Positions 1 through 64,000 of a stretch of DNA of 64,000 nucleotides are shown here, piece by piece (position 1 is the stretch's first letter; every line of letters begins with the position of its first letter). The DNA is from Dimorphilus gyrociliatus (taxonomy: Eukaryota; Animalia; Annelida): NCBI GenBank assembly GCA_904063045.1, contig CAJFCJ010000044.1, positions 1-64,000 on the forward strand, given 5' to 3'. Below the pieces are notes generated by a model that saw only the letters and a list, made by a program, of their open reading frames with translations, had not been told where the DNA came from and made no database searches. The translations under genes and the position numbers were made by a program.

Positions 1-197
1 TATCTGCCTCCAACTCATCTATAATATTCCCTGCTGTCACCCTTTCCTTGTTTCTTTTAAGTCTCTTCACAATCCTACTCATTATTGCTAAATCTCTTTC
101 TGTTAGTCTATTGTTTGGGTGGTTTATATCTCCAAATATTGACTACTGTAGATTTTGCAATTGCCAAAGCTCTTGCTGTTTCCCTTACTTTTCCATT
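1..197 (-). mobile_element. Tc1/mariner transposase N-terminal HTH remnant, frameshifted
   Basis: Minus strand reads RETARALAIAKSTVVNIWRY, then in another frame RLTERDLAIMSRIVKRLKRNKERVTAGNIIDEL. This resembles the bipartite Tc1 DNA-binding region. Confidence 0.55.
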
Positions 198-1730
198 AAA
201 TGAATAATATATAATTAATAGATTAAATGCAAACTTGATGTCCAGTTAATTTGGACTTACAGCTAAATATAGTAATGATTGAATGAATAATTGAATCATT
301 GCATTATTCAAAAAAATCTGTCATTTAAATGAAATTTCTCCCTTTTAATAACAAATGGATTAGTTGGTTAATTTAACAATTAATTGATTATCAAAATTTA
401 AAGAGAAAGAGAAATGTTCAATCAATTAGCATCTTTATTAAAATACTTTAAATATATTTGAATGTAGCAGTAAAACAAACTACTCAACTGTTTATTCCAA
501 TTTAATAACTGATTGTGTTATGTTTAAAGTGTGAAGTTAGTTGGAAAGCATAGTTTATTTGAATAATCTTCTCATGAGCAATTAGTATGGTTTCTTTCAT
601 TTTTATTTATCTATATACTTGATAGGACTATACAATTTTAAGTGGACAATATTAAATCCTATAATACTATATTCTTGTTTATATTATACGAATGATTTGA
701 AGATTGAAAACGATAATAATACATATTTGGATTATTCAGCTATGTTTCTTATCTATAACTTGTTCAGTTCAACCGGAAACTGGTAAGAAATATCATTAAA
801 CAAATAGTCGTTTTACTTCTTTTTTTTCTATTTGTTAATAGTTTGTTACTATATTCAATACGAAAATAAGGTAATATGGGGTCAAAATCATCCTGGTCCT
901 AGTGGCTCTCAACCTCTATCAGCGTGTGCAACTGCATGTAGCCAATCAACAAATTGCAGGTATATATATAATCAGTTAGGGAATAGGTGAAAATTTTAGG
1001 CCTAAGCTGATGATTAAGATACAGGAAAACGAGATTAAGTAAATAATTTCTATAACTTATACTTAACTTTTTAAATATAGAAGTTTTGGTTACAACGGAC
1101 ACTGCCATTTAAACAATATTGCAACAGGAATGGTAACAAACACGAACTTTAGTGTCCACGTTAAAATTTATCGTAAGTTATTAAAAATTAAATAGAATAT
1201 CAATTCAATGCATAGAATGTATAACAGTTTCATTCTTAATTATTCGTCTTTCATTAAATGTTTACATAATATATCAAACATTCTGACAAACAACAGCCTC
1301 CTTCATAGGCTGAAGAAAAAAAAGAGTAAAAAGATAATTGATATTCCTTTCAGTGCAACCCTAAGCTGGCTCACCAGAAAATAGGGCTGTTATAAAAAAC
1401 ATTGGGTTGTTTTAAGCATAAAATCTGGACTGTAGGCTAGATAAGATAATATTGCCCAACTAGATCTTGGGGAGTTTGCAGACTGCTAACAGATCTGGCA
1501 CCGTCATACAGTATAAAATCACCTCTCCAATAGGCCTAATTCTACAATTTGCTTACTTTAACCTCTTTAGAATACTGATATAAATTTCAGAATGTATAGT
1601 GATTTGTGAATTATGAAATGCTAGATGAAAAAGCCCCGCTTATGGTTTCCTCTACTGGTTTCCTTGACAACGTTTCTTAACATAATTTCATATAATTATA
1701 AACAATGTATAAAGAAGAATATTTAAAGAT

Positions 1731-1967
1731 TTGGAAGCTTTTAAGCAGCACAAAAAATCTAAACCTTCATCTGCTGAAGAATATCCTACTCAAATTCAAA
1801 TAATACGTCGTCTGCTAAAATCGAAACGTCAAAATTTGAAGATTTATAAGCTACGTATGTGTCTTTGTAATACTATGAAATGGAAATTAAACGTTAATTT
1901 GCATATTCAATTACTTTGCCAGTGTAAATATGTTTATTTAGGTCAAGCGAAAACAAAATCCAGTTGA
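1731..1967 (+). mobile_element. Possible Penelope-like GIY-YIG endonuclease remnant
   Basis: Removing one T gives AYSITCQCKYVYLGQAK, like the VYxIxCxCxxxYIGQT motif of PLE endonucleases. Short and degenerate. Confidence 0.33.
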
Positions 1968-1979
1968 TTCTTACATTTT

Positions 1980-2922
1980 TTATCTTGTAGTGTATGCGTT
2001 ATTTCTCCCCCCTCTGTAACATCTGCAATGAATATCATTCTTACCTTGCCACTGTCGTATTAAAATGATAGAGGATGGGAAGGACAGCGCCTTTGGTGGA
2101 CGCTTTTTCCTACTCCTACGTATTCGGTTATTAAAAGCCAAAGAACTTACTTCCTTCGAAAAATAAATTGGCGTTACGGCCAATAAGATGGAGAATAATG
2201 GAATTCCAATAAAAGTAACAAACATTCTTCTTTTGCTAGATTGATGAAAGTACTCATCCACCAAATACGAACAGTTTGCAGAGAATGTCAAGAATATTGA
2301 AAATAGAATTAAAGATGCGGTTAATGAACAGTAGATACTTTTTCTCCAATCTTCATCGTTTTCGCTATAATTACTACCAAAATATTGATCACCTATGGCT
2401 AAGATTAATAAATAAACTCCTGCAATGATATCTCCAAATGCTGAATAGATTTGTATGAGAGAGATTCTCCTCCCCCTCTTCAGTTGGTCGTTCTCTCTTG
2501 ACAATTGATAATATTCATCCATGGATAAGTCATTGGTTTTATCAATTGTCCTCTTGAATTGAATTTGACGTCGCAATTTCTTTCATATTTTATGGTTAGG
2601 CCTATAAATGAAAATGAATCGTGAACGAAAATTTTTTGTAATAGCATAAAACTACTATAAACGTCTCGATTATTTTTACAATCTTTATTGAAATTACAAA
2701 CAAATTGGGATTGATCTTCTCTTTATCGCTACATTCAAACAATTCCCAATCCTGACAATCAATTTCATCTTCTCCAGTCTGACAATCGTCCTTTCCATCG
2801 CAAATATAGATAATATTGATACAAATCATTTCAGATTTACATAGAAAGCTGTTGTGTTCGCAATTTTTGAAAAGAGAATTAATCAAATTGTTTGGCGAAA
2901 TGTTGTATTCTTCTGTAATCAA
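1980..2922 (-). pseudogene. LDLa + LGR/GRL101-type 7TM receptor fragment (LDLa repeats, TM2-TM4)
   Basis: 2602-2922 has ICDGKDDCQTGEDEIDC (LDLa). 1980-2576 has GDIIAGVYLLILAIGDQYFGSNYSENDEDWRKSIYC, typical of LGR TM2-ECL1-TM3. No TM1 or LRRs seen. Confidence 0.68.
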
Positions 2923-3342
2923 TCAACGAGATTATTAAAGTTTGTCAAAAAGTCTAAATTGTCATTTCAGCCGATGGGAGGGAGGAACAGAATGTATTAA
3001 AATTGATTGATTAGGTTCAACTCCTCCCGGAATTCAGCTATATCTGTTCAATAGATTACTTTTGTGGAGTTTATCAAAAAACGTTTTCTTTCCTTCAACG
3101 CAAAAATACATGGAAAATATTTTTGCATAACACAGGATCTTTTTAGTTTGTCCATCAGCAAAACTGTAAGATTCGTTTAAAGGATCATAGGAGTAAAAAA
3201 AAGCTATATTAACTTAATGCTATAAATGATATTTCTAATTGAGTTATATGACAGAAAATTTCCAGTTTAGTTATTAAAGATATTATTCCTGATGTTGTTT
3301 TTGTTGTATTTGTTTGAAGAACAAAAAAAACGGTATGAATAA

Positions 3343-4944
3343 TTACCTAATTAAGTTAATTAGAAAAATAACTGTTGATAAAAGTACTGAAAAAACAATT
3401 ACAAAAGCAGAAATTCTGTTTGAGTAGTGAAAAATAAATGATTTTTTCATTGGGTTAACAACAGCTTGGTGTCTTTCTAATGAAATCAGAAAAGTACTAA
3501 TGGAAAATAAAACTAATGAGAAAGACATGCTTGTTCCAAGAAATTGACAAAGACTTTCTCCAAAATTCGTCATGTTCCAAATAGGATAATGAATAAAAAA
3601 CATCTACTGCTGCAATTGTCACAATATAACAGGATGTTACAAAATCACTTCATATCAAAATGATTTGAAAGTAATTTATCCTCTTCTTTGAACATATAAT
3701 CAAGAAAAAAGAAATTATATTTCCCATTAGACCTAAAATGCCAAAAAGCCAAAAAACAGATCTAGTTAACAATGAACTCAACAATCTCTCACAATTAAAA
3801 AAAATTAGAGATGAGGGAAAACATTGCACATTTTTACCGAAAGATTTCCAAACTAAACAACAAAACTGAAATTTGTCATCATGAAAATTATCATTTACAT
3901 TTTTAATGCCATCTATAGAAAAGTGACAAGACAGTTCAGTGTTTCTATATGAAAGACAGTTGGGTATTGAAGGAATTATTTTAATTGAACAGGGAAGCTC
4001 ATCACTTCCATGCAAGCAATTCACAATGTTGTCACATACTTTTGAAAGAGTGATAAAAACCTGTTCTTTTCTACATTTGAAATATCCTTTTGGACTGAAA
4101 TTGTCTGAAATAGAATATATTTATATATTTTCTAGGTAATATAATTGAAGTAAAAGAATTCAAAGATTCCAACCACAGTCAGTTTCATCATCACCCATAT
4201 AGCATATGGTTTAAAGATGTTTCTACATTCTCCCTCATCATTGTTACAGTCTTTCTTTCCATCATTTTTGTGAAAGTTTGGTATACATTGATCTTCACAT
4301 TCATGTTGAAACTTTTTATTGCAACCTCTGTAAAGATATATAAGAGAAAGAGTATTGCAATGCTCTGAAGATCTAACCACAGTAATACCTTTCTTGTATA
4401 TTTCTGCTATCGCATTTTTATGCCAACAAAATTCATCACTTTGATCAAAACAGTTTCTTTCATTGTCACAGATGTGATCATTGTGAACACATTGTTGATT
4501 TTTACATTTTCTTCACTTTGATAGAAATGATTATAATATAGTTTTATATAATTAATCAAAGTAAAAATATTACTAACTCATAATTTTCTGAGCATTTTCC
4601 ATGTTCTGTTTTATTAACTAATGAATTAACTTTGTGTCTAAGATAGATATTTGTTTAAACCAACTGCAATATTGCTCATCCGATCCATCTGAACAATCAT
4701 TTTGATAATTGCAAACTTTCATATAGTCAATTTTTTCATTGGAGTTAAAGCATTCAAAATAATAGAAATCACGAAATCTGCATTGTTTTACCTCTTCATC
4801 TTCATTATATCTGCAATCATTGTATCCATCACATTGATAAATATTATTTATATAATTTTTAGTAACATAGCAAAAAAAATATGTTCAGTGATAAATTCAT
4901 GTGGTTTTCTTCATTTTGAATTTCTAAATTGTCTTCTCTATTAA
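3343..4944 (-). pseudogene. Multi-LDLa GRL101-like GPCR, partial (LDLa repeats, hinge, TM1, TM3-TM4), no LRRs
   Basis: LDLa motifs CDGYNDCRYNEDE, CNYQNDCSDGSDEQYC, CDNEKNCFDQSDE, NCLHGSDELPC. Hinge FCCL...CFP...NCERLL. TM1 SVFWLFGILGLMGN. TM3 ending in SLERH. Confidence 0.75.
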
Positions 4945-5350
4945 AAACTTTCTATTTGAATGATTTCACAAATTTTTGTTTTTTTTGTAATAGATTATAC
5001 CGGAATTTTGGTACCAAATTCTTGGTATCAACATTTTGTCTAAGCAGCTTATATATTTGATCATCAAGTTATTGTGTAAAAGAAGCCTGAAGAGATTAAT
5101 ATATCAACAAAATCAACAAAAACATACTGAATGAAAAAACTTTAATTATACATCTCTTCTCTGTTTCCAGTTATGCCACCGCGAACCATATTGTACACTT
5201 CAGAATTGTCCTAATAAAATAAAAATATTCAATTATATGTTTTTCTAAATGTTTTTTTAAATAAAATGAATTTTTATAGAAGGATATTATTCAGATTATT
5301 CAAAGTTTTTTTTATAGAAATGTGGACATAATTAATTTTAGTGACATTAG

Positions 5351-7600
5351 GCAAAGATTTTTTGGATTGTGTATGAAAAAAATTCGAATAGGGGTGAAAC
5401 TGTACCTGGGTTAAACCGTACCCATTAAGAAGTTAAACCATACCAACTTTAAAATAATGAACATACCCTAACAAATGTATTATTTTGAATAATATTATAT
5501 ATACTGTATATATATATATATATATATGTATATGTGTGTGTAAATTATTAAATTAATTCCATAATATTCTGTTACTGAGAATACCAGTTTTTTAAATTGG
5601 TACTCATTTTAAGTCAGCCATTTTGATTTATTTCCGATATTGATTTTACAGAATCCTCAGTGAAATATTATTTTGGGAATCTATCCAAAATAAAACAAAG
5701 GTAACTGAATTATTATTGATGATAATAGCCCTTTTTCATAACTTTGAAAAAAAGTTTATTAAAGTAAATAGTGAAATAATAATTGTCTATCATCTTGCGT
5801 ATTATTATATGGTGTTAAGTAATGGCTTTAAATGTTTTTAAATATTGATTTCCCTTAACTGCTTTATGAATTTTTTATTACACAAAACTAATGTTTTATG
5901 TATAACAGATCCAGATTAAAAATGAAATGTAAAAATTGCAAACTTATTATATATGGGAGAGAGAAATGGAAACTTTGTGTGCTATGGAATGAAAAAATCC
6001 ATGAAAAATGTTTACTGAGTATGATATTTAAATGCACATCTTAATTTGTAACTACTTAACTTTTGTCTTCCAGATTCAAAGGTATCAGTTTGTCTGGACT
6101 GTGAAAAGAACCAGTTTCTTCTGCAGGTTAAAAGATTGAAAGATGATGATAATGATATTATTAACAGGGAAATTATGCAGATTGATCAACACAGAGATAT
6201 GGATGAGAGTGTCATTAATAGTGCAAATGAACATCAACATATAGAAGAAAGACACATTAATGAAAGAAGTCAAAATTCAAGTGCAATCAAAAGGCTCATT
6301 CTACATATTAGTGGATGAACTGAAAAAAGAGGGAGATTTGATCATTATCTATGAAAAGGTGATGTCTGATAAACAAATATATAGATATCAGAGAAAAAGG
6401 TATGTGGACAGAGAAAAAAAAATATTTGACATTTGGGATGAATACAAATTAGGAAAAATATTAGCAGATGAATTATTGCTACAAACATCTCATATATATG
6501 CTCCATAGATTTTACCTACATTTCATATTCTCTATTTCTTTTCATTTTTAATTCTTTTCATTTTTTAGATAAATGTATCTTTATATATCTGCCTATATAC
6601 ATTGTATCAGTATAACATAGATTTCATTATCACAAGTTTAATAAATATATATCATATATTAAATAAAAAATGGGTATGGTTTAACCCCTTTATGGGTATG
6701 GTTTAACCCGGGTACGGTTTAACCCAGGTACAGTTTCATCTGCTCCCCTACTTCTAGTAGTTTTATTGGTAATGGATATCCTCGAAATTGTGTTGATGAT
6801 CTGGTATGTGCTATATTTAATGTTGATGGTATTGCTTGTACACATACATCTCCAGAGAATCTTCCATAGTGGAAAGTCGATTTAGCCAATGAAACTATTG
6901 TTTATACAATTTCAATGATTGGAGATCTTGAACATCCTGGTAGATTAATGAATGCCCATATAAGTGTTACAGAAAATTCTACTATTCCAGTATTAAATAT
7001 GCCTATATTGTGTGCAAGTTTTAACAATATTTTACCTAATTATTCAACAGTAAGATGTCCAAAATTGACAATTGGACATTATGTATCAATCATCCTCAAC
7101 GCAAACACAGTCCTCACTGTATGTGAAGTTGATGTTTTTGGTGCCAATACCAATGATAGTATCATGATTTATTCAATTTTTGTAAATGGTACTGATTACC
7201 ATCATCTTGATACTCAATTTGTAAAAGATTGTAATGGACATGTAAAAGCTACTACAAATATATCAGAAGAGAACATCAATCATTTTAGGATTGAAATCAA
7301 AGGTGTTGGAATTGAAAATATATGCCAAAAATAAAATAATATGCCTGTGACAACTTTTCAAATTGGAGATAGAAAATATGACAAATTTTGTAAACTAACC
7401 AATGTATACAATGGTTATTTTATAGAAAGAGATATGTATGATAAATGTTCATATTCATACACTTGAAATGGTCATCTTTGTCATTCTATCTCTCTGTATG
7501 ATATCTCAAAATTCGAATCACTTGTCAAAGAAATATTTGTGTTTCTATACCCTAATACTTTTTTCCAATAAAAATAACCACTGTTGTAAACAAATCACAC
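5351..7600 (+). pseudogene. Fucolectin/F5-8 type C (FTP)-like secreted lectin pseudogene, interrupted by a TIR element
   Basis: SSS...NCVD...CTHT...P*WKVDL...GRL...GHYVSI...LTVCEVDVFG matches the FTP domain pattern. TAG replaces the Trp of PWW. The exon is restored in frame when 5391-6750 is removed. Confidence 0.68.
5391..6748 (+). mobile_element. Non-autonomous MULE (Phantom-like) derivative with TIRs and subterminal repeats
   Basis: Left end GGGGTGAAACTGTACCTGGGTTAAACCGTACCC is inverted to the right end GGGTACGGTTTAACCCAGGTACAGTTTCATCTGCTCCCC. Internal 6260-6508 is the MULE transposase C-terminus, near-identical to 46630-46866. TA on both flanks. Confidence 0.82.
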
Positions 7601-7849
7601 GGAAAGAGTCATCTATTTTGTCATTTGAGAGCACAATATAAAGATATAATTCACAATTCTTTAATATTCTTAAATGTGTAGCTTAACATATAAAAACAAA
7701 TTTGAAATATTGATTGACTAAACAAGTCTGTTCATGTTGATATTTTCTTAGTCTAAAACAATGAATAAATAATTTGACTGATACATCAACTATAGAGATA
7801 AAATATTTGTAGTTTTTACAATTAACATACACCACAAATGAAAGAACTC

Positions 7850-8900
7850 TTCGCATTCAATTTGGAATGAATTCCATTAATTAATCAAATCATATTAGAT
7901 ATTGAGAGGATTTAGTCTTCTTCTAGAATGTGATGGGTAATATCCATATAACAATTGGTTCTTGATGTAATCAATAAATGGTCCTAAATGTCTTGAAGCT
8001 AGCTGTTTGTTCTATATTCTTCAATACTCTTTTAATGATGTTTGATGGTAGAAATGGTAGTGCCATTGTTTTTTTCATAGTATGATAGCTCTCTCCTTTT
8101 GACTTATATTCACAAGAGTACCCCAATTTCTATAATGAAAATATTTGTTAATAGTTTTATAGAAGACAGTTATAAGGCTTACCTGAATTTTCCTATAAAC
8201 AGATCAAGTACAGTGAAAGACCCATCCTTCAATTGTAACCTCAGGATAAACAGAAGACAAGGCTCTCCAGATACCTCTTTCCAAATCCACGAGAAATTTC
8301 ATTCATATATGTTGATTGGTCAGCTCCTTTATTGACTGTTTTAAAATTTTTAATGTTTTGTAATATCAAATTGAAAAGCATTTATACCTGAAATAGTTTC
8401 TTATAAGCTGTCTTTTTCTTGGAAGCCATAAATGCAAACAGTAGGGGAACTTGTGTCATTCGTTGATGTTTCTTGGTGAATTCATGAACTGTGAAAAATT
8501 GGTAAAATGGATCTCTGACACATTTGAATATACCATGCAAAAACCACATCTTTCCCTTCAACAACAGCTCAATTTGTTTTGTTGAAAATATTATTATCCT
8601 GTCATCCTACATTTTAATATCTTTTACCAAAAAATTATCTGGTATAAGTGATAGTTCAAAATTTGAGTGGATATCAGTGGGCTCTGCTGTCTGAAATCTC
8701 CTTTTTGTCCAATTTGCTGAAAAGGCAGATTTGTTTTGCAGTGACATATGTTGGCCACATGGCCTTAATTTGAAGATTATATTTTAAATGTGTGATATAA
8801 CAGTCATTCTTTTTTTTGTTACATGTGAATTATGAGACTAACACATTTCATCTTTGTAAGCCTTTGACCATTTGAGCCCAAGCTTAGTTAAATGTATAAA
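7850..8900 (-). mobile_element. Degenerate FLYWCH-MULE transposase
   Basis: GKMWFLHGIFKCVRDPFYQFFTVH...QVPLLFAFMASKKKTAYKKLFQ (WFxDGTF/QLF motif), upstream IPDNFLVKDI...DRIIIFST, downstream MALPFLP. Confidence 0.78.
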
Positions 8901-8939
8901 AGGAAATGCATTTCCCCAGCTTGTAAGTGCAGCCCTCTA

Positions 8940-9190
8940 ACCATTAACTGGTTGTTTAAACTTACTGATTTAGAACTAGAAACCCATTTACTCAATACAT
9001 ATTCTTTGGACAGAATACTGGCATTTCGTTGATTAATTTCTACCAAAATTATGTTTTTTAAGACTGACTATTTGTGGACAAACTTGAAAGGTTCTACTTG
9101 TGTGAGTACTTTGGTGAGTTGGTAAATGATTGGAAAGGATGAATACTGTTCTGAAGAAGCAGAAATTCCTACAATTACAATACAACAAAT
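8940..9190 (+). repeat. Unclassified interspersed repeat, copy 1 (others about 47260-47630 +, 50130-50480 -, 60950-61080 +)
   Basis: Shared core ...GTGGACRAA...TAAATGATTGGARAGGA...CCTACAATTACAATRCAAC in all four places. Confidence 0.8.
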
Positions 9191-9676
9191 TACATTAATG
9201 TTCCCTGTCTCCCATGTGGAAACTTTTTGATGTTGCGACAGCTATGGCAGAGGTCATCTTTCCATGTGTCTTCTCTTTATTAAAACTATAGAAATCTTAA
9301 AATTAACAATTAATGACTTTCTTAGATAAAAGTCAACAAAACAATACAGTACCAGCAGTAAGTCACTGTTACACCTCAAAAAATAATATTTTCTTACCTT
9401 TTTCTCTTTCCGTACTTAAAGAATGAAAATGAAGGATATTATTATATTTAATAATATTCTTCTTATTATTGTAGAATAAACATATATGTTTTTCATTTTA
9501 AATCTCAGAAATATGATCACTTTAATGTGATAGGTCTATTTATGGAAAAGTACAAGCATCAACTGTGTTCAAAAAATTTACCTTGATCATTGAGTAGTGT
9601 CACTTTTAACCAGATTTTAAGGTCATTTATGTGTATGCACATGTGTAATCTAACATTTGACAAATTTAAAATAAAA

Positions 9677-9900
9677 ATGGTGAAGCTATCTGAAGGAACA
9701 AGAATTTCTATTTTAAATTGTCTTCAAAGACCTGAAATGTCCATTTGAAAAGTGGCAAAGCTTCTAAAGGCTCTTTTTATAAATTAATAGATATCTTGAA
9801 ACATGAAGCATCTCTTGTTCCAATGGTACAAAAGTTGGTGTCTGAGAAGAGAATGAAAAGGATCAAAAGAAAAGCTTTTTAATAATTAAAATAAAATACT
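9677..9900 (+). mobile_element. Possible Tc1-type transposase N-terminal remnant
   Basis: MVKLSEGTRISILNCLQRPEMSI*KVAKLLK resembles a Tc1 first HTH. Disrupted. Confidence 0.3.
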
Positions 9901-10039
9901 CAACATCTGAAATGAGCCTAAACTAGGACAAATAACAGCATTACAGCTTTTGGAAAGAACTGCAACCACATATACTCAACAGTAACTTTTCTAATTGATG
10001 ATATTTTTAAACTCTCTAACTTTTTCAGGTATAATGCTA

Positions 10040-11420
10040 TATCAGTTATAGATTAAGATGCAGATTATTGTTCTGATGGTCATGATGTCAGCAAACAAAA
10101 ATTATTTATTAAGTTAAAGAAAATAGATAATTATCATCAGAGGAAAATTCATCAAAATTATGATGAAACTGCTATTAATATGAAATCATTAATGGATAAT
10201 GCAAGTGAAAGCAACACAAATCAGGTAATTTCAATTCTTAAAAAATATTATTATCTCATCTAAATTTTTAACAGTTAAGGCTTTCCTTTGACTTTAATTC
10301 ACCTGAATCACCAAACAATGAAAAAGAGTTGAAATTTCCTGAAGATGGACAAGATATGGCAAAGAGAGTTGATATAAGTGATGAAACTTCATTTGAGATG
10401 GATAAGCAGCATAACATCATGAAAACAGATAGAAATGATTTAAAAATTGTTGTAGATGGAAGTGCAAAAAATAAAGACTTACTTCTACACAAAAATTGTT
10501 CATATTCTCTAAAAAGAAAAACAGAAAGTTTAATCACCTAGAGATGTACTCAGAGATATGCCAAAGGTCCATGTCCTGCATACATATTACAAAAATGATC
10601 AAAGTTCATTCATTGTAAGAAATGAAAATCATCTTCATAAGTTGCATAAAAACTTAGAGAATGTTCTTCAATCAAGAATGGACTTGAAAGAAATGGCAAC
10701 TGGTGACAATGGAAAAACAGGTAAAAGAATAGCTGAAGGTATTATCCTAAAATTTAAAGATAATATTGAAGACTTGCCAGAACTAGAATCACTAAGAAGA
10801 CAAGCTTCCAGATATAAAGAGAGTAAAATATCAAAGCATCCCAGAGATTTAGATTTTGAAATAAATTTGGATGAAATTCCAATAGATTTCTTATTGAGAG
10901 ATATACAAGAAAAGAAGAATCATTGTATTATATTTTGCACAAATCATCAAAAGAATTACTGGAATGTTGTAAAATTTGGTTCATTGATGCAACATTTAAA
11001 GTTGTCAGAGATCCATTTTATCAACTCTTTTCAATTCATGGATTCTTGAAAAAATATGATGAATGTCAACAGGTTCCATTGGTCTATGTTCTGATGAATA
11101 GCTAAAAGAAAATCTGTTGTATTGCTGTACTTCAGTTTTGAGATATTTCAGTATTTTAATCACTTTTAATTTGTCATTTTTCATTTGAAAACAGGAGATA
11201 AGAAAATTAATCAATGATAAAACTCCCAGAAAATGTGCTTGACTTTGAAAAGGCTATATGGATGGAAATTAAAGAGCAATTTCCCAATTCTCAAAAAGTC
11301 TTCCAATGTAATGAAACCAATCTAATGCTATTGTTACAGAATTTTAAAGAGAGGCTAAAGAAATTGAAAAGATTAGATAAATTATTCTATATTTTTTTAT
11401 ATTTGTTCTATTGCATATAA
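10040..11420 (+). mobile_element. Degenerate FLYWCH-MULE transposase
   Basis: GSAKNKDLLLHKNCSYSLKRK...*RC...CPA (FLYWCH), HPRDLDFEI...IPIDFLLRDI, WFIDATFKVVRDPFYQLFSIHGF...QVPLVYVLM, DFEKAIW. Confidence 0.85.
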
Positions 11421-14136
11421 CAAAACACTAAAATTCAAACTGAAAATTTTGCTTTTTATACAAATTGGTATTCAGCAACCTCTATTGTCTAAAATAAGAA
11501 AATTTTACAACCTTGAATTCATTGATTTAATATGAATGTCTGATGATGGTATGCATATTAAATGTGAAGTTAGTGCTTTCCATTCATTTTAAGAGAGATA
11601 AGTAAATATAAAACTTTTATCATATTGATAATAGTTTGTTATTTGTTGATCAGTATAGAAAAAAAAATGATTTTTTGAATGTTACAGTTTTCAATGATTA
11701 ATCTTTCACAGCAATTTATATCTTTATTTTTCTAAAATGTATTTTTAATGTTGTTGTTGGATGCTTTTGTTTTTTACGCATTAAATGAATATACCACATT
11801 TTACATTTTTCATGAACATTAAAAGTACTATCAGAAGTTGAAAATAGACAGCCATACTTGAATAAAATTGTGTCTATGACATTAAAAAAACAGACTATTC
11901 ATACAAGCTTTTTATATACATATAGATATGGATAGACTGTATTATTAAAGTAATAATTTGAAAAAGTTACCTCTTTAAATGCATTTATTGGCAATTATAA
12001 CTTAAAGTGATAAGTTATAAATTAAATAACTGTTTGATATTTATTTTTAAGCAATGGTATCTCAGATTTCTTTACATAAAGAAAAAGAATATAAAAAACT
12101 AATTGATACTGACAAAAATCTTTTCTGTTTTCTATTCAGAGTGAAATGAGTGCATATGTATTGGAACAGAAGTTTCTAAGCACATATGGTAGAAATTGCT
12201 CTGAACCATGACAGATGACACCAAGGACTGTGGAAGATAGTTGCCCTCTATTGATAATAAAAAAATATAGAAAAATACAATAACAAAAAAATTTTGTGTT
12301 TTTATATGCACTTGTAGCATTCCATTCCATCAGCACAGAGAAATTCATTTATGATGCCTAAAATTAAAAGACTGACTGTACCAATCATCTTTTTCAACTT
12401 TCAAATCTTTTCTATGAAAGTAGAACTTTAAGTTGTTCCTCTACAAGAATGTAGAATACAAACAGCTGTATATGTTCAAGAATTTGATTGCTCAAATACT
12501 TCATATGCATAAGTTGCTTTTATTCATGATTAGGTCATTCTGAGGTTTTGGGAGAATGTTAAGGCTAAATTGAATTTTAGTCTTTGTAGTTTGTAAAATG
12601 ATTTTGTAAAGAATGATTGAAAAAAAGACAAAGATGAAGAGTAAAAAATTTATTTCCCAAACATTCTGTAAACATTAGATTTAGTTCTGTAATTTTCCAC
12701 TATATCTCTGAAATATTGCAATTTACAAAAAATCAATATAGTCATCAATAAAATATGTAAATAATTTGTAAACTAGGAGAGGTAGAGAGTATCTGAAAAC
12801 TACTCATAAAACTAGACAAAATTTCCTACATTTTAGTCAATATCTTTTTAAAACAAGGCCATTGATTACCCTTCAAAATAGCCCTTGCAAAAAAATAGTC
12901 CATCAAATGAAAAATTTCTTTCACCACTGTATATACTTTCCAAAGAGTTTAACACATTTTACAAAACTTGTTAAATATTTTTCATTCAAATACAAAATAT
13001 ATTATTGTTTAATGCAAATATTGAGGATATTTTTTGTTATATGTTTGAATATTTTGACAGTTAGCATAATGCATCTTTTTTCATTTAGAAGAACTTTAAA
13101 TTCCGAGTATCCCCATCCCCAATAATTAAATTCACATACAAAAATTACCTTCTGCAGGAGAAAATATTTTTGGTCATCCTATAATTCTTGGAATTGATGC
13201 TGAATTTTTTGGAGAGAAATTAGCATTTAGGCCAAATTAGTATCATTAATTAGTAAAAGAAAAGCAATTACCATAGAGGACTATTCTAGTTTTAGCAGAA
13301 TTAGTGCTGCTACCATCATCAATAGAAGCTCCAATTTATACACCATCATTCTATTTTCAAATAGCAATATAAACAAGTAAAACTATTTGAATATAATAAG
13401 AAAAAAATATGGAAAATATGAATCATCTGTTACTTATTTTTTCTGATTTAGCTACAGTGAAAGTATATGTTGAACTTTCAACAGTAGCTGTCACTAGAAC
13501 TTGAACAAGTGATTAAATTTTTTAAACAGCCTATCCATAGTTTAGATTTTAGTATTATTATTTACTTTTTTATATACATTTTTAACATAAATCAAGTTAT
13601 AGCAAGACTCATAGGACTCATCAAAGTAATGTTGTATACATCAAATTTAAGGATGCAATGCACTTTATCATGGGAAAGTTGTATGTCTTACAATTTCTTC
13701 CATAAGGATTTATCTTGTATGGGTTTTTTTGACATTCCATTCTACTCCTTTGTGTTTGAGGTCTCACGTGTTGTTAAATATAGTGTTTAGTGTCTGTTTT
13801 TAATGGAGTTAGGGCATGAATGTACATTAAAAGTACTCCTAAAAATTCTTTAACAGAATATATCAATACCATTTTTTTGTATGAATTATAATACACAACA
13901 AAAAAAAGGCATTAAAAGTATATTCATCAGACTAGCTCAACCATGCATATGTAATTTTAAATAAGTATAGAGCAATACTCTATTTACACATCACTATGGT
14001 TTTTCTTTAATTCTACAGCCAATTGTAGATAATTGATATTCAACTCAAATATTAAAATTAAATTTATCCTATGTTGACAACAGCTCTAGTAGGTCATATA
14101 TTTGTTCCCTGATTTCCTCAGATAATTAGAGGGCCA

Positions 14137-14313
14137 GATTGAGCCAAGAAAAAAGATCTATCTTTGCAAATTACAAGAAATTTCTACAACACCTCACCAA
14201 TAAAATACAATGGAAAATACAACATAAAAATTTAATAGAATGTATTGTTTATGAAGAAATATACACAACTGTTCAGCTCAGGTTAAGCATAAAGGAAACT
14301 TATTATTTGTTGA
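14137..14313 (+). repeat. About 175-bp local duplication (second copy 15938-16113)
   Basis: AAAAAAGATCTATCTT...GGAAACTTATTATTTGTTGAC occurs in both places with few substitutions. Confidence 0.85.
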
Positions 14314-14525
14314 CTTTCTTTGAGTGCAGTGGAACCTCAATCCACACTTCCAACAATTTTTCAAATTCATGCTGTGGTTTCTATCAAAACTATGATGAAA
14401 TGCAAGAAAACAAATATACCCTCTACTTTTTTCACAACAGGAAAAGGAAATTGCAAAAAATAGTAAAATATACTTTTGAAAAAAAGAAAACTGGTAATAT
14501 GAAAATGTTTCAAATTTTTTGAATG

Positions 14526-14566
<41 letters not shown>

Positions 14567-14624
14567 GAACTGCAATTGAAAATTACATGTTTTTTCTTGT
14601 TATTTTTCTAACATGGGGTGAAAT

Positions 14625-14742
14625 ATTTTGGGCAGAAATGTCCCAAAGTGGGCCGAAATGTCCTGGGCCGAAATGTCCCAAAGTGGGCTGAAATGTCGCA
14701 AAGTGGGCCGAAATGTCCTGGGCTGAAATGTCACTGCACCCT
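14625..14742 (+). repeat. GGGCCGAAATGTCC subterminal tandem array of a MULE/Phantom-type TIR end
   Basis: About six GGGCYGAAATGTC-type units ending in TGTCACTGCACCC. Same design as the 6670-6748 and 47030-47128 ends. Confidence 0.7.
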
Positions 14743-15299
14743 TACCAACAACCTGAGCAGGAATGTATAATGTTATTGGAAAATATTTTATAATTTCAAA
14801 AAAATATCATTTTCAAATCTTATATTTTGATCCTAAAACTAATATTGAAATTGATAACCAATTTATTTGTACTGAATTTTTTATGAAATCATCGCCAAAT
14901 GTTGATTTTTAGTTCAATCTATAAAAAAGTTAATTTTGAAAAAAATAAATTATATTACAATTATTATAATTTTCTCTTTGTTTTGAATAGAAGAACTAAA
15001 TATTTTGTATTTCTTACAAATTGTCAATTAAAGATTGGAAAAATTGTTGATTGTTATTTTCAAAATAATTTTCATGAAAATAGACTTTTACTCAATCATA
15101 AATGCTTACTAAATTCAAAAGAAAAAATACTGTTTCAAATGTTTAACCTACAAATTATATCTCAATATGAGACTAAGAATCTAACAAAATTAACAAAGTT
15201 CTAATATCACGTGACAACATGTATCATTATATAGCTTATTTAAATTTTCAACAAATTCAAATGATTTGTAAACATTTTGATTCTTCCTTTGGAACATTT

Positions 15300-15582
15300 A
15301 AAAAATTTATAAATTGGAAATTCATGAAGGTGATTTCCTGATAAATGATGTTTGCAGAGAAAATGAAAGAATAATTATATTGTCTACACAAAGTCAAGTC
15401 AAATTAGTATCTCATGGAAAGATGTGGTTTATGGATGAAACCTTTAAATGTGTTAAGGTCCCATTTTATCAGCTATTTACCATTCATGGATTTATAAAAC
15501 AAAATATTGAATTGAAACAAGTTCTTTGGTCTTTGCATTTATGAGCTCAAAATCAAAGAAAGCATTAAGCTTTTGTTCAAGG
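15300..15582 (+). mobile_element. MULE transposase fragment
   Basis: ENERIIILST...GKMWFMDETFKCVKVPFYQLFTIHGFIK...QV. Confidence 0.8.
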
Positions 15583-15639
15583 TGAGTAGAGCAATTGGTT
15601 AAAAACTATAAATGTAATATTAACAAACCAATGTTCCCA

Positions 15640-15900
15640 TCTAAGGGTTAGGGGCATTGAAAAAGGTTAGGCAAAAGCAAGGCTATGTCTTAAGTGTTAG
15701 GGATTAGCACAATCAATACAGATTGGTAACCCCACAATTGCACTCACCCTTCTAACTTTGTTAGGCTAAAGGTTTGTGTGGCTCTTTAGGAATGGCTATC
15801 TAAAGTTGCCTAAGCTATTACTGTATCTCCAACAAATAACACATACAAATTCTCAACAAGTGTAAAGAGAACTTGTATTGCAGAAATATAGCAATATCTC
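15640..15900 (+). repeat. TTAGGG-like-repeat-containing interspersed element (homologous to 53210-53460 -, and 62305-62370 +)
   Basis: GTTAGGGATTAGCACAATC...ACTGTATCTCCAACAA...CAAATTCTC...AAGAGAAC shared with the reverse complement of 53210-53460. CTAAGGGTTAGGGG...AAAAAGGTTAGGCAAAA shared with 62305. Confidence 0.7.
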
Positions 15901-16118
15901 CAACTCTTTTTCATATTGACTGTTTTCTACCATATTGAAAAAAGATCTATCTTGGCAATTTACAAGAAATTCCTACAATGCCTCATCAATAGCATACAAT
16001 GGAAATTACAACATAAAAATTTAATAGAATGTATTGTTTATGAAGAAATATGCATAACTGTTCAGCTCAGGTTAAGTATATAGGAAACTTATTATTTGTT
16101 GACATGAATCTAAGTTGA

Positions 16119-16423
16119 TTACCATGATATACCATATTTCATATCACACTTGTATTTATTAAATGCACAATCAAATCCCTCGCCAGCTCTTCTACATGCA
16201 CGGCAGAAGCTTAAACTTGGGCTATAGCCCTGAAATGAGAAATATAAGAAATGGCCAAACTATCTTTTTGCTATACCTTTTTTAGTAGTTCTCTCATTAC
16301 AAGTTTTTCCATTAATATGTCATCTTTTTTAGATAATAGTTCCATCAATTCATCTTCTAAAAGTGTAGAAAATGCCAAATTAGCCAGAATTAAAACAAGA
16401 CAAATATTGAGGAGGTATTTCAT
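16119..16423 (-). CDS. Two-exon secreted Cys-rich peptide precursor (85 aa), join(16423..16277,16229..16119)
   Basis: MKYLLNICLVLILANLAFS (signal-like) + acidic pro-region ending KK + 47-nt phase-0 GT..TTTCAG intron + GYSPSLSFCRACRRAGEGFDCAFNKYKCDMKYGISW*. Confidence 0.7.
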
Positions 16424-16803
16424 TTTGCCAAAAAGATTAAAGATTTTATTAGCCAAAAAATGTCAAGCTATATTCAAAGTGTAGAGTTTACATACACACA
16501 CACAAATATATATATATATATATCCTTTGAAAGTATGTAGGCTAACTAAAAGACCTGAAAAACTGGTTTTGACATGTTTCACTTCAAATGCAGACAATAT
16601 TCTTTTAGATTCCTTTGTGTCCAATGCCTCACTTTTTTAAAATTGAAAGCAATCATACACAAATACAGAATTATTTTCAACATACACCAAAAATTACTCA
16701 AGGTGATAGAGGCCAAAAAAATAAAGGTAATATTTGGCCTTGTCATCTTTTACTAGAGACAAAATTGCTGTTTATACTATCTGATATATATATATATATA
16801 TAT

Positions 16804-17156
16804 AAGTATATCTGATTAATGCATGTTAAAAAGAACAGTATTGTGTATACAATAACTGTTGAATAGTGAATATAATCTAAACTTAGAATATAAGTACAAT
16901 TGATAATTAATTGTACTAGTTTTAGTTCGAAATCATAAATTTATGGATTAATAAATTGTAATATTAATGCTAGGTTGCAAATAGCAAATATTCTTTATAT
17001 AATTTAATAGATTTTATTGCTGCATAATGTGTTTGCACTGCCCTATGTGAAACTAGGTCACTACTGCTTATCTTTATCAGTGCTATCTGCATAGTACAAT
17101 ACTGGTTCAATACTACTTCTCTATTGTAGAATATAGCTGATGAATGTATGTGTACA
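16804..17156 (-). repeat. LTR-A: 3' LTR of element A, distal end lost at a (TA)n tract
   Basis: Near-identical to 50707-51057. Starts TGTACA on the minus strand, after a purine-rich tract (AAAGGACTGGGA) downstream of env A. Confidence 0.85.
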
Positions 17157-17211
17157 AACATCCCAGTCCTTTAAGACCTTGCTTCCACAAAAGGTCTAGG
17201 ACTTGTGACAA

Positions 17212-19590
17212 TTATGTTATCACCACTTTTTCTGAACATAGCAGTTCTATTTCTTCTGATTCAGCTGTTGGAGCTGAAGGTAATCTTTTTGTTTTTGTCA
17301 GTAGTTTAGACAGTCTGGTAAATTGAACTCTTTTCAGTTTTTTCTTCCAAATAAAGTAAATGAAGAATCCAATTCCATTCAAGAGTATAATTGGCAGAAG
17401 TGTGTCTATGAGTATTTTGAAAGGTTTTCTTATCCATGAAGAAAATAGATGTTGTGTTGGTGACAAGGCTGCATCAATTCCTAAATCATTTGCAAAGTTA
17501 ATATGCTCTCTATGCTTTATCAAAGTATCCTGTATGTATTCCAAAACTTGTTGTATCTGATAATGTTTCTTGCCCACATCTTCTTTTATACCTAGTTGTA
17601 ATAATTCAGTAAGTCTGACAACTTCTAGTTTTGGTTCTTCAATTTGACTGTTAATTTTCATTCTGATTGATTGTGCTGCTGCTCTTTGGAACCTGCATCC
17701 TTTCCTTGTATAATAGATAAATGTCTTCTTGCCAGAATGTATGGCATATTGATTTTGTTCTGCATCCAAAGGATATTTCTTGATCTTGAAGAGATGCTGA
17801 GTTTGGTCACATGTACCATATCTTATGTCTTCTTTTGTGATGTCATAAGCATGATGAAGTATTGGATCAATTGAGAATAGGAGATCTTTATATTTGATCA
17901 GAAATTCTTTTGAACATAATCCATTTTTTGTTATAATTGTTGTGTCACAAACTACTTGAACAGGTTTTAATTCTGTACATCTATTGAGGGTTCTTAGATC
18001 TCCTAACCATGTACTATGGGTTCCATGTTTAGATCCAAGTATTGTTGGTAGCTGAGGTGATAGTGGTGTAAGTAGGGCTATCATCTTGTTTCTCATGATA
18101 AATTCTTTGCATAAAAGTTGTGAAACTTGTTTAAAAACTGTTTGTAAATTTTGAAAATTGTTGTCAATATTGTTTAGTAGTGCAGCTGTTCTTATGGCAT
18201 CTTTTATATTTATTTGGTGTGGTTCTGGAATCTCTATGTTTTCTAATTGTTTCCTCTTCCATTTGTGATTTATTGGTTTTCTTTGTAACAGTGTATATTT
18301 GCCATTTTCTGTATGAATTTGAAATTGTGTATCTTTTGGGCTTTGATACCAAATGTTCATGTTTGGGAGTGGGTTGAAAGTAACTGGTTTTTTGTCCAAT
18401 TCAAACTCTTGTGATCTTACTAGTCAGGCAGGTTTTATCTTTGTTGTTTTCAGCATTTTTAGTATGTATTTGTTGTTAATATCCCAGATGTCTGGAGAAA
18501 TAATTTCTTTGACAAACCAAGTCCTCACTAATGGTGTTGCATGATTTTTTATCAGCATATGGTAGGTTTTGTCACCATCTCTATACCAATCATTATATGT
18601 TAAAATATCTTGTATTTCTGTGACATTGGCCTTTCTTAGTGAGGATTTCTTTCCAATATATTTCTCCAATCTATTAACTTCTTTATTTGAAATGATCTTG
18701 TATTTTGTATCCTCTATTATTTTATTGTCAGCATAATTAGAATTTGTAAGATCAGTTCTAAGTAAGTCATATTCTTTCTGGGGTACCAATACTCTGATAC
18801 CAGGACCACCATATCCTTTGATATATCTGTCTTGGTAAGGTAAATCCATTATTGCATAGTTGGGGCAGGAAAAATATCCTCCAAGTTTTACACATTCCAC
18901 ATTATGGGAAACCATTTTCCATGGTGAAACATGGCCTAGAAGACTTTGACCTTTTTCTGGATTAAATATAATGATTGAATCCAAAGTTCTACAAAATTTT
19001 TGTTTAAAAGAACAGTCTTCTAAATATTCCAAATTTGTGGTTATTTTATCTTGACTTGGATTCCAATAAGCCTTGCCAATTTGAAGGATTGTTGTAAATT
19101 CTTCCACCACTGTGGTTCTTGGCCATTTGTAATTTGGTCCTTTGTTTTCATTATACATAAGAAGTTTGCCTTTTTCAATTAGGTTTTGTCCATTTAAGGT
19201 TTTGTGTGTGTATAGCATTGTTCTGCATTGTTTTTCACTTAAGGCAAGTGTTTGTTTTTCAATTCTGTGTTTCTTTGCTCCAAAAAAGTAATGAGTGTAG
19301 AAATTGATTCTTCTTTTCACTGAACACTTGACAGCTTGAATTGCCAAATTGTCAGCTTTAATTTCATAGATGTTAGCTACAATTTTGATCATTTGTTTAG
19401 TTTCAAAGGCACATACTGGTTCATCTGCTAAATCAAATGATTGGTGTACTTGTTGTCCTTGACAAAACTGTAGTGATAGTAGCATTCTTACAGTTATGCT
19501 TGCTTTTGTTATGGATACATTTGCTTGGACCAAGTTTAAACAGCATATTGCTAACAGTGTATAACTTATTGATCCTCTGATAGGAAGCAT
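17212..19590 (-). pseudogene. env: Env A: class III-like viral fusion glycoprotein, one in-frame stop at 18424-18426
   Basis: Signal-like N-terminus (YTLLAICCLNLVQA). Shares FDLADEPxC, YFFGAKK, GKAYW, ITTNLxYLEDC and GGPGxxVLVP with env B. C-terminal TM LLPIILLNGIGFFIYFIW. ORFs 18424-19590 and 17212-18399 are in the same frame. Confidence 0.88.
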
Positions 19591-19594
19591 TCAC

Positions 19595-20348
19595 NNNNNN
19601 NNNNNNNNNNNNNNNNNNNNNNNNNNNNNNNNNNNNNNNNNNNNNNNNNNNNNNNNNNNNNNNNNNNNNNNNNNNNNNNNNNNNNNNNNNNNNNNNNNNN
19701 NNNNNNNNNNNNNNNNNNNNNNNNNNNNNNNNNNNNNNNNNNNNNNNNNNNNNNNNNNNNNNNNNNNNNNNNNNNNNNNNNNNNNNNNNNNNNNNNNNNN
19801 NNNNNNNNNNNNNNNNNNNNNNNNNNNNNNNNNNNNNNNNNNNNNNNNNNNNNNNNNNNNNNNNNNNNNNNNNNNNNNNNNNNNNNNNNNNNNNNNNNNN
19901 NNNNNNNNNNNNNNNNNNNNNNNNNNNNNNNNNNNNNNNNNNNNNNNNNNNNNNNNNNNNNNNNNNNNNNNNNNNNNNNNNNNNNNNNNNNNNNNNNNNN
20001 NNNNNNNNNNNNNNNNNNNNNNNNNNNNNNNNNNNNNNNNNNNNNNNNNNNNNNNNNNNNNNNNNNNNNNNNNNNNNNNNNNNNNNNNNNNNNNNNNNNN
20101 NNNNNNNNNNNNNNNNNNNNNNNNNNNNNNNNNNNNNNNNNNNNNNNNNNNNNNNNNNNNNNNNNNNNNNNNNNNNNNNNNNNNNNNNNNNNNNNNNNNN
20201 NNNNNNNNNNNNNNNNNNNNNNNNNNNNNNNNNNNNNNNNNNNNNNNNNNNNNNNNNNNNNNNNNNNNNNNNNNNNNNNNNNNNNNNNNNNNNNNNNNNN
20301 NNNNNNNNNNNNNNNNNNNNNNNNNNNNNNNNNNNNNNNNNNNNNNNN
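19595..20348. other. Assembly gap (754 N)
   Basis: Run of N. Confidence 1.
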
Positions 20349-21070
20349 GTACAATTTTAAGTAAACTAAGTAAATGTGTGTTTTTGAAAGAACAAGTTCA
20401 ATTCTTGGACACATTGTATCAGAAAAGGGGATTGAAACAGATAAGTCCAAGACAGATAAATTATATAATTTACAGCCACCAGTGTTTGCAAATTCACTAC
20501 TAAGCTTTGTTGCATTTGTGGCTATTACAGAAAATTTATACAAGATTTTGCAAGAGTAGCTAAACCTCTGTATATGTTAATGAAACTACATGGGAAAAAG
20601 GATAAATTGCAATGGACTGAGGAAGCCAAGCAATCATTTTTCAAGTTGAGAGATGCAGTAGTTAACCCTCCTGTATTACAACTACCTATTTGCTAAAGAT
20701 TTCACTTAACAACAGATGCATCGAATGTAGCTGTAGGAGGAGTTCTTGAACAAGTTTATGTAGATGAGAATGGGAAGAAACAATGAAACCCATTGCCTAC
20801 GCTTCAAAACAATTCAACAATAATCAAATGAAATATGCAGCCTATCAAAAGGAAGCATTTGGTGTTTACTGGGTTGTAAAGAAATTTTTACATTACCTTC
20901 AAGACAAGCCATTCTTTTTATATACTGACCATCAGAGTCTAGTACAAACATTTAAGCAAAACAAATTGAATGTCAGCACAGCAAAATGGGTCATGGCTTT
21001 AATGGATTTAAAATTTACAATTAACTATGTGGACAGGACGAAAAAATAGAGCAGATGCATTAACAAGATT
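20349..21070 (+). pseudogene. pol: Ty3/Gypsy-type RT C-terminus, connection and RNase H (frameshifted)
   Basis: SKC...LGHIVSEKGIETD, CGYYRKFIQDFARVAKPL, TTDASNVAVGGVLEQ, KPIAYASK, EAFGVYW...F..YL..KPF.LYTDHQSL, ADALTRL. Confidence 0.92.
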
Positions 21071-21299
21071 AGAAGAATATACACCCCAAGGAAAGTAACA
21101 TTTGAAGAGCTAATTCATGGAAAGATCAAAAAGGAGAATTCTCCCTCTATTTCAGTTAAAATGGAACAGTATGAACATATACCAGAGTTAACTTTTGTAG
21201 CTACCAGTGATAACAGTGAAGAGAAAATTGATTTGTCTTCTGTTGACTTACAGTCAGAGCAAGAAAAAGATGTGAATTTAAAATCAATTAAGAATATTT

Positions 21300-22470
21300 A
21301 ACATTGGATGTCAGCTACCTATTCCTTATTTTGGAACTTTTACACCTTCATAATGAGATGTTGTTCACAAGGAAATGATCTGGATATCCTTGAAGAAAGA
21401 AACATTCTGGTTTTACCTGACCATTTGATGCTAACTCTGCTCCCTAAATTCCATTAAAAATAAAATTCACAATCACCATGGACCCAGAATGACATTACAA
21501 ATAATTACAAAGACCTTTTGGCACCCCAAAATTAAAATTATGATTGAGAATTCAATAAAGGATTGCACTTTGTGTGAACAAATGAATGGTAGGAGTAGAG
21601 TATACCCTTTGTAGAAACCTTCACCCTGCATCACCAATGGAGTTGGAGCCATGGATATAATGGGACCCTTACCCATGGTTAAGTCATACAGATTCATACT
21701 TGTGATAGTGGATCATTTCCAGTAGATACACAGTTTTATATGCACTCAAACAGCAAACCAGTAAAGAAATTGCAAACCTTCTTTTCAACAGATTCTTTCC
21801 CATTTTTGGAATTCCAAAACAAATGTTGACAGATCAAGGAAGAAACTTTGTTGGTAAAGCTTTTAAAGAGTTTATGAAGGTATTAGGTATTGAGAAAATC
21901 CAAACAACAGCTTATAGAAGCCAGAGCAATGGACTAGTTGAACGAAGAAATAGAGAAGTGAGGAAGGAAATCAATAAATTAGTGGTGGAAGAAAATCAGC
22001 ATAACTGGGTTGCAAACCTACCCTTGATTCAAGCATTTTTGAATCAATCACCTGTAGGAAGTACAAGACTACCACCCCAGGAACTTCTTTTTGGCACCAG
22101 CACAAGAACACTGATTGATGTAACAATGCATACTACCTCTCCTGAAACAAATGTACTATTTGTATTCAATCACCAGCAGCAATTAGTACAGTTAAGAGCT
22201 ACAGCCTTCTGTAAATCCATCATGGCAAAAGAACAATATAGGGAAAGAAGAATAGAAATCTCAATCTTCCAAAATATTTTGAGGTTGATGATGAAGTATT
22301 CTTAAGAAATGATGCTGCAAGAATTGCGATAACAAAAATCCCTTCTTTAAAATGGTTAGGCCCATACCGAATAACAAAAGTCAATCATCAAAAGTGGATA
22401 TATGAAATACAAATGGATGATAATACATGCAAGTTGGTACATGGTAGCAGATTAAGACTAGCCAATGAAT
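21300..22470 (+). pseudogene. pol: Integrase (Zn-binding region, DDE core, GPY/F module), frameshifted
   Basis: HGPRMT...FWHP...DCTLC; DIMGPLP; VIVDHF; TDQGRNF; TTAYRSQSNGLVERRN; FEVDDEVFLRN...KWLGPYRI...VHGSRLR. Confidence 0.93.
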
Positions 22471-22569
22471 CTAATAAGTTGGAAACAGGGAAAGAAGCAA
22501 CAACAATCTTTCACCTTGTGGAGAAGGAAATAACACACCTCCAATATCTTTCTCAGGTAGAAGGAAGAA

Positions 22570-22915
22570 ATGACTTCCAATTCCGTTTGAAGAATCAAAA
22601 AGGCCAAGAAGTCATTGCCTTGTGTGACACAGGAGCATTGAGATCCTTTATTACTGAAAAAGAAATCAAGTTAATGGATGTTACAATTATGGATAAAGAA
22701 ACAATTGGCTTACCAATTATAACTTCAGCTGATGGGAAAGCTTTAAAGCAAAAGGAAGCGTAAAGCTGAATATCCAATTTGCTGGAGAAAGTATGGAACA
22801 AGAATTTATAGTTATGGAAAATCTAGACATAGCAATAATACTTGGTTGTGATTTCCTACAAACTGTGGGAGCAAACCTCAATTTTGAAGCTAAACAGTGT
22901 TCTCTCAAATTTGAT
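22570..22915 (+). pseudogene. Retropepsin (aspartic protease) located downstream of integrase
   Basis: ALCDTGALRSFI (DTGA at 22626) in frame with IN GPY. After a 1-nt shift near 22750, GSVKLNIQF...F.V..NLDIAIILGCDFL...GANLNF. Confidence 0.9.
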
Positions 22916-25900
22916 AGAAGGAAAGGGAACCTGGCTGAAAGAATAAGGCAACCTCAACTAAACAAAGTCACTATAGCCATGATGGGACAGCATGACTCTT
23001 CATCAGAAAGTTCAGATAGTGATGACTCAGAGATGGAAGTTACTAATTCTGATACTGGTTATGACACCAGCAATACTTTCAAAACAGACAGTAATTACAG
23101 TCTCAATGAACCTTCAAGCTCATCTGAAAGTGATGACACAGAAACAAATAATGAACTGGATCAAAATACAGATTCAGAGGCAAACATTATCTCTGATAGA
23201 GAAGATGAAATATCTAGTTCAGACGATGAGTCAATAATTATTGAAAGCGAAATTATTGATATAACCCATTCGGATAATGAGTCAATAATTATTGAAGGTG
23301 AAATTATTGACATAACCCATTCAGATAATGAGTCCCTCATAGTGGTAGATTCATCCCAAGATGAGAAAGAAAATACAAGTGACACAGACAATGAGTCAGT
23401 CATATTGTTAGATGAGACTAAAATCATCTCTGAACAATTAGATTCCCAACAAGAAGTGGAACCACAATATATAGAGTTAGAAGATGGAATAACTATCAGA
23501 GTGGAACAACAACACAAAATTTTCAACCATTCAACTATAGCCAACACAGGAAGAGCTAACATGAAACAGATGTTGTGGCTTCCACTAGTGATGACTGTAA
23601 TGGTGATCTGTGGCTGCATCCACTCAATAACAGTCCCAAAACCATCCTACCAAGGTGCCCATGTTACAAGTGCAAACATTACCTTAACATTTAAACCACC
23701 GTTATACTTTTGTTCTAACCAACTACCAAGCCAGGCATTTGATCTAGCAGATGAGCCAACTTGTAATATAGAATCACAAGAAACCAAGACAATTACAGCT
23801 GATATCTATGAATTGAACTTGGAAGAAATTGAAACAAGAGCAGTAAAATGTCAAGTGTATCTAAGAACTAATTTTTACACTTACTATTTCTTTGGAGCAA
23901 AGAAGAGGAGAATTGTTAACTCAGTTATCAAAGTAACTCATGATCAATGCAGACAGATGGTAAAAGACAAACGATCTTTTCAAGGAAAACCTTTAATGGT
24001 GAAAAGAAACACTTGGATCCACCAAGATCAGTTTCCTGCTGCCTACACATGGCCAACAACTACCAAGGTGCTGGAATACACCACAATTATCCAGTTTGGC
24101 AAAGCATATTGGCAACCTCCTAATATGAAAATTACAACTAATCTGGACTACCTGGAAGATTGTTTACCAGGGCAGTCCTATTGTGAGACAGAAGAGGCAA
24201 TTATTGTCTTTAGAAACCTCAAGAATAATTACACACTTGGGCAACAATCACCATGGATAAAAATTAGCAACAGAATTAGTTGTATCAAATTTGCTGGTCA
24301 CTATTCTTCTCCAGGGTATTCTATTCTGGACATCCCTTATCAAGATAAGTTCATTGATGGAATTGGTGGTCCTGGAACAAAAGTACTAGTACCACTGGAG
24401 GAACAGAGTTTAATACAGGAAACAAGCAAGGAACACCTATACAATTTGCTACAATATCAGAAGATTGGCAAAAATGAAGAAAAACGACTATTAAACTATC
24501 CCAATAAAGTTAAAGAACAAATTATACTATACAAGCGAAACAACCCCTTACCAAGTCTTAACCAATGGTACAGAGAAACAAACACAAAGTATAAACTAAT
24601 GAGAAATAAAGGCACACTCAAGGAAGTTGTGATATATCATCTACAACAACCCATTAGTCCAGCTTACTGGGAGCTGGATAACTATTATATCCAAGAAATG
24701 CTGCAAGCAGTCAATTGGACAAGGGCAACAAGACAATCTGTCACGATTTCAAAATATGTATACAGTGAGAAAAGAATCAAAAAGAAGGTATTACCAACAT
24801 TGGGCATATGGTATAAAGGACCACCAGCCAGAGAATTTAAGATTACCTATGAAGGAATTTATTTTACTCTACACATGAGAATGGCTAAAAAGCAGATGAA
24901 GAAGGAAGCAAAACTGAAACATAAGATAAGTAAAAACCCATACCACAAATTCCCATTGGAAATGAGAGAAGCTGCCCAAACATCTACCTTACTACATGGT
25001 ATTGATTCAAATTTTAAGAATTTAAAAAAGTTTACCCAACAGCTGTCAAGTCTTCTCTGCAATCAATTTGTTCAAAGAAGCAGAATGATGGCATTACTAG
25101 CAAATTTGGATCCTCAATTGACCACAGTGTTAACAAATGAGTTGGGAATGCACAGTAGTCAGATGGGAGAATTAGCTATAATTAAACAATGTTCACCAAT
25201 AGCCTCAACAGAAGTAGTTTGTGACTTAAGCATGATAAAAAAGAATAACAAATGTTCTCAATTTTTACTTGTCACCATGAACAACCTGCTTTTCCAAGTA
25301 GAACCAGTTACTCATGTTTTACAGCAAGTCAATCCTGAAGAGATTACCTATAATGAGTGTAAGTCTAACAAGTTATTCTACAAAACAACTCACAACCCAT
25401 TAAATCCTATAAGAAACCAACCAATGAAAGACAAAACGTATGTGTATTATTCAGAAAGAGGATGCAGATTTCACACTGTGTCTGCAAAATCCATGCAGTT
25501 ACATATCCACAATCACCTTTCTGAACCAAAAATTGAAATTGCCAGATTAGCTGATCTACTCCACCATGGGGTAAAGAAGGATATTGCATACCAGCACTCA
25601 AAAATTAAGCAAGTTATCAGTTCACTGGAACAGAAGCAGGCAAGGTATGATAACATGGTCACTGTTGCAGAGAAAAATGGCATTGTACCCAATTTATCTG
25701 GAATTAAACAGTTTTTCCATAGTTGGTACTATAAACCTGGGAAAACACTTTATGTTATCATATGAAATATTTGTTTGAGTATTGTAGTGTCAATGGTATG
25801 TATCATCATTTTCAACTATATTATTGGAAGAAGAAAACAAAGAGAAGAAATTGCTACCCCAAGTGAGAGCACAGATAACTCTCCTGAAAACCCAAAACTA

Positions 25901-25981
25901 ATGAAACAAAGTTGTAGCTTTAGTCAACATCAAACTAATGAAGAAGAACAACCACCTGTAATTCTCATTAAATCAAGATGA
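22916..25981 (+). pseudogene. env: Acidic Ser-rich linker + Env B class III-like glycoprotein (hydrophobic leader from 23561), one in-frame stop at 25763-25765
   Basis: In frame with the protease C-half (ORF 22793-25765). MLWLPLVMTVMVICGCIHS leader, Cys pattern shared with env A, TM NICLSIVVSMVCIIIFNYII in the same frame after TGA. Confidence 0.9.
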
Positions 25982-25996
25982 AGGGACTCATCTTCA

Positions 25997-26011
25997 CAAA
26001 GAAGGGGGAAG
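25997..26011 (+). other. Polypurine tract of element B
   Basis: AAAGAAGGGGGAAG ends 1 nt before the LTR start TGTACA. Confidence 0.85.
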
Positions 26012-26012
26012 T

Positions 26013-26647
26013 TGTACAACTTTGGTTATATTTTACATGCTTGAACTCTATTATTTTATGCAACATATACATGTACATCTTAAAACCTACGCAAGAAAAT
26101 GCTATAACATTGGCCAAACATAAGTCTGATTTGTCAGCTTGAAGGCTCATCTTTAATTACCAATAAAGGTTTGGCCAAGTTATAATTTAATTAACTTGCC
26201 TAGGGTGTGGCCAAGTTATAATTCAATTAACCTTCCTAAATGTTGAACCTTGTAACATCCTGTTACTAAAGATAAATATGAACTACACATTTCGGCAACT
26301 GTAAAGTGATGATTGGATGTCAGAGACAAACCTCAAAGTATATAAATCCTCATTATTCTCATTTGGCATGCAGCTTCCATCTGGACCCAAGGACCTGGGA
26401 AAATCATCTGGAAACAACCTCCACTGGAACCATCCATCTACTCCTCAACATTGGAAGACAGTTTGGTAATTTGGCAACCTGCTATTACAAACTATCTACT
26501 CTGCTATTGAACTCTCATATTGTTACTTGCTTAAGTATTATTATTGCGAATAAACCATTTTAATTTAAACATTTGTTTAAAGGTTCGAGTAGAACCAGTA
26601 TTGTTATAACTTGCAAACGCATAGATTTTGCCAGCAAGAGCAGTACA
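26013..26647 (+). repeat. LTR-B copy 1 (3' LTR, 635 bp, TGTAC...GTACA)
   Basis: Repeated at 31494, 39102 (-) and about 48243. ATTGG at 26312, TATAAA at 26341, AATAAA at 26549, internal tandem duplication of TGGCCAAGTTATAATT. Confidence 0.93.
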
Positions 26648-27055
26648 CCACAACTGACTGTACAACAGCAAAAATAAATGACAGTAATATTAAGGAAGAT
26701 GAAGCATCACCAAAGAAGAAGAAAAAGTTTACCTTTATATCTAAAAAAAATAGAAAAGAAAACAACAGTCTTAATAATTAAAAAAGAAATTAACATTTTT
26801 TTGTATTTTATATTATTGTATTTTACAATGAAATTTCAAATTGCCATCAAATAGTTTGAAATGAAAAAAAATAGTTAATTTGTAATGTTAACACATTTTA
26901 AAATTTTGGAAAAAAGATACACTTAATAATATCCTATTAGCTTTATTTGCCAAAACTGAACTGTTGAAAGTTTTAAGAAATTAATCAAAAAAATGTTTTT
27001 TTTTTCTTGAGGAAGTTGTATATTACAAATATTCATTGTATCTTTTTTAGCAACA

Positions 27056-27370
27056 TTAAAATGGTTGAAAATTCCATTGCTGTAAATTATTTTCAAGCAG
27101 TATATCCTTAAGATTAATAATTACATTAAAAGTAATTATAGCTCTAACAATTCTTTGTTCCAATACAGAAGTTTCCTGGAAGTTGCTGCAATAATTTTCC
27201 AATTCATAGTATTTTGTCACCAGATAATTTCTCATTATTACAGCCTTTGGACATAAAAAGGTGTCATAAAGTAGTATATAGATTGCATTATCAAATGTAT
27301 CCAATGTATAAATTGAGAAAATCTGTTCAGCAAAGTAAGACATAAAATTCAAAACTTCCTCAATATCCAT
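27056..27370 (-). CDS. Orphan family Y protein 1 (104 aa, intronless)
   Basis: Paralogous to 27670-27999 (LYDxFxCP...MRxxL..K; RI..I..FNVII..K). Confidence 0.6.
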   Translation of the reverse strand: MDIEEVLNFMSYFAEQIFSIYTLDTFDNAIYILLYDTFLCPKAVIMRNYLVTKYYELENYCSNFQETSVLEQRIVRAIITFNVIINLKDILLENNLQQWNFQPF

Positions 27371-27669
27371 TTCTGTTTTAATTTTTTAGAGTTTACCATC
27401 TGACCCCAAATTGTTGACTGATCAGGAAATTGCTTTTTACACTCTTTTGTAAAATATTTTTTAGCATACAAAGCACTCTGATTTGTTAAAGAAATGAACT
27501 CAATTTATTTTTTTTATTGAAAATTATCACCAATTTTAAAAGACTATTAATAAAACAGAAGAACACTGTGTTGAAACTAAATTAAAAAATGATTCAAATT
27601 TTTTCAGAAATTTTTGATTTGTAAGATACAGAAAAAATAATATCAACACTGATTGACCAAATACAACTA

Positions 27670-27999
27670 TCACATACAATCAAAGAAATCTTCAGTTATC
27701 TGCTCCATTCCATATTCATTGAAAACTTTCTTTATATCAATAATTACATTAAACTTTACAATGGACTTGCCAATTCTCTCCAGTATTTCAATAGGCCATT
27801 CAAATGTATTAAGTATGATGTGATTGAACTTTTGAATTAAGAATTTTCTCATGCCTTTCACTCTTGGGCAAAAGAACTCATCATAGAGTATAGAAAAAAC
27901 TGGAATTTCAAATCTACCAACATGATAGAATGAGAAAAACAGATCACAAAAGTTTTCCATATGGCTTATAATATTTTCTATATTCACTGAAGTATTCAT
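27670..27999 (-). CDS. Orphan family Y protein 2 (109 aa, intronless)
   Basis: ATG-started ORF, clear paralogue of 27056-27370. Confidence 0.62.
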   Translation of the reverse strand: MNTSVNIENIISHMENFCDLFFSFYHVGRFEIPVFSILYDEFFCPRVKGMRKFLIQKFNHIILNTFEWPIEILERIGKSIVKFNVIIDIKKVFNEYGMEQITEDFFDCM

Positions 28000-28486
28000 C
28001 TAAACACAAAAAATTTTTAGAAATACACCTTGCAATTAATAATAAAATCTTACTTGTTAATAAAATATTACAGCCCCTCTTCAACAGTTTGATGGCTAAT
28101 GACTTTAAAGCTATAAAATATTGAAAACAGAGGGAGCCACAAGAACTTTAGTGATATTTTTTCTTTTGCAATTAATGAATTTTTTAAAAATATTTACATG
28201 TATCTTTATTTAATGGGCTTGATATTGCCATTTAATTGTTTTTTAATTTTCCCAATAATAAAGAATACTCTTTTTTGTAGGATAAAATAAGATTTTCATG
28301 TGCTTTTTTTCAAATATTATATTTCTTTTAAGACTAACAAAAAATCAAAAAAATAACAGATTTTTTTACACTTTAGCTAAATTCTAAAAAAATGTAGACT
28401 TGTTGTAACAATTTTTTTCACAATATCAAATAAAAGTTGCAGTGGTAACTTCAAAGTTATAGGATGAATTTTCTTGAAAACAAAGT

Positions 28487-28870
28487 TTAAGAGAATAATT
28501 CTTCAGGCAAATGTTCAGATCCACTTTCATTTAAGAAATCTTCCATATATCTTACATTATTAACACTGTAGAACATATCATATATTTTATCCAACATTTC
28601 CACTGAAACATCCTTATCATCTAAATAGAATAAAAGATCAACAAGTGCCTCTTCAGTACATATTAAAGAATCACATATTGTAGAATAGAAATAGTCTGTT
28701 TTTTCCATATTCAAAAAATCATTTCTTGAATAATTAGCAACAATCCAATTTAAATACTCCTGGGTCTTTTCAAGGAAGTAATTACTGAAAGATAGCAACT
28801 GACTGTCAGACATTTTTCTATGCAACCTTTCTATGGGAATTTGAAAATTGAAATGCAAAGCAACACTCAT
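28487..28870 (-). CDS. Orphan protein (127 aa), possible distant family Y member
   Basis: Same strand, size and tandem position. ICDSLIC and terminal N..Y..DFLNESG weakly align with family Y. Confidence 0.45.
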   Translation of the reverse strand: MSVALHFNFQIPIERLHRKMSDSQLLSFSNYFLEKTQEYLNWIVANYSRNDFLNMEKTDYFYSTICDSLICTEEALVDLLFYLDDKDVSVEMLDKIYDMFYSVNNVRYMEDFLNESGSEHLPEELFS

Positions 28871-29442
28871 TTTCTGGAAAAGGAGGAGGAGGAGGAGGAG
28901 GAGGAGCCTAGCTCATATGCCTTTCCCACAATATTTTTACATTTTATAAATGTCAAGATTATATAATGATAAGATAAAAGATAGAAAGTGATAAGGTTTT
29001 GTGGGAACCCAACCTTTTTCCATTAAAGAATAAAAAAGTTATTACCCAATACAAGTAGCTGTCAACATTTTTATTAAATAAACATTCTCATGACAGTTAT
29101 GCAATAGCAGACAAGAAAAGTTATTATCCTCTCATTTGTCTTAAAGCTCTTGAAGAGGAGAAGATGGCATCTAATGGTCTAAAGTGGTTTATGCCAGAAA
29201 ATTTTGGAACACTTTGTAAAACAAGAAAACTTCTAAGGGAGCAGTTGAAGTATATTTATAATATACATTATAATGTTAATACATTTAAAGGTAATGTTCT
29301 TTGGGGAGACTTTAATTACTTTTCCCTTTTAAAAATATTAATAACATAAATTTTAACAGAATTTGAGGATAAAGATGAAAAGAGTTTTAACTTTGATCAA
29401 ATCAATTTAATTGGTGATGTAGGAGTTAATGACTTTAAGAAT

Positions 29443-30117
29443 ATGGGGATTAATCCTTTTATTAAGAGTTTTTACAAACTGGAAGAACTAAAAGAGCAAT
29501 TCAAAATTGATAAAATAAATTTTTATCAGAACCAACTGAATTTAGAAATGTATCCTCAATTAACTCAACTAATTAATGTTGTGGATGAAGAAAAAGATTT
29601 TAATGAAGTTTTAAAATCTATCAGAAATTTAACAATTCATGAAAATGAAAATAAGTTTAGCAAGTTAACAAAAGATAAACAAGACTCTTTATTTCAAGAC
29701 TTGGAACAAAATCTTTGGGATATATTTTATAAATTAAAAAATGACAAAACAAGTGATAGAGAGGAAATGGAAGAAGAATCTCAAGAACAAAACAACAATT
29801 TGGTAGAAGATGATGATGATGTTGAATATATTGAAATGGAAATTGGTCAAACTGTTGGAGCTAATGGAGAAGAGAAAGAGGAAGAACAAGTTGAGGAGGA
29901 TGAGGATAGTGAAGATGAGGATAGTGAAGATGAAGAGGAAGATACTGAAAATGAGGCAGAAAGAGAAGATGTTGAGAAGAAAACAATTGTGTATTATGAT
30001 ATTGGTGATAGTGATGATAGTGATGATAGTGATAGCAATGATGATGAAGAATTAGAAAAAGATGCAGATTTCAGAATGATAATTAAAAGAGAAATCAATA
30101 ACCTCACTCTAAATTAA
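29443..30117 (+). CDS. Orphan acidic (D/E-rich) protein, 224 aa
   Basis: Open ATG ORF with a helical-looking N-half and a poly-D/E C-half. Confidence 0.55.
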   Translation: MGINPFIKSFYKLEELKEQFKIDKINFYQNQLNLEMYPQLTQLINVVDEEKDFNEVLKSIRNLTIHENENKFSKLTKDKQDSLFQDLEQNLWDIFYKLKNDKTSDREEMEEESQEQNNNLVEDDDDVEYIEMEIGQTVGANGEEKEEEQVEEDEDSEDEDSEDEEEDTENEAEREDVEKKTIVYYDIGDSDDSDDSDSNDDEELEKDADFRMIIKREINNLTLN

Positions 30118-30277
30118 CTTGATTAAAATGTTTTTCAATTGTATTGTTTATTTTGAAAAAAAATTAGTACTTTTTTTTTTAATTGTATTTTGTAATATTC
30201 TTTTTTCTTTTAATGTAAAAAATACTGTTTAAATTAGATTACAAATAGTTTGTTATATTTCAAAAAAAATAAACACA

Positions 30278-31135
30278 TTACTTTTGAAATTTTAATACCA
30301 ACTTTAAACATTCATCAAAGAAAATTTTTTGTGTTTTATCTGAAAGATCATATGATTTTTTACTAACAAAAGGATAATCAAAGTAGCCCAATCCTTCTAA
30401 ATTTGTAAAGTTAACAACAATAATTTTTTTCCTTTTTAAAATTTCAATCAAATGTTGACTTTCATCACTTAACTTTTTCTTTGTAAATGGAATGCAAATT
30501 ACAACTTTTTTTCCTTCCTGTAAACATTTGCTTACTGTTTCAAGACATAACTTATTTAAATCATACAATGATTTTACATATATAAATACATAGCTAAATG
30601 TCATTTTCCAACAACTTAAAATTGTTGATACAACATTAAAATTTAATTCATGAATATTAATTGCAAAGAAATCTAAATTGCATTTAAATTTGATTGGAAT
30701 TTGATGAAGATATTTAAATGAAATTGAACTAAGTGTAAAATCATTTAAAATTATTACATCTGAATTTATATCTATGTTTGGAGGGTGACATTTGATACAA
30801 TTAATTGCTTCTTCTTCATTGCTAAAATAGTTTTCTTTTCTATGTAACAATTTCCTTATTTCAGTAATTTTTTCATTGTCAATTCTTCTATTAAAAACAT
30901 GAGCATTGAATGAAAAACTATAATCATCTGTTATCTCCTTTAATAATTCAATAATTGGTTTATTGTTAGAATCATTTCTGTCTGTTGATGTGGTTGGTAA
31001 CTCACAATTATCCTCATCCTCCTCTTCAAACATATCTCCATTTTCATCCATCAAAAATTTGGGTGGTGAGTAAGTTTCTGGATCCATAATGTTATGTGTA
31101 ATGTATTCCTTTAACAGAACAATACTTAATATCAC
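30278..31135 (-). CDS. Orphan family X protein, distant member
   Basis: 285-aa ORF. Acidic N-terminus, then alternating beta/alpha pattern (VIILNDF, FFAINI, CWKM..VFIYVK) loosely matching TILTDQF, FCIE, W.L...+.+Y+K of other X copies. Confidence 0.5.
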   Translation of the reverse strand: MILSIVLLKEYITHNIMDPETYSPPKFLMDENGDMFEEEDEDNCELPTTSTDRNDSNNKPIIELLKEITDDYSFSFNAHVFNRRIDNEKITEIRKLLHRKENYFSNEEEAINCIKCHPPNIDINSDVIILNDFTLSSISFKYLHQIPIKFKCNLDFFAINIHELNFNVVSTILSCWKMTFSYVFIYVKSLYDLNKLCLETVSKCLQEGKKVVICIPFTKKKLSDESQHLIEILKRKKIIVVNFTNLEGLGYFDYPFVSKKSYDLSDKTQKIFFDECLKLVLKFQK

Positions 31136-31493
31136 AGTTTAAATTTATACATAATGGAAGTAGTCATATTCAGTTTCACACATAAACTTCTTCTATTACA
31201 TAATAAAATCAAATTTAACAAAAATATTCCCATGAGAAAATTAATTAAGGAAAGGGTTTTTCTTAAATAAAATATAAATGCTAATTAGTTGAACAGTAGT
31301 TGTAACTCCCAATTAGATACTTTTCCATAAGTCACATTTTTATTAATATACAATTTCGTCACAAAAACCTTAAATTTCTTATTAATTGTCACAGAATATT
31401 CAAATTTGGTACAATAAAGGATAATATTACGCTGATCTCAAATCTTTTTCCAGAATTCAATTATCTTTTATGGTTCAAGAGTTATGGCGCTAT

Positions 31494-32090
31494 TGTACAA
31501 CTTTGGTTATATTTTACATGCTTGAACTCTATTATTTTATGCAACATATACATGTACATCTTAAAACCTACGCAAGAAAATGCTATAACATTGGCCAAAC
31601 ATAAGTCTGATTAGTCAGCTTGAAGGCTCATCTTTAATTACCAATAAAGGTTTGGCCAAGTTATAATTTAATTAACTTGCCTAGGGTGTGGCCAAGTTAT
31701 AATTCAATTAACCTTCCTAAATGTTGAACCTTGTAACATCCTGTTACTAAAGATAAATATGAACTACACATTTCGGCAACTGTAAAGTGATGATTGGATG
31801 TCAGAGACAAACCTCAAAGTATATAAATCCTCATTATTCTCATTTGGCATGCAGCTTCCATCTGGACCCAAGGACCTGGGAAAATCATCTGGAAACAACC
31901 TCCACTGGAACCATCCATCTACTCCTCAACATTGGAAGACAGTTTGGTAATTTGGCAACCTGCTATTACAAACTATCTACTCTGCTATTGAACTCTCATA
32001 TTGTTACTTGCTTAAGTATTATTATTGCGAATAAACCATTTTAATTTAAACATTTGTTTAAAGGTTCGAGTAGAACCAGTATTGTTATAA
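31494..32090 (+). repeat. LTR-B copy 2, lacking the last ~38 bp, inserted into a 182-bp repeat unit
   Basis: Nearly identical to 26013-26610. Confidence 0.92.
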
Positions 32091-32382
32091 TTCACTGTCA
32101 TTGCAACATGGACAATGTTAACTTTGACTAAGAAAAGCCCTCTCATGACTGCTATCAGTATTATTATATAACTGAAAGATAAATGATAGAAAAATAGTTG
32201 TTTTTCTTGTGGGAACCAAATTCCTTACATGAAAAAATTTAATAACACATTGCCCAATACAAGATGCTGTCAACTGTTTTCAAAAGAATTATTCACATGT
32301 CAATTATGTAATTGCAGAGGATATAAAACAATCTACAAATGTTTTGCTTCATCATTCACATTCAAACACTTGACAGAAAAAG

Positions 32383-32739
32383 ATGGCTAAAAACTTATGG
32401 AATAAACTGTGGAATTTAGAAACCAGTATCAACTCCTCTGATAAGAAAGATGAAGATCAAGAGACCAAGTTAGAAGACTTTGAAAATGAATATATATCTG
32501 ATGATGCAAGTGAAGATTCAAGTAGTGAAACCAATTATGAAGGTTATGATAATGGTAATGATATTAATAATGAAAGTGATTACCAGGCCAGTGATAATAA
32601 TTCTGAAAGTGATTATAGTGGCAGTGATATCAATAATGATGATACTGAAAGTAATCATAGTGAGGATGAAGTGATTGAAAAGGAAACACACTTTACCATA
32701 ATAATTAAAGGAAAAATTAGGATTTTATCCAAAAAATAG
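32383..32739 (+). CDS. Orphan acidic S/D/E/N-rich ORF (118 aa)
   Basis: Low-complexity ORF, positionally equivalent to 29443-30117. Confidence 0.35.
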   Translation: MAKNLWNKLWNLETSINSSDKKDEDQETKLEDFENEYISDDASEDSSSETNYEGYDNGNDINNESDYQASDNNSESDYSGSDINNDDTESNHSEDEVIEKETHFTIIIKGKIRILSKK

Positions 32740-33039
32740 CTTTTAAGGAACTGTTTTTCAAATTTTCCAGCATTTTTATGTACTTCTTTCTTTATTTAGC
32801 ATGAGTGTGAAAAAATTTTGTCCTTATATCAATCATTCTTAAAGCAAAAATACAAATGTTTATTCAAATTTACTTTTCTTTTTATTTTAAGTAGAAATAT
32901 TTCTATATTCTTTTTTCAAGTCATTTTTCAGAAAATAGTATAAGTTAGATTGTATTATTCAGATATGATATTTTGTTTATTTAATTAAATGCAATATTTT
33001 CCATTTCAAACAACTAATCTCTAAATTTTGAACTATAAA

Positions 33040-33570
33040 TCTTATTTAGACCTGTGTATAAAATTTTGCTACTGAAAATTAATCATTCTTATTAATTGTC
33101 ACCAAGGATTGAAATTTGGTACATTATTTGATATTATTACACCAATATCAAATCTTTTTACAGAATTCAATTATCTCTTATGGTTCAAGAGTTATGGCAC
33201 TATAAAGTTTGATCAATATTTTGTCATACAAGGCTATGTAATAAATATTCGTCATGTAAAAACTAACTTTGTTATTTGTAAATGTAGGAATTTGAAATTT
33301 GGTAAATAGCTCAATTTTGGTATGCCGATGTCAAATTTTTTTTACAGAATTCAATTATCTTTTACCAGTCAAGAGTTATGGCGCCCCAAAGCTAGGTCAA
33401 TATTTGTTGACATAAGATTATATTTTAAACATTTGTCAGATGAACACTGACATTCTTATTAAAAACAGTTGTTTATTGAAATTTGGTACATTAACTAATA
33501 TTAGTATGGCAATCTCAAATCTATTTAAAAATTTTAATTATCTATAACAATTTTTAAGCTATGGCCCAGT
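33040..33570 (+). repeat. Array of three ~182-bp units (also 35020-35520; single units at 31355-31493 and about 62450-62540)
   Basis: AAATTTGGTA...CAGAATTCAATTATCT...GAGTTATGG recurs. GAATTC at 33163/33347 and 35117/35300. Confidence 0.85.
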
Positions 33571-33864
33571 AAATATAATTAATGGAATAAATTAATGTCA
33601 ACATTTGTTCAATTTTTTAAATACATGTATATAAGAATATTCAAGAAAGGAAATTAAGAAATTAATTCTTTATTCTTTTAAAGATTGATTCAGATCATTC
33701 ATTAAAGAGATGCTCTTATTTTTTACATGTCTCATTTGATTTCCAAATATTTTATATATATTTATTACAAAAGCGAAAAAAGCAACATTAAAAAAAATAA
33801 GAATTAATAATTAACAAACTACACATATATTTATAAACAAGTAAAAGGTAAAACAATGACAAAA

Positions 33865-34656
33865 TCAATTGTTTGTTGCTTTGAAAAATATTCTCATCAT
33901 TCTAACTAGAACAGTTATCTCTTTTTTACACATTTCATTTGGGTTTGAAATAAATTTGCAATTCATCAACTTTAAATCATTTGCTATCTCTCTGTTAAAA
34001 GAGTTTCTAACAAAATATAAATGCAGATCTGGGATAAAATAAAATAAACTTTCAATGCTTTTTTTGATATCAAAGTTTACAATTCTATTTTTCAAATAGA
34101 TTAGAATATTTTTACTTTTCAAATTCCATTGAAGTATTATTGGAAATATATCCTTAATTGTTAATTTCTCAATGCAAAAAATTTGAAAAGCTTGTTCAAG
34201 TTTCAAAATATTTTTAGCTTTAGAAAAATTTTCAAAATTTAAATCTACAAATTGATCAGTTAAAATTGTATAATCTGTTGATAGGATCTTGAAAGGTTTT
34301 ATTCTTTTTAGATGCTTTTCTAGTTTTCCTTTTGAAAAACTATAATTACTTGTGATATTAACTGCTCTCTTGACAATTAACATATTATCAAAATTACAAA
34401 ACCTTTCATTTTCCTTTTGTAAAATTGTAATTGATGTATCAAAATTTAAAGATTGTTCAACATCAGCCATTGTATCAAACTCAATATTTTGTCCAATTTG
34501 TAAAAAATTCTTTTTTCCAAAGTCTTTTAAAATTTTCATTTCAAATTTCTCTTCAATTGTTTTAATACATGGTACAATTTCTCCTTGTTCAGTTAATTCC
34601 ATATCAGACTGTATTTCAAATAAAGTTGATGGTGATAGTGGTTGTTGATAAAACAT
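33865..34656 (-). CDS. Orphan family X protein (263 aa)
   Basis: NMLIV.R, DYTILTDQF, FCIE, NPNEMCKKE shared with the 37491 and 40569 ORFs. Confidence 0.7.
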   Translation of the reverse strand: MFYQQPLSPSTLFEIQSDMELTEQGEIVPCIKTIEEKFEMKILKDFGKKNFLQIGQNIEFDTMADVEQSLNFDTSITILQKENERFCNFDNMLIVKRAVNITSNYSFSKGKLEKHLKRIKPFKILSTDYTILTDQFVDLNFENFSKAKNILKLEQAFQIFCIEKLTIKDIFPIILQWNLKSKNILIYLKNRIVNFDIKKSIESLFYFIPDLHLYFVRNSFNREIANDLKLMNCKFISNPNEMCKKEITVLVRMMRIFFKATNN

Positions 34657-37490
34657 ATCTTCTGTGCTTTAAAAACAAAATATCTCTTTTTCACATTTAT
34701 TTTTTTAGTTTACAGAATACTTACAAAAACTTCTGTCTTCTGACTTAGATGTATATCTATCAGTATCCAACTTGTGAATGATAATATTCATCTAAATACA
34801 CACAGCTAAATATACATTCATTGGTAGGAGGAGTTTACTTTAATACAATTAATTAATTAGATAAGGAAGTTTTTTTACCCAAAATTACTTGTAACCAAAC
34901 CATTGCCATCAATTAAACACTTTTCCCATTAATTGCATTATTCTTTAATGTGACATTAATCCTTAAAAAAGCAAAGATACAATTAGAAAATCTATACATA
35001 TAGGCTTTTATATACAATTTCATCACAAAAACCTTAAATTTCTTATTAATTGTCACAGAATATTCAAAATTGGTACAATAAAGGATATTATTACACAGAT
35101 ATCAAATCTTTTTACAGAATTCAATTATCTCTTATGGTTCAAGAGTTATGGTGCCATAAAATTTGGTCAATATTTTGTCATACAAGCCTATTTAATAAAT
35201 ATTCGTCATGTAAAAACTAACTTTCTTATTTGTAAACGTAGAAATTTGAAATTTGGTATATACTTCAATTTTATTACACCGATGTCAAATCTTTTAACAG
35301 AATTCAATTATCTTTTATGGTGCATGAGTTATAGCTCCATGAAATTTGGTTGATATTTATGACCAACCAGTCAATATATCAAATATTTGACTGAAAATTA
35401 ACTTTGTTTTTAATAAATGTAGTTATTTGAAAATTGCTTTATTGACTAATTTTGGTATGGCAGTCTGAAATTCATTTACAGAATTTAATTACCTCCAATA
35501 GTTAAGTGGTTATGGCTTCCAAAAATTTTGGTTAAAAAGTTCTTTTTAAGGCTATGTAATTGGGAAAAGGAAAACTTTAAAATTGTCACTGACAAAGTAA
35601 GAAAATATAGTAATGTAAATAGAAGGTTTTTTCATGCATATCTTCATTTATTAGTTCATTTTGTAAGAAATTTAAAAATACAATTATTTAATGAACTTTT
35701 AAAAAAGAAAACATATTATTTCTGCATAAAACTATACACAATTTGTTTTCTAATTTTTCATATGAACAAAAAGGAATATATATTAAAAATTTCATTTCAA
35801 TGTCTTTAAGAAAGAAAAGTAGGCTTTTTATAAATTACATATTTAAATAAATAACATTTTTGCACAATTATCTGGGTCAAAAGTAATTAATAAACACAAA
35901 GTTTCAAGTGTTCTTTTTTTTTAACAATTGCAGGTTTAAAATTTAATGTTTTAAAGTCAGTCAATCCAGTTCGCCAGCCTGTTAGTCTCTCAATAAATTC
36001 TTGATTAGTCAGATGTCAAATGATTGTTGTGGATTGTTTCTTTCATTTGTTTTTCTAAGCCAAAAAAGCAGTTTGTAAAGGACAATAACCTGAAAAAAAT
36101 TAAAGAAATGTTGTTTGTAGACAAATAAAGAGTTAAAATTTTATTTTTACTATCCATTCAAATATTCATCAAAGATGTTTCCAGATAAAAAGCAAAATTC
36201 CAGCTTTTAGATAATTTCTTTTTCTGTAAAAAAAAAAGGAAGCAGAAGACAATTAAAAGAAACATTGTTTGATAAACTTACCAAAAAAGTTATCTATTTT
36301 TTGAGAAGATTTTAATTCTTTTAAAGAAGCTTTGAGCTCTGACCTACAAAATACTTCCTAAACTTACAACATGAAAAACAAAAGACAAAAAAGCATTATC
36401 AAGTAGTTGAAAATGCCTTTTTAAGTTAATTTTTTGAAAGATATCATATAAGAGAAATCAGTCAAAAATTAAGGAAACAAGACAATTTAATACAGAATTC
36501 AGTATCTCAAATGAGAAATTGAATTGAAAACAGCCATCATGTATTTGAACACCTCATAAAGGCTTTCAGTAAATACAATCTGAGAGAATACAATTACAAA
36601 TAATTATAATACATAAAACTTATACCTAGAAACATACTATATAAACTGCAGAGTTTTTTCTCCAGTACTTCAAAGAACACTCCATTGGAAGAATTCTCAA
36701 CTCGATAACCTACACAAAGATTAGGCTACAAAATACTTTATTTACTTTCTGATAAATTATTCATTTTAGATATTTCAAAGGAAAAATCAGAATAATCCAT
36801 CAGAAAATATAAATCCTTACAAAATTACAAAGAGCTCCTACTCCTTCAAAAGTTGGAAATGAAATGATGTTTTCCCAACAAGCTGTAAGGTTTATCTGTA
36901 AAATACTCTATGTTGATTGGTGAATACTTAACTTTTTTTTTTTAACATGCCTGTAGTAGTCATTTCCAGATGGTGAAAATGTAGAAAATATCTTTAATTC
37001 TTATATTTTTAATATCTAAAACTTAAATTAATAGATTTGTAAATATTATGGGAATGATTGTACAGGTATTACAATAAATATTATAATAACAAGAGATTTA
37101 TTGATAAATTTATCAAAAACAATAGTTCATTTTCTGTCAATTTTATGGAATATTTGATTAAAATAATTCACATACAAACACCTTTATATAATTTAATTTA
37201 TATATTTACATGCCATGAACAAGTGTTCTGTAATTTTTATTGTCTTGTGAGAAAATATCTTGCACTAAAATGCAATTGGGAATGTTTTCCCACAAGAAAA
37301 AACAAATTTTTTTAGTGAAAGTTTCTAGTGAAAGTAAAGTCTGACAGAGAAAATGAATCTGATTATATGATTTTTTCAATTTTATTTGTACAACAAATAT
37401 ACAAACCACTTGAAAGAAATTGTAAGAATATATAAAAAACAAATTTGATTAAAAAGAATAGAGCTAATACAAATAATTTGAACACTAAAT

Positions 37491-39041
37491 TTAATTTTTA
37501 ACAACAGATATTAATTCTTTAAGCAATCTAATAACAAGAGTTTCTTCTTTTTTACATATTTCATTAGGATGGTTTAATAATTTACATCCCATTACTTTCA
37601 AATCTTGACAAATATTCTTATCAAATGATTTTTTTGTGAAATACAAATTATTTTTGGAAAAAGGTAACTGCTTAACAATTTTCTTAATGTCAACATTTTT
37701 AGAATTATGCTTTATATATACAAAAAGATTACTTGTAATTAATTTCCAACCAGTTACAATTGGAAGTAAATCATCCATTTCTAAATTTTCTATACAAAAC
37801 ATTTGTACTTTTTTTTCTGTTTTAATTATAGCTTGTAACTTTTCCCATTTTTTTTCATTTAAATTAACAAATTGATCTGTTAAAATTGTAAAATCAGTTA
37901 CATTTGTAAATTGTGGTTTAACCTTTCTTAAAAATAATCTTTGACTTGCATCAATAATATTCAAAGAATTAGTGTCTACCATAATATTATTGCTTCTTTG
38001 AACAATCAACATATTACCTATATCTATCTTTTTTTCATTTTTCTCTTGTAAATTAAAATAAAACTGATCAACAATTTCTCCTTCTTCTTCTTCTCCTTCA
38101 TTTATCTCTTCCATCTCTATTTCTTGGCCAACTTCTAAATTTATTCCCAATTCTTCTAATAAACCAATATCAATTTGTGTATAATTGTCAGTATTACAAT
38201 CATTTATTTGAAGAGTTGTTGCAGCCTCTGCTCTAGCTGCTGCCTCAATTATTTCTTCATCACTAGTTGTAGTTGCAGTTTGTTCTGTAAATGTTGTTAA
38301 TTGTTGACTGGTTGCTTCTGCAATTGTTGGTGTTTGTGTCATAACAATTTCTTCAGTTCCAATTGTTGTAGTTGGTCTTGATGATTGATCTAATTCTTTT
38401 CCAAGTCCAGTAATATGTATTTGAGTAAATGGTCTAGGCAGAGAAAACCTCTTTATTAATTTCTTTGCTCTATTAACAAACTGAACCACACTTTCGCCAT
38501 TCATTTGCTTTAAGTTAAGCAATTTCTCTTGATACTCCAAAGGATCCAGATCAAATTCATCATGGAGGGCTTTCCATATTTCCTCCACAGTAGGCTCTCC
38601 ATCCAGAGCCAACACCAAATCCTTTGCAGGACCAGTTAAATAATCTAAAAGATTTGCTTTCACAACATCTTCACCAATCCAACCATAAGCATAACATGCC
38701 TGATTAAAGTCTTCCTTGAATTTTGAACACTCGTTGCTTCCATCATACAACTTGAGAATAGTTCTTTGAGGGCAATCCCAAGCAGCCCTTAATGCTTGAA
38801 TAACTGTTGTGATATCAACATTTGGGTTCTGTGCTGGGTGATGTGTTCCATGTCCATGATCTGTTGGAATTGTGATTCGATTTCTTTTCATTTCACTCAC
38901 CAATCTATCATAGTCTTCAATTAGTCTTTGTTGCCTTTCTGACATTCCTGCTGGCTGAATTGTAATTGTTGGAGTTGCTGGGGTTGAAGGGTTAGAGTCT
39001 GTAACTGCCCCAGTGGCATTTCCATTTCCTCCTTCTGCCAT
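37491..39041 (-). CDS. Chimeric ORF (516 aa): Gypsy Gag capsid (aa 1-~214) fused in frame to a family X protein
   Basis: YDGSNECSKFKEDF...W...ANLLDYLTGPAK...KLLNLKQMNGESVVQFVNR (retrotrans_gag pattern), then KELDQSSRP..., paralogous to 40569-41539. No stops. Confidence 0.88.
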   Translation of the reverse strand: MAEGGNGNATGAVTDSNPSTPATPTITIQPAGMSERQQRLIEDYDRLVSEMKRNRITIPTDHGHGTHHPAQNPNVDITTVIQALRAAWDCPQRTILKLYDGSNECSKFKEDFNQACYAYGWIGEDVVKANLLDYLTGPAKDLVLALDGEPTVEEIWKALHDEFDLDPLEYQEKLLNLKQMNGESVVQFVNRAKKLIKRFSLPRPFTQIHITGLGKELDQSSRPTTTIGTEEIVMTQTPTIAEATSQQLTTFTEQTATTTSDEEIIEAAARAEAATTLQINDCNTDNYTQIDIGLLEELGINLEVGQEIEMEEINEGEEEEGEIVDQFYFNLQEKNEKKIDIGNMLIVQRSNNIMVDTNSLNIIDASQRLFLRKVKPQFTNVTDFTILTDQFVNLNEKKWEKLQAIIKTEKKVQMFCIENLEMDDLLPIVTGWKLITSNLFVYIKHNSKNVDIKKIVKQLPFSKNNLYFTKKSFDKNICQDLKVMGCKLLNHPNEICKKEETLVIRLLKELISVVKN

Positions 39042-39079
39042 ATTTACTTTCTCAAAACTTTTGAATAAACCAAAATATT

Positions 39080-39097
39080 ATCCTGTTGACTGCGCCA
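39080..39097 (-). other. Primer-binding site, probably tRNA-Ser
   Basis: TGGCGCAGTCAACAGGAT 4 nt after the LTR end. Resembles the complement of eukaryotic tRNA-Ser 3' ends (TGGCGYAGTCGGCAGGAT type). Confidence 0.75.
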
Positions 39098-39101
39098 AAT
39101 T

Positions 39102-39735
39102 TGTACTGCTCTTGCTGGCAAAATCTATGCATTTGCAAGTTATAACAGTACTGGTTCTACTCAACCTTTAAACAAATGTTTAAATTAAAACGGTTTATTC
39201 GCAATAATAATACTTAAGCAAGTAACAATATGAGAGTTCGATAGCAGAGTAGATAGTTCGTAAAAGCAAGTTGCCAAATTACCAAACTGTCTTCCAATGT
39301 TGAGGAGTAGATGGATGGTTCCAGTGGAGGTTGTTTCCAGATGATTTTCCCAGGTCCTTGGGTCCAGATGGAAGCTGCATGCCAAATGAGAATAGTGAGG
39401 ATTTATATACTTTGAGGTTTGCCTCTGACATCCAATCATCACTTTACAGTTGCCAAAATGTGTAGTTCATATTTATGTTTAGTAACAGGATGTTACAAGG
39501 TTGAACATTTAGGAAGGTTAATTGAATTATAACTTGGCCACACCCTAGGCAAGTTAATTAAATTATAACTTGGCCAAACCTTTATTGGTAATTAAAGATG
39601 AGCCTTCAAGCTGACTAATCAGACTTATGTTTGGCCAATGTTATAGCATTTTCTTGAGTAGGTTTTAAGATGTACATGTATATGTTGCATAAAATAATAG
39701 AGTTCAAGCATGTAAAATATAACCAAAGTTGTACA
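39102..39735 (-). repeat. LTR-B copy 3 (5' LTR, 634 bp)
   Basis: Full-length inverted copy followed by PBS and gag ATG. Confidence 0.93.
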
Positions 39736-40202
39736 ATTGTTCATAGGAAAATCAGAATAACCCATCAGAAAAAAAATTATTATATAGTTACACAGAGGTC
39801 TTACTCCTACAAAAGCTGGAGGTGGAATGAAATTACCCCAACAAGAACTAAGGGTTGTCTGAGGAATACTGTGTGCTGATTGGCTTAGAGTACTAAAGCA
39901 GCTCTCTGATTGGCTATGGGAGAAACTTTTGCAGATCCCTCTAGTGGTAATTTTAAAGATGACGAAAATTTAAATAATGTTTAATTAAAATTATTTTAAT
40001 ACATACAGTATTTGTAACATTGAATCAATATATAATTATTATATAAATAAAAACAATAATTTAGATACCAAACACAATATATACCATTTCAGTTGATTCA
40101 TTTAAGCATATACTTTTCAAGATAACATTCAAACTATCAATAAAATGCATAAATATACACATGTTAATGAACATTATACAAGATACTAATGATATCATCT
40201 AA

Positions 40203-40237
<35 letters not shown>

Positions 40238-40568
40238 CAAAATTTAAAACAGTCTTAAGTCATTATAATAGTGTTATAAATTCTAATTGGAAATATTTTC
40301 CCACATGAAAAGAAAAACATTAACCTGTAAAAAAATTTTTCAGTGAAAGTGAAATTTTTTAAGTGAAAGTAAAAGCCTGACGAAAAAAATATTGATAAAT
40401 AATAAAATTGAATAATTACTATCTGTTGTATTTTAAAGTTTTTTTATTATTTTCAAACAAACCAAAATATATACATTTAAAAAATGAAACAGATTACAAT
40501 ATAGATAAAAATTTATATATAACTAATACAAATGCCTAAAAACAAAGCAAATATTTTTGAACAACATA

Positions 40569-41885
40569 TTAACATTTAACAGCAGACATTAATTCTCTAA
40601 GCAATCTAATAACAAGAGTTTCCTCTTTTTTGCATATTTCATTGGGATGGTTTAATAACTTACATCCCATGACTTTCAAATTTTGACAAATTTCTTTGTC
40701 AAAAGTTTTTTTTGTAAAACACAAATTATTTTTGGAAAAAGGTAACTGCTTAACAATTTTTTTTATGTCTATGTCTTTTGGAATATTCTTTAAATATATA
40801 AAAAGATTACTGGTGATTAATTTCCAACCAGTTATAATTGGAAGTAAATCACCCATTTTTAAATCTTCAATACAAAATATTTGTATTTTTTTTTCTGTTT
40901 TAATCATAGATTGTACCTTTTTCCATTTTTTATCACCTAACTTAATAAATTGATCTGTAAGAATGGTATAATCAGTAACATTTGTAAATTGTGGTTTTAC
41001 CTTTCTGAGAAATATTTTTTGTGTTTTATCAATTATATTTAAAGAACCAGTGTCTACAATAATATTATTAGTTCTTTGAACAATCAACATATTACCTACC
41101 TCTATTTTTCTTTCATTTTTTTTTGTAAATCAAAGTAGAATTTATCTACTATTTCTTCCTCTTCTTCTTCTACTTCATTTATCTCTTCCATCTCAATTTC
41201 TTGGCCAATTTGTAAATTAATACCCAATTCTTCTAATAAACCAATATCCATTTGTGTATAATTGACTGCATTACAATCACTTATTTTAATAGTTGTTCCA
41301 GTGTCTGCTGATGCTGTTGTTGCTGCTTCTGCTCTGGCTGCAGCTTCAATAATTACTTCATCACTTGTTGTAGTTATTGCAGTTTGTTCTCTTAGTGTTG
41401 TAGCAATAGTGTTGTCTGCAATAGTTGATGTTTGTGGAATTTCTTCTGTTGCTCTAATTGGAACTGGTCTTGTTGATTGATCAATTTCTCTTTCTGCTGT
41501 AGTATTGTTTTCTTGTTGTGGTATAATCTCTTCTTCCAATTTATGTACTTTTCTATAAAATGTTAATAATTCTTTTTTGACACTTGAGCAAATTTTTTCT
41601 TTTTTTCACCATATTTTTCAAGACACTTTTTATTTTTTCTATAAATATTTTTTTCACACAAGTCCAAAATTTCTTTAAATTCTTTTTCTTCCTTAATTAC
41701 TTCCATTAATTTTGGTAAATGAACATATTTTGAAAAATCCATATTACTTTGATTGTATTTTTTCATGCTTTTCTTTGAAATTTTGATTAATTTTGAAATA
41801 CCATTTTTCAAATCCTCAAAACCTTCTTCATCTTCATTCACTTTTTTAATTGTTGTTCCACCAAGCAATCTGTATTGGTTGACAT
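40569..41885 (-). pseudogene. Family X full-length member (~430 aa) broken by three homopolymer frameshifts
   Basis: ORFs 41563-41868, 41102-41539 and 40569-41090 join via single-A indels in A-runs, from MSTNTDCLVEQQ to ...LMSAVKC. Confidence 0.72.
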
Positions 41886-42144
41886 GTGTTGTTTAATTGT
41901 AAGCAATCAATAATCAGAATATTTATGTAAGTTTTTTGATATTTTCAATACAAGATACATAACATTATTTAGGACAATTGAAATTGAACAAAGTGAACAA
42001 AGGGTTAGAAAATATGTATGAAAATAAAATTTTTATTAATTATTTCTATTGTTTAATATATAAAGACAAAAATTTTGAACAAGGGCTGTTTGTTTTTAAT
42101 GTTTGAGTAAAAATTGTCTTATTTTCTAGACAATTCACTCTGGA

Positions 42145-43494
42145 ATGGAGAAAACAAATGTGATGTTGATATTGTCACTATATGTTTTTATAGACTTTCA
42201 TTTCTCTCAATCAGAGAATTTTATGATTGTGAATTTAGCTCAGCCATTTTTTGGCATAGAATGTCAAGCCTCATCTGAGATTAGTGAAGACCGATCTTGC
42301 AAAAAGTTGTTTGATGGCTCTACACAGAATGATAATTTTTGGTTACCAAACAATGCTGATACAGAGAAATCTTGGATTAATTTTTCTTGGGTTGTCAAAT
42401 CAAGGGTGATTTCAATCAACTCTTACACTACTCAAACCAGCTATAATAGTGCAAAGATGATTTTTCCAGATGGTCAGGAGGAGACTACACAATTGTTTAC
42501 ATTGCCTTTTGTCTGGCGACGATTCATATTAACAAACCAAATTGTAACAAAGAGTTTAAAAATTGAATTTTCAAATCGAGCAGGCATCAGTGGAGAAGGA
42601 GAATTAACAATATATGGCAAAGTTTACTACTTCGTTGACTGGGATAGACATCCAAATGTGATGGAAGATGGATGTGAAATATTATATTATCACACCAATC
42701 TTCTAGAGGCAACAGATGTAGCACATTTTCAAAGGGGAACCAGCTGCTCATCTTCCTCTACATATAGTAATGAAAGACATTGCCAGTTTGCATTAAATCA
42801 CTTGGTACAACTTCCAGGTGGTGAGGTCAATGGAAGAGAGTGGATATCAAATGGCAATTCAGTTGTCAATTGCTGGCTAAGAATAGATTTTCAACACTTG
42901 TATAGAATATCTTTTCTTAAAATCACTCAGAGACAAACACCAGCTCTGCTAGTAAAGAACATAGATTTGGAGTTTCTGGATGGTACATTTTCCCATGATT
43001 TACTCAATAATATTCTTGAACAAACTTTTCAACTAGATAAAATCTACTATTCAAATTACCTAAAGCTCTATCCAAAAACATTACATAGTTATAGTGGTCA
43101 TATTGGATTCAGTGGTATTGAGGCACATAGTCTGATACCTGGAGTGAATGGATTGAAATCTCTAAGTAAGAATAGTTGCCACTCTACAAGTAAAACAATT
43201 GCTTTTGATAAGAATCCTAATACATGTACACCAATCAACTCTGCAGATATAAAATTCCTGGCAAAATTCAATAGTTTGGCAAAAATTAATATAACAATCA
43301 AAGAGAGTAGTGAAGAAATGTGCAAAAATTTAAATCTAATCCATCAAATTGTTGATGACAAATATGAAGAATGCAAATTGGAAAGTTTTCTATCAAGCTG
43401 TGAATTCACCTGTTTGAAGTGTCTTTATGATTCAATCTGTAAATTTATCCTTTATCAACATACCAGTGAAATTTGTGAAATATTGTTAGAGTAA
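42145..43494 (+). CDS. Secreted protein with two F5/8 type C (discoidin)-like domains and a Cys-rich C-terminal domain (449 aa, single exon)
   Basis: Signal-like N-terminus; ASSE...CKKLFDG...W...SWINF; SSSSTY...CQFAL...W.S...WLRIDF...I..LKITQR. Confidence 0.8.
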   Translation: MEKTNVMLILSLYVFIDFHFSQSENFMIVNLAQPFFGIECQASSEISEDRSCKKLFDGSTQNDNFWLPNNADTEKSWINFSWVVKSRVISINSYTTQTSYNSAKMIFPDGQEETTQLFTLPFVWRRFILTNQIVTKSLKIEFSNRAGISGEGELTIYGKVYYFVDWDRHPNVMEDGCEILYYHTNLLEATDVAHFQRGTSCSSSSTYSNERHCQFALNHLVQLPGGEVNGREWISNGNSVVNCWLRIDFQHLYRISFLKITQRQTPALLVKNIDLEFLDGTFSHDLLNNILEQTFQLDKIYYSNYLKLYPKTLHSYSGHIGFSGIEAHSLIPGVNGLKSLSKNSCHSTSKTIAFDKNPNTCTPINSADIKFLAKFNSLAKINITIKESSEEMCKNLNLIHQIVDDKYEECKLESFLSSCEFTCLKCLYDSICKFILYQHTSEICEILLE

Positions 43495-44299
43495 TTAAAA
43501 TTAATTACATAACTGTGCACTTCAATTAAAAAATAAAATATTTTTGAAATTACTTGAATTATTTAGTTTTCTGTTCTTCCCTTTCTTCATAGCTGCATTC
43601 CTCATAATTGTATAATTGTCAATAGCAACATAAGCTATATGAGCAGCCATTGTAATGATAGTCCAAACCTTCAATTTCCTATCTAGTTCAACAGCTGAAA
43701 TTTTAATCTCCGATTGCATGTTTAATGGTTTATATATTCTGGTTATTATTCGATATACCAGTTTTCATTTAAATAATTCTTTAAAATCAGTTTGTTAAAA
43801 GAGACATTTCTCATTTGAAATACCTAGCAAAACCTAGCAAACCAAGCCACCACAAGTACTAGTCCTACACTCAAAAAACACTGTTGGAAGTACTCTCATC
43901 TGAAGAGCAAGAATGAAGTATACAATATACAACTCAGAATTAATTTACATAATTTTCTTGGAGTTGTTGAAAAAGCCCACTATGCTTAACTATTACATTA
44001 AAACTATAAAAATTAAATAGGCTTGATTTTTTTTTACAGTTTTCTATAAAGCATCAAACTGAAGTACACAAAAAATGGCCAATAATGTTATTTTTTTTAA
44101 ATAGGTCTTTTGACTTCAATACTAATATGAAAAAATGTTTTTTAATCAATAGCTCTAAAAAGAATATCTAAATAATTGGTAATGATAATGGAGTAGAGCA
44201 AAACATTACTGACTTGCAATCAGAATATAAATTACATTCAGTTAATTATATCATTTTCCTTATGAACAGGTATTCAGTCAATTTAAAAAACACCGTTTG

Positions 44300-46100
44300 C
44301 TAACCCTAACCCTGTTTTATGTTAGCACCCAATACTACTACTACTTCACAAGAAAACATTAACTGTTTTTTACATACATATCTATTTCGTTTGCTGTTGC
44401 TTCTAATGTTATTTGTTGGGGTCGACCTTCCAGATCATTATTTGTCCTTATGCTTTGATCAAAAACAGACCAAGTCTTTGGAGATCAAAATGTATTTTTT
44501 ATCCAGCTATTAGACACATAGTCCAACAAATCAGACAGTTTATTTTCTTTTGTCAGTTGAGTTTGAATTTTAGTGAATTGATTTTCAATCATGCCATGAG
44601 GCAAATATGGCAAAGACATAATCATTCTCATGGATTCCCAAGCTCCCTCTTTTTTTCTAAATTCCCTGCTATAACCAAGTTCCTTAAACAAAACAAACAT
44701 TAATTGGATTGTTAAAAATTTTAGAAATTAATAAACCTAAATTTTTCTAAATATTGCCTGAGACCAGTGAAATGAACATCCAGTCAAGACAGCATTGGGC
44801 CATATATTTTGTAAAGTTTTCCAAACAGCCTTTTCATAGTCTAAGACTATTTTCTTAGGAGCACAATTTTCAGCTAAATCCTTCACAGCCTTAAAAATTT
44901 AACATGATTGCTTATTAGTAAGTATATTTATGAAATGTAATTCTTACCTGGAAAAGTAGTTTATATGCTCTCTTTTTTTTAGAAGACAGAAAAGAAAAAA
45001 GCAATGGAACTTGCTTAAGCTGTCCATTTTTTTTCAAAAATACATGAATAGAGTACATTTGAATGAAAGGTTCAGGGTCGACAGAAAACGTCCATGAACC
45101 AAAAGAAAACATCCATTAAAATAAATTTCATTTAAATATAAATATATGTTGAAAAAGTAAACCTTTGGTAAAAGAATATGTTAAACATATACTTAATAAA
45201 TGAAATTTTCAGCAAATCTTTTACCTGAAGAATTTATATCACTAGAACAATTGTCTTTGATTTCATTTCTTATACAAATCCTGGCTTCTAAATTTTTTAT
45301 TGGTGAATGACAATGAACATTTGTCCCAATTGCAAAATTCCTTTTTGATTGATGCTTGCATTACATTTTCTTTTTTTGCTTCTGACAGAACATGTCCATA
45401 CAGTAGTTGTTTTTGTTTTTAATTTAATAGTATATGAAAAACCTTTGTGAAAAAGTAAGTCTTTGCCTTTTTGACTTCCATGTGGCAGAATTTTAAAATG
45501 AAAATAGTCAGAAGAATTTTCTTTGGCAGATGTTTCACTTTCAAAAGATTCTTCCTCAATTTTTTCAGATTCTATATATGCATTTTGAATTGTTTCAAAA
45601 TTTTCAACTTCAATTTCATTATCATATTCAATATCACTTCCATTAATGATATTTCCTTTGTCAACCTTTGTGTTTATACTTTCATTATTATTGTCATTGC
45701 TACTCCATGATATAGATAACCTCAATTCTTCTGTGAACTCTTCAGTACTCTTTTCTTGTCCTTGATTATTGTCTCCTTTCTCATCAATTTTTAATTTTTC
45801 CTCAGTCATGCTGTTATTCTCCTCAATATTCTTTTCTAGATATTCAACAATTGCTTCTTCCTTCTCATTAAGTTTTGCAGTAGAATTACTTTTTATTGGT
45901 ACACTTTCCCTGCATTTTTTTGGTTCATCAATTCTTTTTAACATCACAAAACAGGTTTTTTTAGTTATTTTATAACAAATAAAACAGAGTGGTGATACTG
46001 TTGATGAATCTGGAAGAAAAAAAAACAGTAAATGTTTTTCAAGTAGAAGATAGTACAAACCATGCAGACATTTTATATGACAAATATGCAGGCACAATGA
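44300..46100 (-). mobile_element. Degenerate FLYWCH-MULE transposase
   Basis: PHGSQKGKDLLFHKGFSY...WTCSVRSK..C.A (FLYWCH), YSIHVFLKKNGQLKQVPLLFSFL, IMSLPYLP. Confidence 0.85.
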
Positions 46101-46399
46101 GCATTGGCCTTTTATTTGCCTACCAACAAATTTATCATTCTAGAACACTTGTCCATTATTCAATATTTTTTCTAAAATATTGGAGAAAAAGAAGAGCTAA
46201 ACTAAAATTAATAAATGATTTTGTCATATCATTATTATGATTATTTATGTAACAATTAGTATTTTGACAATAATATTGAAAAAAAACTTCATTAACTAAT
46301 AAAATTGCTAAATTTATGTTAGATTGATTATTAATAAAATAATCAATAAGTTTTTAATCACAAAGATTAATAAGAACAAAAAAAACCTCTAAAAATTAA

Positions 46400-47128
46400 A
46401 AATTTCATATTACCTGAAGAGAGTGAAAATAGAAGAGGAAGCTGATATTTTGTATCTCTTTTCCTGAAGATTTCTTCATCACTACCAGTTTTTTTAAAGT
46501 TTACTTTGTTTTTCAACATATATTTATATTTAAATGAAAATTTCTTTACTTTATGTGTTCTTTTGATTCATGGATGTTTTCTTTCATGGACGTTTTCTGT
46601 TGCATCCTTGAGGGTTGGCACAATAGGATGAATAGTCAAGTGAATTCAAAAGGCTCATTCTACATATTAGTGGATGAACTGAAAAAAGAGGGAGATTTGA
46701 TCATTATCTATGAAAAGGTGATGTCTGATAAACAAATATATAGATATCAAAGAAAAAGGTATGTGGAGAGAGAAAAAAAATATTTGACATTTGGGATGAG
46801 TACAGATTAGGAAAAATATCAGCAGATGAATTATTGCTACAAACATCTCATATATATGCTCCATAGATTTTACCTACATTTCATATTCTCTTTTTCTTTT
46901 CATTTTTTAGATAAATGTATCTTTATATATCTGCCTATATAAATTGTATCAGTATAACATAGATTTCATTATCACAAGTTTAATAAACATATACAGTATA
47001 TTAAATAAAAAATGGGTACAGTTTAACCCCTTTATGGGTACAGTTTAACCCAGGTACAGTTTAACTTGGGTATGGTTTAACCCTCTAGTGGGTATGGTTT
47101 AACCCAGGTACAGTTTCACCTGCTCCCC
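46400..47128 (+). mobile_element. MULE 3' end with right TIR, same family as 5391-6748
   Basis: EGWHNRMNSQ motif and GGTACAGTTTAACCC subterminal repeats ending GTTTCACCTGCTCCCC. Confidence 0.82.
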
Positions 47129-47835
47129 TTTTTTTTACTTAATCAATATATTAATATTTAAATATTTGTAATTCTTATTATTCATTTTTTCCTGTCAATT
47201 GCTCTAAAAACTTGATCTATCAAATATTTTATATCTTACATTGAAGTTCTATAGTGAACTCTTCTTTGTCTGAAAATGTTACTTTTGTTTTTGTTAACAT
47301 TGAAATTTGTGAACTATCAACCCTTTAAAGAATATTTAAATCCTACAAGATTAACAGTTGATAGTTCAGTTTTCTAATCATCAGCAGTTGTTTAAACTAG
47401 CTTTTTTAAAACTAGAAGCTCATTTTACCCAAGACATATTCTCTGGACGAAATAGTGGTGTTTTGTTGATTGATTTCTACCAAAATTACAGTTGTTGGAC
47501 TATTTGTGGACAAACTTTAAAGGTTCTATTTGGAATGGTACTTTTGCAAATTGATAAATGATTGGAAAGGACAATTACAGTTGTGATAAACCAGAAACTC
47601 CTACAATTACAATACAACAAAGTACAAATAATTCTCTTCTTATCATTATAGAGAGAAAATATACATTTTTCATTTCAAATCTCTGAATTATGGATATTTT
47701 AATGTGGTAGGCCTATTTTAAATGGGACCATAACTACTTGTTACAATCATAAAAATTACTGTAAAAGAATATTACAAGTATTTTTTTGTTCTTATTTTGA
47801 CTGTTATTCAACAGGATATTATATATGTTGATGCC

Positions 47836-48156
47836 TTAGTATATTGTTTGCATACCCTTTGCTTCTACAACAGCCCCAAGCCTTCTTTGTATTTTCTTGC
47901 ATAAGAATTTAATTTCCAATTCTGAAATTTTAAAAAATTCCTCTCTGAACATCTCCCACAGCTCATCCTTGTTTCTTGGCTTAGGTGCTATTAAATGTTT
48001 TTTGCATATGCCCCATATTTGCTCAATAATGTTCAGGTCTGGGCTGTTTGCTGGCCATGGATCCAGTGTTTCCACTTCCTTTCTCTTGAGGTACACTTTT
48101 GTTCTGGCTGCTATATGACTGCTAGCCCTATCCCAAAATTGAATGAGAAATTTCAA
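47836..48156 (-). mobile_element. Tc1 (DD34E-type) transposase C-terminal fragment
   Basis: DRASSH...WPANSPDLNIIEQIW...RRLGAVVEAKG. Confidence 0.9.
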
Positions 48157-48242
48157 GACAAAAATTTAGATTGAGAAATGGTTAGGCAGAAGAAAACAGT
48201 AATAGAAAAGGTTAGGTACAGCTAAGGGCTGTTCAACCTAAT

Positions 48243-48636
48243 AACATCCTGTTACTAAAGATAAATATGAACTACACATTTTGGCAACTGTAAAGTGATG
48301 ATTGGATATCAGAGACAAACCTCAAAGTATATAAATCCTCATTATTCTCAATCTGCATGCAGCTTCCATCTGGACCCAAAGACCTGGGAAGATAACCTGG
48401 AAACAACCTCCACTGGAACCATCCACCTACTCCTCAACATTGGAAGACAGTTTGGTAATTTGGCAACCTGCTATTATGAACTATCTACTCTGCTATTGAA
48501 CTCTCATATTGTTACTTGCTTAAGTATTATTCTTGCGAATAAACCATTTTAATTTAAACTTTTGTTTAAAGGTTTGAGTAGAACCAGTATTGTTATAACT
48601 TGCAAATGCATAGATTTTGCCAACAAGAGCAGTACA
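48243..48636 (+). repeat. LTR-B copy 4, 5'-truncated and more diverged
   Basis: Matches the 3' ~390 bp of LTR-B, ending CAGTACA. Confidence 0.9.
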
Positions 48637-48639
48637 CTG

Positions 48640-49345
48640 TTTTTGAATAAGATGTAACAAGTTTGACATGAATTTTTTCTATATTGTTTGTCCCTGTGTC
48701 TTTTCGATAGTGGCACCATCTGTTATGTTCAAAGAATCTATTTCCTATGAAATAAAGGTGTTTTTAAAGTTCTAGAATGTATTTCTATTAAATAAAAGTC
48801 TTGGTAAAGCTCCACAATTAACACTTTTTCTAAACTTCCACCATTATAATTCCTACGACATACAAGTCATTATATAGTTCCATCATATCAAAGTCTAAAT
48901 ATTATTACATTATTATTTAAAAGTGCACAGATATTAATTCAGTATTGGTTTTTCTATAGCAGGATAAATTTGATAAATGTATGTCTATAGATTTAAAGAA
49001 TAGTACAATTTTACTCTCAATATTTACAATTTCAAAATGTCATCAATTAGACCAGTACTTTTGTAAATAGGTTCATGATTGGGATGGTCAATTACTGTTG
49101 TGAAAAGCTAGAAATATTTAAAAATGAGTAATAAGAACTTGTGTACACATATATTTTATTTTTTAAGCAAGCTACCAAAAGATTTATTTTTTTCCATATT
49201 TAAATTACAGTTGGAGATATCAATATTTTTTAGTGTGCCTGAAGATGTTTGTAGTCCCTTATATATCTCTGAAAGTGCTTCATGTAGTCCTGGATTTTTA
49301 GACAAGTTAATGTTGACTAAACTATGACAGTTATTCAATATATCT
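48640..49345 (-). pseudogene. RNI-like LRR gene remnant
   Basis: SLVNINLSKNPGL...TLKNIDISNCNL; many stops downstream. Confidence 0.5.
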
Positions 49346-49518
49346 GCAAAACAAAATATTCCAACCAGTTTTCATTGACCTAAATACCATAGCTACTATG
49401 ATATTCACAATGAAGTGATAATTGTGCAATAAGATTTTATTTTCCTGTAAGAGAGTGATTTGAATTTTGAAGTGCTATATAAAGTGATTAATTACTCAGC
49501 TAGCAGAAGGAAAAAGAC

Positions 49519-50130
49519 ATGAAGAGAAAAAATATAAAAAAATACAGAAAATTGTTATTTCCTGTTCTTGTGGTGGACGATTTGTATTCATTAGAAGAAC
49601 TATGTTTGAGGATACTATCTCAAAATTTACAAACTATTTACAGGATATGTGTATTTTGCAAATTGATTCTTCCACAAAAGTTAAATGAAAAAATTCTCAT
49701 GTATACATTTCAAAGAGAAAGGAGTAAAAGAAAATTTAGAGATAATGAATTAGACTTTTTCTCACCTGAAATTTTAAATATTACTACACTTAACTTTGAT
49801 AATTCATTAATTCCAAAATTTGAATGTTTCAATTCAAATTTTCTTGGTCATCAAATTAGTGAATTAAAACTTACCGGAAGTGAACATTTATACAAATTCC
49901 TTAAACATGTAAATAGGAATTTTTTGAAAGATATCCAGTTAAAGAATTGCTCAACTAAAGGAGATGATATATATTCAAAAAAAGATGTAAAATTAATATA
50001 TCAATTCTTCAATGATTTTGAAAATGTTGAAAAATTAATATTGATAAATTGTACATTTACAATTTCTCCTGACAATACTCAAACATTTAATCCTATATTA
50101 TCATTAAAATTATTAAATAATCTTGTACTT
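49519..50130 (+). pseudogene. LRR protein with N-terminal BC-box-like motif, truncated by a repeat insertion near 50130
   Basis: SLEELCLRILSQNL...LP..L.EKIL, then ITTLNFDNS, ISELKLTG, LKDIQLKNC, VEKLILINC. Confidence 0.6.
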
Positions 50131-50571
50131 TGTTGTATTGTAATTGTAGGAAGTCCTAGCTCGTCACTATCAAATTCGTCCTCTCCAATCATTTACCAAT
50201 GTGCCAAAGTACTGGTCCAAATAGAACCTTTCAAGTTCGTCCACAAGTAGTCTTAATAAATGTAATTCCAGTAAAAATTAACCAACAAACACCAGTATTT
50301 CATTCAAAGAATATGTATTTGAGTAAATGAGTTTCTAGTTCTAAACAAGCAAGTTTGAACAACTAGCTGACGGTTAGAAAACTGAACTATCAACTGTTAA
50401 TTTCGTAGGGTTTATATACTCTTTTAAGGGTTGATAGTTCACAAATTTCAATGTTCACAAAAACAAAAGTAACATTTGAAGACAAAGAAAAGTTCTAAAT
50501 ATGGTCATGTTTTTATTGTTTTCCTCTTCTAAATAATAGTTGAATTTCGAAGGTTGGAGAGTTGCATAAGA

Positions 50572-51057
50572 TGTAACAATTTTAGTAGGACAAGTCCAAC
50601 AATCAAGAAAACATGTAGATTGTATATTTGACCGTTTTTATATTCTACCTTAATAATGATATTCAATTGATTGAGTTAGTAAATTTAGCATCAGCATATA
50701 AGGAGGAAGTATATCTGATTAATGCATGTTAAAAAGAACAGTATTGTGTATACAATACTGTTGAATAGTGAATATAATCTAACCTTAGAATTTAAGCATA
50801 ATTGATAATTAATTGAACTAGTTTTAGTTCGAAATCATAAATTTATGGATTAATAAATTGTAATATTAATGCTAGGTTGCAAATAGCAAATATTCTTTAT
50901 ATAATTCAATAGGTTTTATTACTGCATAATGTGTATGCACTGCCCTATGCGAAACTAGGTCACTACTGCTTATCTTTATCAGTGCTATCTCATAGTACAA
51001 TACTGGTTCAATACTACTTCTCTATTGTAGAATATAGCTGACGAATGTATGTGTACA
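50572..51057 (-). repeat. Solo LTR-A (486 bp) with AAGA target-site duplication
   Basis: TGT...ACA termini; AAGA at 50568-50571 and 51058-51061. Confidence 0.85.
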
Positions 51058-51228
51058 AAGATTTTAATTATTCCAAACAACTAATCTTATGTTCCTAAAC
51101 TGACAGTAAAAAATACTCTATTTATATATCAACTTCCAATATAAACTCCACTATATTTAACTTTAGAGCATTTCATCAATTTTAATACCACACTCAAATC
51201 AACATCTCATATATGGTCTCTTACATTT

Positions 51229-51624
51229 TTCCAATCCATTCATTAGCCAAAACAATGAATCATAACTGGCTCAAACAAATGAATGTTGGAAAAGACTCTT
51301 GCAACTACCAATACCATAAATTGTAATCTTAATTCACTACATGGAATAATCCTTCCATTCCAGTAACAAACATAAATCATGAATCAATAAAGGAATTAGG
51401 AACCTCTCTATTCAGCACACAAAACACTCTTCCCAATCCATTCATTACCCAAAACAAACTATCTGGAATTAACTAAATGAATGTTGGCAAGTAACTTTTA
51501 CAAACAAATACAGATTACCTAAGGCTTTCACACTTTTACCTACAAATAATTTATTTAACCCACTTTCCAATCCATTCATTAGCCAGAACAACCTACCACT
51601 TGGCAAAGTAAATGAATGTTGGAA
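51229..51624 (+). repeat. Three imperfect hairpin units with conserved stems and variable loops
   Basis: TTCCAATCCATTCATT-N29-33-AATGAATGTTGG(A/C)A at 51229, 51430 and 51565. Confidence 0.8.
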
Positions 51625-52330
51625 AATACAATACAATAAAAACAGGTTAGTCTTCAAACAATATCATTTAATAATTTTCAAATTAACAACCCTCTAATCT
51701 TTAGCCATAAAAGTAAATTAACCATACTTTCCACATAATACAACATATATATCACATTTCACTCATTTACACTCACTTATTCTATATATTTCCAAGTACT
51801 TAACCAATTCCTATACACATACTTAATTCATCTACTAGCCACAAACAATAATATAATGCATACTTTTATTTATTTTTTAATTTTTATTATTTTGATTTTT
51901 TTACTTTTTAATCTTTGAATTTTTGAATTTTCTATTTTTTATTTTTTATTTTTTATTTTTTATTTTTATTGTCTACTCTTTATTTCAACTTTTATTGCTA
52001 TTCCAATCCTGGTTACGATCATTTACCCAACTTATTTTTTCTATATCACCCCCCTTTTTTTGTCTGCTATTTTTTCCTGCATTTCCATCTGATAGTAGAG
52101 ATACCCCCTCAACTTACTATTCTTTTTATGTTACATTTTATTCAAGCCCATATATTCTTCCTTCCATATACCTCCTTATTTTTCAAAAAAAAGTTTTAAA
52201 CTATTAGGTATTTTTATTTTTATTTTGTATTTATAATTTTACCCCACAAGAATCTTTACCAACAAATAAATAAATCATAAATCTGGAGATAAACTTCTAA
52301 TTATGATTCTCAAACCTCTCTTTCATTTAG

Positions 52331-52405
52331 CTTAGTAGACCCTGATGAGTCCCAGGTTTAAAAATTTAGCAGAGAGGGGGACGAAACCACGGTAGGTCGA
52401 GTAGG
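52331..52405 (+). ncRNA. Type I hammerhead ribozyme
   Basis: GACC-CTGATGA-GTCCC-N24-GGGAC-GAAA-CC-AC-GG-TA-GGTC: full core, 5-bp stem II, 4-bp proximal stem I with further distal pairing, minimal stem III. Predicted cleavage after 52394 (GUA). Confidence 0.85.
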
Positions 52406-52596
52406 TAGGAAATAATAAAAAATTTCAGAAAAAAATTTTTTGAAAATTTTTTGAAAAAATCTTTTCTCTTGGAAATTGTTTTAAATGTCGATTTTGGTGT
52501 ATTTTTTCTTTGACTGCTTCCCAAATTCCATTGGGACTCTTGAAATGTGAGAATTCTGTTTCTCTTTTTTGATTTAATCAAAAAAAACCTTTGCAA

Positions 52597-52625
52597 ACCT
52601 AACCCTAACCCCAAGACCTAACCCT
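52597..52625 (+). repeat. Telomere-like (CCCTAA) repeats; 23-bp direct repeat with 53430-53452
   Basis: CCCTAACCCCAAGACCTAACCCT is identical at 52603-52625 and 53430-53452. Confidence 0.85.
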
Positions 52626-53732
52626 TATCTTAGATTCAGTTATATTTCATGGTGCGGTAATGAATAGGGCTCTGGACCGCCCCATGCAAATAGGATTGGC
52701 CATATATGTACAGAGGAAGGAACATAGAATTGAATCTAGGTCTTCTTCTGTTACATTTTATGAAAAGTGACTTACCTGATTGTTTTACCTGCGATTTTTG
52801 AAAGGTTACCCTCTAATTACTATAGAACGTAGGGTCGAGATACTGGTGATAGAGTCTAAGGCTGCCAGTCAGCCATCCTCACCTACCACCGTTAACTTCA
52901 AAGCTCCATAGCTCTGCAACAGCTGGGCCGATTTCGTTCAAATTTTGCACAGTTGCTCAGTTCAATTAGATCTAGCACTGTGTAAAATTTCATAACGATC
53001 GGAGCAAGTTGAAATTTCAACTTTCATCAGTGGTCGACTTGCTTTACTGACCACCAAGTAGATGATTTGTAGCGAAAAAAGTGTGGGATTGACCCAGTAC
53101 CTATCCTAAGGTATAGTAAGCCTCTCAGAGATCAGTCTGGTGGCAATCTAACCAGCCACTTTTCCCCTCTCACTTGATAAAGGAGGAATACCTCCAAAAT
53201 ATTGTGAGGATTTTTTAATTGGTGAATTGTTTCAGTTGCTAAATACAGGTTCTCTTCACCCTTGTGGAGAATTTGTAAGTGGTTTTGTTGGAGATACAGT
53301 TACAGCTTAGGCTGGGGAATTGCTACTCAAGATAGCAACTCCTCAATAGCTACACCAACCGTTAGCCAAAGCTTGGTTATAAGTGTGTGTGCACTTTTGG
53401 GATTACCAGTGTGTACTGATTGTGCTAATCCCTAACCCCAAGACCTAACCCTAACCCTGTTAAATGTAAATTAAATAGATTGAATATTAATAGTGTAGCA
53501 TTTACTGACACAATTCTATTAATGAAGATTATTAGATGACCAATCAGACTATACCGTTGACCTTTAATCAGATGGTAACTTTAAGTCTACAAACTCTATT
53601 TGATACATTTTACATATTGATATTTCCAGTCAAACGAATGATAATTTAAACTGCAAAGGTCAGAAAGATGATATAAAATCTTTACCTATCTGTCTATTGA
53701 TCTCTTGTTCTCCTCACTCAATAATCTATCAA

Positions 53733-56700
53733 ATGAAAATTTATCAAATTTTCTCATATTTTCACTTGTTTACAGAATGCTTTTTTCAATCTTTGTTCTT
53801 TAGTCTGATAGAAGAACATTCTGAATATAAAGAAGGTTATCTTCTTTATAAGAATATTGATAAGGAACCATTAACATTAAATATACAGTATCAGCATAAA
53901 CATTGGTTTCGTTCAATATCTTCAAAATTATGTAATGATTATGTAATGAAACCATCTTTTGGGTATTTGCAATTTACAAATGATGCCAGATTGAATTCAA
54001 TGCTAACAATACCAAATCCGGCGTGTTGTACCTGTTGCAAATTGTTTGTATTTGAAAAAATTCAAGTTTTCTAAAAAAATAAACAAACACTGAACAAACA
54101 TTTCAGCATTAAAAAAGTACAAAAGTCTATGACGGAAAGAGTACTCTTAACATGCTACAATAATAATTCAACTTGTAAAATAACAATTTTATAATTTAAA
54201 AAGATTGATTTTAAATGCTTTTTGTTTTTTTATAAAAAAAATGAAGATCTTTTTACTAAAATGATTTCCTCAAATAAATTCCTATTGCTTGTTAATCATG
54301 AAAATGAAATTTATAGAGTTAAATCAATGGTTAATAAAGAAAATTTGTGCGAAAGAAGTAAACTTACTGTAAATTTTTCAATTCCTATCACTAAAAATAA
54401 AATTGCCGATGTGAAAGTGAAGAATAAAACAGATATATTATTAAAGTTAATAGATGAATATAGTAGCAATTCATTAACTTGCAACTACCTTGAATTAAAA
54501 GGTATTAGAAAAGTTTTTTAATTAGGTCATTAAAATATATTTGGTTTTAATTAATAGAGTACGAGATTGTTGTAGAACCAGGAACAACTCTATGTTGTCC
54601 TAATGTACCAAAAATTGTTTCGAAATTTTATGGAATATCTTCTCTATACATATTAACCTACTCACCTTTAATTTATCGTCTCTTTGCTTGCTCATATTTT
54701 GGTTTAAATGGTGGCGACCTCCTCCAATTCACTCAAACTTCTGCTGTATGTACAGATCAAAATTATTTCACAAAAAAAATAATTGTTCTTTTCTTGTTTT
54801 AAAGTTTGAAAAATTAATCCTGCATGGCTGCTACATGAAAAATTTTGAACTTTTTAATTGTTCATTTGATAGATTTCCAAAATATACAAAAATTTATCTG
54901 TTTGAAAATAGTTGTAGTAAAAAAGAAAATCCTGGTTTGTTAAATTTTTTTCTGGTGAATTTTCATTTCAAAATATTTTTCTTTTTTTTGAATAGAAAAA
55001 TTGAGTTTATCTTTCTTGAACTCACAAAATCAAAAACCAACAGCTAATTCTCAGAATTTTACAGGGAAAGTACTTGTTTCCAGAGACTTTGTAACAACAC
55101 TTTTACTACCAGCTAGGCCTATAGAAATTCAGTTAATCTGTAAACATTTTGGGTTTACTCATGGTAAATTGGTTTTTCCCTTGTATGAGACAAAGTCTAT
55201 ACATACTAAAATGTACTGCCAACCAAATTCCACAAGCGTTGAAGATTGTAAATATGTTTATAGGCTGTAAGATATTTTAAGATTTTACAATTAGTAATCT
55301 ACGCCTTTGAAACTGATATTTATTCTAAAGAAATTCTACAACATATCATAATTTAAATATTTTTTGTACAAAAACTGGTAAAAGTAATATTTTTTTAAGA
55401 GAACAAGGCCATTAAAATTTTGTTTTAAACTTATAGGAAAAAGTCATATTTGTAAAGGAAATGTATTTATTTATATTGAAAATATATGTTATTACTTTCT
55501 AAACTATGAAAAAAGCAAAGATATAAAATTTGCTGAAAAAGAATGTTTAAAATTAAATTCAACAGTATCTGACTTTCCAACAATTAAAAAACTTGGTTTC
55601 TTAAATATTCTTCTGCATATGACAAACTTTTATTTAAATAGATCAGAAACTTTAATAAAATTTTTAATATGTAAAAAAGATTTGTTTATAAAAAAGTATC
55701 CAAATTTCAAAAATTAACATTTATTGTTTATTTCAATAGCAACAAGAAGAAAGAGAGTTAGAGAAAAGAATCTTTTAGCAACCAATAACAATTATTGGGT
55801 TGACCTTTTAAACGTAAAAGAGCAGACTAATAATAGATTTTTGAAATTGTTTAAAGATGTAGAATTTTTGGAGAAACATTATCTTCCAGTCTATCAACTT
55901 ACTTCAAAATTTCTTTTAATTTATCAAAAGTTTTATATATTCAATTTTTCTGTCTTAATTTAATGTAAAATATTTTTTTATCTGTTTTAAGAAAACGCTA
56001 CTTAAAAATTGTAGACACTACTCTTGATACTAATAAGATATTCATGTGTCATTCTTTTGATGGTATGTTTATTAGTTCTTCAACAAAAGACAACATATAA
56101 CATTCATAAATATTCAACAGCTCCAATTTCATCTTTAAAAAATGATTATCCAAAATCAAAATGCCCAAGCTATACTTTTCAATGCAAGAGTAAGGCATGT
56201 ATTAATTATATGTACGTTTGTGATGGTACGATTGATTGTTCAACTAATGACGATGAGTCAAACTGTCCAAATGATATGGAAACAATTCAATTTTCATGCT
56301 TTTCATCCAAAAAACTAATTCCATATACTTTTATTTGCAATGGTTATCAAGATTGTAAAGATGGATCTGATGAGTTTTTCTGTATGTATTTTTCTACTAA
56401 ATTAATATATAAATCTGTTATTATTCTTTTATTTAGGTCACACTACTATCGAACTAAAACCAAACATGTAATGTACAATAAACAATTGACAATATTAGTA
56501 AAATATTTAAATTCTAAAAATAGTCGCCAATGTAAAAATAAACAATATACAATTTTGAAAAACTTATGTGATAACAAACGAAATTGCTTTGATGGAAGTG
56601 ATGAACTGTGTAATGATAAAGCAGCTGTTGATGACTTTTATAAACATAGTTTATACTTTCTAAAAATAGACAATGACCTATAAATAAATAATATTTTAAA

Positions 56701-59011
56701 AATATTAGACTGCAATACTGAAGAACAATATTTGTGCGGTAGAAAGTGTTTACCAATTGCAACGGAATGCAATTTTATAGTTGATTGCAGTTTTGGAAAT
56801 GATGAAAAGGATTGCAACGCAAAGGATTATGCAAAGAAATATAAGAATAAAAATAGATGTCTTTTAATCGAGAGTGGAGGCTTCCTTATTAGAAAACCGG
56901 GCTATCCTGTAGACGATGAAGAAATGTGTAGAGGAAGAAAATGCGGACCACGCTCTTATGAGTGTTATCATGAAAAGTTTTGTATCCAGGTAGAAAATGT
57001 CTGCGATGGAATAAATCATTGTCTGTATGGAGATGATGAAGTAGATTGCGGTATTATAAACAAAAAAATAAGAAACAATCCATTTCTCATTGGCCTATAA
57101 CTGTATAAATTGATTCTAGAAAATTTTACTTCTACTGGACATTTCAAATGTAGATATGAAATATACTATTTAAAAATTAGAAGAATATGTGATGGAATTG
57201 TAGACTGTGTTCATGGTTCTGATGAACTCTTTTGTTCTGTAGAAGAACAAAATATCATAGATCTTGAAAATATTCCAGAATCAAAAAATTGTGATATTTC
57301 AATATTATGGAATTTAGATTGTATCAATGAGCAAACTGACAATCACTTAAAAATCGATTTCTTATCTAGAACAGGTTTTAAAAGAGTTTCAATTAAAGGA
57401 AGTTACTTTCTTGAAGTTTCATCATTGTTTCTTACTGTTTTACATATTGAGAACAATTATTTGCTTAAAGATTCGGAAGTGAAGGCTTTAAATCTTTTCT
57501 CTCTTAACTTGTATAATAACAGTCTAAAAGATTTAAAATTTTTAAATAATAAAGAATTACCATTATTACATTTTTTAAATTTATCAAAAAATCCAATTGA
57601 ATCAATTGATCTTTTAAATATTATAAAATTTCCAAGATTGACAGTATTGGACGTCTCTAATGTTAAATTAAAAGTACTCACATCAAACACATTTCAAACT
57701 GCAAAAAATTTGAAAGTATTTTACTTGATGAAAAGTTTTATTGAAAGTATTGAAAAATATACATTTTCTAATGTTCAGTATTTGGGATATATCCATTTGA
57801 ATAAGACAACAATTCCTTTGAAAAATGCAACATATTTTTTAAAAGAATTAAAGAAAATATCAGTAATATTTACTGAACAATTTCAAATATGTTGTCTGCT
57901 AGAGAGAATAGCTAAAGGAAATATATTGTGCAGACCAAAACCAACATTTTTTTTAACTTGCCATAATATTATCCCAGCAAATTGGTTAAGATTTTATAAT
58001 TGGATTTTATCTCTTGTGGGTATTTTTGGAAATTGTGCATCATTCATTTTTCTCATGTTAAAAGAGAAAAAATCTCTAAAATGTTTTAGATCTTTATTAA
58101 TATTCAGTGACTTATCAACACTACTCTATACTTTTTCGATTTGTATAGCAGATTTAGTACTTTCAGGAAATCAATATTTACAAACTGAAAAAAAATGGAG
58201 AAATGGGATACTATGTAAAATATTAGGAAGTATGGTATCATTTTCATTAATTTTCTCAATAACAAATATTGTAGTTATAACATTTGAAAGATACGAGGCT
58301 ATTTGCAGGCCTATGAAACAAAGTTTTATTAAACTACATGCAATAATTATATCAATAGCTATTTCTTTCGTTTGCATAGCAATAACATGTATTCCTTTAA
58401 TTTTTCATAAAGTATATTCTGACTATTAAAAATCTGACCTAATTTTTGTTTTTTATTTTTTTAATTTCTAGAACTTCTATTCAAAGTCATCAATCTGTTT
58501 AAATGTCTATATAAGAACCGATTCAACTGGAGGATCAATTTATTCATTTATCGTCTTTGGTGTTTTGATATTCTTACTCAGTATGATTGTATTGATAATT
58601 TATCTTCGAATATTTTTACTAATAAGAGCACGAAATAAGAAAAGTATTGTAAAACAGAATGCAAAAAATGACATAGTTCTATCAAAAAAAGTATATTTTG
58701 TGTCATTATCAAATGTTCTTTGTTGGGCTCCACTTTCTTTTCTTGGTAAATAGAAAAACGGCAACTAAAGACTGACAATTAATTTTTTACTTTTTTCTTT
58801 GTTTATAGCAATATTGTCAATGTTTATTCAAGTTGATTTTAGTAATGATACATATGCAGTTATAATTTCTTTGCTTGTGCCTTTAAATTCAATGATTAAT
58901 CCGTATATTTATTCACTGGACGATTTCAAAAAACTAACTACACTCTCTAAGTGCAGGTTATACACTCTTCTCTCATTCATACACCAAATTAATGACATAG
59001 TTACTCTATAG
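53733..59011 (+). CDS. GRL101-like receptor: possible SRCR-like N-terminus, multiple LDLa, LRRs, complete 7TM (multi-exon, some apparent frameshifts)
   Basis: LDLa from 56160 (CDGTIDCSTNDDESNC etc.), LRRs (SLNLYNNSLKDL, LNLSKNPIESI), hinge ICCL...CRP, TM3 FERY, introns about 58418-58472 and 58746-58808, TM6 CWAP, TM7 NSMINPYIY. The 53.7-55.3 kb link (ICKHFGF..G..MYC..NSTSVEDC) is less certain. Confidence 0.85.
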
Positions 59012-59029
59012 TATTTAAAAAATGTCTTT

Positions 59030-59730
59030 ATATAGAGATATAAAGGTGTTTTTAGGCATATTCCAGTGTAACTCATCTAGAAATACAAACTAAACTCTTG
59101 CTGATAGTTTCCATTTATTCTCTTATAGAAAATTGATTGCAGAAAGAGAGAAAAGACAACTGGATAATAGTTTGTATTATAATATATTAACAAATATGTT
59201 AAATATTTACATAATTCAACTATTTCAATATTTTTTTTTCAACAGAAAAAGAGCAATATTTTTCAAAAGCGTTCAATAGAATTTTACAAGTAAAATGTCT
59301 TGAAAAATATGCCTTTACTAAAAATAGCTATAAAAAATTTGCATATTTTTTTTGTATTAAAGAAATATGTTATGATTTAAAAACTTTTCATTCAAATTTC
59401 ATCAGCATTGATTGCAAAAATATTGAAGAAATCATTTTCGTTCAGGTGATTTTCATGAAACACAAAATGAAAATATTGATATTATTTTAAATTATATAGA
59501 GAAATATCAAACATGGTTATACACTTTTACCTGAAACTTATAATATACTTGATAAGGAAAAAGAGATGGCTGATATTTTCTCTTTTGGATCTTTTATTCG
59601 AAGAATCTTGCAAAATGATCAAAGAGTTTGAATGTGTAAAACACAAATTATCAACATTTTATAATATTACAAATATATTAGTTATGAATCTAAGACTTAA
59701 AACAGTATTTATTCAATGTTTAATATAAAG
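59030..59730 (+). pseudogene. Protein-kinase-like domain remnants
   Basis: In order: YKGVFRHIPV (59039), KYLHN (59201), GYTLLPE...ADIFSFG (59515-59589). Interrupted by stops, introns or frameshifts. Confidence 0.45.
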
Positions 59731-61327
59731 CCTTCATTCAAAAGACAATATTTAAGCAAGTAATTGTATCAAAGTTCATTGTCAGTAAACATAGTTTATA
59801 GTAGTTTGCTTTGCCAAACTAGCATTTAGTTAGTTAGGGTAGAAGGTTTCTACCTAAATGATACTGTTGCTATATGATGTTTTCAGATTGTTGATGGAAA
59901 ATTGAATAGTTTATTCACCATTTAGCTAGTGTCTAACATCCGATCATCCTTTGTACAGTCCTCACTTATCACCTTTAGCATATTATCTGTTTATTGAACT
60001 AGCAGACACACCTAGTGGAAATTTGCTAGAGATATTTTATTCACTTCAATCAAGAGTATAGAAAACATCTTGCAGAGTATAAATAAAAGCGGATTTAACA
60101 TTCATAAAGTACATCATAAGCAAAGATGATGAAACTAACTTTAAAAGAAAGGTGGTAAGTTCGAAAAACTAATGATCAACTGAGAGCCAAAGCAACTTTA
60201 AGCTTATAGACCAACAGAGTAAATTCTTCCGTCTATTTCAGCATAAATAGCAATTTTTTCTTTTAAATCATTCCTAAATACATTCGGGGGTTTAATTTCC
60301 TAACTCTTTCAGTAACATTTATCGCTTCAGTAGATTTAAATGATGGAAAAATTCCACCAGTTCTTTATTTCTTAATTTGATCATGGACTTATGATAATCA
60401 AGTAGACTAACATGAATATCGATTATCATAAATCTAAATTGGCAGAAAGATAAGGATTCGATTATGTTTAATATGATATAAATTTGTACCTTATTCTTGT
60501 GTTACTGACTTCGTTGATAAATGATCCTATTAGTCAACTCAATTTCATTCTCAAAACAAGATCAAATATTGAAATAAGGTTTGTATATTTGTAATTTTAT
60601 GAAAATTTTATAATCTACATTCAAAAACAATTAGTTTTTTTGTAATTTTCATTCGAAAATATTGAATCAAACAAAAAAGCAAAAGGTTGCATAGACAGGG
60701 GATCAGATATTTATAGCTGAAATTATTCTCTCACCACAAAAACAAGAATTCAAGAGATGAATTCCAGTACAAATAGTCTGCGAATCGTCAACTCAATATT
60801 CACGTCTCAACACCCAAACTATCACACATTTATATTTTTTGGCGCACTATTTTTTATCCTTTTTTAAGATATTAAACATTCAATTAAAACATTTATTGAT
60901 ATTTTTATTACATAAGTACCATTTAGAACAGAATTAATACTAAAGACTAGTATCTGTGGACGAAATTGAGTTTCTATTTCGAAAAGTACTCTGGCAAATC
61001 GGTAAATGATTGGAAAGGATGAACACAGTTATGCAAACCGGAAATTCCTACAATTACAATGCAACACAGTACAAGTATTGGGTAGTTGACAGTCCATGAT
61101 GTTTCTTCGATGACTGATACTTTTATATTGAATTGAATTGTTTGAAAGGAATAATTATTTCTAGTATAGATAATTTGATTTCTTTCAAGCTACATCTTGG
61201 ATATAAAGATGGCAAGGAAACGTTAAGGTTAGCATAAAACTACTTTGAACATTTTCCAACATTTTCCAATTACATTCATGTAATTTTTTTCTTGAAAAGA
61301 TTCCATATTTTACTGTTGAAAGAGATT

Positions 61328-61800
61328 CTAAATATCCATTTTGAAAATCTGACACTTTTCATACAATCGGCTGATTTCTAAATCTGTTCTCTTCTTTCTA
61401 CAAATACAAACAATATCACTTTGAAGAAAATCATCTGGTATAAATGTTGTATTAAGTTCAAAATCAATTTCGTTTGGTTCTTTAGGCCTTGATTTTTGCC
61501 TATTGATATTAGCTAATCTCCTCAGATTTTCCAGTTTTGGTAGGTTATTTTCACTTTCATTTAAATTAATTAATAGATCTTCAGCAATTGCTCTTCCAGA
61601 TGACTTGATGTCTGCATTACAGATTGCTCTCAATTCTTTTCTAGCAGAAATATTCACAATAGGGCTTTTCCTTTTGTTATGATTGTGTTCATGTTTACTC
61701 TTTATGAAAATATTTCCTTTTTGTTGAATAATAACTGGACATTGAATATTCTTATTTCTAACAGAACATGGAAAGAAGAAAATGAAAAATTAATCATTCT
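61328..61800 (-). mobile_element. FLYWCH-MULE fragment
   Basis: CSVRNKNIQCPVIIQQKGNIF...HEHNH...LPKLENLRR...EPNEIDFELNTTFIPDDFL. Confidence 0.8.
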
Positions 61801-62689
61801 TACAAATAACTGCTTTTTTGGCTAAAATTCATCAAAGAAAAGATTAATAATGAAAAATAATGCAAAATAATTATTAGAAATTTTAATACCAACAATAAGA
61901 TAAAATTGTAAAGTTATATTTATCACAAGTTATTTCTATGAATTAATTTGACTTCAAATTTCATTTTTGCCTTAAAGTATAATATATTTTCTTTATACAA
62001 TTCATCACATTTATATTAATATTTTTGAATAAGAAATATTGAAATAATGTGCAAAACATCTTTTTAATTGTTATTATTTTTTTCTGCCAATAATTTTGGT
62101 TCAAATTTGATTAAAATCGGTCAAGTAGTTGCTGAGATATGCATTATAAGAAACATTATATATAAACTCGGTTAAAAGTCTATATAAACAATAATAGGGA
62201 CCGGTCGAAAACGGCCATAAATGAAATATTTGAAAGTTAGATTTCAGCCTGGGAAATGGTTAGGAGGAATAAGATAACTGTTGATATGTTCTTAGGAGGG
62301 TCCCATCTAAGGGTTAGGGGTATTCAAAAAGGTTAGGCAAAAACAAGGGCTGGGTTAGGGTTAGGGTAAAACCATACATTTATGGCTGTTTTCTACCACA
62401 TCCACAATAATATTCAATATCCAAAAAAACTAAATTTGTTAATATTAAAGTTAGAGCTCTGAAATTTTGTACAGATACTAATATTGATACACCGATTACA
62501 AATCTTTTTACAGAATTCAATTATCTTTTATAGTTTGGGAGCTACATTGCGTTAAAGTTTATAATACAAGACTTTTAAAAAAAAAAAAATTGTCTGTTGC
62601 TTTTTAATTATTTTATTCAATTACTTTACTTTAAATCCCATTAATTTCTGCCAAAAGACATAAGTTACTTTTGAACAGTACATTGTCAG

Positions 62690-64000
62690 AGGGATTGGGA
62701 GAAAACGGCCTTGGGAGAAAATGACCTACTTTTGGGAGATAAATATATTAACCTGTGATTATTACAAACATTACATATCTTCTACATTTACCAGTTTTCT
62801 CTGATATTACATAATATGAGCAGCCATGACACAGGAAGTTATTAGTATTTCCTGTTTATTTAATTAAGGAGGATAATAGAAAAATTGAAAGATTATCTTT
62901 GTGTCATTTTATTGAAGGTAATGTTTCTTTATGTGAATCATTAATAATTGGTATTAAAGGTCATTAAAGTTTTTCTTTCTTTATCAAAATTTCAAAAATA
63001 TTTCTTTCCATAACTTTTACTTCAACTTTCTAATCTTTAATACTTATTATTAGAAGATAACCAACATGCCATTGATTTGTTCAAACTGTGAAGGAAGATT
63101 TTTTGGAAGACAAAAAAGATTAAAATGTACAAATTGTAAAAATTTTCTCCATCAGAAATGTTTAAAAGGTAAACTTTCATTCATTCATGTTACATTTTCA
63201 AGTGAATATTTTTTTTCCTATTTTTAGGTGCTGATAATATATGTAAAGCTTGTAAAACTTCTGAACAAAAAACATCAATTGTTGAGAAATGTCAATGTTG
63301 CAATAAAATACTTTTGGGTAATCATTTGACTTTTTTTTATCTTTTTGTGATAATTATTTTTCAGATATCAAAGAGGGAAAATGTACAAATTGTGCAATCA
63401 TCTCTCAGAGAAAATGCTTTGTTCAGCTAAAGAGAATTCCTCAAATTTCCAAAAATACAATTTTTGACAGAGCAGCATCTGACATTGAAAGAGAAAATAT
63501 CAGTGAAATCATTGACATTGATATTGAAAGTGAAGAAATAGACACTGATAATAACAATGCAAATTCTAGTCATATTGAAGACTGCAGAAGTCATGCAAAT
63601 AATATTGAAGAGGATTCTTTTGAAATAAATGACAGCATCATTCCAACAGAATCAGAGAAGACATTTGAACTTATTATTGGAGGCAGTCAAAAAGGAAATG
63701 ATATTTTACTTCATGATGGCTTTGCTTTCAATAAAAAGGTGAAGAGTGTTAGTATAATAGTGTGGAGATGTTCAGTTAGAAATAAGAAAGTTCAGTGTCC
63801 AGTAATAATTAAACAGAAAGGAAATATTTTCATTTCTGATGAAAAGCCTCATGTTCATGAAAAAAGAAAAAGTTTAGTCTCAAATATTAAAGCTAAGAAA
63901 AGTTTGAGAGATATCTGTGAAACTGATAACAAGTCATCAGGGAGAGTTATTGCAGAGATTGTTCTGCTAAAACATGTTGAAGAAGCAAATAGTTTGCCAA
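62690..64000 (+). mobile_element. FLYWCH-MULE 5' part (left end, PHD-like Cys fingers, FLYWCH), runs off the window
   Basis: TTGGGAGAAAA subterminal repeats; ICSNC...CTNC...HQKC; GGSQKGNDILLHDGFAF...WRCSVRNK..CPV. Confidence 0.82.

Follow-up and report, generated by a model that had tools for sequence, protein, structure and literature searches.

Among LTR elements with an altered pol order, the Gmr1-type gypsy and Ty1/copia elements have integrase ahead of reverse transcriptase (RT), and in both the protease stays first. They are a precedent for rearrangement of pol; in the element described here, however, integrase comes after RNase H and a protease comes after integrase. For the pol of Ty3/gypsy, BEL and retroviral elements, the protease-first order is regarded as invariant (PMC12440569). 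In some errantiviruses the ORFs are fused or rearranged, and GAG-POL-ENV, POL-ENV, GAG-ENV-POL and ENV-GAG-POL have been recorded (PMC13524379); since Env and pol in a single ORF, as appears to be the case here, are thus already on record, fusion to Env is not by itself new. However, a protease between integrase and Env is described for none of these elements in the accessible text of that paper.

The two closest descriptions concern Ty3/gypsy elements, a placement that both sources state in their accessible parts (PMC7854359; PMC13524379). The name Dingle has been given to Ty3/gypsy elements with a gB-type env from a Dinophilidae host (PMC7854359). The available text and supplements of that paper (preprint 10.1101/2020.05.07.078311) name no protease of the element, although the boxes in its Extended Data Fig. 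3d may show one. Annelida_Polychaeta_Dgyr_errantivirus_1 has been catalogued with LTRs of 631/636 nt, a primer site 4 nt past the LTR and an internal length of 8048 nt (Chary and Hayashi, eLife, PMC13524379), as well as an HSV/gB-type Env (ENV_HSV) and seven copies (Supplementary file 1 of the same paper). It is labelled there with GAG-POL, a separate Env and a chromodomain after integrase. In the main text, as far as available, the word 'protease' occurs once, within the canonical PRO-RT-RH-IN order, and a protease after integrase is not mentioned for this element.

In this study, we analysed an element in a 64-kb stretch of AT-rich, animal-like DNA (36% GC), referred to below as the window, which has a single N gap at 19595-20348. 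The element very probably belongs to a known family; what is apparently new is a conserved and seemingly unremarked protease after integrase. We found no description of such a protease in the titles, abstracts and passages covered, a scope outside which subscription papers and Repbase mostly fall.

Domain order and probable identity of the element

On the plus strand, the sequence to the right of the gap encodes the end of RT, the remainder of which falls inside the gap, followed by RNase H, integrase, a retropepsin, an acidic linker, Env, a polypurine tract and an LTR. The features are as follows, the last two belonging to another copy.

20349 to 20690, plus strand: RT end and connection region, with KCVF at 20372 by six-frame reading; frameshifted in this copy
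20700 to 21046, plus strand: RNase H, with TDAS at 20712 and DHQSL at 20927 (Pfam RT_RNaseH, E 5e-18 on 20795-21046)
21460 to 22240, plus strand: integrase zinc-binding (HHCC) domain and DDE core (Pfam rve, E 1.3e-7), with HNHHG at 21468, CTLCE at 21564, MDIMG at 21651, DQGRNF at 21832 and NGLVER at 21928; frameshifted in this copy
22242 to 22460, plus strand: C-terminal GPY/F module of integrase, with GPY at 22359 and HGSRLR at 22440
22560 to 22749, plus strand: N-terminal half of the retropepsin, with ALCDTGA at 22617 and the catalytic DTG (Asp codon at 22626), in the frame of the GPY/F module
22751 to 22930, plus strand: C-terminal half of the retropepsin, with ILGCDFL at 22838, downstream of a frame break in this copy
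22988 to 23560, plus strand: acidic linker, 191 aa long with 28% Asp+Glu and 18% Ser, which keeps the reading frame open between protease and Env
23561 to 25981, plus strand: Env of class III (gB/rhabdovirus G-like), from hydropathy, an AlphaFold model and Foldseek
25998 to 26011, plus strand: polypurine tract, directly 5' of the LTR
26012 to 26647, plus strand: 3' LTR of 636 nt with TGTACA ends, with further copies in the window
39080 to 39736, minus strand: 5' LTR belonging to another member of this family, with its primer-binding site (39097-39080) four bases past the LTR
38412 to 39041, minus strand: gag start of the 39 kb copy, about 210 aa, with its ATG 61 nt past the LTR; truncated by host-like sequence

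The integrase and protease motifs lie where an earlier note on this DNA had placed them, and the order integrase, protease, linker and Env that it had proposed was confirmed and is common to other copies and to sister families. One ORF (22242-22763) holds both GPY and ALCDTGA, whereas a second (22733-25765, 1010 aa) carries ILGCDFL, the linker and Env in a different frame; RT, RNase H and integrase of the window copy are disrupted by many more frameshifts. The C-terminal half of the protease was correctly seen to be open into the linker and Env, but, contrary to what had been claimed, the reading frame is not stop-free to the end of Env: a single in-frame stop at 25763-25765 breaks the C-terminal transmembrane segment. 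Three Pfam matches outside the protease are weak or below the cut-off, namely RT_RNaseH_2 at its start for the RT end region (E 0.009), Integrase_p58_C for the GPY/F module (E 0.056) and PNMA for the gag start (E 0.0018).

The two halves of the protease cover complementary parts of retropepsin profiles, each half alone scoring below the curated Pfam cut-offs: gag-asp_proteas 7-38 of 92 for the N-terminal half (E 0.035), and RVP_2 81-131 of 136 (E 0.0017) and RVP 61-100 of 101 (E 0.022) for the C-terminal half. A D[TS]G motif and a hydrophobic-G-x-D motif at domain spacing, as expected for clan AA, are both present; when all six frames of the window are considered, a motif of the ILG.D[FWL] type occurs just once, 215 nt downstream of the DTG. 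ESM Atlas matches of the N-terminal half that are named as retropepsins (0.85-0.87) are a lead only, and retroviral-like aspartic protease 1 accounts for six of the seven PDB sequence matches of the C-terminal half (E 0.2-0.3); both sets of matches are weak. With the ORF that joins the GPY/F module to the protease, a PDB sequence search gave no match and a word-based protein search, which is weak evidence, no relatives; otherwise such word-based searches gave only two distant integrases. Scans of viral and metagenome contigs were negative; the single prokaryotic match (L001) falls in a bacterial gene, but out of frame, and was rejected as fortuitous. The Pfam chromo profile had no match on 22242-22760, and the alignment of this region to the tail of P0018, a canonical Pol protein, was not significant.

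At 23561 Env has an ATG of its own and a signal segment that is hydrophobic. Its AlphaFold model, built on an alignment of 13 sequences, has a pLDDT of 58.8 and a pTM of 0.34, compared with a pLDDT of 33.5 for the single-sequence model. The top Foldseek matches were rhabdo-like G (E 1e-12) and herpesvirus gB (E 8e-10), at TM-scores of about 0.2 and with the model pTM of 0.34. The fold similarity seen in this model, the signal segment and the C-terminal membrane anchor are together those of a class III fusogen, the type to which Env, as modelled, belongs. A PDB sequence search with Env gave no match and the word-based protein search, again weak evidence, no relatives. A full HMMER search found 12 proteins, the longest of 813 aa; one of these homologues, P0004, matches Rhabdo_glycop_FD (E 2e-5, Pfam), and Pfam showed no protease in any of the 11 that were scanned.

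The TG...CA ends of the LTR, the primer-binding site (from the copy at 39097), the polypurine tract and the order RT, RNase H and integrase with a GPY/F module are those of Ty3/gypsy elements. A Ty1/copia or Gmr1 order was rejected, as both need integrase upstream of RT and here it follows RNase H. Troyka elements, which have CG...CG termini and lack a GPF/Y motif according to the accessible text of PMC12440569, were likewise rejected in view of the TG...CA ends and the GPY motif.

The earlier note had suggested a distinct lineage. Our results do not support this: the element is very probably not a new lineage but an envelope-carrying Ty3/gypsy errantivirus, likely of the annelid Dingle group, since a published errantivirus agrees with it in the lengths of LTR and internal part, in the primer site and in the type of env. 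The LTR measures 636 nt, as against 631/636 nt in Dgyr_errantivirus_1, the primer site lies 4 nt past the LTR and agrees in 11 of 12 letters (copy at 39097), and Env is of the HSV/gB type in both. In record 1 of sequencing run X1, 2384 nt separate the LTR end from position 20362, which gives an internal length of 8034 nt, or about 8049 nt after a net gap count of +15 (record 8 of run X2), compared with 8048 nt. The match to Dgyr_errantivirus_1 is one of descriptors, taken from the accessible part of PMC13524379. Dingle, as far as the available text of PMC7854359 describes it, is also a Ty3/gypsy LTR element with a gB-like Env downstream of integrase, and comprises several related families; here too a second, Dingle-like env is present (17212-19590, minus strand). 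This second env is 34-39% identical to the first, has one stop at about 18424 and faces away from the gap, and the sequence downstream of it recurs at 50707-51062 (96%).

The integrase–protease junction in other copies

The junction at 22470-22570 was tested with contigs of six public sequencing runs (X1-X3 and X5-X7 of seven listed, X4 being left out). In four of the six, from two studies, X1, X2 and X3 (study P1) and X5 (study P2), one contig spans it; X6 had no cover there and X7 short pieces only. Depth is flat over the junction and no joint is listed there. The window itself may have been derived from the material of X1-X3, and independent support is therefore that of X5 and of the sister families. 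A mis-join at this place, about which the earlier note had warned, was not found. The window copy is rich in errors and begins at a scaffold gap, which would fit an assembly error near 22470-22570 or local recombination there between two elements, but in the face of these contigs, the flat depth and a summed length that agrees with a published multicopy element, we regard such an origin of the arrangement as highly improbable.

The whole of 21690-23760 lies within a single X2 contig, whose three gaps coincide with the three frame breaks of the window copy in that stretch; besides these there are four differing letters, none of which creates a stop. From this coincidence it follows that the breaks belong to the window copy. 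Elsewhere, integrase, protease, linker and the start of Env appear to share one frame, as judged from the difference tables.

The earlier note had also asked whether other copies would lack the protease. It is kept after integrase in the sister families, whose contigs (records 10 and 11 of X3 and record 14 of X5) show 82-85% identity in the protease region, with four out of five differences, among those listed, at third-codon positions. The linker, by contrast, differs in length between sister families. In record 11 of X3 the C-terminal half of the protease leads into an unrelated-looking stretch of 727 nt (580 in the window) and then into the pre-Env region. Of the three linker joints of known length, two change it by multiples of three (+147 and -102) and the third, at -107, does not. 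The third-position bias, together with in-frame length changes at two of three joints, suggests that the protease as well as the fusion is under selection.

Two runs also contained features of a different kind. Run X5 skips 60, 59 and 66 nt at 22654-22713, 25334-25392 and 26266-26331, and each skip is bounded by GT...AG when the minus strand is read. A textbook donor and acceptor mark the first of them, within the protease; a deletion was considered and rejected here, an antisense intron with canonical minus-strand splice sites being the better explanation. X5 is probably RNA, with the element probably transcribed and spliced in antisense, and the transcript might resemble a silencing precursor or host read-through. 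In X7, 43 of the 45 differing places in 21690-23760 are G>A or C>T, the pattern of a base-converted library, and this library could be used to study methylation of the element.

The interval between Gag and RT

Whether the protease after integrase is an additional copy or the relocated original depends on what lies upstream of RT. From the gag ATG, 61 nt past the LTR, to KCVF there are about 778 codons. In P0018 the ILxGxDL motif of the protease lies 299 aa upstream of KCHF. The front of a protease takes up some 75-85 aa, and together these leave about 390 aa for Gag, which is an ordinary size. An interval of this length would thus be expected if a canonical protease were present, which makes an extra copy likelier than pure relocation.

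A second indication in the same direction comes from the protein P0010, in which residues 37-115, just upstream of the RT start, match retropepsin families in all three of the named ESM Atlas matches listed (0.91-0.94). However, Pfam and PDB searches with this stretch yielded no protease, and in shuffle-controlled pairwise tests no score reached significance. The stretch has a degenerate motif (VLLGVTF), and the model is spliced where the catalytic motif would fall. P0010 is a chimeric public gene model, parts of which are 61-68% like this Env and LTR, and its RT may or may not be that of a Dingle element. In it a host-type TSP1/C1q protein is combined with env-like, RT-start, env and LTR pieces, and it is likely a mis-predicted model across nested elements.

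Both lines of evidence suggest that a protease-like domain is likely to be present also at the normal site before RT, and an additional protease is more likely than pure relocation, which we consider somewhat less likely. In the latter case the protease after integrase would be the only active one and, acting from the C-terminal end, would carry out the maturation of Gag and the whole of Pol, in the order Gag-RT-RH-IN-PR-Env, the site before RT being empty or occupied by a dead remnant. The intact DTG of the downstream protease and its conservation across sister families, in which the linker is not conserved, agree with this, as does the fact that in the sole upstream protease-like stretch seen, that of P0010, the motif is degenerate and Pfam gives no match. 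On the other hand, the length of the interval is as expected for a canonical protease, and the P0010 stretch is still retropepsin-like, with its catalytic motif hidden by the splicing of the model. Relocation is therefore the less probable reading, though one to be taken seriously. It is conceivable to a similar degree that the only working protease of Dingle moved to the far end of Pol, so that Gag-RT-RH-IN-PR-Env, which would be an undescribed order for a retroelement, forms one chain, and that particle maturation is triggered at the membrane in which Env is anchored.

Possible roles of the fused protease

The explanation that we prefer, and that we hold to be about evenly balanced between right and wrong, is that in this Ty3/gypsy element, likely of the Dingle group, the retropepsin between integrase and Env is likely an extra copy, predicted from sequence to free integrase from the membrane-anchored leader of Env. 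Intact copies would translate integrase, protease, linker and Env into a single polypeptide. Within it, the hydrophobic segment at 23561 would serve as an internal signal, directing Env into the ER, where it would be released by host signal peptidase, while the integrase-protease-linker part would stay in the cytosol, tethered by this segment. The protease could then dimerise at the membrane and cut off integrase and itself, but would not be able to reach the ectodomain of Env. For the acidic linker we propose the role of a flexible spacer, which its variable but mostly frame-preserving length fits. The idea of the earlier note that the protease was there to process Env may thus hold in a narrow sense, for a cut upstream of the signal segment, and would probably not extend to the ectodomain. 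Several points count against this explanation: Env could be made from a separate mRNA, given its own ATG; the published element is labelled with a separate Env and a chromodomain after integrase; one linker joint, at -107, is not a multiple of three; and the protease halves are each below Pfam cut-offs.

The same ATG raises another explanation, namely that the protease arrived with an env cassette or through an old recombination, that Env is made alone from the ATG at 23561, and that the fusion has no role and the protease is at most a spare. Env does have its own start and signal segment, and in insect errantiviruses Env is made from a spliced mRNA. GAG-POL and ENV are, in addition, annotated separately in the accessible part of PMC13524379. 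Neither the third-position bias in the protease nor the in-frame length changes at two of the three joints would be expected from this, however, nor would a linker of 191 codons that is free of stops in DNA of 36% GC, and we consider this explanation improbable.

If a recently multicopy family has a conserved protease between integrase and Env, this would mean either that the protease-first order can break or that two proteases can have different jobs. An extra protease that frees integrase would also offer an answer to how elements with pol and env in a single ORF part a nuclear integrase from a membrane protein. Pipelines that use RT and integrase only, as for the trees in the accessible parts of PMC13524379 and PMC7854359, would overlook domains of this kind among the other 1,500 errantiviruses in the catalogue.

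Further copies of the LTR lie at 31493-32090 (99.8%), 39102-39736 on the minus strand (97.6%) and 48230-48636 (95%). In the 39 kb copy the truncated gag continues in frame into a copy of a host-like ORF (ORF 37491-39077). This ORF belongs to a small duplicated family on the minus strand (37491-38400 and 40569-41319), two copies of which are 84-88% identical in DNA, and similar ORFs are found at 33865-34668 and 30278-31138. Elsewhere in the window, judging by eye, there are what we take to be LDL-receptor-repeat/LRR/GPCR-like genes (1980-4512 and 56015-58429, minus strand), presumably a discoidin-like gene (42130-43494, plus strand), and fragments that seem to resemble Mutator-type transposases (10534-11049, 45297-46139 and 61328-61789).

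Follow-up and report, generated by a model that had tools for sequence, protein, structure and literature searches.

A young in-frame fusion of a Dingle gag fragment to an orphan gene, a candidate nascent gene in Dimorphilus gyrociliatus

Analysis of a 64,000-nucleotide stretch of DNA (the window) from the miniature annelid Dimorphilus gyrociliatus identified a locus where the beginning of a retrotransposon gag gene has been joined in frame to the last two thirds of an orphan gene, here called X2. The chimeric gag-X2 open reading frame (37491..39041 (-)) encodes 516 amino acids without a stop codon, as an earlier note on this DNA had claimed, and it is already annotated as a single-exon gene on scaffold CAJFCJ010000044.1 of assembly GCA_904063045.1. 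Our results indicate a real and recent rearrangement in a tandem array of X genes, which is probably a young and so far neutral chimeric ORF and thus a candidate nascent gene. A random frame of 516 codons with the base composition of the chimera would stay open with P about 1e-19. The chimeric protein stands as a singleton in a collection of about 15 billion proteins, and a literature search returned no mention of the locus.

The upstream half of the locus derives from Dingle, a family of Ty3/gypsy-like LTR retrotransposons in D. gyrociliatus whose env resembles herpesvirus gB (Martin-Duran et al. 2020, PMC7854359). Its 5' LTR (39102..39735 (-)) is full length at 634 bp with TGTACA...GTACA termini, and matches three further LTR copies of the window, with identities of 97.6% to 26012-26647, 97.8% to 31492-32090 and 94.1% to 48230-48636; about 9 substitutions and 1 indel are private to it. 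The U3 region contains a TATA-like box, TATATAAA (39402..39409 (-)), conserved in the other LTR copy that was read, and the R/U5 region contains an AATAAA (39194..39199 (-)), the element's own poly(A) signal, which is also found in the LTR at 26012-26647. Five nucleotides past the LTR end lies a putative primer-binding site of 16 nt beginning with TGG, TGGCGCAGTCAACAGG (39082..39097 (-)), that occurs once in the window even when up to 3 mismatches are allowed; the window contains no tRNA genes with which it could be matched. The gag ORF with its retroelement capsid domain is positioned 3' of this site in the canonical LTR-PBS-gag order; the LTR, a putative PBS and the gag fragment named in the earlier note were all recovered. 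The resulting unit is intronless: downstream of the TATA-like box at 39409 come about 330 nt of 5' UTR with the putative PBS in them, then the gag ATG at 39041 (-), whose context is aaatATGg, 213 gag codons, 303 X2 codons and the AATAAA of X2 at 37386. The proposal that the LTR supplies the promoter holds as far as position and the TATA-like box are concerned, while its activity is something we infer. Because the native 5' end of X2 is gone, the sequence suggests that the chimera, if transcribed, can be driven only by this LTR.

What remains of the Dingle element at the chimera is its first 1.3 kb, a remnant without the end of the capsid C-lobe, NC, pol, env, PPT or 3' LTR. One other LTR copy in the window is the 3' LTR of an element with RNase H, integrase and a 990-aa env ORF, and the neighbouring Dingle env, IN and RNase H ORFs have no exact match in the protein collection. 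The intact chimeric frame had previously been set against a broken pol of the same element. This comparison falls away, as the lesion-riddled pol belongs to a separate + strand Dingle copy (20349-26647) that adjoins an N gap of the scaffold.

Assignment of the gag-derived part (38401..39041 (-), codons 1 to about 213) to a capsid needed profile and fold searches, single-sequence Pfam and PDB scans being marginal (PNMA E=0.006). A profile of this part matched the PNMA2 capsid in the PDB at E=1.2e-9, and HMMER searches of the whole library gave 4 remote relatives (E 1e-5 to 3e-4) aligned to gag residues 70-200, half of which carry Retrotrans_gag/PNMA/zf-CCHC. In a fold search using AF2 and Foldseek every top match was a retroelement capsid, PNMA2, dArc and hArc included, and the fold matches also contained PDB 9rxy ('Drt2, an endogenised Ty1 Gag CA-CTD restriction factor'). 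The layout is that of a disordered N-terminus, a capsid N-lobe and roughly the first two helices of the C-lobe, with an MHR-like KQMNGESVVQFVNR and an ITGL motif; the model shows 7 helices and then disorder. We found no relatives above 40% identity in 1.84 billion representatives, no match but the chimeric protein itself in a word search with residues 1-213, and no second copy of this gag in the window by tblastn and blastn.

The capsid is not a complete two-lobed CA domain but is cut in its C-terminal lobe, as judged from the profile alignment, the model and the remote homologue P0006. The alignment to PNMA2 ends at residue 132 of 180 of capsid chain 8rb3_A (287 of human PNMA2), and P0006 has about 150 aa more before it reaches a zinc knuckle. 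Extrapolating from the lengths of PNMA2 and this remote gag, about 45-50 C-lobe residues and any nucleocapsid or zinc knuckle appear to be missing. The break had been placed at about 38400, just after the capsid; the position was right, yet the PNMA2 profile alignment puts it inside the capsid domain. Since the rest of the C-lobe and any zinc knuckle or nucleocapsid are missing, canonical capsid assembly or RNA packaging by the chimera is unlikely, and so is a capsid-forming function in the manner of Arc or PEG10.

The remainder of the frame (37491..38400 (-), codons about 214-516 and the stop) is derived from X2 and comprises a T/E-rich disordered linker and a conserved C-terminal domain. Family X is an orphan family specific to D. 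gyrociliatus (DgyrCDS14599, DgyrCDS14494) that forms a tandem array at the locus; its C-terminal domain of about 180 aa is preceded by a T/E-rich region, and the chimera has both. The X2 part is 74-78% identical in amino acids to DgyrCDS14599, and its domain is 74-79% identical to those of the paralogues X1 and X1' and 36% identical to that of the ORF at 33865-34656. A profile of X had no match in PDB sequences or Pfam, and AF2 gave for the domain only a low-confidence beta/alpha alternation. The tandem upstream copy X1 (40569..41868 (-)) has the native structure of exon 1, an intron of about 75 nt and exon 2, and matches the chimera at the DNA level with 81.7% identity (37470-38400 to 40548-41492). 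X1 is annotated as the 188-aa DgyrCDS14494; as assembled, it has GTG for a start codon, and one of its A-runs lacks a base that the copy on scaffold 51 has. We considered that scaffold as an allelic haplotype without the insertion and rejected it, the match being confined to 1.9 kb around X1 (95%).

Comparison with X was made exon by exon within the window, and the spliced gene was represented by a database protein (P0002). X residues 1 to about 92, corresponding to exon 1, the intron and roughly 60 nt at the start of exon 2, are missing from the chimera and are replaced by gag, in line with the claim that gag takes the place of the native N-terminal region. Indeed tblastn of P0002 detected no exon-1-like X sequence near the chimera. 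A Dingle fragment sitting within an X2 intron was rejected on the absence of X2 exon 1 and its splice acceptor. The predicted chimeric protein would consist of a capsid N-lobe with a C-lobe stump, a disordered T/E-rich linker and then the conserved X C-terminal domain, and the AF2 model of the full-length chain is poor (pLDDT 48).

The junction lies within 38395..38411 (-), with a best estimate of about 38400 (codons 213-215, in frame). It was placed by blastn homology to X1 starting at 38400, a three-way alignment, tblastn of P0002 and a drop in GC content (0.394 for the gag part, 0.26 for the X part). In the protein ...ITGL is followed directly by GKELDQSSRP, which aligns with (E)REIDQSTRP of X and so bears out the in-frame join at EREIDQSTRP described before. 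Past the stop codon the X2 3' flank (36774..37490 (-)) is patchily collinear with that of X1 (39740-40568) over about 720 bp. The AATAAA at 37381..37386 (-), 105 nt past the stop, occupies a position homologous to that of X1, and collinearity goes on for 465-610 bp beyond it, including a stretch of 77% identity (36774-36920 to 39740-39883). On the other side the X1 flank homology ends about 5 bp short of the LTR. These flanks suggest that a Dingle element would have landed between X1 and X2, about 830 bp downstream of the former. Part of it may later have been lost through a deletion or a comparable non-homologous rearrangement, which would have removed gag from its middle onwards, pol, env and the 3' LTR and, on the X2 side, the promoter, exon 1, the intron and some 60 nt at the start of exon 2; the frames of gag and X2 would have matched by chance (1 in 3).

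Private divergence of the LTR is at most about 1.5%, against a dS of 0.37 between X2 and X1, and by this measure the fusion is young. The X2 part has a dN/dS of 0.34-0.36 against X1 and X1' and all its indels relative to the paralogues are multiples of 3, which at the sequence level shows purifying selection of old standing on the X part. A dN/dS comparison with the X paralogues, as suggested earlier, thus gives a purifying value, but the signal predates the fusion. No rate asymmetry was seen between the X2 and X1 lineages (11 vs 8 changes). Under neutrality the whole ORF would survive with a probability of 0.04-0.66 for d = 1.5%-0.2%, and because the fusion is young its intact frame is no proof of selection. 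If the fusion is as old as the upper bound of 1.5% allows, a neutral frame of 1.55 kb would have stayed unbroken with a chance of only about 4%, so that some selection is conceivable. The paralogues X1 and X1' seem to be decaying: they show lesions (an altered start codon, a frameshift and a lost stop) and a dN/dS of about 1.1. Of the copies at this locus, the chimera may therefore have kept the X C-terminal domain in the best condition.

Could the join have been made by the assembly rather than by the genome? The pipeline (PBcR, Quiver, Pilon, HaploMerger2, SSPACE) offers occasions for a chimeric PacBio read, HaploMerger2 stitching or a scaffolding error, and the region is rich in repeats, with X paralogues and several Dingle LTRs. 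However, the join connects two unrelated unique sequences with no common repeat to mis-align, the nearest N gap is 17 kb away and both flanks fit a simple history of insertion plus deletion. The junction is real in the assembly, and we regard an artefact as very improbable. The order LTR-PBS-gag-host sequence also resembles that of acutely transforming retroviruses, and the chimera had been proposed as an element that captured host cargo; a Dingle variant would then have acquired X by read-through or template switching and could mobilise or package it. Such an element should have a PPT and a 3' LTR in the same orientation, of which there is none downstream, all other LTR copies in the window being on the + strand; because of the missing 3' LTR we do not take the chimera for a cargo-capturing element. 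Captured sequence should moreover end at the poly(A) site, whereas homology to X1 continues past it to 36774, the protein is a singleton, and there is no NC or packaging domain. Transduction is thus largely refuted and, in our estimate, extremely improbable. It could also be that gag is irrelevant, in that X2 was in effect knocked out, or is still expressed from a cryptic promoter or an internal start as a protein lacking its N-terminus, Dingle being no more than upstream DNA. The deletion of the native promoter, exon 1 and splice acceptor and the presence of internal methionines speak for this, and LTRs are commonly silenced. As no promoter-like feature was identified inside gag and the frame is continuous from the gag ATG, we find it distinctly doubtful.

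A further alternative to a neutral ORF is a functional nascent gene, with transcription starting in the LTR and selection maintaining the fusion. The frame crosses four homopolymer runs of at least 7 bases without loss, the LTR is full length with its TATA-like box, the start context is good and the locus is annotated. The X part was long under purifying selection and shows no acceleration, lesions are found in the neighbours X1 and X1' but not in the chimera, and truncated gag proteins are known restriction factors (e.g. Drt2, PDB 9rxy). The product might be a new LTR-regulated X isoform or, by analogy with Fv1, Ty1 p22/Drt2 and enJS56A1 acting on their own elements, a truncated capsid interfering with Dingle particle assembly. 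Against this, the selection signal is older than the fusion, the capsid C-lobe, the usual surface of dimerisation and interference, is mostly missing, the TE islands of the genome are reported in closed chromatin (PMC7854359) and youth suffices to explain the open frame. We therefore consider a functional gene unlikely. Its strongest form is quite unlikely, namely a very young, LTR-driven and expressed gene caught at birth, in which a capsid N-lobe is tethered to a lineage-specific domain and already selected; it might act as a dominant-negative inhibitor of a still-active Dingle or as the surviving carrier of the X domain. PASA was one component of the genome authors' annotation pipeline, and the gene annotation could rest on transcript evidence, in which case the neutral status might understate the locus. 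On balance the young neutral ORF is most likely a recent accident, and domestication is a candidate reading rather than an established one.

To our knowledge the domesticated gag genes described so far (such as Arc, PNMA, PEG10 and RTL) are almost all old and complete, and we know of few views of the first step, when a TE fragment is joined to host sequence and a promoter. Here the LTR, the putative PBS and the scar of the deletion can all still be seen, and the animal has a 70-Mb genome poor in TEs and is kept in laboratory culture. If it is expressed, it offers a tractable case for asking whether such fusions begin as neutral, harmful or useful, and a gene caught at birth would give an uncommon view of how gag domestication begins outside vertebrates and insects. 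If it is not, the locus is a gene disrupted by a TE in the ordinary way, with a frame that by chance stayed open, and a caution for annotation, the chimera having been deposited as a normal protein-coding gene.

Within the Dingle family the chimera is recognised by its LTR (94-98% identical to the other copies in the window) and the canonical LTR-PBS-gag order, and is set apart by keeping the first 1.3 kb only, with gag cut at codon 213 or so. With PNMA, Arc/dArc, PEG10 and RTL/SIRH it shares a related capsid fold and sequence (PNMA2, E=1e-9) and a gag piece in a host gene context. Those genes have a complete two-lobed capsid, have lost their LTRs and are conserved across species, and Arc, PEG10 and PNMA2 assemble capsids; the chimera in contrast has a truncated C-lobe, retains LTR and PBS, is known from one genome only and is fused to an unrelated host domain. 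Like Fv1, sheep enJS56A1 and yeast Ty1 p22/Drt2 it is a partial gag at a fixed locus that could co-assemble into particles of the parent element and poison them. These factors keep the C-terminal or dimerising part of the capsid and have demonstrated activity, whereas the chimera keeps mainly the N-lobe and any such activity is conjectural. With TE-host chimeras and LTR-driven chimeric transcripts, such as SCAN from gypsy gag with zinc-finger genes or transposase-capture fusions, it has in common a single ORF in which a TE provides the promoter and the 5' coding sequence and the host the rest. Described cases arose mostly via splicing or exonisation, whereas the present one is a direct, intronless fusion at the DNA level, inside two exons and very young.

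The open reading frame at 37491..39041 (-) has 516 codons and no stop in our ORF scan of the window, and is deposited as a single-exon protein-coding gene in GCA_904063045.1 (P0001); the coordinates and description in the earlier note were thus correct. A random frame of 516 codons would stay open at the local base composition with P ~1e-19. The frame follows a Dingle LTR of 634 bp with TGTACA...GTACA ends (39735-39102, -) and a putative primer-binding site (PBS; 39097-39082, -) that occurs once in the window, after this LTR copy only. The gag start ATG (39041, -) lies 40 nt downstream of the PBS, and its sequence context favours initiation. Since the LTR, the PBS and a capsid-coding part are all present, the proposed 5' LTR-PBS-gag fragment is borne out. 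The LTR keeps a TATA-like TATATAAA (39409, -) and an AATAAA (39199, -) and, judged by position, would be the only possible promoter of the chimera. Dingle, which is Ty3/gypsy-like and whose env resembles herpesvirus gB, was described alongside the D. gyrociliatus genome (PMC7854359). The three other LTR copies in the window are all on the + strand; identity with the chimera's LTR is 97.6% for 26012-26647, 97.8% for 31492-32090 and 94.1% for 48230-48636. Ahead of the LTR at 26012 lies a polypurine tract (PPT), and further upstream are pieces of RNase H and integrase as well as a 990-aa ORF; these mark this copy as the 3' LTR of an element on the + strand. A donor-like GTGAGT lies within the gag coding part (~38891-38896, -); were the locus transcribed, splicing from this site could yield further isoforms. 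We found no published paper that mentions the locus.

A word search with the gag part returned zero relatives, a single-sequence scan of the PDB nothing useful, and a Pfam scan a marginal PNMA match (E=0.006). A whole-library HMMER search with aa 1-213 of the chimera gave, besides itself, four remote matches (E 1e-5 to 3e-4) all covering aa 70-200, two of which bear Retrotrans_gag, PNMA/DUF1759 and a CCHC zinc knuckle. A profile built from the remote segments matched PNMA2 capsids in the PDB (E=1.2e-9 and 3.3e-9) and Arc (0.05). AF2 models showed a helical bundle, with a pLDDT of 48 for the full protein but 73-87 for aa 100-165, and of 70 when aa 60-216 were modelled. The top Foldseek matches of both models were all retroelement capsids (PNMA2, dArc1/2, hArc, HIV/SIV/MLV CA, Ty1 CA-CTD and Copia); individual E-values were weak (0.013 or higher) and the weight lies in the agreement of sequence and fold evidence. 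Judged by this agreement, the first part of the chimera is a gag capsid.

The earlier note had placed the break just after the capsid region; it falls inside it. Aligned to the PNMA2 capsid chain of 180 residues, the profile reaches no further than residue 132 (287 in human PNMA2). The chimera has a major-homology-like Q-G-E-F-R motif, KQMNGESVVQFVNR, and its ITGL corresponds to the F-x-GL motif that comes next in Retrotrans_gag proteins. P0006, a remote gag homologue, runs ~150 residues further to its zinc knuckle. From these relatives (PNMA2, P0006) we infer that the N-lobe and about two C-lobe helices are retained and that ~45-50 ordered capsid residues are missing, together with any nucleocapsid (NC). 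The C-terminal domain and NC have an established role in retroelement capsids, and as the C-lobe is mostly gone and NC absent, canonical capsid assembly or RNA packaging by the chimera is unlikely. Domesticated gag genes that form capsids are defined in part by a complete CA, which the chimera does not have.

Below 38400, blastn aligns the DNA at 81.7% identity with 40548-41492, a stretch overlapping the tandem paralogue X1 (40569-41868, -), and GC drops at the join from 0.394 in the gag part to 0.26 in the X part. ITGL is followed by GKELDQSSRP, which aligns with (E)REIDQSTRP, residues 92-101 of DgyrCDS14599 (P0002), confirming the in-frame join at the position equivalent to EREIDQSTRP. Family X was found in D. 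gyrociliatus only, and Pfam and PDB hold no relatives of it. Those annotated are the chimera itself, DgyrCDS14599 (X1', scaffold 51) and DgyrCDS14494 (188 aa; X1 in the window); an X-like ORF at 33865-34656 is 36% identical and another at 30278-31135 is doubtful. A native X gene, compared either through the database protein P0002 or one exon at a time, has two exons separated by a GT..AG intron of ~75 nt. Missing from the chimera are exon 1, the intron with its acceptor and ~20 codons of exon 2, so gag does replace the native N-terminal region. Exon-1-like sequence was not found near the chimera in a search of the window, which leaves the gag ATG as sole start of the long frame. The start of an annotated acidic ORF (29443-30117, +) is weakly similar to the X N-terminal module (30% identity, tblastn E=0.001), the part lost from the chimera.

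In X1, GTG stands in place of the start ATG of the scaffold-51 copy, and an A-run near 41124 is 1 nt shorter; hence the annotation of X1 as a 188-aa fragment. The A-run difference could be a consensus error of the PacBio-based assembly. The stop codon of X1' is gone, which adds 10 aa. The two are 95% identical with a dN/dS of ~1.1, on few changes, and the X1 lineage looks as if it were decaying. On scaffold 51, X1' (L001 9946-11831) has a MULE/FLYWCH transposase gene on either side and 22-nt tandem repeats at both flanks (9439-9526 and 11834-11935), a setting that may point to TE-mediated duplication. In the window, an ORF of 449 aa with an F5/8 type C (discoidin) domain (42145-43494, +) is transcribed away from X1 in the opposite direction, only ~280 bp from the X1 start.

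The 3' flank of X2, the host part, is patchily collinear with that of X1 to 36774 <-> 39740, reaching ~720 bp beyond the stop and 465-610 bp beyond the AATAAA at 37386; homology of the X1 flank stops ~5 bp short of the LTR start, and the window holds no minus-orientation LTR or PPT downstream of the chimera. These observations suggest that an ancestral tandem X1-X2 pair received a Dingle insertion in its intergenic region and that a later deletion ran from mid-gag through the 3' LTR into X2 exon 2. Retro-capture of an mRNA is contradicted by the collinearity past the AATAAA and the lack of a downstream minus LTR or PPT. On the same grounds we reject the earlier suggestion of an element that captured host cargo; a transducing element is highly improbable here. 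That assembly produced the join is also improbable, if slightly less so: the pipeline included HaploMerger2 and SSPACE, but the gag and X sides have no repeat in common, and 17 kb separate the join from the closest N run (19595-20348). The locus looks like a genuine young gag-host gene fusion and belongs to the known class of TE-host chimeric genes. What stands of the earlier interpretation is LTR-PBS-gag joined to X, without complete CA, cargo capture or the contrast with a lesion-ridden pol; the latter is uninformative, that pol belonging to the + strand copy at 20349-26647 that abuts a scaffold gap.

The proposed dN/dS check against X paralogues gave 0.34-0.36 for the X part versus X1 or X1' (dS ~0.37), and each of the five indels between X2 and the X1 lineage has a length divisible by three. 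When the comparison is rooted on the paralogue at 33.9 kb, X2 has 11 lineage-specific changes versus 8 in the X1 lineage and is not accelerated. X2 was thus a constrained gene during most of its history, a constraint that predates the fusion. Over its 634 bp, only ~9 substitutions and 1 indel are private to the chimera's LTR, which makes the fusion no older than ~1.5% divergence and possibly much younger. The whole frame would survive neutrally with P 0.04 at 1.5%, 0.35 at 0.5% and 0.66 at 0.2%, with an additional 1-in-3 chance of an accidental in-frame join. Because a young fusion's frame could so survive, the open frame is weak evidence for function. We therefore lean towards a recent, so far neutral accident; a functional nascent gene is a doubtful reading, and an effective knockout or truncation of X2 more doubtful still.

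The second Dingle copy (20349-26647, +) adjoins the gap (N 19595-20348) and carries RNase H (20574-21049), an integrase zinc domain (21489-21614) and an integrase core tail (21823-22305) in different frames, an ORF that weakly resembles aspartyl protease, has a DTG motif (22413-22763) and is unusually placed after integrase, and an intact env ORF of 990 aa without a Pfam match (22793-25765), all on the + strand. The LTRs 26012-26647 and 31492-32090 (+) share orientation and 99.8% of their sequence; the 4.8 kb between them hold host-like ORFs rather than element genes, and homology of the second LTR ends after 32090. Recombination, gene conversion or segmental duplication may have caused this pair. 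Three small tandem ORFs (27056-27370, 27670-27999 and 28487-28870, -) are mutually similar, share an F-x-CP...MR-x-[FY]L motif and may form another fast-evolving orphan family of the same TE-rich island. A repeat family of ~150-180 bp has many tandem and dispersed copies of 64-93% identity (31343-35533, 62403-62553) and is abundant on scaffold 51 too (L001 1-5700). An ORF at 57110-58429 (+) combines LDL-receptor class A, leucine-rich repeats and the beginning of a rhodopsin-type 7TM domain, and so resembles part of an LGR-like GPCR gene, probably one exon.
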